Positions 1-50,740 of a stretch of DNA of 50,740 bases are shown piece after piece. The DNA comes from a virus (Duplodnaviria; Caudoviricetes). Position 1 is the first letter of the stretch; the number at the start of each line of letters is the position of its first letter. The stretch is from the IMG/VR virus record IMGVR_UViG_3300006754_000028, positions 1 through 50,740 of that record; one strand, written 5' to 3'. The position numbers and the translations under genes are program-made. The notes beneath the pieces are model-generated. The model saw only the letters and a list, made by a program, of their open reading frames with translations. It made no database searches and was not told the origin of the DNA.

Positions 1-1
1 A

Positions 2-367
2 TTAGGAAGACATGACATACTGACCAAGCTGTACCCGCACTTCCACACCCTGAAATTTCTAAGCCTGCTTCAATTCGATCCTTGGTCTATAGATGTGTAC
101 ATCGGAGAGTGTGACCGAGAAAGCCTTGACGATGAGTACAAACTGATCGGCAGGGACTACGCTGAGAAACTGGCGTGGGCTGGGCTGATCGACATTGTCG
201 AGAGCCAGTGGGATCCCCACTTTGCCGACGGCAGTGGGCAGATTGTCTGCATAACTGACATTGGAAGAGCCTACGTTAGGATCGCCGAGGAGTATGCGGA
301 CAGAGCAGAGGAGTACGAGGCGATAGCCGACTACCATAGACAACTAACAACCAACCAAGGAGGATGA
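2..367 (+). CDS. Hypothetical early protein, 5'-truncated at the window edge
   Basis: Frame of ORF 95..367 is open from position 2 (LGRHDILTKLYPHF...). An SD+ATG at 50726-50739 at the other end is the probable start. Confidence 0.6.
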   Translation, partial: LGRHDILTKLYPHFHTLKFLSLLQFDPWSIDVYIGECDRESLDDEYKLIGRDYAEKLAWAGLIDIVESQWDPHFADGSGQIVCITDIGRAYVRIAEEYADRAEEYEAIADYHRQLTTNQGG

Positions 368-690
368 CAATGATAACAACAACAACAACCATAGAGGTCA
401 CAAGAGAGGACTGCGCCAAGGCGATAGCCGAGACCGTCGCAGGAGACTGGAACGGCGCGACACAGGAATACGTTGACGAGTGCGGAGGCATTGACAAGAT
501 GCTTTCGCTGGTCAACATACCCCGACTGTTCCAGCAATACCTGGATACTGCTGAGGAGTACAATGAGGAGGTGACAACCATTGACTACCTGTCTCATCTC
601 ATTGTCCACGATCTTGATCTGGATGGCATAGCCGAACCAGGGGACTTCGACAAACACCAGGCTGAGTACCTGGTCAGGAGGATAACCTGA
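364..690 (+). CDS. Hypothetical acidic early protein
   Basis: ORF preceded by CAA-rich leader and AGGAGG; the true start may be ATG 370; stop overlaps the next start (TGATG). Confidence 0.7.
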   Translation: MTMITTTTTIEVTREDCAKAIAETVAGDWNGATQEYVDECGGIDKMLSLVNIPRLFQQYLDTAEEYNEEVTTIDYLSHLIVHDLDLDGIAEPGDFDKHQAEYLVRRIT

Positions 691-1370
691 TGAGACTACG
701 ACCATTCTTCAGCTACTACGGTAGCAAGTGGCGGCTCTCTCCTCGGTACGACGAACCCCTCTACAACACCATCATAGAGCCTTTCGCAGGCAGTGCATGC
801 TATGCGCTGCAGTGGCATTGGAAGGACGTGTGGCTGGTGGACAAGAGTGAGCACGTCTGTTCCGTCTGGGACTACCTGATAAGGGTGTCCGAGAAGGAGA
901 TCAGGAAGCTGCCCCTCCTCAAGCCTGGGGAGGCAGTGCCTACCTCACTTCCAGAGGAAGCCCGTACCCTGATAGGGTTCTGGGTGACCAAGGGAGGGAC
1001 ACAGCCTAGACGGTCAATGACCAACGGCCCCAACCGTGGTCACTGGTCGGCGACAATCAGGGAGCGCATCGCCTCCCAACTGCATTACATACGGCACTGG
1101 CAGATCAAGGAGGGATGCTACAGTGATCTGAGTGACCAGGTAGCTACCTGGTTCATTGATCCACCCTACCAGGTGGGCGGCAGCCACTACACCGAACGGG
1201 ACATAGACTTCGAGCATCTTGCAGGGTTCTGCAAGGAGAGGCGGGGTCAGGTGATCGTCTGCGAGAACGGGGATGCCGACTGGCTTCCCTTCAAACCTTT
1301 CGCATCAACCAAGGGGCTGAGAAAGAACAGCTCCGAAGTGGTGTGGACACAACACAACAAACGGAGGTGA
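690..1370 (+). CDS. DNA N6-adenine methyltransferase, Dam/D12-like (orphan)
   Basis: N-terminal FSYYGSKWRL, SAM-binding IIEPFAGSA and catalytic FIDPPY, in alpha-class order; no cognate endonuclease nearby. Confidence 0.85.
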   Translation: MRLRPFFSYYGSKWRLSPRYDEPLYNTIIEPFAGSACYALQWHWKDVWLVDKSEHVCSVWDYLIRVSEKEIRKLPLLKPGEAVPTSLPEEARTLIGFWVTKGGTQPRRSMTNGPNRGHWSATIRERIASQLHYIRHWQIKEGCYSDLSDQVATWFIDPPYQVGGSHYTERDIDFEHLAGFCKERRGQVIVCENGDADWLPFKPFASTKGLRKNSSEVVWTQHNKRR

Positions 1371-1543
1371 GCAATGAAGATATTACTGTTCCTCATAATG
1401 TTCTGGGCGGTGCGAGAGATCATACTCGCCTAGACAACTGACTTCCCTGTCAGTGGCTGGTTCCCACCAGCCTGGGGGGTTCCCCACCCCCCGCTTTTTA
1501 ACTCTATTTCAGAGTGTACTTTACAACAAACCAAGAGGATCAA

Positions 1544-1867
1544 ATGTACTACATATTGATAAGATACTACTACCACCACACGAATCATATCCATGCCCGT
1601 GATGACGGGCCCATGGTTGACGGCCCGGGCGGCCCCATTACAGCCAAACAAAAGTGGATGTGGGATGGTCAACCTGGATGGTCAAGCCAGCCAGAATATG
1701 ACAGCCCCATGCTGTTTGAAACAGTGCAGGATGCAAAGGACTACCTGGCAAAGTTCGGCATCACTCGGCAACTTTCCCCGCAGAAGTTCTGCGAGGATGG
1801 AGTGTATGTCCTGGCTCACGGCGAGTACGAACGACCGGACTACTGGATACGCAAGCGCCGCATATAA
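1544..1867 (+). CDS. Hypothetical early protein
   Basis: ATG 1544 follows hairpins, TTTTTAACTCTATTTCA, a CAA tract and GAGG. Confidence 0.7.
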   Translation: MYYILIRYYYHHTNHIHARDDGPMVDGPGGPITAKQKWMWDGQPGWSSQPEYDSPMLFETVQDAKDYLAKFGITRQLSPQKFCEDGVYVLAHGEYERPDYWIRKRRI

Positions 1868-1896
1868 ACAACAACAACAAACCAAGAGGATAACTA

Positions 1897-2205
1897 ATGA
1901 AGGATAAACTAGCGAAGCAGATTGCCATCAACCTTAAAAAGGCTTTGGCTGACTACAAAAAGAAACGAGGATTTACCACCAACAAAATGGGAAAGGTGAG
2001 CAATAATACAGATCGCTGCCCCTGTTGCAAGCAGCTTATGCCGAACCCCTACACCCAGGAATGGTTAGCGATAGAGACAGGGGTCGGCAAGATGACGATA
2101 GCCCACTACTTCCAAGGCAAGAGACCACCCTCAATCCCAAGGCTCATGAAGATTGCAACAGTCCTGGAAGTGAGCATCAATGACTTGCTGGACGGTGTGG
2201 GATGA
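1897..2205 (+). CDS. XRE-family helix-turn-helix transcriptional regulator
   Basis: TQEWLAIETGVGKMTIAHYFQGKRPPSIPRLMKIATVLEVSINDLL fits the HTH_3/XRE pattern; short CPCC-containing insert before the HTH. Confidence 0.8.
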   Translation: MKDKLAKQIAINLKKALADYKKKRGFTTNKMGKVSNNTDRCPCCKQLMPNPYTQEWLAIETGVGKMTIAHYFQGKRPPSIPRLMKIATVLEVSINDLLDGVG

Positions 2206-2241
2206 AGAACAACAACAAACCAACAAGCCAAGGAGGCTAAC

Positions 2242-2421
2242 ATGACTACGCAGACAATAAAGGCAGGGGACACCATACGGTGCAGGCCCCTGACAATACA
2301 TAGCTGGAGGATCGTCACCCGCAAGGTGATCCGTGTGGAGGATGACGGTCGGATAGTGATCCGCTTCAACGGTGGAGAGTTCCGCCTGAGAGACAGTGAG
2401 ATAATCAAAGGAGGTGAGTGA
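2242..2421 (+). CDS. Small hypothetical protein (59 aa, below ORF-track cutoff)
   Basis: AGGAGG SD; MTTQTIKAGDTIRCRPL...IIKGGE*; TGATG coupling to the next gene. Confidence 0.65.
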   Translation: MTTQTIKAGDTIRCRPLTIHSWRIVTRKVIRVEDDGRIVIRFNGGEFRLRDSEIIKGGE

Positions 2422-2726
2422 TGGATACCAAACAACTGGTGGCGAAAGCCAGGGAAATCATCGTGGGCAGGAAGGAGGTTGCGTGGCTGGTGCTGGATAT
2501 TGATTGCAGCAATCACAACGAATGTCGCCATTCGGAGACAGCTTTCGATGAGATGGTAACCTACTTCGACATTGATGAAGTCATGCAGGGTCTTGTCGCG
2601 GACAAGTGGACATTCTGCGTATCAGAGGATGATGAAGATGAGGTCGAATGGCTGTGCCCTAAGTGCAGCGATCCTGAATGGCAACCGCCCGAAGGGTTCC
2701 TGAAGTCAGAAGGAGGTGACCAATGA
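2421..2726 (+). CDS. Putative Zn-binding hypothetical protein
   Basis: GGAGG SD; DCSNHNEC...WLCPKCS motifs. Confidence 0.65.
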   Translation: MDTKQLVAKAREIIVGRKEVAWLVLDIDCSNHNECRHSETAFDEMVTYFDIDEVMQGLVADKWTFCVSEDDEDEVEWLCPKCSDPEWQPPEGFLKSEGGDQ

Positions 2727-2890
2727 CTAAAGAGGAATACAAAATCATTAAGCGGCTGTGTCGGGCTATCGACAGCCTTCATGCCCCAGGCTGGATTGGC
2801 GCATCGGCAGTCATTGAACTCGTCGATGTCCTGCCGAAAGCCAAGGACATTCTTCAGCGGCATGAAAAGTCAGAAGGAGGTGACCAATGA
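2703..2890 (+). repeat. 24-nt direct repeat AAGTCAGAAGGAGGTGACCAATGA at 2703-2726 and 2867-2890
   Basis: Identical copies; each contains an SD plus overlapping ATGA and encodes the same C-terminus KSEGGDQ*. Confidence 0.9.
2723..2890 (+). CDS. Small hypothetical protein (55 aa)
   Basis: GGAGG SD, ATGA overlaps at both ends; MTKEEYKIIKRLC...KSEGGDQ*. Confidence 0.65.
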   Translation: MTKEEYKIIKRLCRAIDSLHAPGWIGASAVIELVDVLPKAKDILQRHEKSEGGDQ

Positions 2891-3126
2891 ACGCATGGCA
2901 CAAGGCTCTGGAGAATGTTTGGCGGTGCGTGATAGCATCGGTGACGATCTATTGCACAGGTTGCGACGAGGGATGCCACGAGGAGGAGCAATCTATGGAC
3001 TGTCCGACAAAGCTGGAGGCGGTCAAGAACGCTAAGGCGAAGGGCTGGACATACGACAAGGAGGGCAACTGGCTTTGCCCCGCCTGCTCAAAGAACAACA
3101 ACAAACAACAAACCCAAGGAGAATGA
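2887..3126 (+). CDS. Putative Zn-binding hypothetical protein, likely paralogue of 2421..2726
   Basis: YCTGC...GWTY...WLCPACS. Confidence 0.7.
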   Translation: MNAWHKALENVWRCVIASVTIYCTGCDEGCHEEEQSMDCPTKLEAVKNAKAKGWTYDKEGNWLCPACSKNNNKQQTQGE

Positions 3127-3127
3127 C

Positions 3128-3343
3128 ATGGGAAACATACGAACGGCTCTGGAGTATCTCCAGAGCATACTGAAGATGACCAACAACGGCAGTGACCTGT
3201 CCGCACAGAGCGAGGGCGACCTCAAGATGGCGATACAGATCCTGGAAGAGGAACTTGAAAAGCTGAAGCATCTCAAGCCTGAAACCGTGGGTGACAAGTT
3301 CATCCGTGGATTCATGGGCTGGGGCAGGGGAGGTGAGCAATGA
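3128..3343 (+). CDS. Hypothetical protein
   Basis: AGGAG SD; tightly packed operon. Confidence 0.65.
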   Translation: MGNIRTALEYLQSILKMTNNGSDLSAQSEGDLKMAIQILEEELEKLKHLKPETVGDKFIRGFMGWGRGGEQ

Positions 3344-3684
3344 GTAAGAGTGGAAGAAGATTCCTGGAACTACATCTCCAGTCAGAGGCTGAGTGCGATC
3401 CCGAATGGAAGGCGATAGCTGAACAGCCCATCTCCGAGTACCAGTGGGCTAGCAGCAGACCTGAGTGGCACGACCGCCTGGGTCAGTGCTGCTACCTCAT
3501 AGTGAAGGCTCTCAAGGAGCAGGACAGGCTGCCTACGACGCTGGCATCACGGTTCCTGCACCTGGCTGAAGAGATGGCTGCGCACACCATATGCTACAGG
3601 GTCAAGGTAGACCTTGAACTCGCGACGAAGTTCGTCGGAACAACTGAACCAATAATCAAACAGGGCGAAGAACTGCCCTTCTAG
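3340..3684 (+). CDS. Hypothetical protein
   Basis: GGAGG SD, ATGA overlap; ends in EELPF. Confidence 0.65.
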   Translation: MSKSGRRFLELHLQSEAECDPEWKAIAEQPISEYQWASSRPEWHDRLGQCCYLIVKALKEQDRLPTTLASRFLHLAEEMAAHTICYRVKVDLELATKFVGTTEPIIKQGEELPF

Positions 3685-3693
3685 GAGAACACA

Positions 3694-4098
3694 ATGGACA
3701 TGGAAAAACTACCAGAGGACTGGCCGCACTTCATCGAAGCCATCCTCGACATAGAACTCGACATCAACATCACCGTCGGCGAGATGGATGAGCTTGCCAA
3801 CAACATCATACTGTCTGCAGCAATGAGGGGGGTGCTCATCCCCAGGCAGGAGATCATCAAGCACCTCAAGCACAAGTTTGCAGAGACCAAGATCAAGCAC
3901 GACGTGCTGGACATCCAGGCGCAGGTTGACATCATGCCCAGGGGACAGGACAAGTACCTGTCCAAGGTGCGCAGGAACGTCAGGAGTTTCCTGCGGCGAA
4001 GAGGTTCAGCCTCCACCCGCAAGTACCTGGCGGAGCTGTGCTCCACCTATCCAGAGCACAGCCACGTCTACGAGGAAGTGCTCAGGGGGCTGCCATGA
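3694..4098 (+). CDS. Hypothetical protein
   Basis: AGGAG SD; operon packing. Confidence 0.7.
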   Translation: MDMEKLPEDWPHFIEAILDIELDINITVGEMDELANNIILSAAMRGVLIPRQEIIKHLKHKFAETKIKHDVLDIQAQVDIMPRGQDKYLSKVRRNVRSFLRRRGSASTRKYLAELCSTYPEHSHVYEEVLRGLP

Positions 4099-4655
4099 GT
4101 CTGCCTGATATGATATTCACCTGCATAGCGGATCACCTCGGCATAGACAACGTGGTGTCCGCCCTGGCTGTTCGAGGCAAGAGGGACTCCGCCGAGGAGA
4201 AGATGGGCTTCGCCGTCGCCAAGTGGCGGGAGCACGAGGACTACTGGGACGTAATGGTCTGGCGCGACATCGGAGCCTATCAGCGTGACAGCAGACCAGC
4301 CTGCGACCACAGGATTGCCGTCGGCAAGGACGGTCGGCTGTACCAAAAGAAGCGCAGCGGACGTAAGAAGGCGGTGGTGATCAAGGAAGTGGTTTCATAT
4401 CGCATGTCCGTTTCCGACATAGCCTTGGTGGACAGGGCGGCGCGGCATCGATCATCCTACCTCCGTCTGGCAGGACAGAAGGCTGCCTACCTTGACCACA
4501 TACGCTCGATGCACGATGACAGCGGCATGCACACCAGACCTGTCGCTGACGGGTGGGGTCTGTTCTCCTCGGACGGATCCTGCGTAGCCAGCGGCGACGA
4601 CGAGGTGGCTCTCCTCCGAGAGCTGATACCCTACGAAGACCTAATGACAAGATAA
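4095..4655 (+). CDS. Hypothetical protein
   Basis: ATGA overlap with the upstream stop puts the start at 4095 (MSLPDMIF). Confidence 0.65.
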   Translation: MSLPDMIFTCIADHLGIDNVVSALAVRGKRDSAEEKMGFAVAKWREHEDYWDVMVWRDIGAYQRDSRPACDHRIAVGKDGRLYQKKRSGRKKAVVIKEVVSYRMSVSDIALVDRAARHRSSYLRLAGQKAAYLDHIRSMHDDSGMHTRPVADGWGLFSSDGSCVASGDDEVALLRELIPYEDLMTR

Positions 4656-4673
4656 CAACGACAAGGATAAACA

Positions 4674-5057
4674 ATGATAGATTACAACGAAATAAACAAT
4701 CAGCTAAGTAAAAGAAACGAAGAACTTAAATCTCAAATACAATCATTAAACTATAAATTAAAAGCAGCGAATGAGAAAATTGACAAACTGAAATGTGAAC
4801 AAGTCCTGTTGTATGCAGACATTCATTCAGCGGAAACCTGCATACAGTTAATAGAACTCACAATCTCACTATGGTACGAAACGGAACTTGAGGATCCCAA
4901 AAGCCAGCCATTTATTTGTCAAATCTACAATGAACTGCGATCCTTCAACAAACAGAGGGAAGTATTGCTTCGTAAAAATTATGGACTGCCATATCAATGG
5001 CCACTCAGACCCAAGATGATGTGTGAAAGAATACCATTGACTGATCAACAAGAATAA
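4674..5057 (+). CDS. Hypothetical coiled-coil protein (AT-rich gene)
   Basis: AAGGA SD; heptad-rich N-terminus; visibly lower GC than neighbours. Confidence 0.65.
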   Translation: MIDYNEINNQLSKRNEELKSQIQSLNYKLKAANEKIDKLKCEQVLLYADIHSAETCIQLIELTISLWYETELEDPKSQPFICQIYNELRSFNKQREVLLRKNYGLPYQWPLRPKMMCERIPLTDQQE

Positions 5058-5058
5058 A

Positions 5059-5232
5059 ATGTTCGTGACTATATTTATTCTCAGGCGCGACATCAAGAGA
5101 TGGAGCAAGGGGCACTCCGTATGGTTCGTCTACCAGGATCCAGGGTTCACATCCTGGGTCAAGGTGGGCGTTACCGAGGAGCGTCTGAAACACATGACCA
5201 AATGGAAAAGGAAACAACAGGGCTGGGGCTAA
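5059..5232 (+). CDS. Small hypothetical protein (57 aa)
   Basis: ATG 1 nt after the upstream stop; MFVTIFILRRDIKRW...QQGWG*; ends within the terminator. Confidence 0.45.
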   Translation: MFVTIFILRRDIKRWSKGHSVWFVYQDPGFTSWVKVGVTEERLKHMTKWKRKQQGWG

Positions 5233-5252
5233 CGCTTCAGCCCTTTTTTTTT
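5220..5252 (+). terminator. Intrinsic terminator ending the early operon
   Basis: GGGCTG...CAGCCC stem followed by a T run. Confidence 0.8.
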
Positions 5253-5267
5253 GCCTTCAGCAATTCT

Positions 5268-5297
5268 TTGACACCACCCCCTCTACCATGATAGGAT
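5268..5297 (+). promoter_or_regulatory. Sigma70-type promoter
   Basis: TTGACA (5268-5273), 18-nt spacer, extended TGa-TAGGAT (5292-5297). Confidence 0.6.
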
Positions 5298-5303
5298 TTT
5301 CTT

Positions 5304-5387
5304 ACCTAGGTTCGTCGCTCACGATCCCTGTGGTTTGTTGTAAATTAAAGCCCTGGCTGTATCCTCCGCCAGGGCTTTTCTTTTTTT
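5304..5387 (+). ncRNA. Candidate small regulatory RNA (~85 nt)
   Basis: Lies between its own promoter and an intrinsic terminator with no ORF; carries TGGTTTGTTGTAAA and a TATCCTCC loop complementary to early-gene leaders. Confidence 0.5.
5347..5387 (+). terminator. Intrinsic terminator, possibly also ending the convergent late operon
   Basis: 11-bp stem AAAGCCCTGGC/GCCAGGGCTTT, loop TGTATCCTCC, then TCTTTTTTT. Confidence 0.85.
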
Positions 5388-5392
5388 AGCTG

Positions 5393-5761
5393 TCAGTGCG
5401 TCAGGATCTCTACTGTGATCGCCGTGCCTGGGCCTGCGGTTCCCGCCGTGCCGCCAGTGGTCACCACCGCGTAGCACAACGCCGTGCCGAACACCATGCC
5501 TGGATCGAACCCGTACTCCACGCTGCTTCCAGCCTCAACAGCCAGGATTGACTCTGGAGAGTTGCTGCCGACCGTCAAGCTGGACGCTGCCAGGTTGTAC
5601 AACTTGAGGTACAGTTTGGTCGAGTTGGCTGTGTTGTCGATGCGTACCTGGTCTACGTTGATCGAGGACGATGATGCCTCGACCTCCGTAGCCGTGGCTG
5701 CGTCATCAGTCCACTTGGCATCGGATATGGATCCAGAGATGGATGTCTTATAGGTAGCCAT
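5393..5761 (-). CDS. Putative virion decoration/structural protein (beta-rich)
   Basis: S/T/A/G-rich beta-strand pattern; TGATG coupling; similar to 5761..6123. Confidence 0.6.
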   Translation of the reverse strand: MATYKTSISGSISDAKWTDDAATATEVEASSSSINVDQVRIDNTANSTKLYLKLYNLAASSLTVGSNSPESILAVEAGSSVEYGFDPGMVFGTALCYAVVTTGGTAGTAGPGTAITVEILTH

Positions 5762-6123
5762 CACTCACCTCCGAACAATGTGTAGGCAAGTCCGCCAGGG
5801 TTGTCATCGCCAGAAGCCCCAGTGCCACCTTGCCTGGCAGCGGCAGCGGAACAGGCTGTCGAGAATGTAATCCCCTGCCTGCACACCACCGTCATCGTCG
5901 TGTCCTCTGCCACCGCCACCTGGAAGTCGGGGCTGGTCGTCCCGTAGGTGGGGCTGGCTGCGTCGTAGAGCTTGAAGTAGGTCATGTTAGCCTGGTTGAC
6001 CAGGCGCAGGCTGTACACCGTCCCTGAGCCGTCCAGCAGATTGTTGTCAGGTGACTTGGTGCAGCTCGACTGCTTTACCATGTCATCGAAGTTTGGTTGT
6101 AGGGTGTTGCTGGTTACAGCCAT
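5761..6123 (-). CDS. Putative virion structural protein, paralogue of 5393..5761
   Basis: Shared pattern Y(L/F)KLY..A.S...G..SP....AV ... G..F.TA. Confidence 0.6.
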   Translation of the reverse strand: MAVTSNTLQPNFDDMVKQSSCTKSPDNNLLDGSGTVYSLRLVNQANMTYFKLYDAASPTYGTTSPDFQVAVAEDTTMTVVCRQGITFSTACSAAAARQGGTGASGDDNPGGLAYTLFGGE

Positions 6124-6131
6124 GCTGCCTC

Positions 6132-6509
6132 CTATGTGTTTTTATTGTTGTCCCTGACGATGTCCTTGAACCTCAGTTCCTGCACGGTCGTGCCCAACTG
6201 CTGGATGGACAGCATGATCTGGTCGAACTTCTTCTCCACGTCCTGGAGCTGGCGCTCAAGGCTGTCTATCTTGGTGGAGAGTTCACCGATAGCCGACTTG
6301 GATTCGTCCTTGATCACCTCCTTCTCCGACTGCAGATCAGTAATCACCTTGTCGTATCTGGCCCTCAAATCATCCTCTCTGGACTCGGACTTCTCCGACA
6401 TCGCGTCGAACCTGTTCTGCATCGAACGGGTCTGCCAGACGAGGTATCCTGCAAAGCCAGCCAGTGGGCTGCCGTTGACAAACAGATCAAACAGGGTGGT
6501 CTCGTCCAT
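6132..6509 (-). CDS. Membrane-anchored coiled-coil protein (putative holin/lysis accessory)
   Basis: N-terminal hydrophobic segment (LFDLFVNGSPLAGFAGYLVW) then coiled coil; close to the endolysin. Confidence 0.5.
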   Translation of the reverse strand: MDETTLFDLFVNGSPLAGFAGYLVWQTRSMQNRFDAMSEKSESREDDLRARYDKVITDLQSEKEVIKDESKSAIGELSTKIDSLERQLQDVEKKFDQIMLSIQQLGTTVQELRFKDIVRDNNKNT

Positions 6510-6516
6510 AATTATG

Positions 6517-6732
6517 CTACTCCAGAGCATCCGATATTCCCTCCACCAGGGCGGGGAGGATGTTCAGGCTGGCTTCCTGGGCAATAGCCCACTTCTCGTC
6601 GTTCGTGACTGACTTGCCACCGTCACTGTCAGCCTGCTTGGCTTCCTCGACTGCCCGCAGCAGTCTCAGGATCAGCGGCATGATGTGTCGGATCAGGTTA
6701 ATGGTTATCTTCAGAGCTTGTCGGTTCTTCAT
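6517..6732 (-). CDS. Small hypothetical protein in lysis module
   Basis: AAGGAG SD; between the amidase and the holin-like gene. Confidence 0.55.
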   Translation of the reverse strand: MKNRQALKITINLIRHIMPLILRLLRAVEEAKQADSDGGKSVTNDEKWAIAQEASLNILPALVEGISDALE

Positions 6733-6734
6733 GG

Positions 6735-7349
6735 CTACTCTCCTTGCTTAATGTACCATGAATGTATACCATTCGCGATAGCCTCGCCAACCAAATAAAT
6801 CTTGTCCACATCCATATACCGCTGATGAGCAGGGTTATCAATGAAGAAAGGCTCAAGACAAATCGACACGGGGCGGCGCACATCCTTGATTGTGTTGTAG
6901 GCGTTGCGCGTCCAGTCACCTGGCATAGCCTGGATGGTCTTGACTGCGGATATGCCAGGCAGATCAAACTCACCAGCTATACATCTGGCAAGGTCGGGCC
7001 CCAAAGAACTGCGGTGGTCGTAAAACATGGCTCCATAGGATCCTGCGCCGGCATTGATATGACAGCTCAGGTAAACCGACGGCGTGGATGACGGGTAGGC
7101 AGCCTCGTACCGATTGACCCTCTCATGACGGTCGGAGTACCTGCCGTCACACAGACGCATGACGGGGTATCCCATATTCCGCAGGTGCATCTCCATATGG
7201 AATGCGTAGACGCTCGTCCAATAAGCCTCCGTGTCGAAGACATCATCACCCTTGCTGGCTCCCATGTCATCTGGATTGTGCGGCTTTCCTATGTGCTGTA
7301 TGTCGATGTATATCAAGACCAAGTCCCCGCCGTCGTGATGATGTGCCAT
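6735..7349 (-). CDS. N-acetylmuramoyl-L-alanine amidase (Amidase_3) endolysin; exact start uncertain
   Basis: IYIDIQH (His), downstream Glu (TEAY), YLSCHINAG (His) and ICLEPFFIDN (catalytic Glu) match the Amidase_3 pattern. Confidence 0.85.
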   Translation of the reverse strand: MAHHHDGGDLVLIYIDIQHIGKPHNPDDMGASKGDDVFDTEAYWTSVYAFHMEMHLRNMGYPVMRLCDGRYSDRHERVNRYEAAYPSSTPSVYLSCHINAGAGSYGAMFYDHRSSLGPDLARCIAGEFDLPGISAVKTIQAMPGDWTRNAYNTIKDVRRPVSICLEPFFIDNPAHQRYMDVDKIYLVGEAIANGIHSWYIKQGE

Positions 7350-8656
7350 CCACCACCATCGCAGATGATCCAGAGGTTGGCCTTGTCAGTCGCTGAAACT
7401 CTGGTCTGATCAGCGATGCCTACTCCGTAGATGACCTCGGTGCTGTTGCCGTCTACATTGAGATTGTTTGACGCGTGGTTTTTGATGAACATGTACATTC
7501 GCCCTGCCGCACTGCTCGCCGCAGGCAGATTAACGGTGACAGAATCACCAGACGTATCAATCACATAGATGAATCCATGCCCGCTGTAGTCACCTGTAAG
7601 ATCAAGGGTATCTGCGCCTCCGCCCGAATTGTCATGACCGTACATCTGGATGCCCCAGCTCCTAAGGATCTGGAAGGAACCCCTTGAATCGTTCGCAGAC
7701 CCGTTGACAGCCACGCTCTTCCCCTTGCCTTTGCAGTCAAGGAAGGTCGTGTTGGATCCGGCGGACATGCCTTGGATCCGAAGCCTGCCATCCTCCGTGC
7801 CGTCACTGACATCGGAAGCCGTTGCCAAGATCTTAATGTAGTCGATCGGCTCCGGCGTAGCAGCGTCGTTCTCGCCTGTAAAGACGATATTGCCTATGCC
7901 GTAGTCATCCGCCGCCCCATTTATTTTTGTAAAAGCCAGGATGGAAGGCTTGTCTGCATTGCTGCTGCTGTTTATCAGATCAAGCAGAGGCTTGGTTTCC
8001 GCCGCCGTTGATTCGACAAGAATGCCACCTCCACCAGCCGCGTCGTTCCTGATCATCAATGGCGTCGCACCTGTGGCGGCTGCATTGTCGTTGGTGATGT
8101 CGATCAGAGACCTGGCTGTGGTACTGCTGCTGTCCGACACCAGCTTGAGGATGCTGCCGGCGGTCAATGCGTCAGCCGAGACCTCCATGACATGAGCGGT
8201 CGTTAGGGCGTCGGCTGTGATGGTAAGAGCACCTGTCACGGCAAGGGTGCTGCCGTCGAAGCTGAGGTTGGCTTCGCCGTTGATCCCGCCGGATCCGTCG
8301 CCGGTCACCACCCGGTTGTCGCCGTCGTTGGCGAATGAGATCCCGCCGACCGTGCTTGTTCCGGAGGTGAGCGCGATGTCGTCGCCCGCATCGGTGGTGA
8401 AGTACAGTTCGTTCGGGGTTGCCGTGTTGACCCAGATCTGCCCGTAGGCTGCTGTGTCAGCATCAGCATCAGCCTGCTCCTTGAGCGTGATCGTTCCCTC
8501 GACAGTGAGCTTGGTTTTCGGGGATGCCACCCCGATCCCGACCTTGTCGTTGTCATCGTCAACCACAAGGGTTGTGCTGTCTATTGCTGCCCCGTCAACG
8601 ACGGTGAGTTCTGTTACGGAGGCTGTCCCTGCCGATGGTCGTGATAAAGATGCCAT
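7313..8656 (-). CDS. Tail fibre / receptor-binding protein
   Basis: TAATG coupling gives start 8656. G/A/T/S/D-rich; VGIGVASPKTKLTVEG fibre motif; C-terminal VTVNLPAA...CDGGGWHI domain typical of fibres. Confidence 0.8.
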   Translation of the reverse strand: MASLSRPSAGTASVTELTVVDGAAIDSTTLVVDDDNDKVGIGVASPKTKLTVEGTITLKEQADADADTAAYGQIWVNTATPNELYFTTDAGDDIALTSGTSTVGGISFANDGDNRVVTGDGSGGINGEANLSFDGSTLAVTGALTITADALTTAHVMEVSADALTAGSILKLVSDSSSTTARSLIDITNDNAAATGATPLMIRNDAAGGGGILVESTAAETKPLLDLINSSSNADKPSILAFTKINGAADDYGIGNIVFTGENDAATPEPIDYIKILATASDVSDGTEDGRLRIQGMSAGSNTTFLDCKGKGKSVAVNGSANDSRGSFQILRSWGIQMYGHDNSGGGADTLDLTGDYSGHGFIYVIDTSGDSVTVNLPAASSAAGRMYMFIKNHASNNLNVDGNSTEVIYGVGIADQTRVSATDKANLWIICDGGGWHIITTAGTWS

Positions 8657-9060
8657 TATAGCCCCCAAGTGTCGCGTACAAATATTCTGGTTGTTACCGT
8701 GGCTGTCGTATTGGAGCACACGTTGTTGATGTAGAGCTTCTTTCCAGTGGCGTAGAACAGTACATAGCCAGAGGGCTGAAGGTCAACGACGGCGGCGGCA
8801 GTGGCGTTCTCCAGTACAAGATCAACGTCCTGCCTCACCCCGGCAGTGGAGTCATAAGGATTGTCACCTACCGAAACGCAGGGATCAACTGTTCCTGCAG
8901 AAGCAGAACAGGTGTACCGCAGTATCCGCCCGGAAGTTGTGACATCAATGGAGAAGTCTGTGCCTGTTCCAGCAGTAGTACTCCCCATGGTCTCCGTTAT
9001 GTCGTAGACGTAGTCCACGTTGTTGATCTTTGTTTTAGTTACGGTTGATGAATAAGCCAT
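8656..9060 (-). CDS. Putative virion structural protein
   Basis: GGAGG SD; T/S/V-rich; within the late operon. Confidence 0.6.
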   Translation of the reverse strand: MAYSSTVTKTKINNVDYVYDITETMGSTTAGTGTDFSIDVTTSGRILRYTCSASAGTVDPCVSVGDNPYDSTAGVRQDVDLVLENATAAAVVDLQPSGYVLFYATGKKLYINNVCSNTTATVTTRIFVRDTWGL

Positions 9061-9072
9061 TTCAGCCTCCTG

Positions 9073-12000
9073 TTATTTTTTTACTTTACCATTTTCTGTC
9101 AAGCCCAGTCCATCCGTCTGATCGAACATCACATTTTTCATGTCCTGTTCATGCATGCTCTGGAGATAATCCGTAGACGCCTGCTGCTTGATCTTGATAC
9201 CCATCGTAGCATTAAGGAGGCGCAAATAGAAAGGCAGTCTTTCGGGGATCACTGTCGTATCCATCTTCGCCTCCCTGGTTTGCAGAGACTTTAGAAATGC
9301 GTCCTGCACCAAAGCCCCCTCCCTCATCGCCCTCTCGAACGGGTTGGGGATATACTTCAAGGCTAGCCCCATCTCGGAGAAAGCCGAGTCACCGAAGTAG
9401 TAGAAGGTCTCGCTCTCCTTCCTGGGGTTTGCAATAGCGACAACGTCGAACGTGTCCCTGATAGCGTTGGCCATAGGGTCAAACGACGGCCCAAGTCCGT
9501 CCAGCGTGTGCAGGGCGTTGGCGACGTTGTTCGCCTCCCGCATCTTCAGCTCGTCCAGGTTCTCCTTGTAAAACGGGTCTCTGCCAGAGCCGATAGAGTA
9601 GAACGCTCGCGCCACCCAGTGGGTAGATGCCAATGCCGACTCAAAATGATCTTCAATGACGCCTTCACCAGGTCTGGAAGTCCCCATCGACTGTAGTTTG
9701 TGCATGTACTCGGCGAAGCTCTCCTGCGGCAGGCCGAAACCCTCAAGGTCGAACCCAGAGGGCAGCCCGATGACGCTGCCCGGCACCCTGACACGGTACA
9801 TCTTATATTCTGGGTAGTACTGCACCCTTTCCAGCGTCCTGTGCTGCATTGCTTTGTGTGAAACGGTGAACTCAGGGGCATCAGGGCCCAGTTCCTGCCT
9901 GATCTCCTCCTGTTCGATGTGCGCAGCCACCATTGGGAGCGTACCGTAGAACAGGCGGTCGAAATTAGAGTAGAACATAGGGTTCTTCTTCATCATTTCT
10001 ATCTGCAGCAGGAAATTCTTCTGAGTCCATGTGAAAAACGGCATCAACAACCGCATGTAGTCCTTCTGCCTGGGGGTCAGGTCGTTGTAGTCGAACAAGA
10101 ACCTCTTCACATGCTCCGCTGATTCAGCAACAGACCTTCCACGCTTCAGATTGGCAATGAAGTTGACTGCGCGTGACCGGTTCTCCAGCCTCGTTGCCAA
10201 GGAAGTCCCCATCCCCTTGGTCATAGCCATCGGAATCCCGCCAGACGCCAGGGTGGACAGCGACACAGCACCCCAGTCCTCCACCTTGCCCCATCCTCTT
10301 AGAAACTTGCGACCGATCTTCCCCTCTGCCTCCGCCATGCTGAGACCATGCGCTCGCTCCATGAAAAAGTCCGACGCCCTGTCGATGTCCAGCCTGTAGT
10401 TGGCGTTCCCGCTCATGACACCGTTGTCAACCATCAGCTCTATGGCTTCGTCCCACGACCTGATCAGACCGTCGCCGAGGTCTATGCCCTTGTCCAGGTC
10501 GGGTGACAGCTTGGAAAGGGTAGCTGCACTGCTCTTACGGTAGGCAAAGTCCGCCGCACTCTCACCAGCCTTCCTCGGTGCGGCGAGTGCCCTGCGAGCC
10601 TTCTCCAGGCTGCCGTACCTGGAATAGTGATCCATCAGCCAACTGAGATACGCCGACTTGATGTTCGTGTCCAGGTTAAGTACGCCTCCGACACCGACAT
10701 CAAGCATGTTGGAGATGTTGTTGCCCATCTCGTTCCGTACATGGAACATCGGAGACATTACAGTCACCAAGGTCTTCCACCAGTTGTTCAACCTCCTCGC
10801 CGTGTTCCATATCTTACCGATGGCTCCGCCCTCCCGCACCGCTGTCCTGGATGTCAGCATCCGAAGGCTCTCCTGAACCTGCTCGGGGACGTACATCTTC
10901 GTGACGGAGACAGCATCTGGATCGAAGTACATCATCAGGTTCTTGGAGGACAGGGGCTGCAAAGGTGACATCTTGACTCTGTTCAGAAGAGTTTCGTACA
11001 CCGCCCTCTCTGGTATGCTCTTTGTCGCATTGTTGACGTTGCTGATGATGCTGTTGACTTCCTTCTCCACGTCCTTCCAGGAACTGTTGGAGATCCGCCT
11101 GTAGTTAACCTCATAGGCTGGGGAGGATGGATCAAGAAGTTCATCCAGCCTGTCTATCTCCGCCCTCTGCCTGTCCGTCAAGCGAGGCTTCGCAGCAAGC
11201 TCGTCCCTCTTGATCCTCAGATTGTCCAGATGCTCAGTGTGCTTGGTGTTCCTGATGGAGGTGAACCTTTCACCGATGTCCAGCACATCACCGTCAACAA
11301 GGAACTGGGCAAGCCAGGTGTTTCCTGGAACCGCCTTGGCTTCCAACTGCAGGGCGTTGATCACGCCGACCGCCTTCTCCACGTTCACCATGTTGTTGAA
11401 CTCGGAGATGTCCCTTGCCCAACTGACCAGCGGCTGGATGTCGGGGTTGCCGTCAATCAAAGCCATCAGCATCTCCTCCACCTTTGCGGCGGAGACCCTG
11501 GTTCCGTCAGCCATGGTGAGGTTGCCGTCCATCAGCATCTGCATCTGCAGTCCGTAGCTGTTCCTCTCCATCACGGGAACGAACCCTGCACGGCGGGCTG
11601 CCTCGGCATCATCGAAGCCGCGTATCACGCCCGTTCGAAGAAACGTCAGGAACATCTCATGCGACGCCAGACCTCTGGAGCTGTTCATCATCCTGGCATG
11701 CAGCAGGGCTGGGTGCATCGTGAACTCCCAGTTTGTTGGAGTAGCACCTGGCTTTACCATGGTGTTGATCTCCTCTATCGTCCCCTGCAGAGACCTGAGC
11801 TTCGCGGCGTTCATGGAAAGATGCCTGGTCAGTTCCTGATCGGTGTTGCCTGTGATCAGTGATTCTGCCCTGGCGTCACCCGTGTTGACGAACCTGCTGA
11901 CATCCTTGCCGTGATCGTACCGAAGGTGTGGGACGTAATCGACAACTCCGAAGTCCTTCATCAGATCAATCGGCTCCTTGACGAACTGCATCCCCGCCTC

Positions 12001-15000
12001 AAGGTATCGCTTCTTGTAGCTGTCGAACATCTTCTGGAACTCATCAACCAGGGGCGTTATGTCATCCGGGGCTTCGACGAAACGCTCGGTCATGACAGTG
12101 GGGTATATCGCCCTCTCAGCCACGTCATCAACGACCGCCACATCCTCCTTCGCCTCTATCTTGAATATGTCCTCGTCTATCTTGCCCACCCGCCTGTCGA
12201 TGGTCTTAGCCCTTCTGGCATCGGAGGGAAGATCCGCCCGCTCGTTCAGAAGCATCTCCTTCTCAAGTTCCAGCTTCGCAAGCCTTTGATTGTCGGCTGC
12301 CGCTATCTGTTTCGGCGGGAGCCTTCTCGCGCCCAATTCCTCTGTACCTGTAAACCTTTTGGACAGTTCCTTGACATCCTCCGCCTTCGCCGTCATCGTC
12401 CTCATGACAGCCATCATCATATGCTCGTCCGTGAAACCTTGTGCCTTGTGGGCAACCACAAGATCCTGGAAGTCCTCCCACAGGGACATCTCCCAGTTCT
12501 GCAGACCCCTGGCATACGGCCCAGCAGCCCTCTTGTCATCCACCTTGATCCTGGGACGTTCAATCTCCTGCTTCCTGAGAAGATCCTCCAGTTCCCCGCG
12601 CTTGGTTCTGAGGCTTTCAAGGGAGGCGTTCAACTCCCTGAGATACGGCTGCCTCTCAACCATGGGGGTGAGGTCTCCAGGAACCTTCGACCTGAACCTC
12701 TTAATGACCGCCTCTATCACCGCCTCCTGCTTCTCTATGTCTGCAATCAGTTTCGTGTAGTTCTTGATGCTTTTTAACAGTTCCTTGTCCGTGCCTTTTG
12801 TCGAGGGTATAACCTCCGCCCTCATCCTCTTGTGCTCCTCCACCAACTCTTCCCTGGCGGTGCGGGAGGGAGAAGTTGTTGGTTTTGCCTTCGGCATCGG
12901 ATCAGTAACCAGTGGTATTACCACAGGGTCGCCAGGCTTGCCAAACGGGTAGTCCGCCTCGACAGGCAGGCTGCTGTGTGTCCTCTTGATGTCATCCCTG
13001 ATCTTGCGGAGTTCATCGATCCCCTTCTCCAAAGGAACCTTACCTTTCCCTACCTCGTCCAACCTGTCCTGCAGGCGGTATATGGTCTCGATGGCTATTT
13101 CGGCTATCTCATCCTTGAGAGTATTCACTTCTTCGGTCAGCTCACGGTACTTCTCCACGTCACCTGCGAAGAACCGTGCCATGTTCTGCAGGGCCTGGCG
13201 AACCTGCTCTTCAGACTTGCCCGTGGCTGCGGCTACTGCCTCCTGCAGCTTCACCAGATCCTCATACAGTTCGTTCAGTTCCGCAGGGAACCGATGCAGC
13301 ATACCCTTCTCCAGGTATCCCACCGCTTCGTCCATCACAATCTGCCCAGTCGTTCCCGCGTATCTTCCACCCTTAGCAAGACGCTCGTTGGCTATGTCAT
13401 TAGCCTTGACGGAGATCCTCTCCAAGGCTGCCACCATATTATCTCGGGCGACGTTGATGTCGGTTAGCCTGCGGGTAAGGGCTGACTGGTACGCCTCCCA
13501 TATGTCGGGGGCGGTGTTCATCAGCCTGATCATCGACTTGTCGCCATGCCCCAGCATCTTGTCTATGACGCCCGACTCCACCCCACGCCCACGGAAGTAT
13601 TGCATGCCTGCATCCATCTGCCTCTTCGCTATCATAGGTGCGTACCACCTGGTTCCGACAAGCGTAGCCAGTCCGTCCATGATGTTTAGGGGAACCTTCC
13701 CGACACCGCCTGCCTCGCTCAAAAGGTACGCCAGCTTCTCGCCCTGGGTGACGGTGTTCGGGGACACCTCCATCTTGAGTTTTATATCCCTGATGTTTGG
13801 CGCTCTCAAGGGATCCAACAGTCTGTCGCCCTGCGCAAGAACGAAGTCAGGCACAAGCCCCTTCAAGCCACCTCCACCGATCCCGACTACTATGCGCTCT
13901 CCACTTGTGATCCGTGCAGATAGCTGCGCCTCGGTCATCTTGTTGAGCCGCGCCAGGTCGTCGGCGTTGATGCCAGTTCGCGCAGAGATGGATGCCAGGG
14001 TGTCGCCCGCTACAGCGTTCATCCTGAACGTCCGTTGAATGGGGTTGTACGTCCTGCTGGTGAAGGGTACATGCAGCCTTACCACCCCTGCGGTGCTCAG
14101 TGTCTTCGAGCCGTCGTACCCCGCCTCAAGAAGCCTGTTGATCTGGGCTGCAGACCGCCTGTGGTATCCTGCAGCAGCAGTCTGCTGTCTCATTACGTTC
14201 TTCAGGTACTTCTCAGCGTCTTGTGCGGTGGTCATGGCAGACAACTTGCCCTGCTGTACCTCTACTGTCTCCTTGATAGCCCTGGCTTCCTGCACGTTCT
14301 TCGCATTCTGCGCCTTCAGTGCCGCAAGCGCCTTCTCCTGGGTTCCGTACCTGGTCACCATGGCAGGGGTCACATCCGCAACAGTTGCACGTCGGGCGGA
14401 ACTGCGCTCAAGGTTTTCAATGGTTCCCTGGATGTCGCCCCGCGCCTTCTGCAAAGCCTGCTCTGGATTGTCGAGTGCCTTCTGAGTCTCGATGACACGT
14501 TCTGCGAACCTTGCCTCCTTTGCCTCATGCACAGCAGCAGCCTCGGTCATCCTCTCCAGGTCATCCGCGTTGCCCCTCAGTGCGCCGACAACAATCCTCT
14601 GGCTTTCTGGGACGGTCTTGCCAGCCCTGTTGACAGCATTGACCGCCTTGGCTGCGTCCGGCCCTATTGTTAACGCCTTGCCTCCGATCCTAATTACCTG
14701 GCCACCTTTGGCGGGCCCGAGAAACCAAAGAGGATCAATCGCAATCTCCGCAGCCAGCCCCAGCCATTCCCGTCCTGAATCGGTGGTGAGGATCTTGTAC
14801 ACTGCGGCATCCCTTTTACTTCCCACCTTTTCAGCAGCGACCACCAGTCCACGCGCATCCTCCTTGCTGATCAAGGTGTCTATGATGTCCTTGCCGCGAG
14901 CCATCGGAAGCTCAATGCCCGTGTCCAATCCGAACGGCGTCAGCGCGTCACCGACCATGGTGGTCTCATCGTAGGTGCTACCCCAGGCCCCCTCCTCGTA

Positions 15001-15741
15001 GACCTTGCCAGTGGACAGGGACTCGTATATCTTTTTGCCTACTTCGTGTAGTTTCTGGTCGTATTCTTCCTTGGCTTTTAGCTGCTCATCGTCGCGACTT
15101 AAATCACCAAGCAGCGTGGGCTGCTCTCCTTCAAGAGCACCCAACTGAGACATCATGTTCCAGGTTCCGGCAAACACATCGCTCGCCAGATCACCCGCAT
15201 ATGTATCAGGAGGGGGAAGAGCCTGCGCCACATATGCAGCACCAGTCCACAATATGCTTTCTGGTAGCTGGAATGTTGAGAACCCATAATGCAGCCAGCC
15301 AAGATCCTCATTGAGCATCTCCTCCTCCAGCCGCTCTGGTGACACTGTCTCCATAGCCTCCATCTGAGGGGAACCAGGATACAGCTCAGATGTCATCGCA
15401 TCGTAAACCAGTTCAGGGCTGCTGTTGTAGTCCCTCATCAGCTTCTTGTCCTGCTTGCTGTAAACGGGGTCTGCACGGTGAGTGTTGGTGATTGGATCAT
15501 AGATGGCATGAGGCTTCGGGGCTGTACCTGCGGGGACGGGTTCCATTCCCGCCCTGGTTCCAAAGGGCTGCACAGGCTCCGTCTGCAGGACGGGTCTGTC
15601 AAGTTTCTGCATCTCCGTTTCGAGTAGTTCGGTGCGTTGATCAGGCTTGGGTTCATCAGGCACATAGATGTCCGTAGCCTTCCGCAGTGCTACCTGCTCG
15701 GCCCGGTATTCCTCATATGTCTTTGGCTTGGGTGTCGCCAT
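9073..15741 (-). CDS. Giant internal virion / DNA-ejection protein (2222 aa) with LysM-like domain
   Basis: Largest of three helical proteins after the tail genes (podovirus synteny). LysM-like AGDTLASISARTGINADDLARLN; C-terminal RFLFDYNDLT...MPFFTW segment resembling phage large polyvalent proteins. Confidence 0.7.
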   Translation of the reverse strand: MATPKPKTYEEYRAEQVALRKATDIYVPDEPKPDQRTELLETEMQKLDRPVLQTEPVQPFGTRAGMEPVPAGTAPKPHAIYDPITNTHRADPVYSKQDKKLMRDYNSSPELVYDAMTSELYPGSPQMEAMETVSPERLEEEMLNEDLGWLHYGFSTFQLPESILWTGAAYVAQALPPPDTYAGDLASDVFAGTWNMMSQLGALEGEQPTLLGDLSRDDEQLKAKEEYDQKLHEVGKKIYESLSTGKVYEEGAWGSTYDETTMVGDALTPFGLDTGIELPMARGKDIIDTLISKEDARGLVVAAEKVGSKRDAAVYKILTTDSGREWLGLAAEIAIDPLWFLGPAKGGQVIRIGGKALTIGPDAAKAVNAVNRAGKTVPESQRIVVGALRGNADDLERMTEAAAVHEAKEARFAERVIETQKALDNPEQALQKARGDIQGTIENLERSSARRATVADVTPAMVTRYGTQEKALAALKAQNAKNVQEARAIKETVEVQQGKLSAMTTAQDAEKYLKNVMRQQTAAAGYHRRSAAQINRLLEAGYDGSKTLSTAGVVRLHVPFTSRTYNPIQRTFRMNAVAGDTLASISARTGINADDLARLNKMTEAQLSARITSGERIVVGIGGGGLKGLVPDFVLAQGDRLLDPLRAPNIRDIKLKMEVSPNTVTQGEKLAYLLSEAGGVGKVPLNIMDGLATLVGTRWYAPMIAKRQMDAGMQYFRGRGVESGVIDKMLGHGDKSMIRLMNTAPDIWEAYQSALTRRLTDINVARDNMVAALERISVKANDIANERLAKGGRYAGTTGQIVMDEAVGYLEKGMLHRFPAELNELYEDLVKLQEAVAAATGKSEEQVRQALQNMARFFAGDVEKYRELTEEVNTLKDEIAEIAIETIYRLQDRLDEVGKGKVPLEKGIDELRKIRDDIKRTHSSLPVEADYPFGKPGDPVVIPLVTDPMPKAKPTTSPSRTAREELVEEHKRMRAEVIPSTKGTDKELLKSIKNYTKLIADIEKQEAVIEAVIKRFRSKVPGDLTPMVERQPYLRELNASLESLRTKRGELEDLLRKQEIERPRIKVDDKRAAGPYARGLQNWEMSLWEDFQDLVVAHKAQGFTDEHMMMAVMRTMTAKAEDVKELSKRFTGTEELGARRLPPKQIAAADNQRLAKLELEKEMLLNERADLPSDARRAKTIDRRVGKIDEDIFKIEAKEDVAVVDDVAERAIYPTVMTERFVEAPDDITPLVDEFQKMFDSYKKRYLEAGMQFVKEPIDLMKDFGVVDYVPHLRYDHGKDVSRFVNTGDARAESLITGNTDQELTRHLSMNAAKLRSLQGTIEEINTMVKPGATPTNWEFTMHPALLHARMMNSSRGLASHEMFLTFLRTGVIRGFDDAEAARRAGFVPVMERNSYGLQMQMLMDGNLTMADGTRVSAAKVEEMLMALIDGNPDIQPLVSWARDISEFNNMVNVEKAVGVINALQLEAKAVPGNTWLAQFLVDGDVLDIGERFTSIRNTKHTEHLDNLRIKRDELAAKPRLTDRQRAEIDRLDELLDPSSPAYEVNYRRISNSSWKDVEKEVNSIISNVNNATKSIPERAVYETLLNRVKMSPLQPLSSKNLMMYFDPDAVSVTKMYVPEQVQESLRMLTSRTAVREGGAIGKIWNTARRLNNWWKTLVTVMSPMFHVRNEMGNNISNMLDVGVGGVLNLDTNIKSAYLSWLMDHYSRYGSLEKARRALAAPRKAGESAADFAYRKSSAATLSKLSPDLDKGIDLGDGLIRSWDEAIELMVDNGVMSGNANYRLDIDRASDFFMERAHGLSMAEAEGKIGRKFLRGWGKVEDWGAVSLSTLASGGIPMAMTKGMGTSLATRLENRSRAVNFIANLKRGRSVAESAEHVKRFLFDYNDLTPRQKDYMRLLMPFFTWTQKNFLLQIEMMKKNPMFYSNFDRLFYGTLPMVAAHIEQEEIRQELGPDAPEFTVSHKAMQHRTLERVQYYPEYKMYRVRVPGSVIGLPSGFDLEGFGLPQESFAEYMHKLQSMGTSRPGEGVIEDHFESALASTHWVARAFYSIGSGRDPFYKENLDELKMREANNVANALHTLDGLGPSFDPMANAIRDTFDVVAIANPRKESETFYYFGDSAFSEMGLALKYIPNPFERAMREGALVQDAFLKSLQTREAKMDTTVIPERLPFYLRLLNATMGIKIKQQASTDYLQSMHEQDMKNVMFDQTDGLGLTENGKVKK

Positions 15742-15748
15742 AACTATG

Positions 15749-18046
15749 CTACTCCAGAGATTGGTAAATACTTGCTGCCTGTTCTTTCGTAACTTTTCCT
15801 TCCTTCACCAGTTTATCCAGTGCCGTGTTGTTGATCTTCCCGTTCAGCTTTGCAGCAAGATCGGTGTTCCTGGTGTCCTTTGCTTTTGGTATCGTGGTCG
15901 AGGTGTCGGTTGTGCCACCAAGCCCTGCCAAGTCTATAAGGTCAGTCGCTTGTTTCTCCCCCCATCTCACAGGGTCTCTAAGCAGGGAAGGGTTCTGCTC
16001 CCTTATTCTTCTCTCCTGCTCCTCGGCTTGGGGGGAAGAGTATCTCGGGGTGGGGTCAGGTTTCTTGAACATCTCCTGGCCGCCTTTGTCATCATACACC
16101 TGCATCCTTTTCTTATAGGTGTCGCCAAGTTGAGCCACCTTCTTCTGCTGCCATTCTGGCAAAGATTCAAACCTTTCTCTGGCTTCTTCGTATTCTTGAT
16201 ATGACTCCTGCCGACGCTTCATGTCGGCTTTGTGCTCTGGAGTATCTCTTATGTCTGGAGGTATATGCTTGGGAGGAGCCTTGCCAGTGGCTGGCGTCGA
16301 GAAACTGCTTTCTCTAGTTTTTGGAGGAGTCTTGGCGTCCGACACGTTGAAACTGCTTCTTACTCCAGCAACATGCAGTAGCCCCTGATCCTCCAGCATC
16401 GGGCGCAGGGCTTCCTGCATTGCAGGAGGGGATGCGTTGTAAAGGTCAAGAAGTTTTTGTTGCTCCGCAGACAGCTTGTCCCCGGCTGTCCCCCCTTCCA
16501 GGAGTTCTTTGGCGGTCGGCGGGGTCTCCCCCTTTATCTTCGCCGCCTGCTCCTTTCCAGCGGCGACGGCGGTCTGCTCCGCCTGACTGCCGACCTCGAT
16601 ACCCTGCTCATAGCCAGACTGGCTTGCCTGCTCCAGAGCCTTCATTAAGTCAGCCGATGTCATATTGACTGTGCCATCCTGTGCGGCTGCGGGGGCTGCT
16701 CCTGTTACTGCGGTAGGTTGCGGCAGAGGAGGAGCCTCGGTTCTGAAGGCTTTAAGCCTCAACCTCAGATCGTTCGGGTCGGTGGTCTTCATGCCGAGCT
16801 TTTCTGCCAGTGCCGCCCTGGCTTTCTCTATCCCAGGCTCCAGACCCTCCAAACGCTCGTCGCCAATGGTAGCGCCTGCATGGTAGGCCCTCTGGCTGTA
16901 TATGTCGGCGATGTGGCTCTGGGCGTTGGGGTTGCCTATGAGTGACCGGAAGGCGTCGTCGCTGCTGTTGAAACCAAGTAGCTGGGTGATGTAGTCACCC
17001 CGTCCGCCCATCATAAACTGATTGTAAAGTTTGCCGTAGGCATCGGTTCCGCCTAGCGCAGCCCTGGACGCCTCAAGTTCCTCGATCCTCTTCTTGGCTC
17101 GCTCAGGCACTGGAGCCTTTGACAGGTCTTTGATGAAGGAGTCGTAGTCCGTCGGAGCCATCGCCTCACCGAGGAGGTCATAGGAAAGATAGCCGGAGGT
17201 CGCTGGATCTTTCCTGATCTCATCCAGCCTCATCTGATTCGCCGCTATCTTGTCTTCAGCGGTCGCTCGATCCTCAGCCGACACAGACACCAAACCTGGA
17301 ACCTTCTGTTGCAAACGAAGGATCTCCTCCTGGGGAACCCTCATCCTCGCGCCATTCTCCACAAGTTGCTCATGGGTTATCTCTCCAGCTTTCAATTGCT
17401 TGGCAAGTTTTGCGTCTATTTCCCTGTTATAGGTTTCGATGTCAGAGCCTATCCTTCCCATCATAAGGTTGTTTGCGTTGTTTGCATAAACGACCTTATT
17501 AAGAGGGTCTAAGCCATCCATATTCTTATTGGCTTTTTTGACATGCCCTCGGAAAAATGCGCCCTGCTGGTACGAATCCAGCCAGGTCTGATAGTTTCCG
17601 TCACCTGCCCACACCTTTGCCGCCGATGCCTGAGTGTCTGAACCGACCCAGGACTCACTGGTTTCTTTTGTGAGTTCATTCCAAAGCCTGTCCTGTGTAT
17701 GTTTCGAGCCGTTAATGTTCTCATCTATCATGCGCAGATCAACGACGTACTGGGCAGCCTTGACCTCCGCCGCGCCTTCGATCCTTGCTGCGCTAATTCT
17801 GCCTTCCGCCTGTATAATAGCCTGAGCGATAGCGGTTCTCTGCTGCTCCATCGCAGACCTGACAGTCCCGTACTGCTCGATTGTCTCAACCTGGTATCGG
17901 AGGATCCCCTCCTCCATCTTCATGATCTGGTCGGTGTAGTACTGCCTTGCCTCTTCCAGCTCCTGCGGGGACATCTGACCCAATGGTGTCCGAGCACCCT
18001 CATCGTATGCTGCACCCCTCTCCCATGGTAGTATTATGCTTGACAT
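15749..18046 (-). CDS. Putative internal virion protein (765 aa)
   Basis: Helical A/Q/E-rich; position between the small and giant ejection-like proteins. Confidence 0.6.
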   Translation of the reverse strand: MSSIILPWERGAAYDEGARTPLGQMSPQELEEARQYYTDQIMKMEEGILRYQVETIEQYGTVRSAMEQQRTAIAQAIIQAEGRISAARIEGAAEVKAAQYVVDLRMIDENINGSKHTQDRLWNELTKETSESWVGSDTQASAAKVWAGDGNYQTWLDSYQQGAFFRGHVKKANKNMDGLDPLNKVVYANNANNLMMGRIGSDIETYNREIDAKLAKQLKAGEITHEQLVENGARMRVPQEEILRLQQKVPGLVSVSAEDRATAEDKIAANQMRLDEIRKDPATSGYLSYDLLGEAMAPTDYDSFIKDLSKAPVPERAKKRIEELEASRAALGGTDAYGKLYNQFMMGGRGDYITQLLGFNSSDDAFRSLIGNPNAQSHIADIYSQRAYHAGATIGDERLEGLEPGIEKARAALAEKLGMKTTDPNDLRLRLKAFRTEAPPLPQPTAVTGAAPAAAQDGTVNMTSADLMKALEQASQSGYEQGIEVGSQAEQTAVAAGKEQAAKIKGETPPTAKELLEGGTAGDKLSAEQQKLLDLYNASPPAMQEALRPMLEDQGLLHVAGVRSSFNVSDAKTPPKTRESSFSTPATGKAPPKHIPPDIRDTPEHKADMKRRQESYQEYEEARERFESLPEWQQKKVAQLGDTYKKRMQVYDDKGGQEMFKKPDPTPRYSSPQAEEQERRIREQNPSLLRDPVRWGEKQATDLIDLAGLGGTTDTSTTIPKAKDTRNTDLAAKLNGKINNTALDKLVKEGKVTKEQAASIYQSLE

Positions 18047-18047
18047 C

Positions 18048-18692
18048 CTATGCTCCTGTTGGTGTGGCTGAGTAAAAAGCCAGCAGTTGTTTTTCTAGGT
18101 CAGCGGGTAATTTCCTGGTAGCCTGCCCCGCCGCTATGTCTGCCGAAAGAGGCTCGGGAGTGTGTACGCCCAGTGCCTTCTCACGACGCGTCCTCTCCAT
18201 CTGCACCAGCCTGAGCTGATCTTGCTTCATTGCCGCCTGCCTCCTGGCGAGTTCTTTGATCCCGGCATCCCTGACAGTGGACGCCACCTGTCCTCGACCG
18301 GCAATGGCATCCTGCGTAAGCTGCCTCTGAGCCTGCTGCGCCACGCCGCTCTGCCCCGCCTGAACGTCACCGCCGCGTTGTAGCTGCGCACCCTGCTGCT
18401 CCACCGCAGACTGCACCTGTCCAGCACCAGCAGCCAAGGCTCTCTGCTCCTGCCCGTAGGTCAGTCCGCTCCTCGCATTAGCCAGTCTGGCTGCCTCCGC
18501 CAGGGTTCTTTGCTTGTAATCCCTTTCCAGTTTGCTGGGGGCGTATACCAGTGCGGGCTTTACCAAGCCCTTGGTGGCTGAACTGGCTACCTGTGCAACC
18601 TTGCCTGCTGCTTTACCTGTTAACGCTGTACCTAATAATTTAGGAGCCGTAGTAGCTGCTAACGTACCTAATGCTGCGGTTGTTCCTATCAT
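18048..18692 (-). CDS. Putative internal virion/pilot protein
   Basis: Hydrophobic G/A/T-rich N-terminus followed by Q/A-rich helices, typical of the smallest ejection protein. Confidence 0.6.
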   Translation of the reverse strand: MIGTTAALGTLAATTAPKLLGTALTGKAAGKVAQVASSATKGLVKPALVYAPSKLERDYKQRTLAEAARLANARSGLTYGQEQRALAAGAGQVQSAVEQQGAQLQRGGDVQAGQSGVAQQAQRQLTQDAIAGRGQVASTVRDAGIKELARRQAAMKQDQLRLVQMERTRREKALGVHTPEPLSADIAAGQATRKLPADLEKQLLAFYSATPTGA

Positions 18693-18696
18693 ACTG

Positions 18697-19497
18697 TCAC
18701 CTCAAAGCCATGATCCAAATGCTTCCACTTGGGGTTTTTATCTTAGATTTCCTGGGGTCGTTATTTATGATGAATGCACCAACGGTAACTATCACCTGGA
18801 GATACCCCTTGCTTACTGTAGAACTTATCATACCCGTCTTCGAAACGTACCTGAAACTCCCCTCGTCGGCAATGGGACTGTATTCATCGCTGCTATATGT
18901 AACCGTGCCGCCGACATCCGTGGCGAGCCTGTTGTGGGGAAGGGTCTGGTGCATTTGCAGGGAGGGGTTGGTTGCGGAGGTTGAACTAGCGACAGGATCC
19001 AGGTTGTTGCCTATCTGCATCTCAAGGTCGTAGAACTCGATGCGGTTCGCTGTTGTTGATCCGTCGTTATAGTCCTTGTAGTATGTGGAGTCCTGGGCGA
19101 ACATAGCCTGGTATCCGTACATGATCGCCTTGGTGTCCCACGGAATGAACACGTTGCACGACAGAGAACTGTGGATGATCCGATCATTGGATCGCAGGAT
19201 GCCGCTTGCGGTTTCAGTGCTGCTGCCGAAAACCTCTCCATAGATAAAGTCAGTCCTGTTGAAGCCGAAGTAGTAGCCCTGCGCCATCGCGCCCATCTCG
19301 ATCTGGTGAGCCTTGAGGGAGTTTCCTGTGCCGACGAAGTTGTCCGATGTCAGACCGCCGTTCAGTATCTCAAAGGTTATGGATGACAGGTTGTTCGGTG
19401 AGTCCGTGGGGCTGTACAGGCTTTCCTTGTACAGTGTCTCGGCATCTACTACGCCGCCGCTGGAAAATACGCCAGTGATGGGTGGAATGTCTGCCAT
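18697..19497 (-). CDS. Putative tail protein
   Basis: Beta-rich S/T composition; late operon. Confidence 0.55.
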   Translation of the reverse strand: MADIPPITGVFSSGGVVDAETLYKESLYSPTDSPNNLSSITFEILNGGLTSDNFVGTGNSLKAHQIEMGAMAQGYYFGFNRTDFIYGEVFGSSTETASGILRSNDRIIHSSLSCNVFIPWDTKAIMYGYQAMFAQDSTYYKDYNDGSTTANRIEFYDLEMQIGNNLDPVASSTSATNPSLQMHQTLPHNRLATDVGGTVTYSSDEYSPIADEGSFRYVSKTGMISSTVSKGYLQVIVTVGAFIINNDPRKSKIKTPSGSIWIMALR

Positions 19498-19498
19498 G

Positions 19499-20248
19499 TC
19501 AACTCCCTGGTTCCAAGATGATAAAGTTTAGATATGAACTCTCAAGTTTAACCTTCTTGTTCGATGCGCCGCCGACAAGGGTTGAATCACAGGGGCATAC
19601 GGCAGCCTTGAGCTTTATGGTGCTGTAGGTGTTCGACCCCGATGTCTCATGCATAGCCGTATAGCTCACGGCGTGATTAATGCCGCCTATCCTATTTTCA
19701 TCGGCGGAGGAGTCATTTAGATACACTATGCTCTCCTGAAGGTGGACGCCCACCAAAGCCTCCTCTATGGCGATGTTGGTAGACGACCCAGTAAGAATGC
19801 TGGTTCTTTCGATCAAGATTGCGAACCACACCATGAACTTCTCCGTTGTCACGACCTCCGCAGAGGAGGAGTCCAGGAACTTGGCGACATTGCTGCTGAA
19901 GTTGATGATCATCGGGCTGCCGTTCCTGATGGTGGTTGCACTGATGGTGGCGGTTGCGACATCATCCCAGCTTGTGATCTCCGCAAGGAGTGCTGCATGG
20001 CTTGGGTACGCCAGCCCATAGTTGCTTCCGCCGTATGAACTGACCTCCGCACTGATATTATCCTCCAGATCGTGTGTCGAGCCAGCAGCCTGAACCAGCG
20101 TTGCAGAACCAAGATGGTCAGTGTTGATGGACGACCTGCCGATGTTGGTAGGCGCGAGATCGTTGACCATGGCACGGGTCTGGTCATGCATTGTCTCTAT
20201 GCTGCCGACGGTTATCTGATCCGATGATTTTGGTGTGGTGATGCTCAT
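19499..20248 (-). CDS. Putative tail protein
   Basis: Beta-rich; coupled to neighbours. Confidence 0.55.
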   Translation of the reverse strand: MSITTPKSSDQITVGSIETMHDQTRAMVNDLAPTNIGRSSINTDHLGSATLVQAAGSTHDLEDNISAEVSSYGGSNYGLAYPSHAALLAEITSWDDVATATISATTIRNGSPMIINFSSNVAKFLDSSSAEVVTTEKFMVWFAILIERTSILTGSSTNIAIEEALVGVHLQESIVYLNDSSADENRIGGINHAVSYTAMHETSGSNTYSTIKLKAAVCPCDSTLVGGASNKKVKLESSYLNFIILEPGS

Positions 20249-21093
20249 TACGTCCTCAGAAGTTTGCCGCGGCCATACCTGGCTACTATAAGGTTGCGGT
20301 TTCCGATGCAGACATTGGTTCCCCAGGCGTCGCCGCTGGCTGACGGCACGAGTCCATTGGCAAACATCTGCTGGAACCTGGTCGGGTTACCAGAATTGTC
20401 CTTCTCCCTTTGCAGAGGGAGCAGACCCGCAACCGCCTTGACGGTGTGTACGCCAGCCGGTATCAACTGCACCACGTTGACGGAGGTCACCAGGCTGCGA
20501 CCCGCAAAACCAAGACCACGGTATGACTCCTCAAGGTTGACACCACCTGGGCCTGATCCGATGATCTGATAGCCGTCTATGTCGATGGCGGTCTGCAGCC
20601 TCAGCTTGTTGTACTTGCTGTACTTTGCGTCACCAGGTTCCGCGTCGCCGACACCAGAAACCCTGGAATAAGCGGATATGTGTCGCCTCATGTACTGGTA
20701 GCTGAAGGTGATGTGAACCAGTTCTGGAAAGCTGCTAGTCCAGGACACACTGGAACCGTCTATGTCAAAGAAGCCCCTGTTCAATGGTACGCCGAACAGG
20801 TTGGTGTCCCTTGTCATTGAACTGGTTCCGCCAGACGTGTTCGGTACGCTTAACGGGGTTGTGCTGATCAGTATAGGCTCGTTGCCGATGGTCACGTTCA
20901 TCTTCGCGACGGTCGAGGCATAGTGTACCTTGCACACCGTGTCGTCGAACTTGGTTATGTCGTCGAACTCGTCCTCACGCCACTGGTACTGCGTGGTCTC
21001 GGAGGCTATGCGGTTCGCCTCGACATAGTCCCTGGATATCTTCTCAGGATCCACCACCTCACCGTTCTTTATTCCCTTCGGAAGATATATCAC
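20248..21093 (-). CDS. Putative tail protein
   Basis: GGAGG SD with GTG start; late operon. Confidence 0.55.
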   Translation of the reverse strand: MIYLPKGIKNGEVVDPEKISRDYVEANRIASETTQYQWREDEFDDITKFDDTVCKVHYASTVAKMNVTIGNEPILISTTPLSVPNTSGGTSSMTRDTNLFGVPLNRGFFDIDGSSVSWTSSFPELVHITFSYQYMRRHISAYSRVSGVGDAEPGDAKYSKYNKLRLQTAIDIDGYQIIGSGPGGVNLEESYRGLGFAGRSLVTSVNVVQLIPAGVHTVKAVAGLLPLQREKDNSGNPTRFQQMFANGLVPSASGDAWGTNVCIGNRNLIVARYGRGKLLRT

Positions 21094-21101
21094 TGAGCCT
21101 C

Positions 21102-23318
21102 CTATGGATCATTGGTTGGGGTACGGGATCCAGCCCCAGCCAGGAACACTCCCCACACATCTATATTGTATAATGCCAAAGGCTCTGTCGTGCTTACTTT
21201 TATAGCCTGCACTGACTGGCTGGCGAGATCGATGCCCAACTTCTCGCCGAACACCCTCTGTGTCCTGTAGTTGTATGTGGAGTTTAGTGTCGCCGCGCCG
21301 AAAAAAGGAACGGCATCATCCTCTGGGTGGGAACTGGATATTGATATGGGGGATCCTACTGCGGTGTCAAGATCCCAGTCGTCATAGACGGATATGCTCG
21401 CGTTACCGTTCGAACGCTCCATCGCCGTCAACACCAACTGTGTCGCGTGGTGAGCTGAGTGCATCTTCGGGCCAGTGCCTGAAAGGGACAGCCAGCCACT
21501 CACATACTCCGATGTTCGCTCTGGTACAGGGAACTGCGGGTACATTCTGTGGTACACAAACACGTTACCCGTCAGCGTGGATACCGGAACACTCCACTGG
21601 CTAGGGACGGTGGAGTACTTGGTCACCGCAGCCATAAGGGTGGCGTTGACCTCCGGCAGGGGGAGCACAGCATCTATGACCATGTCATCCCTTATCCTCC
21701 ATCCCTGGTTCTCGTAGTCATATATGAACTGCACATTAGGCTGCAAGCTGTCATCCATCGGCAGGGCGAAGACCCCCTCCCTGTACTCGGTGTCCACCCA
21801 GGACACACCGTACCGCGACCTCTTTGTGTTGATCTTGCTCATCCTATGCCTTATCTTAGCGCCTATATCCGATACGATGCCGTTGTTGGTGAGTCTCCAG
21901 AAAGTTCCACCGCCGTACCAGACCACGCTGGAATCCGGAAGTGTCTGGACAAGGTTGGGCCCTGCGCAGCCTGCCTTCTCATGCAGAGTGCCCACCTGCC
22001 ACTCACCGTACTTTCCCGTGATGTAGTGGGTGGCGCTATCCTTGAAGACGATCAGGAAGGGCTTCTGAGCATCACTGATGTTGGCTATCACCGAAGCGGT
22101 TATGGGGCCAGTGCTTGGAAACACGTCCATCCAGTGACCCTCCATGAAGCTCTCGGGTATCGGCCCCGACGTTTCCTGCTCGCTCCACCAGACCCTGTAC
22201 GGGTAGGCATCGTTCCTCAACAGCCAGAGGGATCCTGAAAAACTTCTGATGAAGAACGAACCAAGCGGTACAGACGCCCTGTCCTTCCATTCATTCCCCA
22301 GCTCCCCGTCAGGGATGTCGTCGATGTATTCGGTTGCCTCATTGTTCGGTATCCTGTGGAGGAACCTGTACTCTCCCCTGCTTCCTGTCGGCAGGCGAAG
22401 GAGGTTGTATGTGCGTAGCAGAACCCTGGCTATGGTTCCAGGCTGGCCAATCGGTATCTGGTGGAGCCTGAACTTCTTCATCAGCCTCTCCACCGGTTCC
22501 TCAGGCCCTGCCACCTCAAACTCTATCCTAACCTTGGGGCCGTCGAGAGACCTCTCGCTGTACGCGCCGTCGGTGTTCTCGTAGAGCACCGAGTACCTGT
22601 ACTCCGACGTATCAACACCGCCAGAGACCGTCCCACCAGTCACCTGGTAAGTGGAGAAATCCGCCTCGGTGGTTCCTATCCTGCCTCGGTGACTGAACCC
22701 ACCCAGGTTGGTGTCTGTCACATCGGTTCCCGTTCTCTGAGGGCCGTCAGCCAAAGGGGAAGATGGTCTCTGGGTGTATCCGAATGGACGAATCTTATAT
22801 CCATCCCACACCCAGAGACCGCCACCGTCGCAGAAGCTGAAATATATTCTATTCCCATATATTTCCATCTGGGGTGGGTATTTAGGGGAAGATTGAGGGG
22901 AAATAGTGGTAGCTGTGTTGGAAGAATCGTAGAAGTACTGCTGCTCCAGTCCCAGGTTCGCGGTGTTCGTGGTCTGGGGGACGGTGGGTCTTGTCCAAGG
23001 AGCATACCTGAACACACCGTCGGCGGTCAGGAAGAGTATCTCTGGGCGTTCACCGTCTATCTCGTTGTACGCCATGGCAAGGACGCCAGACCTCTTGGTG
23101 TTCCCCAGGGTGTCCTCCTCGAAGGCTTTCGGTGGGAGACCTCCGTTCCATTCATACGGAATGAGCGACATGATGCGGTGCGTACTGTCAAGATAGCCAC
23201 GCTCATCGACCACCCAGTTACGGATGAGCTGCGCAGTCATTCCGTCACTGAACGGGGTCTCGCTCATGATCCGAGCCAGCCCTACTGACTGACCCCTGTA
23301 GTCCTTCCATGACGGCAT
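21102..23318 (-). CDS. Tail nozzle / tubular protein B-like (P22 gp10 / T7 gp12 class)
   Basis: 738 aa, beta-propeller-like W-rich repeats (RVWWSE, GCAGPN); follows the adaptor gene. Confidence 0.65.
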   Translation of the reverse strand: MPSWKDYRGQSVGLARIMSETPFSDGMTAQLIRNWVVDERGYLDSTHRIMSLIPYEWNGGLPPKAFEEDTLGNTKRSGVLAMAYNEIDGERPEILFLTADGVFRYAPWTRPTVPQTTNTANLGLEQQYFYDSSNTATTISPQSSPKYPPQMEIYGNRIYFSFCDGGGLWVWDGYKIRPFGYTQRPSSPLADGPQRTGTDVTDTNLGGFSHRGRIGTTEADFSTYQVTGGTVSGGVDTSEYRYSVLYENTDGAYSERSLDGPKVRIEFEVAGPEEPVERLMKKFRLHQIPIGQPGTIARVLLRTYNLLRLPTGSRGEYRFLHRIPNNEATEYIDDIPDGELGNEWKDRASVPLGSFFIRSFSGSLWLLRNDAYPYRVWWSEQETSGPIPESFMEGHWMDVFPSTGPITASVIANISDAQKPFLIVFKDSATHYITGKYGEWQVGTLHEKAGCAGPNLVQTLPDSSVVWYGGGTFWRLTNNGIVSDIGAKIRHRMSKINTKRSRYGVSWVDTEYREGVFALPMDDSLQPNVQFIYDYENQGWRIRDDMVIDAVLPLPEVNATLMAAVTKYSTVPSQWSVPVSTLTGNVFVYHRMYPQFPVPERTSEYVSGWLSLSGTGPKMHSAHHATQLVLTAMERSNGNASISVYDDWDLDTAVGSPISISSSHPEDDAVPFFGAATLNSTYNYRTQRVFGEKLGIDLASQSVQAIKVSTTEPLALYNIDVWGVFLAGAGSRTPTNDP

Positions 23319-24991
23319 TACGTTATCTCGGTTATGGTTTTGTTTCTCCGTGGAGAATACCGCGCTCCTCTGCCAGATATACCGTTGCCGAAACTGCCGA
23401 CATGGTGTCCCGCGACGTTGTATGTCTGGCGAAGCCTCTTCAGATGCACCTGGTACTCCTGGAAGTACAGTGACTTCCTGGCTGGCTCACCGTCCCTGTC
23501 ACCAACGAGATAGGACGCTGCGAGAGCGTAGAGGGCGTCATAGCAGTCCGGGGGAACCCTGGGTGTGTCTGTGTCGTACCGCAGCAGGGGAGGGCGTGCA
23601 AAGGTTCTCAGCAGCACTGGTGTCTCTTCGGTGGGCTGACGGTCGAAGCGTATGTGGAAATGACCGTTGAAAGCCTCAAGGGAGAACCTCCTGTCAACAG
23701 GATCCTCGCTACCGTTGTCGGTGACCTTGGTCTGGTGTCCCGGTATCACCTTCCATAAATAGTACACGCTGTCGGACTCAATCTCCTGGACTATTGTACT
23801 AGGGCCTGTGATGCCGGAGAACGTCGTGATCTCCTCCACAGCAATACGCTTCCTGAAAATAAACTTCTCATAGCCGAAGTGGTGGTGCGACAGCTTTGCG
23901 GGGTTCTCACCGTATCCGTAGACGTAGTCTATGTTCGGAGTCGTTATGATGATTGCGGCACTGCCCCACTTGGTCTCCACCACGGCGCTCTCCTTGGAGG
24001 GTGCAGACTGGTAGAACGGCGGCAGGTGTGTCGTGCTTATCGACTTGTACGTCAAGTCATAGAACGAACGGCGACCCCATACATGCATGACGATGTACTG
24101 GAACTTTCCAGCAGGCCCTGCATTGGTGGTGGCGGAACCGTTGGTCTCCGTGTTAAGCTCACCAGCCGAGGAATCAAAGCCCCACTTGTCCGACTTGTCT
24201 GTCGGAGGGACTGTGACCTTCGGGGCGTAGTTGGGAGATTCGAGTTGAAAGAAGTCTCCCCTGCAGTACAGCTCAGGCTTGCCGTTGGCACGGAAACCAA
24301 TAGTGGATCTGTATGTCGTAAGGTCTGCCTGCCAGGCAGAATTCGCCAAGGGATGCGGGTTGCTGTCAGGGTCAATGATCACATCGACTATCTGCTGCAC
24401 CGAGGCGGGGTACGGGTACTCGGCTGTGAAGATCCTGTAGTCGTACCCCGTGCTGGTGTTGGCGGTGATGTCCAGCGGATGATCCAGCACAAGGTACTGG
24501 TTGTAGGTGGTGTAGGTGGTCGTCGTACCGTCGGCGTTCGTCAGTGTGGTCGAACTGATCCTCACCGAATTGTACACGTCCTGAATTCTTCTGTAGTAGT
24601 ATGTGCCGTCCACCAGTATTTCAACTGTCCTTCCCTTCAACGTGCCGTCTGTCGGCCACAGGGTGTCGGAGGCGTAGTCCGCAGTGGTGGAGGCTGTTAC
24701 ATACACGGGATACTGGTAGAGCACCCTGTTGTCAGTGGAACCGTCGAACAGCACGGTTGAAGTCCTGGTGTTAGCCACCGTCGCGCCTGGGTTCCTGAAC
24801 CCTGTCGATGTCGGCTTCTCCAACATGAATCTCATCTCTTGAGACAACAGGGCTTTTGGCATTTCAGACCACATCTGTCTGAGTGCCATATTGATAATTG
24901 TATTAAGGCGAGTATCGCCTGAGTCTCCCCTATCGGGAAGACCCAGACGAACTCTCAACTCATTGCGAATATCCGCAAGAGTTCCGAACAT
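23318..24991 (-). CDS. Head-tail adaptor / tubular protein A-like, with insertions
   Basis: N-terminal TLADIRNELRVRLG...LNTIINMAL and C-terminal P..DTDTPRVP..CYDALYALAA helices typical of podovirus adaptors. Confidence 0.6.
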   Translation of the reverse strand: MFGTLADIRNELRVRLGLPDRGDSGDTRLNTIINMALRQMWSEMPKALLSQEMRFMLEKPTSTGFRNPGATVANTRTSTVLFDGSTDNRVLYQYPVYVTASTTADYASDTLWPTDGTLKGRTVEILVDGTYYYRRIQDVYNSVRISSTTLTNADGTTTTYTTYNQYLVLDHPLDITANTSTGYDYRIFTAEYPYPASVQQIVDVIIDPDSNPHPLANSAWQADLTTYRSTIGFRANGKPELYCRGDFFQLESPNYAPKVTVPPTDKSDKWGFDSSAGELNTETNGSATTNAGPAGKFQYIVMHVWGRRSFYDLTYKSISTTHLPPFYQSAPSKESAVVETKWGSAAIIITTPNIDYVYGYGENPAKLSHHHFGYEKFIFRKRIAVEEITTFSGITGPSTIVQEIESDSVYYLWKVIPGHQTKVTDNGSEDPVDRRFSLEAFNGHFHIRFDRQPTEETPVLLRTFARPPLLRYDTDTPRVPPDCYDALYALAASYLVGDRDGEPARKSLYFQEYQVHLKRLRQTYNVAGHHVGSFGNGISGRGARYSPRRNKTITEIT

Positions 24992-25482
24992 TAGATCAAA
25001 CTAATATATGCTGTGACGCTAGCACTAGATGTAGCACTCATCGAATAGCCTAAAATCTGAGAAGATAGCCCAGCAGCAATCGTCAGGTTAGTCACCATTC
25101 CAGTAGTGGAATGGGTAGCCAGCAAATCGCCCTCTGACACACCACTATTAGCAGAAACACTTTCAATAACCCCGCGACAAACACAAAATCCGTATTCGCC
25201 TGTAGCTACAGCCGCTATAGCTACGCCATAGACTTTGCCAATTTCCAGACCAGCAGCAGGTGACTTTACAGCCAACCCAGTGCTATACATCTCATTAACA
25301 TTGGCAGCAGCACAACCAAGCACATCACCAGCCGCAATAGCACCAGACGCTTTGAAACATCTGATATATCGTGTGGTTGTATTTCCACTACTATCAGTGA
25401 ACAACTCTTCATAGATTTTTCCAATGACTGCTGGTTGGTCTGCACCAGAGTACAAGGGATTTGCTTTAATTACATTACTCAT
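24991..25482 (-). CDS. Capsid cement/decoration protein
   Basis: Directly after the major capsid gene; AIAAGD...GVAIAAVATGEYG...RG...GD.L pattern of cement proteins. Confidence 0.6.
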   Translation of the reverse strand: MSNVIKANPLYSGADQPAVIGKIYEELFTDSSGNTTTRYIRCFKASGAIAAGDVLGCAAANVNEMYSTGLAVKSPAAGLEIGKVYGVAIAAVATGEYGFCVCRGVIESVSANSGVSEGDLLATHSTTGMVTNLTIAAGLSSQILGYSMSATSSASVTAYISLI

Positions 25483-25494
25483 TTCAACTCCTAA

Positions 25495-26574
25495 TTATGG
25501 CACGTCACAAGAACATGCTTGGATGAGTGGGTTATTGACGGCGAACTGAACTTCCAGGAAGACGTATGCGATATCAGCATCCATGTTCCCATGCATAGTA
25601 TGATCAGTGAACTTGGTAACGCGGAAGTCGTTGTTAGCATTGACCCAATACTGGATGCCGTTAGGGTTCAGAAGATATACGAAGTCAGCGTCACCAGTGT
25701 TACCAGCGGCAGCGATGCGGGCGTCGGTCATGAAACGGTTGGAGAAGTACTTCACACCGTTGATGACATGCACGGTCTTGTGCGCCTTGCCAGCGTCAAG
25801 GTCTTCAGGGCGGTACATCAGACCGCTCATCGTTCCGTATGTCCTGATCGCATCCCCGATGGCTACATGGTTGGTGATAGAGGTGACACCAAGAGAGATG
25901 CCCTCACTGTCATCAGCATAGCTGTCGGCGGTGATCTTCAATCTTTCAGCAACCTCCATATAATCAGTTCCAAATCCAGTGTGAGCCTCGAACTGGTTGT
26001 ACCAGTTGTCCTCGTCGTTGGTCGTATCCTCGACACGGGTGAGGTTCATGTATGTGACACCTGCCGCAGCCTGTGCAGTCGGGGTCTCAAATTGCAAGGC
26101 TCCATTTTCAAAACCACTAGAAGACAAACCAGTCTTACCACCGTTAAGTGTTCCCAGTCCAGTCAACGTCGCTACATCACCTACATAGAGCTGGCGTGAA
26201 ACACTGTTGTGGAATGACTGCAGAACGGCAGCGGTCGTGTCATTGACCCAGCGCTTTTTATCGGCATTCGACTGCATGCGATCCCTGTCGATGTGAGGCA
26301 GGATGATCGGCTTGACAACACGTGCCCAGTCGCCGTAAGCGAAATCGAAGGTCTCTTTCTTGGCGAGTGGAATCTCAAGATTGGTTCCGTCAAGCTGGGT
26401 GATGTCTGAGTGACCGCTTTTGATACGCGGTATGCGGACGTTGGTTCCACCTGATCGAACGACTCTGTTCTTGGAGCGCAGGGCTTCAAGAAGCGGATCC
26501 TTCGAGTAGAAAGAAGGTATCGACTTCTTTACAACATCAGGTACGGTAAAGTTGGCATATTCTAGTAAGCCCAT
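25495..26574 (-). CDS. Major capsid protein (HK97 fold)
   Basis: 359 aa after the scaffold; SGGTNVRIP, LYVGD...GL and YLLNP motifs; AAGGA SD. Confidence 0.75.
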   Translation of the reverse strand: MGLLEYANFTVPDVVKKSIPSFYSKDPLLEALRSKNRVVRSGGTNVRIPRIKSGHSDITQLDGTNLEIPLAKKETFDFAYGDWARVVKPIILPHIDRDRMQSNADKKRWVNDTTAAVLQSFHNSVSRQLYVGDVATLTGLGTLNGGKTGLSSSGFENGALQFETPTAQAAAGVTYMNLTRVEDTTNDEDNWYNQFEAHTGFGTDYMEVAERLKITADSYADDSEGISLGVTSITNHVAIGDAIRTYGTMSGLMYRPEDLDAGKAHKTVHVINGVKYFSNRFMTDARIAAAGNTGDADFVYLLNPNGIQYWVNANNDFRVTKFTDHTMHGNMDADIAYVFLEVQFAVNNPLIQACSCDVP

Positions 26575-26594
26575 TTTAATTTCCTTTATTTAAA

Positions 26595-27473
26595 TTACAG
26601 ATCAAGAAGATGCTCTCCCCTCGCGAGAATGTCGTCATATGACATCTCTTGAAGGTTAAGCGTCGGCATATTTGGGGCCATTTCCCCGCCTGATACCAGA
26701 GCCTGTTTCGCCGCGTTGGGATCAGGTTTACGAACAGGAGCAACCTCCGCAACAGGCTGCTGTTGAGCCTGCTGTTTCTGACCGGGCTGGATTCCTCCTT
26801 TCCGGTACACAGTGATCTTGTATGCGTCAACCATTTTCTCATAGAGATTTTCTCCCTCGAAGCGATCATTGAACGACGGGTGCGTCAATGCCTTGTTAAA
26901 GGCACTCTTCACGTCATCGCTCTGACTCTCGTACTCAGAGTACTCCAATTCAAATAACTTGTGAGCCATCGAGACATTTTCTGTGGAAACCTGTGTGAAA
27001 GCACCATGAACCGTCTGATACTCCTGTATAATCGGCTCCAGATTGCCTCTCGCTGCCTCGTCAAGATTGTTGATTAACGTGGAATACTGTGTGGTCATGT
27101 CCTCATAGGCAAGGCGTTCAGCCTCCAGGTTGTCCTGCATGCCCTTGACATGGCTCAGTATAGGCTCCACATAGCGCCGTGCGTCATCTGGAATCGAGGC
27201 GACATCTATGTCGTCGAAGCTCTCAAATGTAAAGGCTTCTGGCTGATCATCTATTACAGCCTCTGGCTGCGCCGCATCAAGAGCCTCCGCCTGCTGCTGC
27301 AGATCCTCTACTGCAGGATCGTCAGATGATTGGGGCTGGCTCTCCTCCGAGACCTGCGGGGATTGCTCCTCCGAGACCTCCTGCGGCTCCTCCCGGAAGG
27401 AGAGGCTCGGCTGGCTGTCCTGCTGGGGCTGCTCCTGCTGGGGCAAGTTCGATTGTTCCGTTGTTAATTCCAT
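26595..27473 (-). CDS. Capsid scaffolding protein
   Basis: Very acidic low-complexity N-terminus then coiled coil; immediately upstream of the capsid gene; GAGGAG SD. Confidence 0.65.
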   Translation of the reverse strand: MELTTEQSNLPQQEQPQQDSQPSLSFREEPQEVSEEQSPQVSEESQPQSSDDPAVEDLQQQAEALDAAQPEAVIDDQPEAFTFESFDDIDVASIPDDARRYVEPILSHVKGMQDNLEAERLAYEDMTTQYSTLINNLDEAARGNLEPIIQEYQTVHGAFTQVSTENVSMAHKLFELEYSEYESQSDDVKSAFNKALTHPSFNDRFEGENLYEKMVDAYKITVYRKGGIQPGQKQQAQQQPVAEVAPVRKPDPNAAKQALVSGGEMAPNMPTLNLQEMSYDDILARGEHLLDL

Positions 27474-27852
27474 TGATAAACTCCTCTAATTGGTCGGGTT
27501 GAGATAAGTCGTACAAGCCTGGATCAATCTGGTCGGCGATCTCCTGCATCTTGGCGATCAGCTCTGGCGTAATTTCAGAGGTAGCCGCATCCAGCATGCC
27601 TGCCTCCACCAGTTTGGCTGTGGCTGACTGCACCAGCTCAGGCGTCATTCCCATGCCGAACTCGTCCATCTCGACAGGCGGTGCGGGCGCATCCATTTGT
27701 TCCTCGACTGGTTGTTCTTCAATCTGTTCTGTTTCAGGCTGCATTTCAAACTCCTCTATTGCTGTTGATAGTTCCTGCTGTTTCTGCGAAAGCAGCGCCT
27801 CAAGTTCCGGCAGATCCATCGCCGCCATTTCATCTTCACTCGGTATCGCCAT
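27322..27852 (-). CDS. Acidic hypothetical head-module protein overlapping the scaffold gene by 152 nt
   Basis: E/Q/M-rich helical body; the G/A/P tail lies in the overlap. Confidence 0.6.
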   Translation of the reverse strand: MAIPSEDEMAAMDLPELEALLSQKQQELSTAIEEFEMQPETEQIEEQPVEEQMDAPAPPVEMDEFGMGMTPELVQSATAKLVEAGMLDAATSEITPELIAKMQEIADQIDPGLYDLSQPDQLEEFINGINNGTIELAPAGAAPAGQPAEPLLPGGAAGGLGGAIPAGLGGEPAPII

Positions 27853-28330
27853 TTTCCATAACCTCTTTCTGTTTTGTTTCTGTCATCGTCTTCCAGCGGC
27901 GGTACTGATCGTCACTCCATCCAGTGGCGGACGTGATGTCCATACGATCCACTTCCGCAGCCCACGCATCATTGCCTCCTTCAGCAAGCACCTTCTTCTG
28001 CTTTGCCGCAATGTCAAGGCTGTGCTCCCTGCCATCCTTCATCTCCTGCTCGGTGCAGACTGTCAGCTTGTTGTCCCTCTCCCACTTCTTGACATCGCGA
28101 CCGTCGCGGATCCTCATCCCCGCCTTCTTCTGCTTGTTCGTGAGGAGTTTGTCCTCAATCTCCAGCAAGTCGGCGAACACGGGGCCCACATGCCGAAACC
28201 TGAGTAGCTGCGGCAGGTAGTTGGACAGCCCTCCGCAACCGCATATCTGCGGCTTCTCCTGTTCCTCAACCTCGACGAGGTGCTCGGTGACCAGGTCGCA
28301 ACTGGTGCAGGCGTAGTAGTAGAGAGGCAT
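27836..28330 (-). CDS. FmdB-like zinc-ribbon protein
   Basis: MPLYYYACTSCD...ICGCGG N-terminal zinc ribbon. Confidence 0.7.
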   Translation of the reverse strand: MPLYYYACTSCDLVTEHLVEVEEQEKPQICGCGGLSNYLPQLLRFRHVGPVFADLLEIEDKLLTNKQKKAGMRIRDGRDVKKWERDNKLTVCTEQEMKDGREHSLDIAAKQKKVLAEGGNDAWAAEVDRMDITSATGWSDDQYRRWKTMTETKQKEVMENGDTE

Positions 28331-28629
28331 CAGCAGCCCTCGCCCTTCAGGTGCATCTCGATGTTGGACAGCAACTCCTCGGGTATGTCGAAGTCGGACA
28401 GCGCAGCCATGATCTCCTTGACAGGAAGTTCGGGCATCTCCGACATATCCCCTTCGTCCATAGCCTGCTTATCCTCCTCGTCCATCATGCTCATCGCATA
28501 ATCCTCGGGAGGCATGTCGTAGTTGTCGTCACCCTTCATGCGGTCTGGTGCTCCAAGCAGGATGATCGATATGGATTCCTTCTTGGACTTCTTGTGGGGG
28601 TTGTCGTCGTTTCCGTAGTAGTTAGGCAT
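28330..28629 (-). CDS. Hypothetical acidic protein
   Basis: Coupled between the portal and FmdB-like genes. Confidence 0.6.
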   Translation of the reverse strand: MPNYYGNDDNPHKKSKKESISIILLGAPDRMKGDDNYDMPPEDYAMSMMDEEDKQAMDEGDMSEMPELPVKEIMAALSDFDIPEELLSNIEMHLKGEGC

Positions 28630-28630
28630 C

Positions 28631-30313
28631 TTATGCTCCTGGGAATGGTATGCCTGCCATCGGCGGCATCTGTTCTGGTTGTGGCTCGTCCTGTTCAGCC
28701 TCTTCCTTCATAATAGAGGGGCGAATGTTGAACATTTCTACTAGTTCCTTGGTTATCTCCCTCCAGTCCACCTCCTCTCCTGAAGGTGTCTGTGCGAGTG
28801 ACCCGAGAAGATCCACGAGTTGCTGTCTCCTGACAACCTTGTCCTCCATCAGCGGACTGAACGGAAGCACTCGGAACTTCGGCATGTTCTCAAGGAAGTC
28901 CCTGGCCAGAAGTTCTGGTGTGGCGTCGAGCTGCGTCTGCATAGCCAGCATAGCCAGGTCTATTCCTGAAGCATCTGGATTCGCCAGACACCAGCGGGTG
29001 ATCTCCGCTGCCTTGTCGAAACCTCTCTGGATAAACTTGACCAGCAGCCTGGTGCGCACCTGCATCCTGCCCTGTATCGACATCTGAATCATATTGGCTT
29101 CCGCCGCTGTACGGATGTTCTTGACCTCGCCACGCTGGAAGTCAGCCATTCCCGCAATGTTCTTGATGTGCGCCGAAGCCTGTCCAAGATGGTTGTTGAA
29201 GTCGAAGGTGGTGGGCATCTCAGGGGTCACGAAGATCATGTCACCCACAAGCGACTGACCGTCGGTCTCGACAGGTACTGGCTCCCAGGTTGCGCTTTTC
29301 ATGAAGCGACTGGCATCTTCCTCCGAAGGGAACATCGCCTTGTCGTAAAACATACGGCGGGGCAGGCGTCGGACTATCTCTCTCCTGGCACTGACCAGTT
29401 CATTGATGTCCTGCTGCAGAGGGGCTATCAGGGTAGCATCAGGGATGCCTCGAATGCGTCCCACACCAGGGTGGAAGCACAGTTGATCGTATGGATTGCC
29501 GTAGGGCGCGGCGGTCTCCATCACTATCTGCTTGGTTCCCATGTGGATGTGGTACAGCTTCTTCTCACGGAAGTCCCAGTACTCATGCATCGTCACATAT
29601 TCCTTCATTCCCTTGCGGCGTATCTCCTGCTCCTGGTCGTTTGACTGGTAGTCCTCGATCAGGCTCCTGGGATAGGTGTCGGGCTTGATGACCCTGTTGC
29701 CGCTAAGTGTGTACGAACCGTCCTCGACCCTCGCCCTGACCTGTGATTCATGAAGGATGAACCTCTCCGAAGCCCATGAAATGTCGCTGATGCGCCGAGC
29801 CACAGAGTCAAACTGAACCTCCCACGGCATCTTCAGCCGCCATATCACACGCCCCAGCTCCCTAGACCAGGTGATCTTGCGGATGGCTCCAGAGGAAAAG
29901 AGCATCGCGTGGAGAACTGCCTCCCTTGACATCTCATCCATGTCATCTTTTTCAGCCATCCAATTCAGAACCGCAGCTATGCGCCGCCCTGAGAAGGTTA
30001 TATCCTCGCTTCTTTGTGGAATTTCGTATGATCGCTGACGCGCATCCAAGACTTCGCACTGGGGCAAATCCAATGCGAGGGCAGAAATGATGGTGTCGAT
30101 GATGGGAAAAACCTCATTCTGCTCCGCGTTGTAATTGCTAAGCTCTGGAAAAGGACTCGTTCCGTCACCCTCCCAGAACTGGCCCCTCCAATATGCGAGG
30201 TTGCGAGCATCCTCCACAGCAACATGCTTTCTGTAGTGCTCCTCCGCATGATTGATGTGAGACATCAGCCTCGCCGCCTTCTTGGCAAACTCGTTCTTCT
30301 TGTCCTCAGTCAT
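28631..30313 (-). CDS. Portal protein
   Basis: Follows TerL with an ATGA overlap (start 30313). Early YWRGQ, VTMHEYWD and RTAAEA motifs and a Q/P/M tail as in P22-like portals. Confidence 0.8.
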   Translation of the reverse strand: MTEDKKNEFAKKAARLMSHINHAEEHYRKHVAVEDARNLAYWRGQFWEGDGTSPFPELSNYNAEQNEVFPIIDTIISALALDLPQCEVLDARQRSYEIPQRSEDITFSGRRIAAVLNWMAEKDDMDEMSREAVLHAMLFSSGAIRKITWSRELGRVIWRLKMPWEVQFDSVARRISDISWASERFILHESQVRARVEDGSYTLSGNRVIKPDTYPRSLIEDYQSNDQEQEIRRKGMKEYVTMHEYWDFREKKLYHIHMGTKQIVMETAAPYGNPYDQLCFHPGVGRIRGIPDATLIAPLQQDINELVSARREIVRRLPRRMFYDKAMFPSEEDASRFMKSATWEPVPVETDGQSLVGDMIFVTPEMPTTFDFNNHLGQASAHIKNIAGMADFQRGEVKNIRTAAEANMIQMSIQGRMQVRTRLLVKFIQRGFDKAAEITRWCLANPDASGIDLAMLAMQTQLDATPELLARDFLENMPKFRVLPFSPLMEDKVVRRQQLVDLLGSLAQTPSGEEVDWREITKELVEMFNIRPSIMKEEAEQDEPQPEQMPPMAGIPFPGA

Positions 30314-31935
30314 AAGTGACTTCCCCATGGAGTATTCTTGGGCTGACTTGCCAGACCATCTATTCGAGATTGTAACCGACGAAACGCCTCTGCCGCCAAT
30401 ATTTTTGGGTCTTTCTTCTTCTGCTTCCAACTGGATCCTCGGTGATTCATGTACGCCCAGGACGCTCCAGCCCACGCCGTAGCGAGATCGTAGTGACCGC
30501 CGCTGGCATCCCTCGACCTCTCAGCCCACTGCCCACGGTATGTCAGCAACTGACGCAGGCTCCTGGAACTGTGTATGGTGACGGATTCATCCTCGATGAG
30601 CTGCTGCATGTACCCCTCGGCTTCGCGCTTGGTCTTCACGCTGCTCCACCAACCTGGGGTGCGAGAGCGAGAACGGCTATGCCTGCTTGGAGTACGATGA
30701 AAAACACGCCTATAGCTAATATTAGGGTTGTCCACAAGATGAGATAGAACACTTTCGCCAACACCGTTCGCCTCCACATAGATCATCGCCTCGTTGTACC
30801 GCCTTCCCCACTCGCCAAGTTTCTGCGCCATCTGATAGGCGCTCATATGCCCCAGGTATTCTGCAGCCTGCTCGCACGTGCTGATGTTGAGGATGACCAC
30901 TCCGTAGTGGTCTCTCTCCGACCAGGATGAAGCGGGGTCAACGAAGATGATGTACTTGTCCTTTGGATCAGGCTCCTGGAACTGCACCCAGGGGTCGGTC
31001 TCGATGCCGAGACCAGTGCCTCCGTCCAGATCCTGCAGCCATCGCCTGAGAATAGACTGGTCATAGACGGCATCGCCAGTCATTGCCCAGCAGTCGTACT
31101 CGTTGATCGGATACTCCTGCTTGAACTTCTCGATGTTCCTGTTGCACTTCTGCAGACCGCTGACCTGCATCCAGTAAGCCTGACCAGGGGTTATCATCGG
31201 GTACTCGTCCCAGTATTCCTGGATGACCTTAGAGGGCTTCCACTTCGGGGGAACAGGCTTGCTGTACTCAGCTATCATTGTCCAGGGTATGAACACCTTC
31301 ATCCACTTGCTGTCTGGTCTTTCGCTTGCCATGCACAGCATGTGGAGTTGATCACCGTGGTGCTTGGGTGTAGATTCCGCCACGAAGAAACCGCCGTCTT
31401 CTGGCACTGCGTTCAGCACGGATGCCCACACCTCGTCGCCACCCTCCTCCTGCCACGAAGACAGCTCAGTGCCTAGCACTACCTGGACGGTCTCACCACG
31501 GAGAGGCTCGTCATCCTGCACCGAGGCTACGTCGAGTTTGCTGTCGATGTCAGGGAACTCCAAAGTCCTCTGCAGCTTTCCATGACGGCGAGGGCGTATG
31601 CTGGCAGGGCACGACTTGTAGAAGCGGTTAGCAATCTCAGCCAGGGATTTTGCGTTCTTTTTCTTGTGACCTATGATGGCGACCTGGCATCCAGTACGGA
31701 ACGCCGCGTGTTGGAATGCAACACCAGTAAAAAACGTAGACGAGCCTTCCTGGCGTGGCTTGATATGCACCAACCACTTCTGCTGTGCGTATGCAGCCTG
31801 CACCGCTGCAGCAAGGATCATCTGGTGATCCCATAGTCTGAACGGTTGCAGACCTTTGGACTTTGTTCTGATCTGCAGCATCGGCAGAAAAGCAGCGGGG
31901 TTCCAGAAGTCGGGATGTTCTGGAGGTATGATCAT
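30310..31935 (-). CDS. terL: Terminase large subunit
   Basis: Walker A-like HIKPRQEGSST, Walker B-like VVLGTE, coupling motif ESTP; nuclease IFVDPA...IYVEANGVG...HYD. Confidence 0.9.
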   Translation of the reverse strand: MIIPPEHPDFWNPAAFLPMLQIRTKSKGLQPFRLWDHQMILAAAVQAAYAQQKWLVHIKPRQEGSSTFFTGVAFQHAAFRTGCQVAIIGHKKKNAKSLAEIANRFYKSCPASIRPRRHGKLQRTLEFPDIDSKLDVASVQDDEPLRGETVQVVLGTELSSWQEEGGDEVWASVLNAVPEDGGFFVAESTPKHHGDQLHMLCMASERPDSKWMKVFIPWTMIAEYSKPVPPKWKPSKVIQEYWDEYPMITPGQAYWMQVSGLQKCNRNIEKFKQEYPINEYDCWAMTGDAVYDQSILRRWLQDLDGGTGLGIETDPWVQFQEPDPKDKYIIFVDPASSWSERDHYGVVILNISTCEQAAEYLGHMSAYQMAQKLGEWGRRYNEAMIYVEANGVGESVLSHLVDNPNISYRRVFHRTPSRHSRSRSRTPGWWSSVKTKREAEGYMQQLIEDESVTIHSSRSLRQLLTYRGQWAERSRDASGGHYDLATAWAGASWAYMNHRGSSWKQKKKDPKILAAEAFRRLQSRIDGLASQPKNTPWGSHL

Positions 31936-32189
31936 AGAGGCTTGATAAGCCTGGGGAACGGCCCGTTGGGGGTGATGCTCTCAGTTATCTTCTTTTTCAT
32001 GGCGGGGTTTTCCTTCGGGATGGTTGTCATCTCCGCCTGCAGTATCATCCTCGCCTCCCTGATCAGCGTCGTCGCGCCGCGAACCGTGTCTGAGTCTATC
32101 TCCGCGCCGAGAAACTTGATGAACAAGTCCTGCACAGCCGTTCTCTGCCCCTTGAATGTCTGGAGGTCTAATCTTTCGTCAATTGCCAT
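31932..32189 (-). CDS. Putative terminase small subunit
   Basis: Small helical gene directly upstream of TerL with ATGA overlap; assignment by position only. Confidence 0.4.
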   Translation of the reverse strand: MAIDERLDLQTFKGQRTAVQDLFIKFLGAEIDSDTVRGATTLIREARMILQAEMTTIPKENPAMKKKITESITPNGPFPRLIKPL

Positions 32190-32247
32190 TTGAGTGCTCC
32201 TGCATTATGATATGCTTACATCATAGTCTATTAGCCTGGAGGGCACA

Positions 32248-32508
32248 ATGGCAAGAGCAGGATCCAGTTCATCAAAACCAAAGTCATCACCAAACCCACC
32301 CCAGCCCAAGTACTACGCCGAAGTAGCCCTGGTGTACGGAAGCGGTGAGAAAAAGATTTATTTCAACGACCAGAAAAGACTGGACAGGTTCATCATTGAC
32401 GTGACAAAGCGCAAGCTCGACGCCTATCCGCTACAGTTCGTTGACGCCGCTGGCAAGTGCTTCATAATCCGAAGTTTCCTCTTCATGGAAATCACGATTA
32501 ATTCCTGA
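32248..32508 (+). CDS. Hypothetical protein
   Basis: GGAGG SD; divergent from the putative terS. Confidence 0.55.
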   Translation: MARAGSSSSKPKSSPNPPQPKYYAEVALVYGSGEKKIYFNDQKRLDRFIIDVTKRKLDAYPLQFVDAAGKCFIIRSFLFMEITINS

Positions 32509-32838
32509 CCACTCCTGCAGGTACTCCTCTCCTGCCGACGCAGCCGCATCAAGTGCGTCTGCCACAGCCCCCTTTTTTTCAACCGCCGCCCTGTGCAGGT
32601 ACGGAACGACCGTGATCAGGCGAGCCATCATCGACGGGTCTCGCGGGTTCACCGCTTTCTGCCATCCCCGTTCCGTGTCGTACCATTCAAATTTTCCATA
32701 CCGATACTCCCAGCGGAAAATGACCCCGTCAGCAGCCTCGGTCTGTACTGTCTCATAGTATCTGGAGCCTTTGAACATGTTCTGTAGTCGGGTGCAGACT
32801 GATAGCAGTTTCTTTGCAGCCTCTGAGTATTCTGCCAT
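32431..32838 (-). CDS. Hypothetical protein
   Basis: GGAG SD; 78-nt convergent overlap with 32248..32508. Confidence 0.55.
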   Translation of the reverse strand: MAEYSEAAKKLLSVCTRLQNMFKGSRYYETVQTEAADGVIFRWEYRYGKFEWYDTERGWQKAVNPRDPSMMARLITVVPYLHRAAVEKKGAVADALDAAASAGEEYLQEWSGINRDFHEEETSDYEALASGVNEL

Positions 32839-32853
32839 TTTCTCTCCAAATAA

Positions 32854-33114
32854 TCAGACATGATGTCGAGTTCGCCGTAAAATATAGATAACGGTATATT
32901 GAGACCACGCAACCAGGTCTCTATGGTTTCCTTGGTTGGAAGCCTTCCATACCTGGCAAGTTGCCGGTATGAGTAGTAGGAGTATCCAATGCCCGAACAA
33001 AAGTCTGGAGCTGTCAATCTTGAAAAAGACAGTACCAACGGCCAGCGAAACCAAAACTCCTTGCGCGTCAAAATGTACACCCCCAAAACATATATTACCC
33101 CCGAAACGATACAT
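32854..33114 (-). CDS. Possible small membrane protein
   Basis: Two hydrophobic stretches; an alternative overlapping frame (32649..33086) exists. Confidence 0.3.
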   Translation of the reverse strand: MYRFGGNICFGGVHFDAQGVLVSLAVGTVFFKIDSSRLLFGHWILLLLIPATCQVWKASNQGNHRDLVAWSQYTVIYILRRTRHHV

Positions 33115-33131
33115 GGTCTAGGAGATTACAA

Positions 33132-34136
33132 ATGCCCATTGCAAAAGACACTGATGCCCGTTGGAAAGAGAACCATATTACGGTATACAAAAGATACAGC
33201 GAAGGAATGATACATTCCGAAAGGCAGTCTAGCTGGGGAATGAGATGCGGACTATACCACAGAAAGGTCTCTGGACGTAGGATGTACCTGCCACTGGTGC
33301 TGTGCGGGCCCCTGCAGATCGGGCTGACAACGCACGACGTGTTCGTCTGCTGCAAACACAAGTGGGTTTTCCTGGGGCGCAACGGTCGTATCTGGAGGCT
33401 AGAAGGATTCAAACTGCCGAAGAAAGCACCCACCCTTGGTGACATGGTGCAGGAGGGCATTGTCATATGGGCGGACACGCTCTCCCGTCTGATAGTGGAC
33501 AGGCTTACACCAGAACAGATCGTCGAACCGATGCACCAGGCCTGCCAGAGGTACAGGCACATCTGCCGTGAGCTGGTGACCAAGAGGATAATGGACGCCG
33601 CAAGCATGGGCAGGAAAAGGGGGATGGAGTACTACGCGAAGGCTGTGTCGCCCGACTGGACTAAGGGTGACCTGGTGACGCCGAGGGTTCCTAACGTGCA
33701 GCATGCCGTACTGTTCAGCTTGGTGCTTGCCTTGGAATCAGATACGGCGGCAGACCTGATCGAACTGGCTGCCTTCATCGAGCACCGGTTGCCCTTGTAC
33801 AACCGCCAAGCCTGCCAGGCTATCTATCAGTCCAGCGTTGAACTGTTGGCAAAGCTCTGCCCCGCCTGGTGGGCGCAGTCTTTCCTGTGCCCGTGGCACA
33901 CGGTCGGCAGCATCGAGCGGTTGTTCAAAGCGCAGTTCTGCAGGATAGTCAACGACTCCTGGGTACGTGAAGTCCCCGTCACGGCGGTCACTGGGCTGAA
34001 GGTCAACATAGACCTCAACCCAGAAACCAAATTGCTGATAGACGATCCCAACGCCAGGAATGTGGAGGAGTGGGGATACGACGACAGGGAGCCAGTCGAA
34101 CTCCATGAGATCGAGATCAACCCCAGGAGTTTCTAA
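33132..34136 (+). CDS. Hypothetical protein (334 aa)
   Basis: AGGAG SD; long ORF; no motif recognised. Confidence 0.7.
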   Translation: MPIAKDTDARWKENHITVYKRYSEGMIHSERQSSWGMRCGLYHRKVSGRRMYLPLVLCGPLQIGLTTHDVFVCCKHKWVFLGRNGRIWRLEGFKLPKKAPTLGDMVQEGIVIWADTLSRLIVDRLTPEQIVEPMHQACQRYRHICRELVTKRIMDAASMGRKRGMEYYAKAVSPDWTKGDLVTPRVPNVQHAVLFSLVLALESDTAADLIELAAFIEHRLPLYNRQACQAIYQSSVELLAKLCPAWWAQSFLCPWHTVGSIERLFKAQFCRIVNDSWVREVPVTAVTGLKVNIDLNPETKLLIDDPNARNVEEWGYDDREPVELHEIEINPRSF

Positions 34137-34441
34137 GCCTCTCCGTGGTGTATCGTCGTAGCCACTGTCACCACGTCCCTGACCGACCCGTCCTCTGCCA
34201 CCAACGCGCCGCCTGGAATCACCGCGACCAGATCCATGTCTGGATCCTCGACGATGATGCAGTCGGCGGGATGGAAGCCGCGAAGGGTGGCGTTGCGGGC
34301 ACGGATCTTGTTTCCCGTAAGCCCAGCTATGAGCCTCCCCGCGCTTTTGAGAGCCTCCTCAATCGAGGGGTACTCGACCCTGACCTTGGTCTGCGGGGTC
34401 AGGGTCTTGCCCTCCCTCCTTGCTATGTACACCTCGAACAT
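34133..34441 (-). CDS. Hypothetical protein
   Basis: TGATG-coupled to the upstream gene. Confidence 0.6.
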   Translation of the reverse strand: MFEVYIARREGKTLTPQTKVRVEYPSIEEALKSAGRLIAGLTGNKIRARNATLRGFHPADCIIVEDPDMDLVAVIPGGALVAEDGSVRDVVTVATTIHHGEA

Positions 34442-34908
34442 CAGAACGGCAGGGGATCGAGTTCTACTTTCTTAACAGGGTGGCGGATGTATCCAGCAAC
34501 CGCATACGCCTGATCAAGATCGCAGGGCACGTCATGGAGGGTTACGCCAATGGCGTACTTATCAACCATATACATGAAGTCAGTCACAATGACCTCATGT
34601 TTGTTCTGCTGCATCATCACCCTGAAGAGTAGCTGCATGCACCTTCCGACATTCAAATCCCAGTCTGGATGAGCTTCGGCTTTTTTAGCCTCTGCCTCCA
34701 CCCACTCAAGTGTGATCGCAGGCAGTACGCTTTCCACCGCCTCTTCGACTTCTTTGCAGTACGTTGCCATTGTTATTTTCCTTGGCTGGTTGTTTGTTTC
34801 TTTTTGGAACTGATCCCAGTCATCCTGAGTCCAGTCCTCTCTGTCTTTCATGCTCCAATGGTTATTTTCACTACTCACTTTTTTCTCCTTTTGTGATTGT
34901 GTTGTCAT
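34441..34908 (-). CDS. Hypothetical protein
   Basis: In the recombination operon; ends in DPLPF. Confidence 0.6.
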   Translation of the reverse strand: MTTQSQKEKKVSSENNHWSMKDREDWTQDDWDQFQKETNNQPRKITMATYCKEVEEAVESVLPAITLEWVEAEAKKAEAHPDWDLNVGRCMQLLFRVMMQQNKHEVIVTDFMYMVDKYAIGVTLHDVPCDLDQAYAVAGYIRHPVKKVELDPLPF

Positions 34909-35434
34909 GCTGGCGTCTTAATAGACACCAGTAAAGTCTTCTGCAGTCTTCAGCGTCTTTCAGAGCAGTGTGCGCTCCCTTGCTGCTCCAATGCAGAAAT
35001 GTCCTTATTTTGTCTAGACTTAGTGACTTCAGCCCCATAGGCATTAAATGCTCATGCACCAATGTCACCGTATCGATCTTTGTCCACGGAAATGTATCAG
35101 GAGCGTCAATCCTCTTGCACTCCTCGCGGTAGAACTCGGCGTCAAACGCAATGTTGTGCCCGACGACAATGTCGCCCTTGCGCCATTTGTTCCACAAGTG
35201 ATCCTGGTAGACCTCCTCAAAAGTCGGCGCATCGTCCCACTTCTCCTTTGCAGAGTCGTACCCGTTGATCTGTAGCGCCATGGGGTCGGCATCCTCTATC
35301 CGCTTCGGCTTGACCCGCGAAGACCATGTCTCAACACGACCGTCACCATAGTCGGTGATAATCGCAATCTCGATTATTTCATGGACTGAAGCGTCCAGAC
35401 CCGTGGTCTCTGTATCTATGAAGTGAATAGCCAT
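34871..35434 (-). CDS. DnaQ-like DEDDh 3'-5' exonuclease
   Basis: ExoI FIDTETTG, ExoII VGHNIAFD, ExoIII HTALKD. Confidence 0.9.
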   Translation of the reverse strand: MAIHFIDTETTGLDASVHEIIEIAIITDYGDGRVETWSSRVKPKRIEDADPMALQINGYDSAKEKWDDAPTFEEVYQDHLWNKWRKGDIVVGHNIAFDAEFYREECKRIDAPDTFPWTKIDTVTLVHEHLMPMGLKSLSLDKIRTFLHWSSKGAHTALKDAEDCRRLYWCLLRRQHDNTITKGEKSE

Positions 35435-35435
35435 G

Positions 35436-36128
35436 TCAACTCCTTATCGCCAGGAACTGCTGCTCCGCTTTTTCCAGCCATTCCACGCACTTGTTCCGTG
35501 TCTCCTGATCCATCTGGCTTGGTCGTGGTTTTCCTTCCATCTCCAGGTACACCACAAGGTCGCCGTAGCACTTGTTCATCCGCTGCAGAACCCCCTGGAA
35601 CCTAGACCTGTCCTTGTCCCACGACGGGTGCTGGGTGGACAGCATCTTTGGCGGCTGCACAGATTCCAGTTTCACAGGTTGCTTAGGCTCGCTGTTCATG
35701 TGCTTGCGGATCTGCCTTTCATTCTTGCTCCATAGCTCCAGACCCAGCCCGTGCAAGCCAATAGCCTTGACCAGCGCCCTCTGTATGGTGTCCGAGATGT
35801 CACGGGAGGTCACTGCCTGCACCTTCTTTCCGTTCATCCTGTCGTCCATGATCGGCTGCCAGCATATCATCTCCACATCGCCGACCGTAACGCCAACCTT
35901 TACCATCACCCCGCAGCCGTCTGGCGATACGAAGTAGGGCATGCCAGACGTTGGATTCTCATACGCTTGCCAAGTGGCATCTGGGTGGTCGTGCTTCAGC
36001 AGTGCCCAGGCGTCGCACCAGCTTATGTACTTGGGCTGGAACTTGCCGCCCTTTTTCATCAGGACGTACTCGTCCACGTTAATCTTGTATAGATCCCTGA
36101 AAGTATTCTTCTTTGTTCTTGCAGCCAT
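35436..36128 (-). CDS. Sak3/DUF1071-like single-strand annealing protein
   Basis: YISWCDAW..LK...PDA, MVKVGVTV, PIMD.R and IQRALVKAIGLHGLGL.L motifs. Confidence 0.8.
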   Translation of the reverse strand: MAARTKKNTFRDLYKINVDEYVLMKKGGKFQPKYISWCDAWALLKHDHPDATWQAYENPTSGMPYFVSPDGCGVMVKVGVTVGDVEMICWQPIMDDRMNGKKVQAVTSRDISDTIQRALVKAIGLHGLGLELWSKNERQIRKHMNSEPKQPVKLESVQPPKMLSTQHPSWDKDRSRFQGVLQRMNKCYGDLVVYLEMEGKPRPSQMDQETRNKCVEWLEKAEQQFLAIRS

Positions 36129-36262
36129 AAATCCTCCTTATAGGTTTGCTTTGCTCTTACATATTATATTGTGTAAGAATAAATGCAACTCTTTTGTTGA
36201 CTTCGGACATATTTTGGTTTACCTTTACTAAGAGTTTATGTAAGACCTGCAAGGAGGTACAA
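36129..36262. promoter_or_regulatory. AT-rich divergent promoter region
   Basis: Between divergent operons; TTGACT on +, TTGCAT and TATAAT-like elements on -, but spacing is non-canonical. Confidence 0.45.
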
Positions 36263-36574
36263 ATGACAACCAAGACAACAACGCTTGGACACCATCTTTT
36301 CCAGAAGTGGGCTGCCCAGATGGGCGGTCAAAAGAAGAACCCAGACAAGCCTAGTACAGCAACCCTGGACGAGATCCGAAGGTCGATGAACAGGCGATGC
36401 ACCGACATCAAGGGATACCGTTTCATCAAACAGATAAACGGTATGTGGTTCTGGTTGGAGGACACCACAGCTCCAGTCAGACCAATAATGGCGTACCGCA
36501 GAGCCATCAGGCGGGTGACGCAGAAGCAAGTACCCATCGACGCATGGGAGATCGAGTACAGGGGCGAAGAATGA
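36263..36574 (+). CDS. Hypothetical protein
   Basis: AAGGAGG SD before ATG 36263. Confidence 0.65.
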   Translation: MTTKTTTLGHHLFQKWAAQMGGQKKNPDKPSTATLDEIRRSMNRRCTDIKGYRFIKQINGMWFWLEDTTAPVRPIMAYRRAIRRVTQKQVPIDAWEIEYRGEE

Positions 36575-37050
36575 ACATCAGCATGGAGGATGGCAAAGCC
36601 GTCATCAACGGTCGGCGCTGGATCTGCATAGACAGTGTCAAGATTGACGGCGAGCCGATGGCGAAGGGAAGACCCAGGGTCACCAGGACGCATACGTTCA
36701 CCCCCCTTAAGACAAGGAGGGCGCAGAGAAGGATAGCCGAGGCTTTCCAGGATCATCTAGGAGGTGAAGAGGGCTGGCCGTTTGAGCTGGACTGCCCCGT
36801 AATGATAGTGTGCCGTTTCTGGCACGGGCGACCGAAGAGGCTCCAGAGGAAAAAGGATCCGTCGGAGGAGATTCCCAAGCAGACCAAGCCCGACCTGGAC
36901 AACCTGGTCAAGCTTGTGAAGGACAGCATAAACGATGCTGGCTATTGGGAGGACGACAAACACAACTGCACGTTCATCGCAGAGAAGATGTACTGCGCCA
37001 AGGAAGAGGAACCAAGAACAACAATAGACATCTACATACTGGAGGAATAA
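36571..37050 (+). CDS. rusA: RusA-family Holliday junction resolvase
   Basis: P.AKGRPR and KPDLDNLVK.VKDS....YWEDD catalytic motifs. Confidence 0.9.
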   Translation: MNISMEDGKAVINGRRWICIDSVKIDGEPMAKGRPRVTRTHTFTPLKTRRAQRRIAEAFQDHLGGEEGWPFELDCPVMIVCRFWHGRPKRLQRKKDPSEEIPKQTKPDLDNLVKLVKDSINDAGYWEDDKHNCTFIAEKMYCAKEEEPRTTIDIYILEE

Positions 37051-37880
37051 TGTGGATACCACTACCCATGAAATACGTGAGCGAGCGTGATGACTACAGA
37101 CAACCAGCGAAGGAATCCGAAGCCTGGAGTTGGTTGTGGACGCAGAGAATACTGCTCAGGAGAGAGCCGTCACAGAGGGAGATCAGCAAGGCTCTGTGCT
37201 GGTCAAGGCACAAGGTCAGACAGCTACAGAAAGACGTTGACCAATTCGCCGACCAGTACTTTAAAAAGACGAGAACCAAAGTTGTACCAATCGGACACGA
37301 TTATATGGGGGGTGTAGAGCAAACTCCAACCAAAGGACAACCAGAAAACAACCAGGTTCCGACCACTTCTGTACCAGAAACCGACCACCCTCCTCCTACA
37401 ACTCCCAGCGAAACGGCGACACAGCAGCCCCTATACAGTAAAAGTAAAAGAACAAGTACATCTATTAATAAAAATATTAATTTATTAAATGTCGGTGTCG
37501 GCAAAGGGGTGGTGGAGGCTCACATAAGCAAGTCTCTAGCCGAGGTCTACAATCACTGGCACAGTCACAAGAAGACAGCCAAGGCAATAAGGAAGGCGCA
37601 GGTCAAGACCATAAGAAGCGCCTTGAAGGTACACACAGTTGAAGAGTGCAAGCTGATAATAGACTACGTCTTTCTTGGCGACAACTGGTGGACTGAAAAC
37701 AACACCAAGATTGAATCAATCCTGAACAGCAAGAATGCAGGTGGGCTACTGGAGGATGCGGAAGAGTGGAAGCGCAAGCCGCAGAAGATGTCAGCCCTTC
37801 CACCCCAGACCCTTTTACCGCAGGAAGAACAACCAAAACAACAACCAAAGAAACGCAAAATCTACAAGAGGATAACGTAA
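37050..37880 (+). CDS. Putative replication initiator (N-terminal HTH)
   Basis: PSQREISKALCWSRHKV HTH, P/T/Q linker, helical C-terminal domain; TAATG coupling. Confidence 0.6.
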   Translation: MWIPLPMKYVSERDDYRQPAKESEAWSWLWTQRILLRREPSQREISKALCWSRHKVRQLQKDVDQFADQYFKKTRTKVVPIGHDYMGGVEQTPTKGQPENNQVPTTSVPETDHPPPTTPSETATQQPLYSKSKRTSTSINKNINLLNVGVGKGVVEAHISKSLAEVYNHWHSHKKTAKAIRKAQVKTIRSALKVHTVEECKLIIDYVFLGDNWWTENNTKIESILNSKNAGGLLEDAEEWKRKPQKMSALPPQTLLPQEEQPKQQPKKRKIYKRIT

Positions 37881-38638
37881 TGGCAGATCAAGAAACAATC
37901 AGCGAGTGCATGTGGCTTATCGTTTACAATTTCATGGCTTCTCACAACTATGACAAGCAGTTGAGTTGGATCAACGGCGCGGAGGAATCATGGTTCTACG
38001 CATTCGAGGACTTATACGATGAAAACGAAGTTAAAATTCAAAAGAGGATACTCAACGAGCATTTGAGGGAGGGCATCAAGGAGTTCATGGCGTGTTACGA
38101 GGGAACCTATTTCCCGACCCTGGCGCAGGTCAGCACATACATGAAGAATAACTACAGCCACCGAGACAGGGAGAGGGAGGAGAGGGACTTCAAGGACTGC
38201 GAAGACTGCAATGGCGGATTCAGGCTCGGCGCTATGCATGTTCGCAAGCACAGCCCAATACATGGGGATTATGTGGATGCGGATAAATTTCAGCTAGCCT
38301 GCGAGTGCGAGGCTGGAAGGGAGAGGATAAAGCGGGGCACGAAGCACCACCAGACGTTCACTGACTGGGCGTCGGAAAGCCCCAAGGTGATTAAGTGGTG
38401 GTTGACTGACAGTGCGAACCCAGTATTGCCAAGTGAGGCGATCATATCGGAGTGGAGGCTGAACCTGTCTAGGAAGAAGGCTGAGAGGGGCGGCGAGAAC
38501 TTCTATCTGAAACACGTCCTGGCTATGGACGCCAATGCAAAGAGGCGGGATGAGCTGCGCATCTCCAGGGGTGAGGAGCCTCTGGACAGGCGTGAGTTCG
38601 TCGAGGAAAACCGCCCAGTGGGATGGTTCCTGAGATGA
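37880..38638 (+). CDS. Putative helicase loader / replisome organiser with Zn finger
   Basis: Follows the initiator; YFPTLAQV loader-like motif and CEDCNGG...CEC. Confidence 0.5.
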   Translation: MADQETISECMWLIVYNFMASHNYDKQLSWINGAEESWFYAFEDLYDENEVKIQKRILNEHLREGIKEFMACYEGTYFPTLAQVSTYMKNNYSHRDREREERDFKDCEDCNGGFRLGAMHVRKHSPIHGDYVDADKFQLACECEAGRERIKRGTKHHQTFTDWASESPKVIKWWLTDSANPVLPSEAIISEWRLNLSRKKAERGGENFYLKHVLAMDANAKRRDELRISRGEEPLDRREFVEENRPVGWFLR

Positions 38639-39318
38639 CTGACCGCTACACCCACATCATTCCGTATATGGCGGCAAGCACCAACAAGGTCAACGAGAGG
38701 TGGCTCGGTCAGTATCCATGGAGGTGGCTGCTGTCGCCTTTCCGACCCAACGGTGCTGATGTCAACAAATGCCTGGGGTACGCCATCGACAACGGCGCGT
38801 TTGTCTACGGCAACAGGGAGCTTCCATTCGACCCAGACCCTTTCATGCGGGATGTTGACAGGTACGGGGAGAGAGCTGACTGGGTGGTGATACCCGATGT
38901 TCTGTGCGACAAGGACGCCACGCTGGATCAGGCTGACAGGTGGATAGGCGTGCTTGACGGTCTGCCCCTTCTCATCGTCGCCCAGGACGGGATGGTGGAG
39001 GAGGACTTGGAACCCTTCTGCAGCAGGGGAATCGGCATCTTCATCGGAGGATCGACGGAGTTCAAACTGGCGTCAATACCATGGCTAGCCCAGCTCTGCA
39101 CAAGGAATGATGTGCTGTGCCATGTCGGCAGGGTAAACACAGCCAGGAGGATGGACATCTGCATAAACGGTCGCGCCCACAGTTTCGACGGCAGCGGCAT
39201 GGCTATATTCGAGGACACTGCAAGGCTGATGACGCAGAAGCTGATGATGCTGGAATCAGACATGTTCCCAAGGGACTTCAACACAATAAAGCAAAAATAC
39301 ATAAGGAGCGAACAATGA
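38635..39318 (+). CDS. Putative TGT/DpdA-like transglycosylase
   Basis: AIDNGAF (cf. DSGGF), VIPDV..D, IFIGGS, HVGRVN and SFDGS (cf. S.DS) in TGT barrel order; close to queC. Confidence 0.5.
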   Translation: MTDRYTHIIPYMAASTNKVNERWLGQYPWRWLLSPFRPNGADVNKCLGYAIDNGAFVYGNRELPFDPDPFMRDVDRYGERADWVVIPDVLCDKDATLDQADRWIGVLDGLPLLIVAQDGMVEEDLEPFCSRGIGIFIGGSTEFKLASIPWLAQLCTRNDVLCHVGRVNTARRMDICINGRAHSFDGSGMAIFEDTARLMTQKLMMLESDMFPRDFNTIKQKYIRSEQ

Positions 39319-39569
39319 ATTTCGGACAGAGGATAATGGACATACTGAAGGGACTGGGTGTCAGCTACCTGGACTTCTGCAGGCGTTGCGGCGCAAGCCA
39401 CAGCACCCTGAACAGGTGGGCGGGTGGACAGACCCCTAGGGTTGACTACTTCGTCTGCGCCTGTGAGACACTTGCCAACATCAGGGGTCAGACAATTGAT
39501 GATGTCATACAGGAGATGCTCTGGTCTGTGCCAGAGTACAAGCTTGCAAAGAAGAGGGAGCAGTCATGA
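39315..39569 (+). CDS. XRE-family HTH protein
   Basis: GVSYLDFCRRCGASHSTLNRWAGGQTPR; ATGA-coupled on both sides. Confidence 0.7.
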   Translation: MNFGQRIMDILKGLGVSYLDFCRRCGASHSTLNRWAGGQTPRVDYFVCACETLANIRGQTIDDVIQEMLWSVPEYKLAKKREQS

Positions 39570-40138
39570 AGCCGAGACCGATCATACTCTGCAGCGGTGG
39601 AATAGACAGCCTGGCGCTTACCGTCATGGCTGTAACCAGGGGACTAGACCCCTTGCTGCTGCACATACAGTACGACCATCCAGCCGCCCGGGAGGAACTG
39701 GAAGCAGTGCGAAAGATATACAGCGCGTTTGCAGGATCATGCAAACTGCGTTTGCAGGAGATGGAAATAAACAGCTCACCGCTGGACAGCGGCATAGGTG
39801 AGCCAGGGCCCAGGGTGGTCAGGGGAAGGAACCTGATGCTTATCGCCGCAGCGTTGAACGCCTCACAGAGTGGAGACTACAACCAGATATGGATAGGATG
39901 CACCAAAGAGGACGACGAGCACTACTGGGACTGCAGGGACACCTTCATACACGCCCTCAACATATTGATCAAAGACGGGGTCGGAGTAGCTGCGCCTCTA
40001 ATCAACATGACCAGGAAACAAATACTCGTCATGATACCAGAACCAATTCAATACCTGGCATGGAGCTGTTACCAACCGTACTGCGGTGTGCCCTGCGGAA
40101 GGTGTAATTCATGCCTTCAGGGGGGCGGCAATGACTGA
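39566..40138 (+). CDS. queC: QueC-family (7-cyano-7-deazaguanine synthase-like) protein
   Basis: PP-loop SGGIDS, V.GRN, Y.DCR..F, APL and Zn ligands WSCY...PCGRCNSC. Confidence 0.85.
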   Translation: MKPRPIILCSGGIDSLALTVMAVTRGLDPLLLHIQYDHPAAREELEAVRKIYSAFAGSCKLRLQEMEINSSPLDSGIGEPGPRVVRGRNLMLIAAALNASQSGDYNQIWIGCTKEDDEHYWDCRDTFIHALNILIKDGVGVAAPLINMTRKQILVMIPEPIQYLAWSCYQPYCGVPCGRCNSCLQGGGND

Positions 40139-40997
40139 CGAGAGACTGACTAATGCGCGACCGATCGTATCGGTCAGCGGGGGGAAGGACAGCACAGCCA
40201 TGTGCCTGCATCTGTTCGAACTAGGCTACACGAAGGACGACTTCGACCGCGTGTTCATGGACACTGGGTGGGAGCATGCTGACACCTACAAGTACTTGGA
40301 CAAACTGGAGGAGACCATCGGGCCGATCACCAGGCTGCAGGCTGACATCAAGATCCGCCCAGGAATGGAGAAGGAGGTCGAGCGTTTCGAGGCAAGGATC
40401 GGCCGCTACAGTCCCATGATCCGATACATAATAAACGACACAATCTTCCCTTCCGGGGCGGCCAAGTGGTGTACGCGGAAATTAAAGATCGAACCCATAT
40501 CTAAATATTTCGACAGCCTTGACTTTGAATTTGTCAACCTGGTCGGCATCCGACGGGAGGAATCCCCACGTCGATCCCAGATGACTGAATGGGAGTGGAA
40601 CGACGGATGGGACTGCTGGGTCTGGCGTCCGCTGATAGCCTGGACTGAGAATCAGGTCATCGACATACACCGCCGATGGAACCTCGTGCCCAACCGACTG
40701 TACCTGAACGGCTCGACAAGGGTGGGCTGCTACCCATGCGTGTATGTAAAGAAGTCAGCGGTCAAGAACCTGGACGATGCCAGGGTGGATCTGATCAGGG
40801 ATCTAGAGGAGACCGTCAACCGGCTGGCAAGCGCAAAGAAGCCGGGCATCAAAAGACTGTCCTTCTTCCCCCGCCTGGATGGCATCGACGAGGTTGTCCA
40901 GTGGAGCAGGACAGCCTACGGAGGAAAGCAGTTCGAGATGTTTTCATCTGAAGAACCGACCTGCGTCAGATGGGGAATGTGCGAGTTCAAAGATTAA
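40131..40997 (+). CDS. PAPS-reductase (CysH/DndC)-family PP-loop protein
   Basis: VSGGKDS, FMDTGWE, WCT..LK..P, GIRREES.RR, RPL..W and RVGCYPC. Confidence 0.85.
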   Translation: MTDERLTNARPIVSVSGGKDSTAMCLHLFELGYTKDDFDRVFMDTGWEHADTYKYLDKLEETIGPITRLQADIKIRPGMEKEVERFEARIGRYSPMIRYIINDTIFPSGAAKWCTRKLKIEPISKYFDSLDFEFVNLVGIRREESPRRSQMTEWEWNDGWDCWVWRPLIAWTENQVIDIHRRWNLVPNRLYLNGSTRVGCYPCVYVKKSAVKNLDDARVDLIRDLEETVNRLASAKKPGIKRLSFFPRLDGIDEVVQWSRTAYGGKQFEMFSSEEPTCVRWGMCEFKD

Positions 40998-41000
40998 CTC

Positions 41001-41029
41001 TTGCAAAAACCATGATCACTTGCTATCAT
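41001..41029 (+). promoter_or_regulatory. Sigma70-type promoter
   Basis: TTGCAA, 17-nt spacer, extended TGc-TATCAT, just upstream of AGGAGG. Confidence 0.55.
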
Positions 41030-41045
41030 TTCTGCAGGAGGTGGT

Positions 41046-41420
41046 GTGGCGCAGCCGTCATGGATGGATCCGAACCTGAAGAGAGGAATGAGGGCGTACC
41101 TGCTTCGGCAGAGAACCCGAATAACTTGGCGCAAGATAGCAGACCGCCTGGGATACTCAAGCCTGGAAGGCGCAAGAAGCGCAGCCCTGAGATACAGCAG
41201 AAAGCGAAGGCTTCCATGGCCGGTACTTAACCTGACCAGGGGCTTCCTGTACTACCAGCAGAATCTAGACGGCGAAAGCTGGAAGGAGATAGCGCACGAC
41301 TGGCAGCAGCCAGGACTGGAGGGCAGGAACCGCGTCCAGAACTGCGCCAGGGTGTGGGCTAAAAGGCATGACATGCCGTGGCCCCCAGAGAATACGGCTA
41401 CTTGTAACGATAGTCAGTAG
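41046..41420 (+). CDS. Putative DNA-binding protein with two HTH-like repeats
   Basis: Internal duplication W(R/K)xIA...LEG...PWP. Confidence 0.6.
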   Translation: MAQPSWMDPNLKRGMRAYLLRQRTRITWRKIADRLGYSSLEGARSAALRYSRKRRLPWPVLNLTRGFLYYQQNLDGESWKEIAHDWQQPGLEGRNRVQNCARVWAKRHDMPWPPENTATCNDSQ

Positions 41421-42597
41421 AGTATTCCCTCTTCGGTTTCTCAGGGCCCATAAGTTTATCTTCAATCATCTCCTGCACCTTTGGACTTGCTGATTCATAG
41501 AGAGCCTGCTGCTGCTCCCTGACAGTCCTCTTCCCCCGCTGCGCATCTTCCATTCCCTTGTAGGCGTCGTAGCCTGGAACGGCCATGCCGAGCACACCCT
41601 CATATCTTGCCGGGGAACCTGGGATCTCCAGTTCACCCTTGACCTCTGTCGGCTTCCTTGACGGTCTGGTTCCCATCTTCGATTCACCGAAGGTGGACTT
41701 CGGAACATTTCTCTTCAGGTAGCTGGACATACCTTCATATCCTTCGATAGGGGTTTTCCTTGATGACCTCTCAGCCTGTTGCAAGAAGACGGGTTTGGTA
41801 GGTGCATAATTGGGATAAGATATCACCTCCTCCACCGGCTGAGGAAGACTTCTCCACTGATCATCAACTGGAACAAATCTATCGACTTTCGCCCCAACGC
41901 CCTCGTCACCCATCCGAACCAGTATGTTCTCCGCTGCCTTGGCTTTTCTAGTGGCAGTAGGAACGTCAGCCGACTTCCGAACAAAAGAACCAGGGACATC
42001 GACATACTCAGGCTGCTTCATGTAGTGCGCCCTGTAGTCTTGCAGGTTCTTCATTATGCGCTCCCTGTCATAGGGAAGGAACTCACGGGGCAGTGTCGGA
42101 TCCTTGACCATCTTCTCAGCGGTTGCAAAGACTCCCTCTACTGTCTCCTTGCCTGCCGATGCTCCCGCAGCAACACCCATGCCAAGTATGCCTGCCACCA
42201 CATCTGCAGTAAAGCCTGCCCCATACAACTGCTCCGCCATGTCGGCATACAGCTCCGCGTCCTTGAGCTTGGAGAACTGCTGGAGGGCAAGATCGTCATC
42301 CTTTCTTCTGATAGCCGAGACATCCTCCTCTACCTGGAACTCTTCCTCCTCCTTCATCGCCTTCTCTGCTTCCCCTTTCGGATAGTCCCTACCCTGGGTA
42401 TAGCCTCTCTTGCCTTCAAGAAACTCATCCATCTGTTCGTTGGTAAGATTATCCATAGAGACACCCCTGGGTATTCTTGGAGGAGGCTCCTCTTCAGTCA
42501 TCTCCCTTAGCAGCAGTTCACCTTCAGCCTGCCTGTCCCCTTTTTTCTGAAGTTCGATCAACTCATCATAGGACATATCTTCGTATTTGTCATCCAT
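41398..42597 (-). CDS. Hypothetical protein (399 aa), possibly virion-associated
   Basis: GAGGA SD; charged, with one G/A-rich hydrophobic segment. Confidence 0.7.
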   Translation of the reverse strand: MDDKYEDMSYDELIELQKKGDRQAEGELLLREMTEEEPPPRIPRGVSMDNLTNEQMDEFLEGKRGYTQGRDYPKGEAEKAMKEEEEFQVEEDVSAIRRKDDDLALQQFSKLKDAELYADMAEQLYGAGFTADVVAGILGMGVAAGASAGKETVEGVFATAEKMVKDPTLPREFLPYDRERIMKNLQDYRAHYMKQPEYVDVPGSFVRKSADVPTATRKAKAAENILVRMGDEGVGAKVDRFVPVDDQWRSLPQPVEEVISYPNYAPTKPVFLQQAERSSRKTPIEGYEGMSSYLKRNVPKSTFGESKMGTRPSRKPTEVKGELEIPGSPARYEGVLGMAVPGYDAYKGMEDAQRGKRTVREQQQALYESASPKVQEMIEDKLMGPEKPKREYSTDYRYK

Positions 42598-42598
42598 G

Positions 42599-43342
42599 TC
42601 AATTCCTCAGCAGGTAGTCTTCGTAGCTCGTCCTGGCTCCCTCGTCAGTGAGGTCGGCGTCCTTCAGATCATACTCCCTGCCGCCAGGCATTTTCCGCCT
42701 CTTCTCCTTGAGCCTCTGGATCTCATGATAGACCTCGCCAGGATCCATCGATTCTTTCCTGCTTTGCTCCAGCCTCTCTATCTCCTCAGTTATATTCCTG
42801 AGAGATTCCCACTCCGTGTCGGTTCGGGGAGCCTGACCAGGGGCTTGCCGCTGACCCTCAACACTTCGCTCAATCTGCCCCTTCCACATCTCCTTCTGCC
42901 TTTGCTTCTGCCCCTCCAGCCTCCTCTTCTCACTCGCAGCCCTCTCAATGTTGGCCTGGTAGGCTTCCGCAGGAAGGTCTGCGACCTCCTCTCCGAACCT
43001 GGTAAGCGTGTCCAGGGACTTGGACGCCGTGCGTTCCGCCAATGATGGCATCCTCTCGCCTGCCGCAGAAGATGCCGTTCGCGCCGCTGCCGCCATGGAA
43101 GGTTTCTTACCTACCTCTTCAGCAGGCTCCTCACCACGCTTCTGAGGAGCTACGCGCTGGGGGTCGAACGTGGACAAAGGATCGATAGCCAACTCTGCTG
43201 CCTCCCTGAGGAGATAATCACCGACCCTCTCCCTCTCAGCATCCGAAAGCTGCCGCTGATCCTTCTTGAGCAACTCCTCTATTCCCTCGTCCTTCTTCTC
43301 AAAGGTCTCTTCCACCGTCTTCGTCATGTCTGGTTTGGCCAT
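42599..43342 (-). CDS. Hypothetical highly charged protein (247 aa)
   Basis: AAGGAG SD; coupled to the downstream gene. Confidence 0.7.
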   Translation of the reverse strand: MAKPDMTKTVEETFEKKDEGIEELLKKDQRQLSDAERERVGDYLLREAAELAIDPLSTFDPQRVAPQKRGEEPAEEVGKKPSMAAAARTASSAAGERMPSLAERTASKSLDTLTRFGEEVADLPAEAYQANIERAASEKRRLEGQKQRQKEMWKGQIERSVEGQRQAPGQAPRTDTEWESLRNITEEIERLEQSRKESMDPGEVYHEIQRLKEKRRKMPGGREYDLKDADLTDEGARTSYEDYLLRN

Positions 43343-43383
43343 GTCATTCTCCTTTCAAGTCATCATAGCACACCGCAAACACC

Positions 43384-43413
43384 TTGACACCACACACCTT
43401 TCCACTGTATAAT
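43384..43413 (+). promoter_or_regulatory. Perfect-consensus sigma70 promoter
   Basis: TTGACA 43384-43389, 18-nt spacer, TATAAT 43408-43413. Confidence 0.75.
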
Positions 43414-43418
43414 AAGGT

Positions 43419-43560
43419 GTCTGCTCCGAGTGGTTCAGACGATTATACAAAATCCGAGAGTTGAGTATAACGGGCGGGGTGAAGACCTCGCCCTTTCCAA
43501 TTAAGCCTACGAAGGGCATACCAGCCCCAGGGCATGGGCAGTCGGGTGTCCGTGCCCTTC
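43419..43560 (+). ncRNA. Candidate small structured RNA
   Basis: No credible + ORF after the consensus promoter; four consecutive hairpins. Confidence 0.4.
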
Positions 43561-43883
43561 TATCCGCCCAACAGAAACAGAACAAACCTGGTAGCCGCAA
43601 TAACAATCCCCACTACGGAGATGACCAGACCGAGATTCGCTCTTCTACGAGCTGAAGTGGAGATTCGGTACGCGCTACCAAGATTGTCCCTGGACACCTT
43701 GTACCTGAAGTGACCAATCGGATCAACATCCGGGATCCGCTCAACAAAGTCTGAGCACTCACGGCTCTCCCACACCTGGTCTTCCTCAAGCCTGAACTGA
43801 TACCACAAGCACATGCCACTGTACCTCTCAGGATAGTCAGAGGAATACTCAGCAAACAAACCGCACCTGCCACACCTAGACAT
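43560..43883 (-). CDS. Cys-containing protein with C-terminal transmembrane helix
   Basis: CGRC...C...C; LGLVISVVGIVIAATRFVLFLL. Confidence 0.55.
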   Translation of the reverse strand: MSRCGRCGLFAEYSSDYPERYSGMCLWYQFRLEEDQVWESRECSDFVERIPDVDPIGHFRYKVSRDNLGSAYRISTSARRRANLGLVISVVGIVIAATRFVLFLLGG

Positions 43884-44088
43884 TGAACAAACCGTACTGA
43901 CCACCATTCACAATAGCCACCGCCGCTGGACTGACATACACGGTCTTACCATTGCAGTCTATCTCATAGGCCCTGCCCTCCCAGTAAGCCTCAGCAAATT
44001 CATGAGCCTGAACAATGGAGCTGTGAAGGACACACCCCCTCATCATCCTGGTCTCCCTGTCAATCCTGATCCACACCTCGTAGTTCAT
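43876..44088 (-). CDS. Hypothetical protein
   Basis: ATGA-coupled. Confidence 0.55.
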   Translation of the reverse strand: MNYEVWIRIDRETRMMRGCVLHSSIVQAHEFAEAYWEGRAYEIDCNGKTVYVSPAAVAIVNGGQYGLFNV

Positions 44089-44462
44089 CGAGACCAGTAC
44101 CCCTCTCTGCGGTAGTACTCCTCAGCCGCGCCGATCGGCTTCTCGGACTTACGACGGACATACCTCCTGCGGATGACAGCAGCCTGGCGAGCAAGGCGAA
44201 CACCGTCAACCATCACGCCAAGCTCATCACCAGAAGGAAGCACGACACCGTGCCTCTCAATCCTCCGACCGTAGAAACTGACAGCCCCAGCTACCGAGGA
44301 GCAAGCACCAGTGCCCTCAACAAACACCCTCTTCGCCTCCTCCCACCCAACATCACCAACGCTGACAAACGCCGAGATAAGACTGTGCCTGTACCTCTCG
44401 TTGCGAAATATAAAATCCACCAGGTCTTTCACGACCCTGACCGAAACATCAACCCCTTCCAT
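44085..44462 (-). CDS. Hypothetical protein
   Basis: GGAGG SD before ATG 44462 (MEGVDVSV). Confidence 0.6.
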   Translation of the reverse strand: MEGVDVSVRVVKDLVDFIFRNERYRHSLISAFVSVGDVGWEEAKRVFVEGTGACSSVAGAVSFYGRRIERHGVVLPSGDELGVMVDGVRLARQAAVIRRRYVRRKSEKPIGAAEEYYRREGYWSR

Positions 44463-44610
44463 CTTTATCCTCCTTTGAAAGACGAGCGAAATGCTCATCC
44501 TTGATTCTCTTGACAACCTTCTCGTACTGATAGTAATGCGCCTCATACAGATACTGAAGCACCGCTGGATCACTGTACGCCCTCTCCATCAAATCATCCA
44601 GGTCAATCAC
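44449..44610 (-). CDS. Small hypothetical protein (53 aa)
   Basis: GTGA overlap with the MTase stop; MIDLDDLMERAYSD...KDGRG*. Confidence 0.5.
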   Translation of the reverse strand: MIDLDDLMERAYSDPAVLQYLYEAHYYQYEKVVKRIKDEHFARLSKEDKDGRG

Positions 44611-45242
44611 AGCAAACCCACCTCGTCACCCTCCATGTACCAGCCCACCCTCTCAGAGCGACTGAACATGTAGAGATACCCTCCCGCAGAACGCCTCTCG
44701 ACAAGATCATAGAACTCATCTGGCTTCTGGCTGTGCTTCCTCTTCGATGCCCTGACAATAGAACTGACTCCGTTGTCTCCAGTCTTAACCTGGCTGCCCC
44801 GTCCCCGTACACCAAACAGACACAGCTCATGCTGGCCCCTGAAGTAGTACCCAAGACCAAAACTAGGCTTAACCCAGCAAATATTGGTGATGTAACGGAA
44901 ACCAACCTCCCGCATCACCTTCAATCCGTCCTCAAGGTGGTTGTTAGTCACCCACAGGTACATATGGGCGTTCTCAGACACCTCATAGCCCTTCAGCCAC
45001 TCACGCATCACCAGTACACTTGCATCAGCACCCAACAGACTGTAATGCCTGTCAGCACCCCTCTGTATACGTCCACCACCACGCTCCAACCAAGGAGGAT
45101 CAGCAACAATCGTACTGACACTACGCAATTCGTCCCCTGAAACAAACTCAGGACACTCATCATGAGCTGATAACTCTGCAATTCGTCCACAATCCAACGA
45201 ACAATGCCAGCAATTGTCACGTTCAAAACGCTCAACAGACAT
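44607..45242 (-). CDS. MT-A70-family N6-adenine methyltransferase
   Basis: IVADPPW, HMYLWVTN, ICWVK..GLGYYFR..HE.CLFG, HSQKP and Y.YMFSR motifs; GGAGG SD before ATG 45242. Confidence 0.85.
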   Translation of the reverse strand: MSVERFERDNCWHCSLDCGRIAELSAHDECPEFVSGDELRSVSTIVADPPWLERGGGRIQRGADRHYSLLGADASVLVMREWLKGYEVSENAHMYLWVTNNHLEDGLKVMREVGFRYITNICWVKPSFGLGYYFRGQHELCLFGVRGRGSQVKTGDNGVSSIVRASKRKHSQKPDEFYDLVERRSAGGYLYMFSRSERVGWYMEGDEVGLL

Positions 45243-45927
45243 TCTAATCCTCCGATACAGCCGACACATAATGTAATTCGCTCAATGCGACGGCAGATGT
45301 TGAAATCCTCTGTTTTTCGTCGGGGTTAAACATCGAAGAACTTGTTCTTCTCTGTTAACACCCCTAGAAAAACCCTCTAATTAGGAATGTAACCACAAAT
45401 CAGCCCGAAATCCACTGCCATCTTCTAGTGACCGCTAGATTGCCCGTATGATGGGGGAGGAAAAAACCGTAAAAAAAGACAGCAAAGCAATACATCGAAG
45501 GGGAAAACGGCGCAAATGGAAGAAACAGGATACTCTGGAAAAGCTGAAAACCTCTCTAGGGGGGTAACACATATATGGTCATCCCCCACGGGGGGGGAGC
45601 ACCACCCAACCCCCATGCACATGCGATCATTTCTGTCGGCGCGCACAGCTCCGCTCGCCCAGTAGAGGAGTTTCAAATTCCTCTTAATGCCAAAAATCGA
45701 ACCTGGGACGGGGCCGTTGCTCGCAGCTACAGAACAGGTCTGGATCTCGGTTCTGATTCCGACGCTGGACATGCTCGCCTACCGTCAGATCTGCCACTGT
45801 CCCATGTTCAATTGCCCAACGTGCTCCACTGGTTCAACCGTGCAAAATAAAAAAAAACGATATTTCTTTCATCCCCGTGGTTAGGGGCTATTCTGGTACA
45901 ATGTCATGATTATCGTAGACAGCCTGT

Positions 45928-45955
45928 TTGTAAATGTCGAGAATCGAATTACAAT
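45928..45955 (+). promoter_or_regulatory. Putative early sigma70-type promoter
   Basis: TTGTAA, 16-nt spacer, TACAAT. Confidence 0.5.
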
Positions 45956-45960
45956 GATTT

Positions 45961-46590
45961 CACAAACCGAGGGCGGCAACCAAGCCGAACCGGAAAGGAG
46001 GTACATCACCATAGTTTCAAAGGGTCGTTCCCACAACGTCAAGGCAGATCCGCCTAGGATCCCTGGAGACACTTCCCGAGGGGAAGGCCGCATTAGTCGA
46101 GCGGAGTCCATGCACAAGACGAACCGCACTGCGAGGATCAAATGCTACCTGTATCATGGGGACATGAATGCTTGATCCATATCGAAGCCCCGACATAGGC
46201 TTGATCAGTGTTTTGGAGAGATCAGAACAGCGACATTAATACAGCCGTGCAATCGGGGAGGGTGTGACAACCTAGCCGTAGCCTACCTAGTAGGCGAGCA
46301 CAGAACAGGCTACCCGCTGGATCAACAATAGCGCCGGGTGAACGGATCCTTTAAACAGGAGTCGCCGGTGTACAAGTAGGGATAGGGAAAAACCCACCGT
46401 GCAACCTGGTGTTCGCCGGGTGGTGAGTGGAGACTATCCCCCAGATCTAGCGAAATTGTGAGATGTTCCGATTGATGGTAGCGATACCGAGATCCAAACA
46501 ACCGCGGCGAATCCTCCTCCTATATGGTGGGAGGAGCACATAAAAAGGTAGCCACTCTACTTTATCGGCTATCTGTGCTTCTCCTTTTTA
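45961..46590 (+). ncRNA. Candidate large structured RNA (~630 nt)
   Basis: Many hairpins, nested long-range helices, GNRA loops and G-U pairs; no credible ORF. Confidence 0.55.
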
Positions 46591-46619
46591 ACTATATTTC
46601 AACCAACAAAGGAGCAAAA

Positions 46620-46973
46620 ATGCATATAGTAGACCAAGCGTTACTCAAAGAGATCACCCGATTGGATGAAGAGAATTCCATTCTCCGATTAAGGATCAAG
46701 ACCATCGAACAAGAAGCCGGGGTTAAAAACCTCCGTCGCCTTGAAAAGAAGATCCAACAATTGAGGGCTGCAAACGTGAACATGTCTAGCGTAATAACTG
46801 CCCTCGAATCATTCCGGGACTATGTCTATGATCAACGTGACGATCATGCACTCCTGTCCTATGAGTGTTTCACTGAGCATCATGAAAAATGCGGGTACGA
46901 TTTTTGGCTAGAGAATCCTAACAGTGAATCGTTTCATGATGATCCTGATCATCTACCCGATCGGGCCTGGTAA
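46620..46973 (+). CDS. Hypothetical coiled-coil early protein
   Basis: AAGGAG SD before ATG 46620. Confidence 0.7.
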   Translation: MHIVDQALLKEITRLDEENSILRLRIKTIEQEAGVKNLRRLEKKIQQLRAANVNMSSVITALESFRDYVYDQRDDHALLSYECFTEHHEKCGYDFWLENPNSESFHDDPDHLPDRAW

Positions 46974-47057
46974 GTCTACCCGATCCGATCTTTACTTTGG
47001 GGATCATTCGATCCCCCTTTGATTCTATTTCACAACAAACCAACAACAGGAGCAAAC

Positions 47058-47300
47058 ATGAACTATAAGGAAACTGAAAGCCATCTTATTTACACGCCGC
47101 TGTGGTGGCATTTACAAGGGCTTCAACAGACCTCTAGCGGGTATGGTAGTAAACTTACTACCCCGTACAAGGTTCGACACGACGGTCGATTGTACCGGGT
47201 CTATTGTATCTGCTGGAGTAACTCCGGAAGCCTGTACATATTGCCGGGCGGCCGTCCCCTTTATCTCCAGTCCTGGAACACTTTCCGGCCGGCTGAATAA
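47058..47300 (+). CDS. Hypothetical early protein
   Basis: Leader repeat plus AGGAG; SGYGSKLTT...YRVY...SNSG. Confidence 0.75.
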   Translation: MNYKETESHLIYTPLWWHLQGLQQTSSGYGSKLTTPYKVRHDGRLYRVYCICWSNSGSLYILPGGRPLYLQSWNTFRPAE

Positions 47301-47380
47301 GCCCGATCCGATCTTTACTTTGGGGATCAAGTGATCCCCCTTTGATTCTATTTCACAACAATCCATAGGAGGATAACCCA

Positions 47381-47635
47381 ATGACAAAACCAACATCACC
47401 TACAACCCTGCGAGTCTACGTTGTCGTAGACTCGGAAGGCAACCAGATCAGGGCGCATATGAATCTTGACAGGGCGACGGCTCAAGCCGATGAGATAGGC
47501 GGCGTGGTGTGGTGCGTACTGTACCGCACTGAGGGATCATTCCTGATCCATCCCGATCGCCCCGATGACCTGGAAGATGTCCACCCGTCCCGTCCAACGG
47601 ATGGCGTGTTCGAAACCTGGTCACTTGTTCGCTGA
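47381..47635 (+). CDS. Hypothetical early protein
   Basis: Leader repeat plus GGAGGATA. Confidence 0.7.
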   Translation: MTKPTSPTTLRVYVVVDSEGNQIRAHMNLDRATAQADEIGGVVWCVLYRTEGSFLIHPDRPDDLEDVHPSRPTDGVFETWSLVR

Positions 47636-47723
47636 TCTACCTTTACATCTAGACCCCGGGATCAAGTGATCCCCCTTTGATTCTATTTCACAACAACAAA
47701 CCAATCCATAGGAGGATAACCCA

Positions 47724-47990
47724 ATGATTACTACCCTAACTATCGAAGCCTGCTCCGACTGCTACACCTATGCAAGCGGTGACCTTTCATCCTTTGACTA
47801 CTACTACGATAAAGAGGAATCAGAGAGGCTCATAGGCCACATAGAAGAGCGCACCACCGAACTGTGCAACGAGCACGGATACATGACACAGGGTGATAGC
47901 CTCGGCTTCTCTAACTCATCCTGCGAGTGCTGCAATTCACACCTGGCCGGCGACCGTCACGAATTGGTGTTCATCTCGGAGTCACAATGA
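47724..47990 (+). CDS. Putative Zn-binding early protein
   Basis: CSDC...FS..SCECC...LAGDRH. Confidence 0.7.
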   Translation: MITTLTIEACSDCYTYASGDLSSFDYYYDKEESERLIGHIEERTTELCNEHGYMTQGDSLGFSNSSCECCNSHLAGDRHELVFISESQ

Positions 47991-48133
47991 CTGAATTCTT
48001 TGTGCTCCTTGAATGCCTGGGCCTGGGGCTGCTAGCCCTGGTGCTCGTTCCCAACTGGAACAGTGATACAAAACTGGAGATGGTCTCTGTCCCTGTGGCA
48101 GGACTCGCCCTGCTGATCTGGCTCTACATCTAG
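47987..48133 (+). CDS. Small two-helix membrane protein (48 aa)
   Basis: ATGA coupling with GGAG; two hydrophobic segments. Confidence 0.6.
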   Translation: MTEFFVLLECLGLGLLALVLVPNWNSDTKLEMVSVPVAGLALLIWLYI

Positions 48134-48193
48134 ACCCCGGGATCCGTAGATCCCCTTTGATTCTATTTCACAACCAACCAAGGAGGATAACCA

Positions 48194-48355
48194 ATGAGTA
48201 TCAACACAATCATGCTTGAAGCATACAAAGACTACATCGAATATAATCTTGACCGAATTGCCAGAGATGGGTGGACACCGGTCTGCTTCGAGGAGTTTAA
48301 AGCCAGCGCGGAGTCAGAGCACGTCACCGACACAACAACAGGGGAGTCACAATGA
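48194..48355 (+). CDS. Small hypothetical early protein (53 aa)
   Basis: Leader repeat plus GGAGGATA; MSINTIMLEAY...GESQ*. Confidence 0.65.
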   Translation: MSINTIMLEAYKDYIEYNLDRIARDGWTPVCFEEFKASAESEHVTDTTTGESQ

Positions 48356-48448
48356 CCTGCTGATCTACCTTTACATCTAGCAACCTGGGATCCGAGGATC
48401 CCTTTTGATTCTATTTACAACAACAACAACCAAACCAGGAGGATAAAA

Positions 48449-48721
48449 ATGCCTGAACAATACAGGAAAGTAAAATCAATCGGCAACGTACGGGTATTCT
48501 CATACAAGTACTTGGGCCCAACCAATCACCGAGGAAGCCGCATCAAAATCACTGACAAGTGGTTCGGAAAGTCAAAGACTATCCCATGGGATTACACGTT
48601 CAATTCATCCTACGAAGGGGCGATAGCCTACCTCATAGACCAGGGCTTTGACGTAGCCAGCATGAACAGCGAGGAGCAAATTATCATCATCAATGGCTGG
48701 ACTAGCCAGGAACTCAAGTAA
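48449..48721 (+). CDS. Hypothetical early protein
   Basis: Leader repeat; KYLGPTNHRGSRIK motif. Confidence 0.75.
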   Translation: MPEQYRKVKSIGNVRVFSYKYLGPTNHRGSRIKITDKWFGKSKTIPWDYTFNSSYEGAIAYLIDQGFDVASMNSEEQIIIINGWTSQELK

Positions 48722-48746
48722 CACAACAACCAAGGAGGATAACCCA

Positions 48747-48881
48747 ATGATACTGACCCTAGAAGAGGACGAGATACTCTATCTGCTGATACTCGGTGGC
48801 TACACATTCGAGGACGTAGCTGAGATGTTTGATCTGCCAGTGTCGGAGATCAAGCGCATCTACAGGCAATCACAAGACTAG
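48747..48881 (+). CDS. Small HTH protein (sigma70 region-4-like)
   Basis: GYTFEDVAEMFDLPVSEIKRI; GGAGGATA SD. Confidence 0.6.
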   Translation: MILTLEEDEILYLLILGGYTFEDVAEMFDLPVSEIKRIYRQSQD

Positions 48882-48942
48882 CAGCCCGGGGAGTTAACCC
48901 TCCCCCTTTGATTCTATTTCAACTACAACCAAGGAGGATAAC

Positions 48943-49248
48943 ATGAGAAGAGAACACGTTAAAACCATACACGGCAACCTTGTGTATAAGGACACTTGCT
49001 ACATCCAATGGGAATACACCTTCACCTACACGAGGGAAGGGGCAACCTATACAAACACATACAAGAGTTTGATTGCCCCTGAAATTATAGATGGAAAGAT
49101 AACCGAGGGCGGATTGCAATGTTCAAGACCTTATCATAACTGCAAGATTATAGGGGTCACAAAATACCGTCTGTGTACCACAGGAGGAGTCACTGTCGAA
49201 CTATATAACAACCAACAACAACAACCATCCAAGGAGGATAACCAATGA
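48943..49248 (+). CDS. Hypothetical early protein
   Basis: Leader repeat plus GGAGGATA. Confidence 0.65.
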   Translation: MRREHVKTIHGNLVYKDTCYIQWEYTFTYTREGATYTNTYKSLIAPEIIDGKITEGGLQCSRPYHNCKIIGVTKYRLCTTGGVTVELYNNQQQQPSKEDNQ

Positions 49249-49643
49249 TTAATTATCAAACAAACAACAACGGCGAAGGAGCCAACATGAGTAAGAGAAT
49301 GACAAAGAGACTTGAAAAACTGACAGCAAAGTTGAATGAGTACCTTAACTCACTGAAAGAGGAGAGATACGAGGAAATTGATGGCGGCGGACAGGTTCAC
49401 CACCTCAATGATACAGGGCTGTGGATAGGTCGGGATCAGGTCAGCCAATATTCAAAATGCAACGCAGAAATGGTCTTTCATTTTGATGGTGCTGGATATG
49501 ACATGTTCAGCGGGCAGGGAGACTATGTGTACACTGGTCTAACCAAATACAGAGACATGATTTTTAACATAGCTGAAAAGCACGGATTCCATGCCGAGCC
49601 CCTTAACAATTGGTCAATCGGATTCTATTGGGACGGTGTGTAA
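49245..49643 (+). CDS. Hypothetical early protein (alternative start 49287)
   Basis: Two in-frame SD+ATG leaders. Confidence 0.7.
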   Translation: MINYQTNNNGEGANMSKRMTKRLEKLTAKLNEYLNSLKEERYEEIDGGGQVHHLNDTGLWIGRDQVSQYSKCNAEMVFHFDGAGYDMFSGQGDYVYTGLTKYRDMIFNIAEKHGFHAEPLNNWSIGFYWDGV

Positions 49644-49674
49644 TGAGCAATATCACGAAGAGAGGGGAGCACAG

Positions 49675-50310
49675 ATGACACATAGACGACTCATAATTAC
49701 CTTTCAGAAGGGGCGGGGCAGAGATTGGACTGATTATTTCCCATTGTTTGAAAAGCATATCATCCGGGTTCTTGAAAAATTGACCAGCACCCGAATGATC
49801 AATACAATGCGGATCACCGTCAAAATGCGCAAGACTGAATTAGATCGTAGAGACGCTGCTGGAACCTGCGGAAGTTGGAAGGATTCCAAGAAGTCCAATG
49901 GATCAAAAAGCAAGCACTTCCCAATATCCCTGCATTCCGAATCAAGCCTGTTCCAGAATCTCAAAACACTGACACATGAACTGATGCATGCCGTGCAATT
50001 TGCAGAGGGGCGGCTGGGATCGCGATATCTGAAAACCCATCGTATAACATACCAGACATGGAGACCAAAAGGGCACACAGGCCCCAGCATCAGATACCCT
50101 TACTGGGATCATGACCCAAAAAGGATCGGGATGGGCAAGGGTAGGGAAAAAGTGATCATCCCCTGGGCGGAACGACCGTGGGAGATAGAGGCACAAAAAG
50201 CCGAACGCGATCTGATGTTTATAGCAGAGTTTCATGCAAACTGCTGGGCAAGCTATTCCCCATATCAATTCCCAATAACTAAGTCCGAACAGATCTACAC
50301 CGACCTTTGA
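49675..50310 (+). CDS. Putative zincin-like metallopeptidase
   Basis: THELMH (HExxH) and downstream RPWEIEA. Confidence 0.7.
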   Translation: MTHRRLIITFQKGRGRDWTDYFPLFEKHIIRVLEKLTSTRMINTMRITVKMRKTELDRRDAAGTCGSWKDSKKSNGSKSKHFPISLHSESSLFQNLKTLTHELMHAVQFAEGRLGSRYLKTHRITYQTWRPKGHTGPSIRYPYWDHDPKRIGMGKGREKVIIPWAERPWEIEAQKAERDLMFIAEFHANCWASYSPYQFPITKSEQIYTDL

Positions 50311-50375
50311 TATGCCGTAGGGTGAAAGCCCTACTTTGATTCTATTTCAACTACAACCAACCAAGGAGGATAACA

Positions 50376-50699
50376 ATGACAACCATAACAATGACATTCG
50401 AACTGAGCGCAGAGGATTTCAGATCTATATTTAGATACGTCGATATTTCTTACTGGGCAACGAGGCTGGAGAACGATGACCTAGTCGATGTCTATGCCCC
50501 GGACGAGGCGTTTGAGATCACCCGAGCCAAGATGGAGCAGGCGATCGGAGAGATGTTCGCGGCGGGGCAGCCTGGGAACAGTCTAATGTTCCAGGGCATA
50601 GACCAATTCGTTCGGCACGGATGCCCTGGCAGCATCGACAGCGACGTTGCCAACTGCATCTTACAGTGGTGCTGCTTCGGCAAGATCAAATACGGATAA
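50376..50699 (+). CDS. Hypothetical early protein
   Basis: Leader repeat plus GGAGGATA; ISYWA...ILQ...FG.IKYG. Confidence 0.75.
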   Translation: MTTITMTFELSAEDFRSIFRYVDISYWATRLENDDLVDVYAPDEAFEITRAKMEQAIGEMFAAGQPGNSLMFQGIDQFVRHGCPGSIDSDVANCILQWCCFGKIKYG

Positions 50700-50740
50700 C
50701 AACAACAACCAACAACCAATCCATAGGAGGATAACAATGA

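What the first reader, a model, noticed from the sequence alone, without database searches (positions are those of the whole stretch)
5268..5387. Stand-alone ~85-nt phage sRNA candidate complementary to both halves of the repeated early-gene leader
Seen: just after the early-operon terminator is a separate unit with TTGACA-N18-TAGGAT (extended -10), no ORF, and an 11-bp terminator with a T tract. Its segment TGGTTTGTTGTAAA (5331-5344) is the exact reverse complement of TTTACAACAAACCA at 1520-1533, and its 11-nt core pairs with ACAACAAACCA at 1874, 2212, 47032 and 47693, all just upstream of SDs. The terminator loop presents TATCCTCC (5360-5367), the exact complement of GGAGGATA, the SD context at 47368, 47711, 48182, 48438, 48734, 48933, 49233, 50365 and 50726. 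GATCCC (5323-5328) also matches the leader hairpin arm. Known: GcvB represses through G/U-rich pairing to C/A-rich translational enhancers, and S. aureus RNAIII/RsaE use C-rich loops against SDs. Inference: one trans-acting RNA could switch off the whole standardised early regulon, or host mRNAs. Caveats: the CAA target is low-complexity, and the two seeds are not in colinear antiparallel order.
Basis: partly seen in the sequence, partly recalled or inferred. Interest (0 to 1): 0.88.

Follow-up and report, generated by a model that had tools for sequence, protein, structure and literature searches.

The report
Candidate phage small RNA against early-gene leaders
Between the early and late operons of an uncultured marine phage lies a small, conserved promoter-to-terminator unit whose RNA would pair with the translation-enhancer leaders of several of the phage's own early genes, but it is also an inverted copy of one such leader and its expression is unproven.

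Summary
The unit is a promoter-like site (5268-5297), about 82 nt with no credible ORF, an 11-bp hairpin with a 10-nt loop, and a U tract (to 5387). It lies between two terminators where the early (+) and late (-) operons converge.

In favour:
- The promoter is the second-best sigma-70 match on both strands of the window.
- Three metagenomic relatives at 82-99% identity keep the -35, the TG and key -10 bases, the 18-nt spacer length, the GGTTTGTTGT core, the ATCCTCC loop and the U tract. The spacer and the RNA's 5' third diverge.
- With accessibility counted, 9 of the 10 best seed targets among 85 start regions are early genes. No seed shuffle (0 of 300) does as well.

Against:
- The minus strand of the unit is a colinear copy of the early "hairpin + T-rich + CA-rich + SD + start" module.
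- In one relative it precedes a minus-strand DUF5872 cassette that begins inside the "promoter".
- The anti-SD loop is not early-specific.
- More distant relatives lack the unit.
- No RNA data exist.

Verdict: a plausible, GcvB-like, phage-encoded sRNA (about 0.4 for the full reading). It is not proven.

The parts
5219..5253 (+). Terminator T1 of the early (+) operon: 11-pair hairpin with a 4-nt loop, then a run of 9 T. It bounds the island on the left.
   Evidence: Conserved in L101, L102 and L104.
5264..5274 (-). Junction of a variable minus-strand cassette. The minus strand reads GTG-TCA-AAG-AA, the remnant of the start of a DUF5872 gene that is intact in relative L102. It overlaps the -35.
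   Evidence: L102 carries about 840 bp inserted at window 5263/5264, and L101 carries 29 extra nt there.
5268..5297 (+). Sigma-70-like promoter: -35 TTGACA (5268-5273), 18-nt spacer, TG (5289-5290), -10 TAGGAT (5292-5297).
   Evidence: One search gives 10 of 12 matches with TG. In one search it is the only site in the window (both strands) with 10 of 12 or better plus TG, and only one site (43384) scores higher. Hexamers, TG and the 18-nt spacer length are kept in 3 of 3 relatives while the spacer sequence differs.
5304..5334 (+). Predicted start (A5304, 7 nt after the -10; ACCT is invariant in 4 of 4 sequences) and a weak 5' stem-loop closed by ACC/GGU.
   Evidence: The stem is not significant against shuffles (z -0.8 to -1.3). 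The start site is inferred, not observed.
5331..5344 (+). G/U-rich seed TGGTTTGTTGTAAA. The core GGTTTGTTGT is invariant in 4 of 4 sequences and mostly single-stranded from 5334 onward in the predicted fold.
   Evidence: A fifth variant in a laid contig keeps GTGGTTTGTTGT (table 7).
5347..5378 (+). Terminator hairpin T2: 11 bp with a 10-nt loop (5358-5367) that carries TATCCTCC (5360-5367).
   Evidence: There is one compensatory pair (U-A to C-G) in L101. ATCCTCC is kept in 4 of 4 sequences while the 5' part of the loop changes in L102.
5376..5387 (+). U tract TTTTCTTTTTTT of the + strand terminator.
   Evidence: Kept in all relatives, with one T fewer in L102.
1520..1543 (+). Best predicted target: the leader of gene 1544-1867. 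It gives a 14-bp perfect duplex with the seed. The pairing can extend over the SD through GGATC, because the unit's minus strand is a copy of this leader.
   Evidence: (-12.1 kcal/mol after opening costs, rank 1 of 85).
1874..1884 (+). Target core ACAACAAACCA in the leader of gene 1897-2205, an HTH_3 (Cro/XRE-like) protein.
   Evidence: (rank 4).
2212..2222 (+). Target core in the leader of gene 2242-2421.
   Evidence: rank 5.
47032..47042 (+). Target core in the leader of gene 47058-47300.
   Evidence: rank 3.
47693..47703 (+). Target core in the leader of gene 47724-47990.
   Evidence: rank 2.
5393..5764 (-). Last gene of the late (-) operon (122-123 aa, no known family). Its stop is 5 nt from the U tract, so T2 may also end this operon.

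Best explanation
The island 5264-5387 is a stand-alone gene for an RNA of about 82 nt.

- Host RNA polymerase with sigma-70 starts near A5304, from the promoter TTGACA-N18-TGaTAGGAT.
- Transcription stops at the hairpin plus U tract, around 5380-5387.
- The RNA has a weak 5' stem-loop, a single-stranded G/U stretch (UUGUUGUAAAUUA, with the GG just upstream partly paired), and a terminator hairpin with a U tail. This is the layout of enterobacterial Hfq-type sRNAs.
- The G/U stretch pairs with the ACA-rich sequence (ACAACAAACC and variants) that lies -32 to -10 from the start codon of about 8-9 of the 27 early genes.
- By analogy with GcvB silencing ACA translational enhancers, this pairing would lower translation of those genes and probably their mRNA stability. 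The effect would be a brake or timer on part of the early programme.
- The RNA gene arose as, or inside, an inverted copy of an early leader module. That origin explains why the RNA matches the leaders.

What is shown: the sequence features, their conservation pattern, and the target preference in silico.

What is inferred: transcription, the start site, pairing in vivo, repression, and any role for Hfq.

The anti-SD loop may add a weak, general affinity for strong SDs, but I do not rely on it.
For: 1. The island is insulated by T1 (5219-5253) and T2 (5347-5387) between convergent operons.
2. Promoter quality: among 33 sites with 9 of 12 matches or better on both strands of the 50.7-kb window, it is the only one with 10 of 12 plus TG. 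Only the 12 of 12 site at 43384 scores higher.
3. Promoter conservation: L101 differs at 15 of 40 and L102 at 9 of 40 positions in 5264-5303. None of these differences hits the 11 critical positions (-35, TG, and -10 positions 1, 2 and 6). The hypergeometric P values are 0.0019 and 0.037. The spacer is 18 nt in all. In the two cassette-less genomes the former DUF5872 SD in the spacer has decayed, while TTCTTTGACA is unchanged.
4. In L102 an 840-bp minus-strand cassette separates T1 from the unit, so this promoter is the only + strand source 5' of T2.
5. The segment 5329-5387 is 91.5% identical to L101, against 73.8% at wobble positions of the adjacent gene (P = 6e-4). It contains one compensatory stem change.
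6. All 4 sequences fold to the same layout.
7. Target preference: with opening energies counted, 9 of the 10 best seed sites among 85 start regions (27 early, 58 other) are early (Mann-Whitney P = 2.3e-4). In a contiguous-pairing score, 7 of 27 early leaders score 24 or more against 0 of 58 others. No composition-preserving seed shuffle (0 of 300) reaches the observed values.
8. L101 and L104 keep ACAACAAACC leaders. L102's early part holds no such leader in the 2.9 kb available.
9. Mechanistic precedent: GcvB represses by pairing to ACA enhancer motifs just upstream of the SD (PMC3879156, abstract only).
Against: 1. There are no expression data. None of the 24 listed runs is on record as RNA.
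2. The minus strand of the unit aligns colinearly with the early separator module: hairpin, T-rich stretch, ACAACAAACCA, SD-like GGAT, and a start-codon position. Complementarity therefore follows from common descent and needs no selection for pairing.
3. In L102 the '-35' is codons 1-3 of a DUF5872 gene and the spacer holds its SD. Some promoter conservation could be inherited coding constraint.
4. T2 may simply be the late operon's terminator. The minus strand of the whole unit folds as well as the plus strand (z -5.59 against -5.67).
5. The L102 comparison shows no excess conservation of 5329-5387 (P = 0.26). Once the minus-strand U tract is discounted, the 10-nt seed core's identity with L101 has P of about 0.05 (my arithmetic from the rate).
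6. The 5' stem is not better than shuffles. The first seed bases are predicted paired: P(unpaired) is 0.003 for 5331-5342 and 0.094 for 5334-5344.
7. A naive duplex calculation with the whole RNA shows no early preference (P = 0.97).
8. Only 3 independent relatives carry the unit. G002 (75% TerL identity) and L105 lack it although their leaders are also CA-rich; L103 shows none in the 177 nt that remain before its contig ends.
Confidence: 0.4

Rival explanations
1. There is no functional + strand RNA. The island is a (bidirectional) terminator for the late operon plus an inverted early-type leader module. That module serves, or once served, minus-strand genes placed after the late operon: the DUF5872 cassette seen in L102. 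In this genome the cassette has been deleted and the leader is a decaying relic. The promoter-like match is then a by-product of the former gene start.
For: - The unit's minus strand aligns colinearly with the early modules.
- The L102 cassette, with its own GGAGGATA-type SD and start, lies inside the 'promoter'.
- Remnants of that start survive in the window (minus strand of 5264-5274) and in L101.
- In L102 the 6-nt AAATTA deletion removes most of the minus-strand U tract, as expected if late transcription must read through into the cassette.
- The 5' third of the putative RNA evolves fast: 60% identity with L101.
- More distant relatives have only a single terminator, or further late genes, at this position.
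Against: - A promoter match this good is expected in a given 60-nt stretch with a probability of roughly 0.005 or less. This is based on 9 sites with 10 of 12 or better in 101 kb of both strands.
- The promoter's critical bases are untouched by 15 and 9 substitutions. The neighbouring ex-SD decayed in the two cassette-less genomes.
- The + strand U tract (11 of 12 T) is much better than the minus-strand one and is conserved in non-coding DNA.
- T2's 10-nt loop keeps ATCCTCC while its other loop positions change.
- No ORF follows the minus-strand leader consistently: 6, 11 and 62 codons in three genomes.
Confidence: 0.3
2. The + strand RNA is real, but its main job is not the early leaders. One option is that it acts in cis. 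As an antisense RNA it would pair with late-operon transcripts that read through T2. In cassette-bearing genomes this means the 5' UTR of the DUF5872 cassette mRNA, in the manner of P22 sar or lambda OOP. The other option is that it acts on host mRNAs with C/A-rich enhancers, as a GcvB mimic.
For: - In L102 the RNA is fully complementary to the 47-nt region between T2 and the cassette's SD, and its promoter overlaps that SD and start.
- The design matches short phage antisense RNAs with their own promoter and terminator, as listed in the review table (PMC12197685, section 15).
- The seed resembles a generic anti-ACA-enhancer sequence (PMC3879156, abstract).
Against: - The unit persists with an intact promoter in three cassette-less sequences (window, L104, L101), where there is nothing downstream on the minus strand to regulate.
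- Host targets cannot be examined. The host is unknown: two genome-contig scans found no relative.
Confidence: 0.2
3. The region encodes a small protein: the + strand frame 5288-5389, 33 aa.
For: The frame is listed. ATG or GTG frames at the same place are open in L101 (32 codons) and L102 (21 codons), and the indels sum to multiples of three between the window and L101 (my reading).
Against: - There is no SD.
- The start codon lies inside the -10 / TG element.
- The N-terminal halves are unrelated as protein because of compensating frameshifts.
- The C-terminus is made of the terminator stem and the T tract.
- L102 stops inside the loop.
Confidence: 0.02

Closest known systems
GcvB (Hfq-dependent sRNA of enteric bacteria)
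   Same: - A single-stranded G/U-rich region pairs with C/A-rich (ACA-motif) translational enhancers just upstream of the SD of many mRNAs and silences them (PMC3879156, abstract).
- It has multiple targets.
- It ends in a Rho-independent terminator.
   Different: - There is no homology: no GcvB hit, even at E up to 10, in the Rfam scan.
- The RNA here is about 82 nt; GcvB is about 200 nt (recalled).
- It is phage-encoded, and its predicted targets are the phage's own early genes.
P1/P7 c4 antisense RNA
   Same: It is a phage-encoded RNA of about 77 nt that acts in trans on a phage mRNA (ant) through short complementary stretches (review table, PMC12197685). The two-site pairing at the ribosome-binding region is recalled.
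   Different: - c4 is processed from a longer transcript, has one target operon and serves prophage immunity (recalled).
- Here there is a separate promoter, several dispersed targets that share a leader, and no sign of lysogeny genes in the proteins I scanned.
P22 sar and lambda OOP (short cis-antisense phage RNAs)
   Same: - They are 68-77 nt with their own promoter and terminator, set between or against phage genes (review table).
- In relative L102 the unit is antisense to the 5' UTR of a minus-strand gene, whose start overlaps the RNA's promoter.
   Different: - In this window there is no overlapping gene.
- The weak Rfam 'sar' match (19.1 bits against a 43-bit threshold) rests on the terminator only.
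AgvB, prophage-encoded anti-sRNA of EHEC
   Same: It is a phage RNA that intervenes in the GcvB / C-A-rich target interaction (review passages, PMC12197685).
   Different: It is the mirror image. AgvB mimics the C/A-rich mRNA target to sponge GcvB. The present RNA would carry the G/U-rich regulator side.
sRNA terminator loops with a regulatory role (SdsR, RseX, ArrS on fepA)
   Same: The loop of an sRNA's intrinsic terminator matters for regulation (PMC11979758, abstract and section titles).
   Different: A section title of that paper says the loops act 'likely without base-pairing'. Here the loop is an anti-SD 7-mer, its role is untested, and it showed no early-gene specificity.

Membership tests
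GcvB (Rfam family) | A match to the family covariance model at or above the gathering score. | tested here: not met
   14 matches at E up to 10 in 4800-5900. None is GcvB and none reaches its gathering score. The best is ctRNA_pGA1, 23.8 bits against 45.
Any curated Rfam family | A match at the gathering score. | tested here: not met
   The weak hits all sit on the two terminators.
Independent sRNA gene (bacterial type) | Its own promoter immediately upstream. | tested here: met
   In silico only: 10 of 12 matches plus TG, second best in the window. The critical bases are conserved in 3 of 3 relatives.
Independent sRNA gene (bacterial type) | A discrete transcript with defined 5' and 3' ends. 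| not testable with these tools
   No RNA run is listed among the 24 holders. Laid contigs cannot show RNA ends.
Independent sRNA gene (bacterial type) | No conserved protein-coding frame. | tested here: met
   The only + frame (5288-5389) has no SD and is not conserved as protein. The minus-strand frames are 6, 11 and 62 codons long.
Hfq-type sRNA 3' module (definition recalled) | A Rho-independent terminator hairpin followed by a long U tail, preceded by an A/U-rich single strand. | tested here: met
   There is an 11-bp hairpin plus U4CU7. UAAAUUAAA lies upstream in 3 of 4 sequences and is deleted in L102. Hfq binding itself is not testable, and the host is unknown.
Trans-acting base-pairing sRNA | An accessible seed with targets enriched over controls. 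| tested here: met
   9 of the top 10 of 85 start regions are early (P = 2.3e-4). 0 of 300 shuffles match the seed. Caveats: the first seed bases are predicted paired, and the targets are a repeat family, so the hits are not independent.
Trans-acting base-pairing sRNA | Co-variation of seed and target among relatives. | tested here: inconclusive
   The seed core and the ACAACAAACC leaders are both unchanged in L101 and L104. The one seed-edge change in L101 (T5331 to G) is not matched by most of its leaders. Relatives with other leader types (G002: ACACAC) lack the unit altogether.
Cis-antisense phage RNA (sar / OOP type) | Overlaps a gene or its UTR on the opposite strand. | tested here: not met
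   There is no minus-strand gene left of 5393 in the window. The feature is met only in relative L102, with the DUF5872 cassette.

The most novel reading that the evidence does not exclude
A marine phage carries its own GcvB-like 'anti-enhancer' sRNA. The RNA was created by inverting one copy of the standard early-gene leader module and placing a host-type promoter against it. A single 82-nt RNA therefore recognises the ACA-rich translational enhancer shared by a third of the early genes and turns them down together. This would be a regulon-wide, RNA-based early shut-off built from the phage's own modular leader. It would also show how a trans-acting sRNA can be born from a target sequence: first as a cis-antisense RNA to a DUF5872 cassette leader, then as a trans regulator that survives loss of the cassette.
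Probability: 0.35. Interest if true: 0.75.

Novelty: new variant of a known kind. Interest (0 to 1): 0.55.

Why it matters
The phage sRNAs listed in the 2025 review table are cis-antisense RNAs, regulators of single phage targets, or regulators of host genes. None in that table is described as controlling a set of the phage's own early genes through a shared, standardised leader.

If this reading is real, the unit would:
- give a simple RNA solution to early-gene shut-off in a phage in which I found no RNA polymerase or integrase among the proteins I scanned;
- tie the widespread ACA/CA-rich translational enhancers of phage leaders to a dedicated regulator;
- document the birth of a trans-acting sRNA from an inverted target copy.

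It is also directly testable with small synthetic constructs, even though the host is unknown.

Tried and rejected
- **Rfam and tRNA scans**: nothing.
- **Phage GenBank collection**: no DNA match. TerL relatives there are at most 27% identical.
- **IMG/VR searches:**
  - An exact 23-mer of the unit found nothing.
  - A structured degenerate pattern found nothing.
  - A looser pattern gave 28 loci, none confirmed by the covariance model.
  - The leader 16-mer gave 91 listed stretches (L010-L089 read). BLAST against all loci then held showed only L038 related to the window, and it lacks the unit.
- **Covariance model R1:** it finds only the four input sequences among 15 sources.
- **Analogous unit in G002:** the G/U-rich stretch after its early terminator is not unusually complementary to G002's own leaders (top 1.9% of windows only). 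The one strong anti-leader 11-mer there (2538) is simply opposite a minus-strand leader.
- **Naive whole-RNA duplex energies:** no early preference. My first accessibility script picked only long duplexes and crashed, and I replaced it. A genome-wide duplexfold control timed out, and I replaced it with a contiguous-pairing score. In that score the seed window ranks in the top 1.6% of 21-nt windows, a modest result.
- **Anti-SD loop as an early-specific element:** rejected.
- **GATCCC as a third pairing site:** rejected.
- **5' stem-loop as a supported structure:** not significant.
- **Small-protein reading:** rejected (see rival explanations).
- **Expression:** 'no RNA holder listed' among the 24 runs. 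Laid DNA contigs from 4 runs showed no differences inside 5298-5387 in the two runs that cover it fully (X18, X20). They also showed a diverged variant in X22 that keeps the seed. Parts without cover say nothing.
- **Host:** two genome-contig scans found no relative.
- **Long contigs:** The long contigs (up to 61,662 nt) that encode the 21 homologues of the adjacent 123-aa protein could therefore not be read. That is the main gap in the comparative test.
- **Paper supplements:** not opened. Supplementary Table S1 of PMC12197685 (38 uncharacterised phage sRNAs) might list something similar.
Full report
**What the window is.** The window is a complete or nearly complete (99%) uncultured virus record of 50,740 bp. 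Its DNA is held by marine metagenome runs. It has no close relative in the GenBank phage collection, no tRNA genes, and most of its proteins match no family. Rough gene calls show four blocks:
- an early + strand block running from about 46.6 kb across the record's ends to 5232;
- a long minus-strand late block from 36.1 kb down to 5393;
- a + block at 36-41 kb;
- a minus-strand block at 41-46 kb.

The finding lies at the point where the early and late blocks converge.

**The observation.**
- T1 (5219-5244 plus nine T) ends the early operon.
- TTGACA (5268-5273), an 18-nt spacer, TG (5289-5290) and TAGGAT (5292-5297) follow.
- The stretch from about 5304 to 5387 contains TGGTTTGTTGTAAA (5331-5344). 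It also contains an 11-bp hairpin (5347-5357 / 5368-5378) with the 10-nt loop TGTATCCTCC, and TTTTCTTTTTTT.
- The 14-mer is the exact reverse complement of 1520-1533. The 11-nt core is complementary to all five + strand copies of ACAACAAACCA, each lying just upstream of an SD.
- GGAGGATA occurs ten times on the + strand. At nine of these sites (all but 50726 at the window's end, whose gene wraps round) it is the SD context of one of my rough gene calls.
- Rfam finds no family.
- A 33-codon frame (5288-5389) exists, but it has no SD and begins inside the -10 element.

**Is it more than chance?**
- One 11-mer match is not. 77% of random 84-nt segments have a reverse-complement 11-mer somewhere in the window.
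- The 14-mer is expected about 0.013 times per segment (my arithmetic).
- The unit hits 6 of 27 early leaders by 11-mers or longer. Only 28 of 9,790 control segments reach five leaders. Those cluster at a few loci, and the three seen in the listed rows owe their hits to the leader at the window's end or to the shared SD context.
- Composition does not explain the match: 0 of 300 shuffles of the 21-nt seed segment reach the observed mean, top-5 mean or count of strong duplexes.
- A naive duplex calculation with the whole 84-nt RNA shows no preference for early genes (P = 0.97), because GC-rich terminator arms dominate it.
- With opening energies for both partners, and with only the accessible segments allowed to pair, the seed's ten best sites among 85 start regions include nine early genes (Mann-Whitney P = 2.3e-4). 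All nine lie between -37 and -10.
- The loop's anti-SD sequence shows no such specificity: 5 of the top 10, and the best hit is a middle-block gene.

So the seed observation is solid, the loop observation is real but unspecific, and GATCCC (24 copies on the + strand, not conserved) is noise.

**Relatives.** A metagenome scan with the adjacent 123-aa late protein returned four loci.
- L104 (99% identical), L102 (89%) and L101 (82%) contain the unit.
- A fifth, more diverged variant appears in a laid contig of run X22. It keeps GTGGTTTGTTGT next to the hairpin.
- Invariant across the four full sequences are TTCTTTGACA, the TG and -10 positions 1, 2 and 6, the 18-nt spacer length, ACCT at the predicted start, GGTTTGTTGT, the hairpin (with one compensatory U-A to C-G change in L101), ATCCTCC in the loop, and the U tract.
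- The spacer sequence, the RNA's first 25 nt (60% identity in L101) and the linker AAATTA (deleted in L102) vary.
- L101's 15 differences and L102's 9 differences within 5264-5303 all miss the 11 critical promoter positions (P = 0.0019 and 0.037).
- The segment 5329-5387 is more conserved in L101 than wobble positions of the neighbouring gene (91.5% against 73.8%; P = 6e-4). This is not so in L102 (P = 0.26).
- All four sequences fold to the same layout. The 5' stem is no better than shuffles, and the minus strand of the whole unit folds equally well.
- More distant relatives lack the unit. They are G002 (75% TerL identity, syntenic), L105 (69% identity in the 123-aa protein) and L103. They have either one terminator or further late genes there; L103's contig ends 177 nt past the gene.
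- The relatives' leaders are also CA-rich but of other types.
- L101 and L104 keep ACAACAAACC leaders.

Read on the minus strand, the unit is a colinear copy of the early "separator" module. The order is hairpin, T-rich stretch, (TTT)ACAACAAACCA, an SD-like GGAT, and a start codon position. The closest match is the leader of gene 1544. This explains the seed match and the GATCC match by descent.

In L102, about 840 bp are inserted exactly at window 5263/5264. The insert carries three minus-strand genes: a DUF5872 protein (E = 2.9e-13), a 44-aa ORF, and a weak DUF5754-like protein. The DUF5872 gene starts, with a GGAGGATA-type SD, inside what is the RNA's promoter on the other strand. The -35 hexamer corresponds to the end of its start codon, its second codon and the first base of its third. 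The window keeps an 11-nt remnant of that start, and L101 keeps a longer one. Contigs of run X22 also show the cassette form (loose ends at 5251 and 5259).

So the minus-strand leader probably serves, or once served, genes appended to the late operon, and T2 may terminate or attenuate late transcription. In L102 the minus-strand U tract is nearly gone, which fits read-through into the cassette.

**Weighing.** Four points keep the + strand RNA alive.
1. The promoter is the second-best match on both strands of the window, and the only site with 10 of 12 or better plus TG.
2. In the cassette-less genomes the old DUF5872 SD has decayed, but the -35, TG and -10 have not.
3. The + strand U tract is long, conserved and non-coding. 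In L102 it has no other + strand source, because T1 lies 900 nt upstream across minus-strand genes.
4. The hairpin's unusually large loop keeps ATCCTCC while its other positions change.

Points (ii)-(vi) of the evidence against remain: common descent, few and close relatives, a weak 5' stem, partly paired first seed bases, and no RNA data.

My estimates are:
- about 0.65 that a discrete + strand RNA is made;
- about 0.4 for the full reading, in which the RNA is made and represses a subset of early genes by pairing to their ACA-rich enhancers;
- 0.3 for "terminator plus relic";
- 0.2 for a real RNA with a mainly cis or host role.

**Mechanism proposed.** This is an inference, built on the GcvB/ACA-enhancer precedent (PMC3879156, abstract). 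Host polymerase makes the RNA from the start of infection. As the RNA accumulates, its single-stranded UUGUUGU(AAAUUA) pairs with ACAACAAACC-type enhancers at -32 to -10 of genes 1544, 1897 (an HTH_3 protein), 2242, 3128, 47058, 47724, 48449 and 50376. This blocks enhancer function and 30S binding. For gene 1544 the pairing can extend across the SD.

An attractive history is that the RNA began as a cis-antisense partner of the cassette leader. It became a trans regulator automatically because that leader is a member of a repeated family, and it outlived the cassette.

**Comparison with known systems.** The unit works like GcvB but is not a member of that family (no model hit). As a short phage RNA against phage mRNAs it resembles P1 c4, P22 sar and lambda OOP (review table). 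It differs from them in having several dispersed targets defined by a shared leader. The review's table of characterised phage sRNAs (PMC12197685, section 15, read) lists none that is described as regulating a set of the phage's own early genes. My three literature searches listed none either. The review's supplementary table of uncharacterised sRNAs could not be opened.

**Verdict.** This is a credible but unproven new variant of a known kind, a phage-encoded base-pairing sRNA. Interest is moderate to high because the unit is directly testable with small constructs.

Noticed in passing
window 43384-43500 (+): A perfect TTGACA-N18-TATAAT promoter, the best match in the window, shares TTGACACCAC with the unit's promoter. 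It points into about 80 nt of ORF-poor DNA that folds into three hairpins, the last (about 43472-43493) followed by TTT. A divergent minus-strand promoter-like site overlaps it at 43390. It may be a second small RNA gene of the same design. No long complementarity to other parts of the window was found (10 nt at most).
   Followed up: partly
L102 655-1465 (+ strand of the locus, which is the window's minus strand), inserted at window 5263/5264: A variable cassette of three small lysine-rich genes follows the late operon in some population variants: DUF5872, a 44-aa ORF, and a DUF5754-like gene. It is absent from the window, L104 and L101. Contigs of run X22 also show it.
   Followed up: partly
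window 4650-5058: Gene 4674-5057 (127 aa, no family) is absent from relative L104 and from contigs of runs X18 and X20, which join about 4649 directly to 5059. It is an accessory gene that comes and goes at the end of the early operon.
   Followed up: partly
window 46979-50740 and 1-2240: Early genes are separated by a standard module: a 6-7-bp hairpin (often GGGATC/GATCCC), then CTTTGATTCTATTT, a CA-rich run, GGAGGATAA and ATG. The module at 1466-1547 has a different hairpin and the closest leader to the unit. What the hairpins do (termination, processing or something else) is open.
   Followed up: partly
L038 1669-2099 (record G003, 30,523 bp, 95% complete): A different, much smaller virus record carries a homologue of early gene 50376-50699 at 86% nucleotide identity, together with the same leader module. 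It has nothing like the sRNA unit. Leader-plus-gene cassettes appear to move between unrelated phages.
   Followed up: partly
window 45800-46600: About 800 nt at the head of the early region have no convincing ORF and contain many GATC-containing inverted repeats. I did not analyse this region.
   Followed up: no
window 690-1370 (+) and 44607-45269 (-): The phage has two adenine-methyltransferase-like genes (D12 class, E = 1.7e-5; MT-A70, E = 2.1e-14), and its early hairpins are built around GATC.
   Followed up: no
L101, reverse-complement coordinates about 3760-3800 (just before its T1): A leader-like AACAACAAACAGAGGATTAAAC sequence with no start codon or ORF behind it lies where the window has gene 5059-5232. 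It is another orphaned leader, showing that such modules outlive their genes.
   Followed up: no

Follow-up and report, generated by a model that had tools for sequence, protein, structure and literature searches.

Layout of the divergent intergenic region and its relatives

The window, i.e., the whole stretch of DNA analysed in this work (50,740 bp), is a complete or near-complete (99%) virus record of IMG/VR. It represents an uncultured marine phage, and the window's stretch was present in 24 marine metagenome runs, the listing of these runs containing none of RNA. The best match of the terminase was that of Roseobacter phage CRP-7 with 24.7% identity, which places this phage very distant from the cultured ones.

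The region under study lies at a strand switch. On its left side, an MT-A70-family methyltransferase gene (44607-45269, minus strand; Pfam PF05063, E = 2.1e-14) is transcribed away from the region. On its right side, gene 1 (46620-46973, plus strand) codes for a 117-aa coiled-coil protein with weak coiled-coil Pfam matches only and opens a rightward cluster of small genes. The non-coding DNA between these divergent genes occupies 45270-46619 (~1.35 kb), meaning that the extent of ~630 nt proposed for it in an earlier sequence-only reading was too small. The upstream half of this region (45270-45893) carries an imperfect 30-nt palindrome at 45312-45373 and GCTCGCCYA boxes at 45653 and 45773. 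None of the open reading frames (ORFs) of this half gave a family match, and on either strand most folding z-scores of sliding windows fell within the range of -1.9 to +2.3, with one plus-strand window reaching -2.65.

The small genes of the rightward cluster are separated by a repeated unit composed of a GC-rich hairpin, TTTGATTCTATTT, a CA-rich leader, and a Shine–Dalgarno (SD) sequence. This unit occurs in seven exact copies, together with a variant at the end of the stretch under study and another one near 1497. The T-rich box, the CA-rich leader, and the SD following the hairpin precede seven other small genes besides gene 1. The earlier observation that the downstream genes are separated by terminator-like hairpins agrees with the seven smaller modules, consisting of a hairpin and a U-rich tract, seen in the operon.

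The promoter-like sites of the stretch are confined to its 5' end (45894-45955). The previously noticed TTGTAA-N16-TACAAT is indeed present on the plus strand at 45928-45955 and matches the consensus at 9 of 12 positions, but matches of this quality are as frequent as expected by chance (4 sites versus 3.0 +/- 1.9 in shuffled sequences). The extended -10-like TGGTACAAT at 45894-45902 (plus strand) is the sole TGNTAYAAT in the window; as 1.47 such matches are expected by chance, it is not significant.

Relatives of the region were sought at the DNA and protein levels. Similar DNA was found neither in INPHARED phages nor in plasmids, and the scans with exact patterns taken from pieces of the conserved module described below gave no matches in IMG/VR and none in the GTDB genomes. 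A 15-nt motif of the small-gene cassettes had 115 single-copy matches in IMG/VR, which we read as chance since none of them has a second copy. The search by the MT-A70 neighbour led to two loci, L002 and L003, which are distant and resemble the window neither in DNA nor in layout, while the neighbours of 399 aa and 239 aa gave no homologous loci. Meanwhile, the metagenome scan with the gene-1 family, which comprises four protein clusters (90% clustering), recovered at least two loci, L004 and L005; no DNA of this family was found in IMG/VR or the GTDB genomes. Further gene-1 relatives exist as proteins (P0002, P0008, P0011, and P0013), P0002 being encoded by 34 contigs of up to 13.3 kb and P0008 by 7 contigs of up to 6.5 kb. 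L004 begins 9 nt before its ATG, and L005 carries 709 nt upstream of the gene, being the only relative with upstream DNA among the matches listed. Gene 1 of L005 shares 76% DNA identity with that of the window. The blastn comparison of the region with 120 loci found L005 only; with L005 as the query, a match of 42 nt to L004 was added.

Coding potential and folding of the ~550-nt body

The sequence-only reading had described the stretch as free of ORFs, and this was confirmed for 45930-46620, where each of the six frames contains 6–12 stops of mixed kinds. As the stops are mixed in every frame, the reassignment of a single stop codon opens no frame, which rules out an alternative genetic code as the explanation. 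Among the stretches of the window that lack an ORF of at least 90 aa, 45851-46523 ranks second in size, after a real block of small genes (47400-48448). The 89-aa ORF at 45906-46175, for which a conserved coding signature had been considered, matched itself alone among 1,835,955,588 representative proteins, and no SD precedes position 45906. The eight local ORFs within 45425-46501 matched no Pfam family and gave one marginal PHROG match (45687-45884, E = 0.0048). Small ORFs led by an SD were not credible either, none of them exceeding 18 codons in the body of the window. A decayed paralogue was also considered and rejected, since translated comparison with the remaining genome gave E = 0.085 at best and nucleotide similarity did not go beyond the tail of the module. 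Hence, the stretch is non-coding under any plausible code.

A match to a known RNA family was the next point raised by the earlier reading. The Rfam search of the whole window gave no matches at gathering scores, and that of 45300-47200 at E up to 10 gave three noise matches only. L004 and L005 had no Rfam matches at E up to 1, and no tRNA or tmRNA genes were detected by ARAGORN. Accordingly, no large or catalytic RNA represented in Rfam 15, be it ROOL, GOLLD, a group I/II intron, RNase P, tmRNA, or another one, was matched at the gathering score of its covariance model. The phage encodes QueC, and it was for this reason that the preQ1-II riboswitch (RF01054) was considered. It was rejected at 20.3 bits versus a gathering score of 47: most of two stems are deleted in the alignment, which rests on A/U-rich single strands and the SD-AUG, and L005 has no such match at E up to 10. 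An antisense target within the phage was rejected as well, the best complementary match being 13 nt long (E = 0.62).

The ORF-free part upstream of the conserved module, hereafter the body (45960-46509, plus strand), is interrupted by stops in all frames and would form the lineage-specific part of the leader RNA presumed here. Each of the 13 complementary segment pairs noticed previously is present in the sequence, and the nine helices checked by coordinate lie where they had been placed. However, the description of the stretch as densely paired was not supported. In 45960-46510, perfect complementary pairs were as frequent as in dinucleotide shuffles for 6-mers (34 observed, 30.8 expected), 7-mers (7 and 7.8), and 8-mers (1 and 1.9); those of 5-mers were slightly raised (154 versus 129.7), with 17 of 300 shuffles as high. 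In the ensemble, the long-range helices CAATCGG/CCGATTG and GCCGTG/CGCGGC have a pair probability of 0.00, and the nested CACTG/CAGTG does not exceed 0.05. The sub-domains delimited in the earlier reading fold with z-scores of -1.60, -1.68, -0.34, and -0.67.

The folding of the stretch favours the plus strand, as had been claimed. The segment 45960-46595 has z = -2.94 on the plus strand, with none of 100 shuffles as good, versus -0.26 on the minus strand; for the body itself, the values are -2.95 and +0.26. The requirement of the earlier reading that the fold be better than that of shuffles is thus borne out. Such an excess over shuffles nevertheless appears ordinary for this genome: of the 80 tile-strands obtained from 40 genome tiles of equal length, nine are equal or better, and a strand difference as large as that of the region is seen in 3 of the 40 tiles. 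In the scan by 150-nt sliding windows, only 46450-46650, which covers the terminal hairpin, is strongly negative (-4.2 and -3.2), and no plus-strand window inside the body falls below z = -1.6. A larger RNA starting from ~45640 and using the long inverted repeats was rejected because it folds no better (z = -2.29).

The earlier statement that GNRA loops favour the plus strand was borne out. Two GNRA-capped hairpins with stems of at least 4 bp (46154-46167 and 46477-46488) are found on the plus strand of the body and none on the minus strand, with a shuffle mean of 0.10 and P = 0.004 in what was a post hoc test. This strand bias is one small point favouring real RNA structure.

The body of the window could not be aligned with the corresponding part of L005, the global comparison giving z = 1.4 (22 of 200 shuffles as good) and the local one z = 1.9 (13 of 200). 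Likewise, single-sequence covariance models of 46127-46210 and 46318-46448 found nothing in L005, the one comparator, where the best match (E = 5.1) lay on the wrong strand. Like that of the window, the L005 body is ORF-free, its longest ORF being 73 aa and every frame containing stops. It folds with z = -3.85 on the plus strand and -2.33 on the minus strand and has one GNRA-capped hairpin on the plus strand and none on the minus strand (P = 0.063). Both phages keep at least 590 nt at the position of the body.

The conserved two-hairpin module before gene 1

The DNA shared with L005 is a block of ~110–115 nt (46506-46622 of the window versus 587-712 of L005) with a mean column identity of 90%, which exceeds the 76% DNA identity of gene 1. 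Conservation starts right at the first hairpin, and besides a U-run, a CA-rich leader, and an SD, the block carries a pair of hairpins that exclude each other.

Hairpin 1 (46514-46536, plus strand; dG -14.9 kcal/mol) is predicted to form by pairing of CUCCUCCUA with UGGGAGGAG, also given as CCUCCUCCUAU pairing with AUGGUGGGAGGAG. All nine of its pairs are kept in the window and L005 (18 of 18 cells), one U.G having become U-A. The second structure is a branched terminator-type hairpin (46529-46589, plus strand) with a 12-bp lower stem and a 7-bp upper stem, followed by U5 at 46585-46589. Its stem, 46529-46584, has a dG of -27.4 kcal/mol (z = -6.2) in the window and -27.0 kcal/mol (z = -5.3) in L005. 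Each of its 19 pairs can form in the window as well as in L005 (38 of 38 pair cells standard), the differences being three one-sided changes. The earlier claim that the stretch ends in a hairpin and a T run is therefore correct, and this end is conserved in L005. The simple terminator scan missed the structure, as its rules cover neither the branching of this hairpin nor a loop of 13 nt, the limit being 3–8 nt.

All three substituted paired positions keep their pairing: on the 3' arm, G.U and G-C replace one another, and the base changed in G46529A still has a partner in both folds. The remaining change and a 3-nt indel are absorbed by the loops of the module. Between the two sequences compared, window and L005, no both-sided compensatory change was seen; the keeping of pairs is thus a matter of consistency and not proof.

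In both the window and L005, the stable stem is immediately followed by U5 on the transcribed strand, as in an intrinsic terminator, and we refer to it as a predicted terminator. As hairpin 1 shares its 3' arm (46529-46536) with the 5' arm of the terminator, it is antiterminator-like. An alternative hairpin that sequesters a terminator arm, the two being conserved together, is the arrangement of an attenuator. Judged from these folds, the predicted architecture of the module is that of an intrinsic terminator with a competing antiterminator. No conserved upstream sensor for the switching of folds was seen. The module continues with the CA-rich leader carrying the SD AAAGGAG (46590-46619, plus strand), which is of the same type as that before the other small genes.

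The conservation of this block could be partly of protein-coding origin, since in the window and L005 alike the block can be read without a stop in the frame of gene 1, the indels (+3 and +6 nt) are in frame, and pN/pS is 0.53, compared with 0.46 for gene 1. According to this reading, gene 1 would start at the ATG at 46524 and code for a 149-aa protein with a hydrophobic N-terminal segment before the coiled coil, the hairpins being incidental. The amino acid identity of the block (~75%), the 149-aa form called from this ATG by one source in six contigs, and a weak match to a DivIC-like coiled coil (E = 0.048) speak for it as well. However, the ATG at 46524 has no SD, is preceded by CCUCCUCCUAU, and lies within the loop of hairpin 1, whereas the ATG at 46620 has AAAGGAG at a distance of 5 nt like all the other cassette genes. 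Furthermore, the conservation of the block reaches at least 14 nt upstream of 46524. In L004, the spacer between the SD and the ATG differs by 1 nt and the protein has a different N-terminus, starting from the SD-proximal ATG. The T-rich/CA-rich unit is non-coding before other genes, as indicated by an in-frame stop at most 48 nt from the ATG in five of seven other small-gene units. Synonymous sites are also more conserved in the block (pS 0.22) than in gene 1 (0.39), a difference based on small numbers (32 codons) that fits an extra constraint at the nucleotide level. We consider a coding block unlikely; it would be compatible with the other readings of the body discussed below.

Interpretation of the region

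We tentatively favour the reading, to which we give a little less than even confidence, that the stretch is the untranslated leader of a rightward, presumably early, operon of small genes, running into a conserved attenuator-type terminator, and that it is not a conserved large structured RNA. A terminator placed directly before the first gene makes sense only if transcription comes from upstream, where the only promoter-like sites are those at 45894-45955. The host RNA polymerase would start at these sigma-70-like putative promoter sites and transcribe ~550 nt of lineage-specific non-coding sequence before meeting the conserved control module of ~110 nt, which lies 30 nt before gene 1. The segment GGGAGGAG of the module could then pair upstream with CCUCCUCC, forming hairpin 1 (46514-46536). 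Alternatively, it could pair downstream with CUUCUCC, giving the hairpin of 12 + 7 bp followed by U5 (46529-46589). The terminator fold would be expected to release a leader RNA of ~630 nt, while the fold with hairpin 1 would probably block the terminator and let transcription enter the operon. We infer the promoter, the start, the end, and the read-through of this leader, as well as the switching between the two folds. The body may be only a transcribed spacer or a context for the folding of the module.

Besides the open frame of the conserved block, several observations stand against the leader. The promoter matches are at chance level, a mere spacer of at least 550 nt is unusual in a 50-kb phage, and both bodies beat their shuffles on the plus strand (z = -2.95 in the window and -3.85 in L005).

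The proposed leader can be compared with several known systems. The PR'-tR' leader of phage lambda ('6S RNA') is ~0.2 kb long, heads the late operon, and is read through only after antitermination by Q. As in lambda, the promoter-proximal untranslated leader described here ends at a strong intrinsic-type terminator directly before the operon, a layout which would make the expression of the operon dependent on read-through. Unlike lambda, in which read-through is caused by a protein, the leader is ~0.6 kb long, the operon looks early, no antiterminator protein was found, and a competing RNA hairpin is present in the module. In phage T7, the early leader extends from the A1–A3 promoters to the RNase III site before gene 0.3; three strong promoters fill this stretch, and the hairpins are RNase III sites. 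Both phages have an ORF-free stretch of several hundred nucleotides at the head of the early genes, a conserved hairpin before the first gene, and hairpins between the small genes, whereas in the present phage the promoter-like sites are restricted to the 5' end and U-rich tracts follow the hairpins.

The module itself resembles terminator/antiterminator attenuators and riboswitch platforms in that mutually exclusive hairpins share a strand, the downstream one is followed by a U-run, and both are conserved; it differs from them in having no conserved sensor upstream (an aptamer, a leader peptide, or a protein site). The put RNA of phage HK022, which is ~70 nt long and folds into two stem-loops, acts on the polymerase to suppress downstream terminators. 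By analogy, the module could be viewed as a similar two-hairpin unit of RNA that acts in cis and is placed between the promoter of a phage early operon and its first terminator, although the second hairpin of the module is itself terminator-shaped and the likeness is to the general description of put. The antiterminator role suggested in the sequence-only reading thus survives in a local form, as the conserved hairpin at 46514-46536 competes for the 5' arm of the terminator, but nothing ties the 550-nt body to antitermination. With ROOL and GOLLD, the stretch shares the size class of several hundred nucleotides and the location in a phage, while it differs in having no Rfam match, a body not conserved in the relative, and no sign of an ornate conserved fold.

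The proposal of a new class of large non-coding RNA was not upheld. The body has no counterpart in L005 and no domain-model match there, its helices are at chance, and only the last ~110 bases are common to the window and one relative, so that a class of structured RNA of 630 bases is unproven. A discrete structured RNA of ~600 nt could still occupy the first slot of the operon and act in trans, e.g., in host takeover or as a decoy, with related phages swapping RNA cassettes before the same terminator. Phage genomes rarely retain 0.6–1.3 kb without function, and two unrelated bodies that are both ORF-free, fold better than shuffles, more so on the plus strand, and bear GNRA-capped hairpins on this strand only are consistent with such a cassette, as is the strong terminator-type hairpin that ends the unit. 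This possibility is, however, weakened by the genome background, in which z-scores of -2.94 or lower are found in 9 of 80 tile-strands, by the 150-nt windows and helix counts of the body, and by the domain z-scores of only -0.3 to -1.7. In addition, there was no Rfam match, no homologue in the collections searched, and no match of the two domain models in L005, and the GNRA result of the window came from a post hoc test. Taken together, we regard a trans-acting RNA cassette as improbable. We place somewhat less belief in a bolder form of this idea, according to which the first slot of the early operon is not a leader but a hypervariable site of fast-swapping, lineage-specific RNA 'genes' of ~600 nt (e.g., with a decoy or anti-defence role) bounded by the same conserved terminator.

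The stretch might also work as DNA, i.e., as a control or entry region with regulator sites, a replication origin, or a genome end. It belongs to the 1.35 kb of DNA between two divergent genes, where the strand switches and where the 30-nt palindrome mentioned above is located. The GCTCGCCYA motif occurs three times in the window, always within this region; 0.84 occurrences are expected genome-wide, and three are reached in 6 of 100 shuffles. Long inverted repeats join 45738-45782 with 46290-46499, and GATC is enriched in the vicinity of the methyltransferase gene, 10 sites being present in 45930-46620 while the tiles average 3.8 per 600 nt. Against this, a GC content of 49–53% does not make for an AT-rich region, neither an iteron array nor tandem repeats were found, and the inverted repeats (one perfect over 11 nt, one of 14 nt at 93%) come close to what chance would give, with ~0.2–0.3 of each expected by our own estimate. 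The strand asymmetry of folding points to RNA instead. The GATC cluster was rejected as a shared feature, the L005 body having one GATC only. A function at the DNA level therefore appears distinctly unlikely to us.

Finally, functionless filler made of decayed genes or earlier cassettes would account for a body that is not conserved in L005, has a helix content at chance, and includes a hairpin (46047-46061) resembling the GGATC-type cassette hairpins, but we find it very doubtful, as no fragment matched a family or showed similarity to the rest of the genome beyond the module tail (best translated E = 0.085), both phages keep at least 590 nt, and the folding is strand-biased.

If the preferred reading of an untranslated leader is true, this uncultured and very divergent marine phage has an ordinary regulatory layout in the region, where a leader and an attenuator-type terminator precede an operon whose small genes are set apart by hairpins. 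The value of this layout would then lie in the annotation of the lineage, and it would not be surprising. Two points deserve attention: conservation is higher in the two-hairpin module than in the gene next to it, and related phages keep different ORF-free bodies of at least 0.6 kb in the same place. Should these bodies prove to be selected RNAs, they would constitute a variable RNA cassette matched by no Rfam family. Among the contigs from four metagenome runs (depth below 6, fragmentary cover), 13 differences were seen in the flanks versus one inside 45270-46620.

Motif sites in and beside the intergenic region

The motif GCTCGCCYA was counted over the 50.7-kb window, and all three of its sites (45653-45661 and 45773-45781 on the plus strand, 46291-46299 on the minus strand) were found inside the non-coding intergenic region between the divergent MT-A70 methyltransferase gene and gene 1, against 0.84 expected; three sites were reached in 6 of 100 shuffles. 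The third site lies within the GCCTAC/GTAGGC hairpin and forms a perfect inverted repeat of 11 nt with positions 45772-45782. Just upstream of the MT-A70 start, an imperfect 30-nt palindrome (45312-45373; 73% complementary, with a 2-nt centre) is a candidate that may act as an operator.

The stretch 45900-47700, which adjoins the methyltransferase gene, is enriched in GATC, with 10-13 sites per 600-nt tile; tiles across the genome average 3.8 (sd 2.3). In the metagenome relative L005, one GATC is present in the body, the ORF-free stretch ahead of the terminator-type module, and many are present in gene 1.

The combination TTGACA-N15-19-TANNNT occurs in the window at only two sites, 5268-5297 and 43384-43413, both on the plus strand and both directed into regions of minus-strand genes. 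The sequence TTGACACCAC is common to the two.

Repeated modules and mini-ORFs

A box of ~21 nt, CTGATCT..CT.TACATCTAG, precedes the hairpins of three cassettes, the repeated units in front of small genes (47632-47652, 48113-48133, and 48360-48380). At two of the three sites the box encodes the C-terminus of a small ORF (LI[YW]LYI-stop). As the coding frame differs at the third site, the box looks like a repeat at the DNA or RNA level rather than a conserved peptide.

The variant "double hairpin + TTTAACT-TATTT" is present just before gene 1 (46510-46600), and its second copy lies within 1375-1515, where a hydrophobic mini-ORF of 19 codons (1375-1434; SD GGAGG) stands ahead of two tandem GC-rich hairpins, with CTTTTTAACTCTATTT after them. 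The folding z-score of 1371-1515 was -6.0. Another mini-ORF, MKR, is present in L005 at 610-632, within the 5' arm of the terminator-type hairpin; it consists of a perfect SD, 5 nt, AUG, two codons, and UAG. It is not conserved in the window, since AUA replaces AUG there.

Ends of the record

The 3' end of the record (50698-50740) falls inside a cassette leader with three copies of AACAACC followed by GGAGGATAACAATGA, and its 5' end (1-30) lies in an ORF without a start. As direct joining of the ends gives an immediate stop, the assembly probably broke at a repeated module, with a little sequence missing from the record.

Follow-up and report, generated by a model that had tools for sequence, protein, structure and literature searches.

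A repeated intergenic module separates small genes in an uncultured marine phage. It consists of a short GC-rich hairpin, a 13-nt T-rich tail, a CA-rich leader and a Shine-Dalgarno (SD) sequence. Judged from its sequence, the module may be, at about even confidence, a leaky terminator and 3'-end hairpin which doubles as a recombination seam. The window analysed here is the entire 50.7-kb virus record, which is rated 99% complete. It contains seven exact copies of the 13-mer TTTGATTCTATTT (at 47018, 47341, 47676, 48156, 48404, 48907 and 50335), all on the + strand; over the whole record there are seven forward matches and no reverse match, and the backwards control gives none on either strand. 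With up to two mismatches allowed, the count rises to 10, where shuffles average 0.73 and 0/100 of them reach 10. Each exact copy is preceded by a GC hairpin of 6-7 bp, with 0-2 nt between stem and motif, as a preliminary description of this DNA had claimed. The stems listed there are also confirmed: five are GGG(G)ATC/GATC(C)CCC, with loops ATTC, AAGT, AAGT, CGTA and CGAG, and two have the same shape and other sequences, GGGGAG/CTCCCC (48888-48905) and GTAGGG(T)/(G)CCCTAC (50317-50334).

In Module 1 (46999-47060, + strand), the hairpin GGGGATC-ATTC-GATCCCC (46999-47016) is followed by the 13-mer (47018-47030), a CA-rich leader, the SD AGGAG and an ATG at 47058. Hairpin, 13-mer, leader, SD and ATG follow one another on the same strand in six further modules. 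These are Module 2 (47322-47383; GGGGATC-AAGT-GATCCCC at 47322-47339, 13-mer at 47341-47353, ATG at 47381), Module 3 (47658-47726; GGGATC-AAGT-GATCCC at 47658-47673, 13-mer at 47676-47688, ATG at 47724), Module 4 (48139-48196; GGGATC-CGTA-GATCCC at 48139-48154, 13-mer at 48156-48168, ATG at 48194), Module 5 (48387-48451; GGGATC-CGAG-GATCCC at 48387-48402, 13-mer at 48404-48416, ATG at 48449), Module 6 (48888-48945; GGGGAG-TTAACC-CTCCCC at 48888-48905, 13-mer at 48907-48919, ATG at 48943) and Module 7 (50317-50378; GTAGGG(T)-GAAA-(G)CCCTAC at 50317-50334, 13-mer at 50335-50347, ATG at 50376). Modules 1 and 2 form a direct repeat of ~60 nt around the gene at 47058-47300. The reported identity of these two copies apart from the loop holds: 46979-47038 and 47302-47361 differ in three loop bases, which points to recent duplication or conversion.

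Two variant copies extend the set. Module 0 (46529-46599, + strand) lies just 5' of the first gene, which has its ATG at 46620; behind a 57-nt hairpin (46529-46585) come a T-run and, at 46587-46599, the variant tail TTTAACTATATTT. The lower stem has 12 pairs including two G.U pairs, about 19 pairs are formed in total, and the predicted dG is about -30 kcal/mol (z -5.9 for 46515-46622). The G.U pairs fit an RNA transcribed from the + strand. Module 8 (1474-1546, + strand), outside the range first noted, has the hairpin GGGGGGT-TCCCC-ACCCCCC (1474-1492), then GC, a T-run with TTTAACTCTATTT (1497-1509), a longer leader and an ATG at 1544. All copies, including both variants, share the + strand and belong to a single block of small genes, and the modules sit behind stop codons. 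The two ends of the record are linked in the related contig L171 by 442 nt absent from the record; the block is thus one unbroken + strand unit running from 46.6 kb to 50.7 kb and on from position 1 to 5.2 kb. It is closed by a strong canonical terminator (5219-5252, + strand), an 11-bp stem followed by T9. In contrast, the module stems in the window are short and weak (6-7 bp, -8.5 to -13 kcal/mol) and their T-tract is interrupted.

Related loci were obtained as ten environmental contigs of related strains, fetched by an exact 18-mer which contains the motif; one exact copy per related locus is therefore present by construction. Together with the window they provide 35 distinct module instances. 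Stem sequence (about 10 versions) and loop (about 16, of 3-6 nt) differ among these, and pairing is kept in all of them. At the orthologous junction after the first gene, GGGGATC/GATCCCC in the window corresponds to GGAGATC/GATCTCC in L164, a double compensatory change. The sequences indicate that selection is on pairing and not on stem sequence, in agreement with the earlier proposal that structure is kept over sequence. In the 28 internal instances (window and nine related loci), a perfect G-rich/C-rich stem of 5-9 bp ends 0-3 nt before TTT, and the gap is exactly 1 nt in 25 of them. The five first-gene instances have long hairpins of about -30 kcal/mol upstream, and the T-run abuts the hairpin in four of the five; equivalents of the Module 0 hairpin precede the first gene in L164, L174 and L177. 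Module 8 has an ortholog at L174:5865.

The tail was also approached from the hairpins. A scan for perfect hairpins in 42 kb of putative early regions, independent of the tail motif, found the tail TTTNAYTMTATTT no more than 3 nt behind 26/71 hairpins on the + strand, with two more at offset 4, and behind 0/71 on the - strand. Every intergenic GGGG..CCCC hairpin in the scan bears this tail, and none of them carries a different one. The background is four relaxed-motif matches per 1.0 Mb of unrelated phage loci, both strands included. Tail positions 1-3, 5, 7 and 9-13 are invariant in 28/28 hairpin-first instances while the adjoining loop and leader vary freely; positions 6 and 8 are variable. 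Position 4 is a purine in 30/30 internal copies, and is A, C, C, T and T in the five first-gene copies. It is highly improbable that the module is a functionally neutral repeat, with copies spread and homogenised by duplication and gene conversion and having no role of their own. The near-identical copies at 46979 and 47302 would suit such a history. However, conversion tracts would not yield 13 invariant nucleotides when the loops, stems and leaders only a few bases away on either side vary freely; the compensated stem changes and the strict rules of strand and position also count against it.

The preferred reading begins with the host RNA polymerase, which would start at host-type promoters near 45.9 kb and read the + strand block with its roughly 27 small genes. 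The transcript would extend from 46.6 kb through the record end to 5.2 kb. The candidate promoters (45894-45955, + strand) comprise an extended -10, TGgTACAAT (45894-45902), read from the sequence, and TTGTAA-16-TACAAT (45928-45955), which scores 9/12 matches in the promoter scan; they are a plausible host-type source for a block which is presumably early. In the promoter-proximal part, most genes would finish in a short GC-rich RNA hairpin followed by the U-rich tail UUUGAUUCUAUUU, and hairpin and tail together may form a weak intrinsic terminator or attenuator. Some polymerases would halt there and leave transcripts with a hairpin-capped 3' end; the remainder would pass, giving graded expression along the block. 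The hairpin would be the 3' end of the upstream cassette, the CA-rich leader and SD would belong to the downstream cassette, and the shared 13-mer would be the seam between them.

As in an intrinsic terminator, a GC-rich stem-loop stands directly before a U-rich tract on the transcribed strand; T occupies 9/13 tail positions. All seven exact copies pass a terminator-like scan (12 sites found; shuffles 5.8 +/- 2.7), as do the variant copy with a hairpin at about 1473-1493 and the related loci. For the leaky terminator first suggested, the GC stem, the T-rich tract 0-3 nt further on, the single strand and the location behind stop codons are all observed; termination and leakiness are what we infer from them. 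None of the 24 sequencing runs listed is of RNA. It should be noted that there are nine sites in series with no detectable internal promoter. Roughly 20 downstream genes would therefore be starved, barring strong leakiness at every site or an antitermination system that has escaped notice. The conserved non-U tail positions, short stems and broken T-tract also stand as a counterpoint to termination when set against the 11-bp stem and T9 at the block end.

A U-tract does not need a fixed G/A, A, C and A at positions 4, 5, 8 and 10, so selection seems to be more specific than for U-richness. One rather doubtful extension is that the 13-mer is, more than a U-tract, the recognition word of a dedicated factor at each cassette boundary. 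Candidates for such a factor would be an endoribonuclease with sequence specificity, a protein that binds RNA and brings about termination or antitermination, or a specificity factor of a polymerase. If this were true, leader, gene and hairpin would together make up an ORFan cassette that works as a plug-in expression unit, with one universal connector common to a whole population of uncultured marine phages.

The same tail bases bear on RNA processing, proposed in the preliminary description as a source of monocistronic mRNAs; this is possible but unlikely. A single-strand-specific endoribonuclease, either of the host RNase E type or from the phage, would cut one long transcript at UUUGA|UUCUAUUU; the hairpin would shield the upstream fragment from 3' exonucleases, and the downstream piece would begin with the CA-rich leader. 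The outcome would be gene-sized mRNAs of differing half-life, which is compatible with weak termination. The conserved purine at position 4 of internal copies and the invariant A5 and U7 suit a site read by sequence over a plain U-tract, and position 4 is relaxed in the first-gene copies, which have no gene upstream that would have to be released. Structure prediction leaves the tail unpaired beside a stable stem. RNase E prefers RN|WUU and RAUUW, which the 13-mer tail may resemble; however, the variable tail positions 6 and 8 correspond to +1 and +3 of that consensus, and the strict 1-nt gap between stem and TTT is a requirement of termination, not of a cleavage site. A distant relative, G002 (terminase 75% identical in amino acids), retains intercistronic hairpins at its first four early junctions without any U-tract, as processing would allow. 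Three of the four fold far better than shuffles, as long irregular hairpins (about 52 nt), and the fourth has a z of -1.32. If these are analogous to the present modules, termination is not the common function.

The earlier statement that no -35/-10 is evident stands: the promoter scan found no sigma-70-like site at any module in the window, L174 or L177, and counts were at chance level (9 against 8.2 expected, and 6 against 3.5 in the second region scanned). Only 37-41 nt lie between the end of the hairpin and the ATG, so there is no room for a -35, a -10 and a 5' UTR with an SD. A promoter for an unrecognised polymerase or specificity factor is very unlikely. In that case a phage factor, injected or made early, would recognise the 13-mer alone or together with the hairpin and turn each cassette into a separate transcription unit; the module would then be a genuine terminator-promoter pair of the PeSL kind or a hairpin promoter like those of N4. 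The invariance of the 13-mer beside freely varying flanks could be explained in this way. One copy precedes the very first gene and itself follows a strong terminator-like hairpin, leaving the source of that gene's transcript in question; TATATT in its tail variant (46593-46598) fits a -10 hexamer at 5/6 positions. The block also encodes a 44-aa protein with a match to Sigma70 region 4 (E 6.5e-6; 26.0 bits, cut-off 24.1). However, in the majority hexamers, TTCTAT and TCTATT, position -11 is not an A, and the 13-mer is only 23-35 nt from the ATG with the SD inside this interval. No RNA polymerase family was found among 71 ORFs with Pfam and PHROGs. A six-frame search for T7-type RNA polymerase (PF00940) was also negative, in the control genomes as well as in the record, and for the 2222-aa virion protein neither a DxDxD motif nor a PDB sequence relative nor a PHROG was found. 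The module is also optional for a given gene: ahead of family F11 stands a GTAGGG hairpin in the window and a GGGGAG hairpin in L174, and in L180 and L154 there is a plain leader. N4-type hairpin promoters are associated with a virion or phage RNA polymerase gene and have conserved hairpin loop bases; the lack of a detected polymerase and the unconserved loops, about 16 of them of 3-6 nt, separate the modules from that class.

The order of hairpin and then C-YCTTTRA recalls boxB-boxA. In this reading the module would be a boxA-type site where Nus factors load, preceded by a boxB-like hairpin as in rrn leaders; its repetition at each cassette would keep polymerase Rho-resistant across many short genes. 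The variant GCTTTTTAACT at 1491-1501 fits GYTCTTTAANA (PMC5725501) at 8/10 specified positions, although this is a gamma-proteobacterial consensus and may not be that of the host. The majority form CCCCTTTGATT fits only 6/10 positions of the same consensus, which is that of gamma-proteobacteria and not necessarily of the host, and on this measure the modules fall outside the boxA (NusB/NusE site) class. For the gamma-proteobacterial boxA, the C4T/T6C double mutation is described as abolishing function (PMC5725501); the best variants here (7-8/10) have T at consensus position 4, which is one part of that double mutation. Nine such sites would also lack precedent, and this explanation is scarcely credible.

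Returning to the leaky terminator as a seam, cassette maps reveal a mosaic gene order between related strains. The comparison of cassette order with relatives, proposed at the outset as a check, thus came out in favour of shuffling: 21/34 internal ends of homology blocks lie in junction windows, which span 18% of the block. Of these 21, hairpin modules account for 12, overlapping junctions for 5 and plain leaders for 4. The preliminary view of modules as recombination points is therefore supported, although hairpin-free junctions break too. The Module 6 hairpin adjoins other genes in L167, L174, L177 and L180, and a single hairpin type is found beside four upstream and five downstream gene families. 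Hairpins appear to travel with the upstream gene (F4 with GGGATC in 3/3 loci, F27 with GGGATC-CTCG in 2/2, F11 with GGGGAC in 2/2, L154 and L174), and leaders tend to stay with the downstream gene, as F27 and F28 keep theirs. The common leader first described is common in a loose sense: leaders are CA-rich and vary in length and sequence between junctions, and the SD AGGAGGATAA is in use genome-wide, including on the - strand. As many junctions, in many strains, share the same seam and flanks, homologous recombination at the seams would be able to swap, delete or insert cassettes and leave genes intact. Contigs from four DNA runs contained no clean cassette-deleting joint between two modules; contigs are blind to rare circles.

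Same-orientation hairpins with fixed flanking words bracket the cassettes, and cassette content varies among strains. These features might also suggest a mobile or site-specific DNA element, in which a dedicated recombinase reads the hairpin on DNA, by hairpin-guided single-strand transposition (IS200/IS605- or REP-like) or at an integron-like cassette site. This is most improbable. The breakpoints fall at hairpin-free junctions too, and the hairpins are perfect stems of 16-18 nt, which attC sites are not. Six-frame searches of the 99% complete record found no Y1 transposase (PF01797; controls positive in 6/14 genomes) and no tyrosine integrase (PF00589; controls positive in 14/14), so the modules lack the cognate enzyme of either integron attC sites or IS200-IS605-type ends. 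A stem-loop-binding recombination protein was raised by the authors of the PeSL work (PMC2839356). For the present phage a dedicated recombinase would be superfluous, as its own general recombination genes, Sak and RusA, suffice.

Among known systems, T7 has RNase III sites between its early genes, and its gene 10 has a 5' hairpin and AU-rich leader. T7 and the present modules, as read from sequence, share intercistronic RNA structures on an early polycistronic transcript with hairpin-protected gene-sized mRNAs. RNase III requires about two helix turns, or about 20 bp. The internal stems of 5-9 bp are too short for RNase III sites of the T7 early type; only the hairpin before the first gene (46529-46585) and three of the four G002 modules approach this length. 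These three, irregular and without a U-tract, look closer to the T7 type.

Start-associated sequences (SAS) lie a few bases 5' of the start codon and include the ribosome-binding site. Like the present 13-mer, they are a 13-nt word that recurs ahead of many genes within a single group of phages, in some cases preceded by an inverted repeat. The present word differs in being 23-35 nt 5' of the ATG, upstream of a separate SD, and tied to a hairpin and not to a start. SAS and extended SAS belong to cluster K mycobacteriophages (PMC3203893).

The likeness to the PeSLs of T4-type phages (Arbiol et al. 2010, PMC2839356; Comeau et al. 2014, PMC4122927), claimed in the preliminary description, extends to architecture and shuffling but not to the defining promoter. 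Both are repeated composite intergenic elements which run from the stop codon of a small ORFan to the next SD and ATG, and in both a stable GGGG..CCCC-type stem-loop has, or is assumed to have, a terminator or attenuator function. Each kind clusters in a hyperplastic region of small genes, and gene indels and replacements between close relatives are joined at the elements (here, 12/34 block ends at hairpin modules). PeSLs as described are defined by a strong sigma-70-like promoter, -35/N17/-10 (PMC2839356, PMC4122927). No such promoter lies inside the element in the window, L174 or L177, and none fits in 37-41 nt; the conserved core here is instead the 13-nt T-rich tail abutting the stem. The genome, at 50.7 kb, is not T4-like, and its best cultured terminase match is 24.7% identical.

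The terminators of the Pseudomonas phage phiKZ, mapped by ONT-cappable-seq, are described as having a conserved hairpin and a TTAT-containing tail (PMC10914365). As here, many mostly intergenic hairpins share a shape and a post-stem tail. The phiKZ elements have mapped 3' ends and a C-rich 5' arm, and belong to a giant phage with its own polymerases, whereas the present modules are known from sequence, with a G-rich 5' arm and a longer and better conserved tail. The phiKZ terminators are a precedent for a terminator family with a conserved tail (PMC10914365).

The putative early genes on the plus strand are separated by a repeated module: a GC-rich hairpin, a 13-nt T-rich tail, a CA-rich leader and a Shine-Dalgarno sequence (SD). 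Seven exact copies of TTTGATTCTATTT are found between 46979 and 50375, all on the plus strand, and shuffled sequences fall far below that count. Each copy follows a hairpin with a GC-rich stem of 6-7 bp and a loop of 4-6 nt, at a distance of 0-2 nt, and all seven pass a simple terminator scan. These copies, with their stems and loops, are as given in a preliminary description, which missed two further copies with variant tails. One is TTTAACTCTATTT at 1497, behind the hairpin GGGGGGT-TCCCC-ACCCCCC; the other is TTTAACTATATTT at 46587, behind a 57-nt hairpin immediately upstream of the block's first gene. The SD, also counted there as a module part, is not module-specific. Its extended form AGGAGGATAA, with one mismatch at most, occurs 21 times in the window against 2.7 expected, on both strands (16 plus, 5 minus), and is therefore a genome-wide translation signal of the phage. 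In most module stems the word GATC is present twice (GGGATC..GATCCC); as GATC-free stems also occur, this is probably incidental.

The record of 50,740 bases is rated 99% complete and 'linear' in IMG/VR. Structural and lysis genes lie on the minus strand between about 32 kb and 5.4 kb, and include the terminase (30310-31935), a major-head-like gene (25495-26574), an amidase and, in the tail/virion block, a 2222-aa LysM protein (9073-15741). Genes for recombination and DNA modification are found at 34.9-45.3 kb (Sak, RusA, DnaQ-like exonuclease, QueC-like, PAPS-reductase-like and MT-A70 methylase). The two adenine methylases, of D12 class (690-1370, plus strand) and MT-A70 (44607-45269, minus strand), together with the QueC-like/PAPS-reductase-like pair (39566-40997, plus strand), suggest that the phage modifies DNA. 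The early block comprises about 27 small genes, most of which belong to no family. Its two parts are linked by 442 nt that are absent from the record but present in a near-identical metagenome contig (L171:2406-2847); these contain most of a 144-aa gene that begins at 50737, together with the beginning of the gene left open at position 2. The block is therefore uninterrupted: it starts at 46.6 kb, passes 50.7 kb and position 1, and ends at a canonical terminator at 5219-5244.

There is no close cultured relative. The best terminase match is 24.7% identical (a Roseobacter phage), the major capsid protein has no match among cultured phages, and a blastn search of 50,697 phage records with 46500-50740 gave none. 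Terminase profile matches in species genomes were rejected as a guide to the host, being only 22-28% identical and from unrelated phyla. An Rfam search of the whole window gave no match. Between candidate early promoters and the first gene lie about 700 nt with no convincing ORF (45860-46620), ending in the 57-nt hairpin; three related contigs (L164, L174 and L177) carry another leader there, about 500 nt long and 78-96% identical among themselves. The stretch might function as a non-coding RNA or as a leader in cis, for instance as an antitermination element. A 44-aa early protein (48747-48881, plus strand) has a Pfam match to Sigma-70 region 4 that passes the cut-off (E 6.5e-6), and could be a small factor mimicking or targeting that region.

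Related phages were fetched by one metagenome-contig scan with an 18-mer containing the motif. This returned 40 loci: 30 are single matches in unrelated contexts, and the other ten are fragments of related phages that show the complete hairpin/tail/CA-leader/SD architecture, several with four or five copies. Once duplicates are removed, TTTNAYTMTATTT is represented by 35 distinct instances whose upstream sequence is long enough to assess. Twenty-eight are internal, with perfect stems of 5-9 bp separated from the motif by 0-3 nt (by exactly 1 nt in 25); five precede the first gene of a block and have long hairpins ahead; a G7 stem is found in two. There are about ten stem sequences (GGGGATC, GGGATC, GGGGAG, GTAGGGT, GGGGAC, GGAGATC, GGGGA, GGGGGA.., CATGGGGAG and GGGGGGT) and about 16 loops, and the 5' arm is G-rich in every one. 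Where the first gene ends, at an orthologous junction, a compensatory double change distinguishes the window (GGGGATC/GATCCCC) from the related contig L164 (GGAGATC/GATCTCC).

As these loci had been fetched by the motif itself, hairpins were also searched for first. Across 42 kb of early regions the tail stands no more than 3 nt behind 26 of 71 perfect plus-strand hairpins, and at offset 4 in two more; the remaining plus-strand hairpins are inside genes. None of the 71 minus-strand hairpins in these regions has the tail. In this set tail positions 1-3, 5, 7 and 9-13 are invariant, position 4 is G or A, 6 is Y and 8 is M. A search for relatives with the D12 methylase gave 80 loci (38-56% identity), which served as a negative control. 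The relaxed motif matched four times in 1.0 Mb of unrelated phage loci (both strands), and more than once in none of the 80. A 15-mer scan of viral contigs returned 115 stretches; among the 80 listed each had a single copy and no locus had several, and these were set aside as presumed chance matches. A longer degenerate pattern found one locus, L140, whose context is the same as that of another contig, L154. Five terminase relatives were found, and whole-record searches of two, G001 and G002, showed that the 13-mer is absent from both. Neither the 13-mer nor the phage lineage is in print: in the literature search the 13-mer appeared only in one unrelated Entamoeba paper.

The module has a GC stem whose last pair is one base from a T-run, on the sense strand and just behind a stop codon. 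As judged from sequence, this anatomy is that of an intrinsic terminator. Short stems and an interrupted T-tract predict a weak one; in contrast, the true end of the block has an 11-bp stem followed by T9. Nine sites in series with no visible restart promoter would have to be leaky, or else overridden by an antitermination device, of which none was seen. The 'leaky terminator' of the preliminary description thus keeps its terminator anatomy, including the lack of a promoter, whereas termination and its leakiness are predictions. The hairpin type tends to go with the upstream gene (families F4, F27, F11 and F21) and the leader with the downstream gene (F27 and F28), a pattern which fits a 3' element; F11 stands behind two different hairpins or behind none. 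We give about an even chance to the module being an attenuator combined with a recombination seam. Transcription would then fall in graded fashion along the promoter-proximal genes, and transcripts stopping at a module would carry hairpin-capped 3' ends.

An unrecognised promoter is a very improbable alternative. No module has a -35/-10 pair, as first described, and sigma-70-like sites coincide with none of the seven copies in the window. Hexamers in the tail lack the A at -11, and the hairpin-to-ATG distance is 37-41 nt with the SD included. Sigma-70 readings of the tail made by hand (an extended -10, TG-A-TTCTAT; TTGATT as -35; a -35 upstream of an extruded hairpin) were rejected for inconsistent spacing or the missing A. 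The phage appears, from its sequence, to use canonical promoters elsewhere (for example TTGTAA-16-TACAAT and TGgTACAAT, both at 45.9 kb), as does G002, with a candidate TTGACA-17-(G)ATATAGT. No phage RNA polymerase was found among the 71 ORFs; a six-frame search with PF00940 found none, although it matched no control genome either. The 2222-aa protein is not recognisable as a polymerase. LysM (residues 578-606) is its sole recognisable domain; it belongs to no PHROG, lacks a DxDxD motif and has no sequence relative in the PDB, and crAss-like and N4-like polymerases were rejected on these grounds. The protein is probably either ejected from the virion or internal to it.

Attenuation does not account for the whole tail, since a U-tract needs no fixed non-T bases. 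The 13 nt stay constant while the loop, stem and leader nearby vary, which argues for sequence-specific selection and against gene conversion. Position 4 is a purine in all 30 internal copies, whereas the five copies that precede first genes have A, C, C, T and T there. This difference would fit a cleavage site, and hence a module that is an RNA processing site, a reading we consider unlikely if less so than a promoter. The fixed bases offer a concrete starting point in the search for a factor that acts sequence-specifically on RNA or in transcription. Other identities were rejected. RNase III substrates need longer stems than those of the modules; the tail is not a gamma-proteobacterial boxA; no integrase or Y1 transposase that could read the hairpins as DNA was found in the record; and the complement of the tail, expected for an antisense RNA, occurs nowhere else in the genome on either strand.

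The shuffling proposed for the cassettes is supported by gene order, which is mosaic, no two related contigs having the same order. In a comparison of the window's block with nine related loci, nucleotide homology blocks of 150 nt or more have 34 internal ends. Of these, 21 are no more than 10 nt from a gene junction, and junction windows make up only 18% of the block. Twelve of these ends are at hairpin modules, four at plain leaders and five at overlapping stop/start junctions. A putative seam role of the modules is thereby supported, but not an exclusive one, as junctions with hairpin-less leaders share it. The GGGGAG-TTAACC hairpin is found between four upstream and five downstream gene families. 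The gene at 47058-47300 is flanked by a 60-nt direct repeat, and other genes take its place in the contigs L143 and L164; no deletion joint for it was seen in contigs of four DNA runs. Among the 24 sequencing runs listed for the phage, none is of RNA. Loose contig ends at 50353 and 50391 were rejected as joints, window 320-414 being misplaced on a similar leader, and for the same reason an end at 48197 and a 48197-to-50353 'skip' are ambiguous. Ends at 47719 and 47720 carry gene starts absent from the window but present in L143, L164 and L180, which points to co-occurring related strains and not to new joints. Contig breaks at repeats are expected from assembly.

The distant 45-kb relative G002 has repeated intercistronic modules of its own at its first four early junctions (L136:4248-4300, 4928-4980, 5868-5915 and 6465-6515). 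Three of the hairpins are long and irregular (about 52 nt, z -3.6 to -4.9 against shuffles) and bear a closer resemblance to RNase III-type sites; the fourth is not set apart from shuffles (z -1.32). One compensatory change separates module copies. All four lack a U-tract and are followed by a ACACACGGAGATAAC leader. The common denominator of the lineage may therefore be an intercistronic RNA hairpin and not termination as such. Close to the two ends of the G002 contig, one word of 25 nt or more is present in three copies (L136:56-80; G002 44675 and 45046), which could be terminal or tandem repeats.

Small accessory genes are packed here as cassettes with standard connectors, so that recombination can shuffle them without breaking expression. 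The connector has no promoter, and consists of a terminator-like hairpin and a fixed 13-nt word. It offers a testable case of weak stops in series that may produce graded expression along an early operon, and the hairpin with TTTNAYTMTATTT is a search handle for cassette genes of this group in metagenomes. That a phage can keep a family of terminators sharing a tail is shown by phiKZ, whose experimentally mapped terminators form a whole family with a conserved tail sequence (PMC10914365); here the tail is known from sequence. The promoter-early stem-loops (PeSLs) of T4-type phages are cassette connectors which resemble the module in architecture and gene shuffling (PMC2839356, PMC4122927). The module is not filed as a PeSL because the defining sigma-70 promoter is missing and the phage is not T4-like. 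It represents the 'regulatory cassette linker' idea in a form that has no promoter, and places the PeSL design principle in an uncultured marine lineage with no cultured relative.
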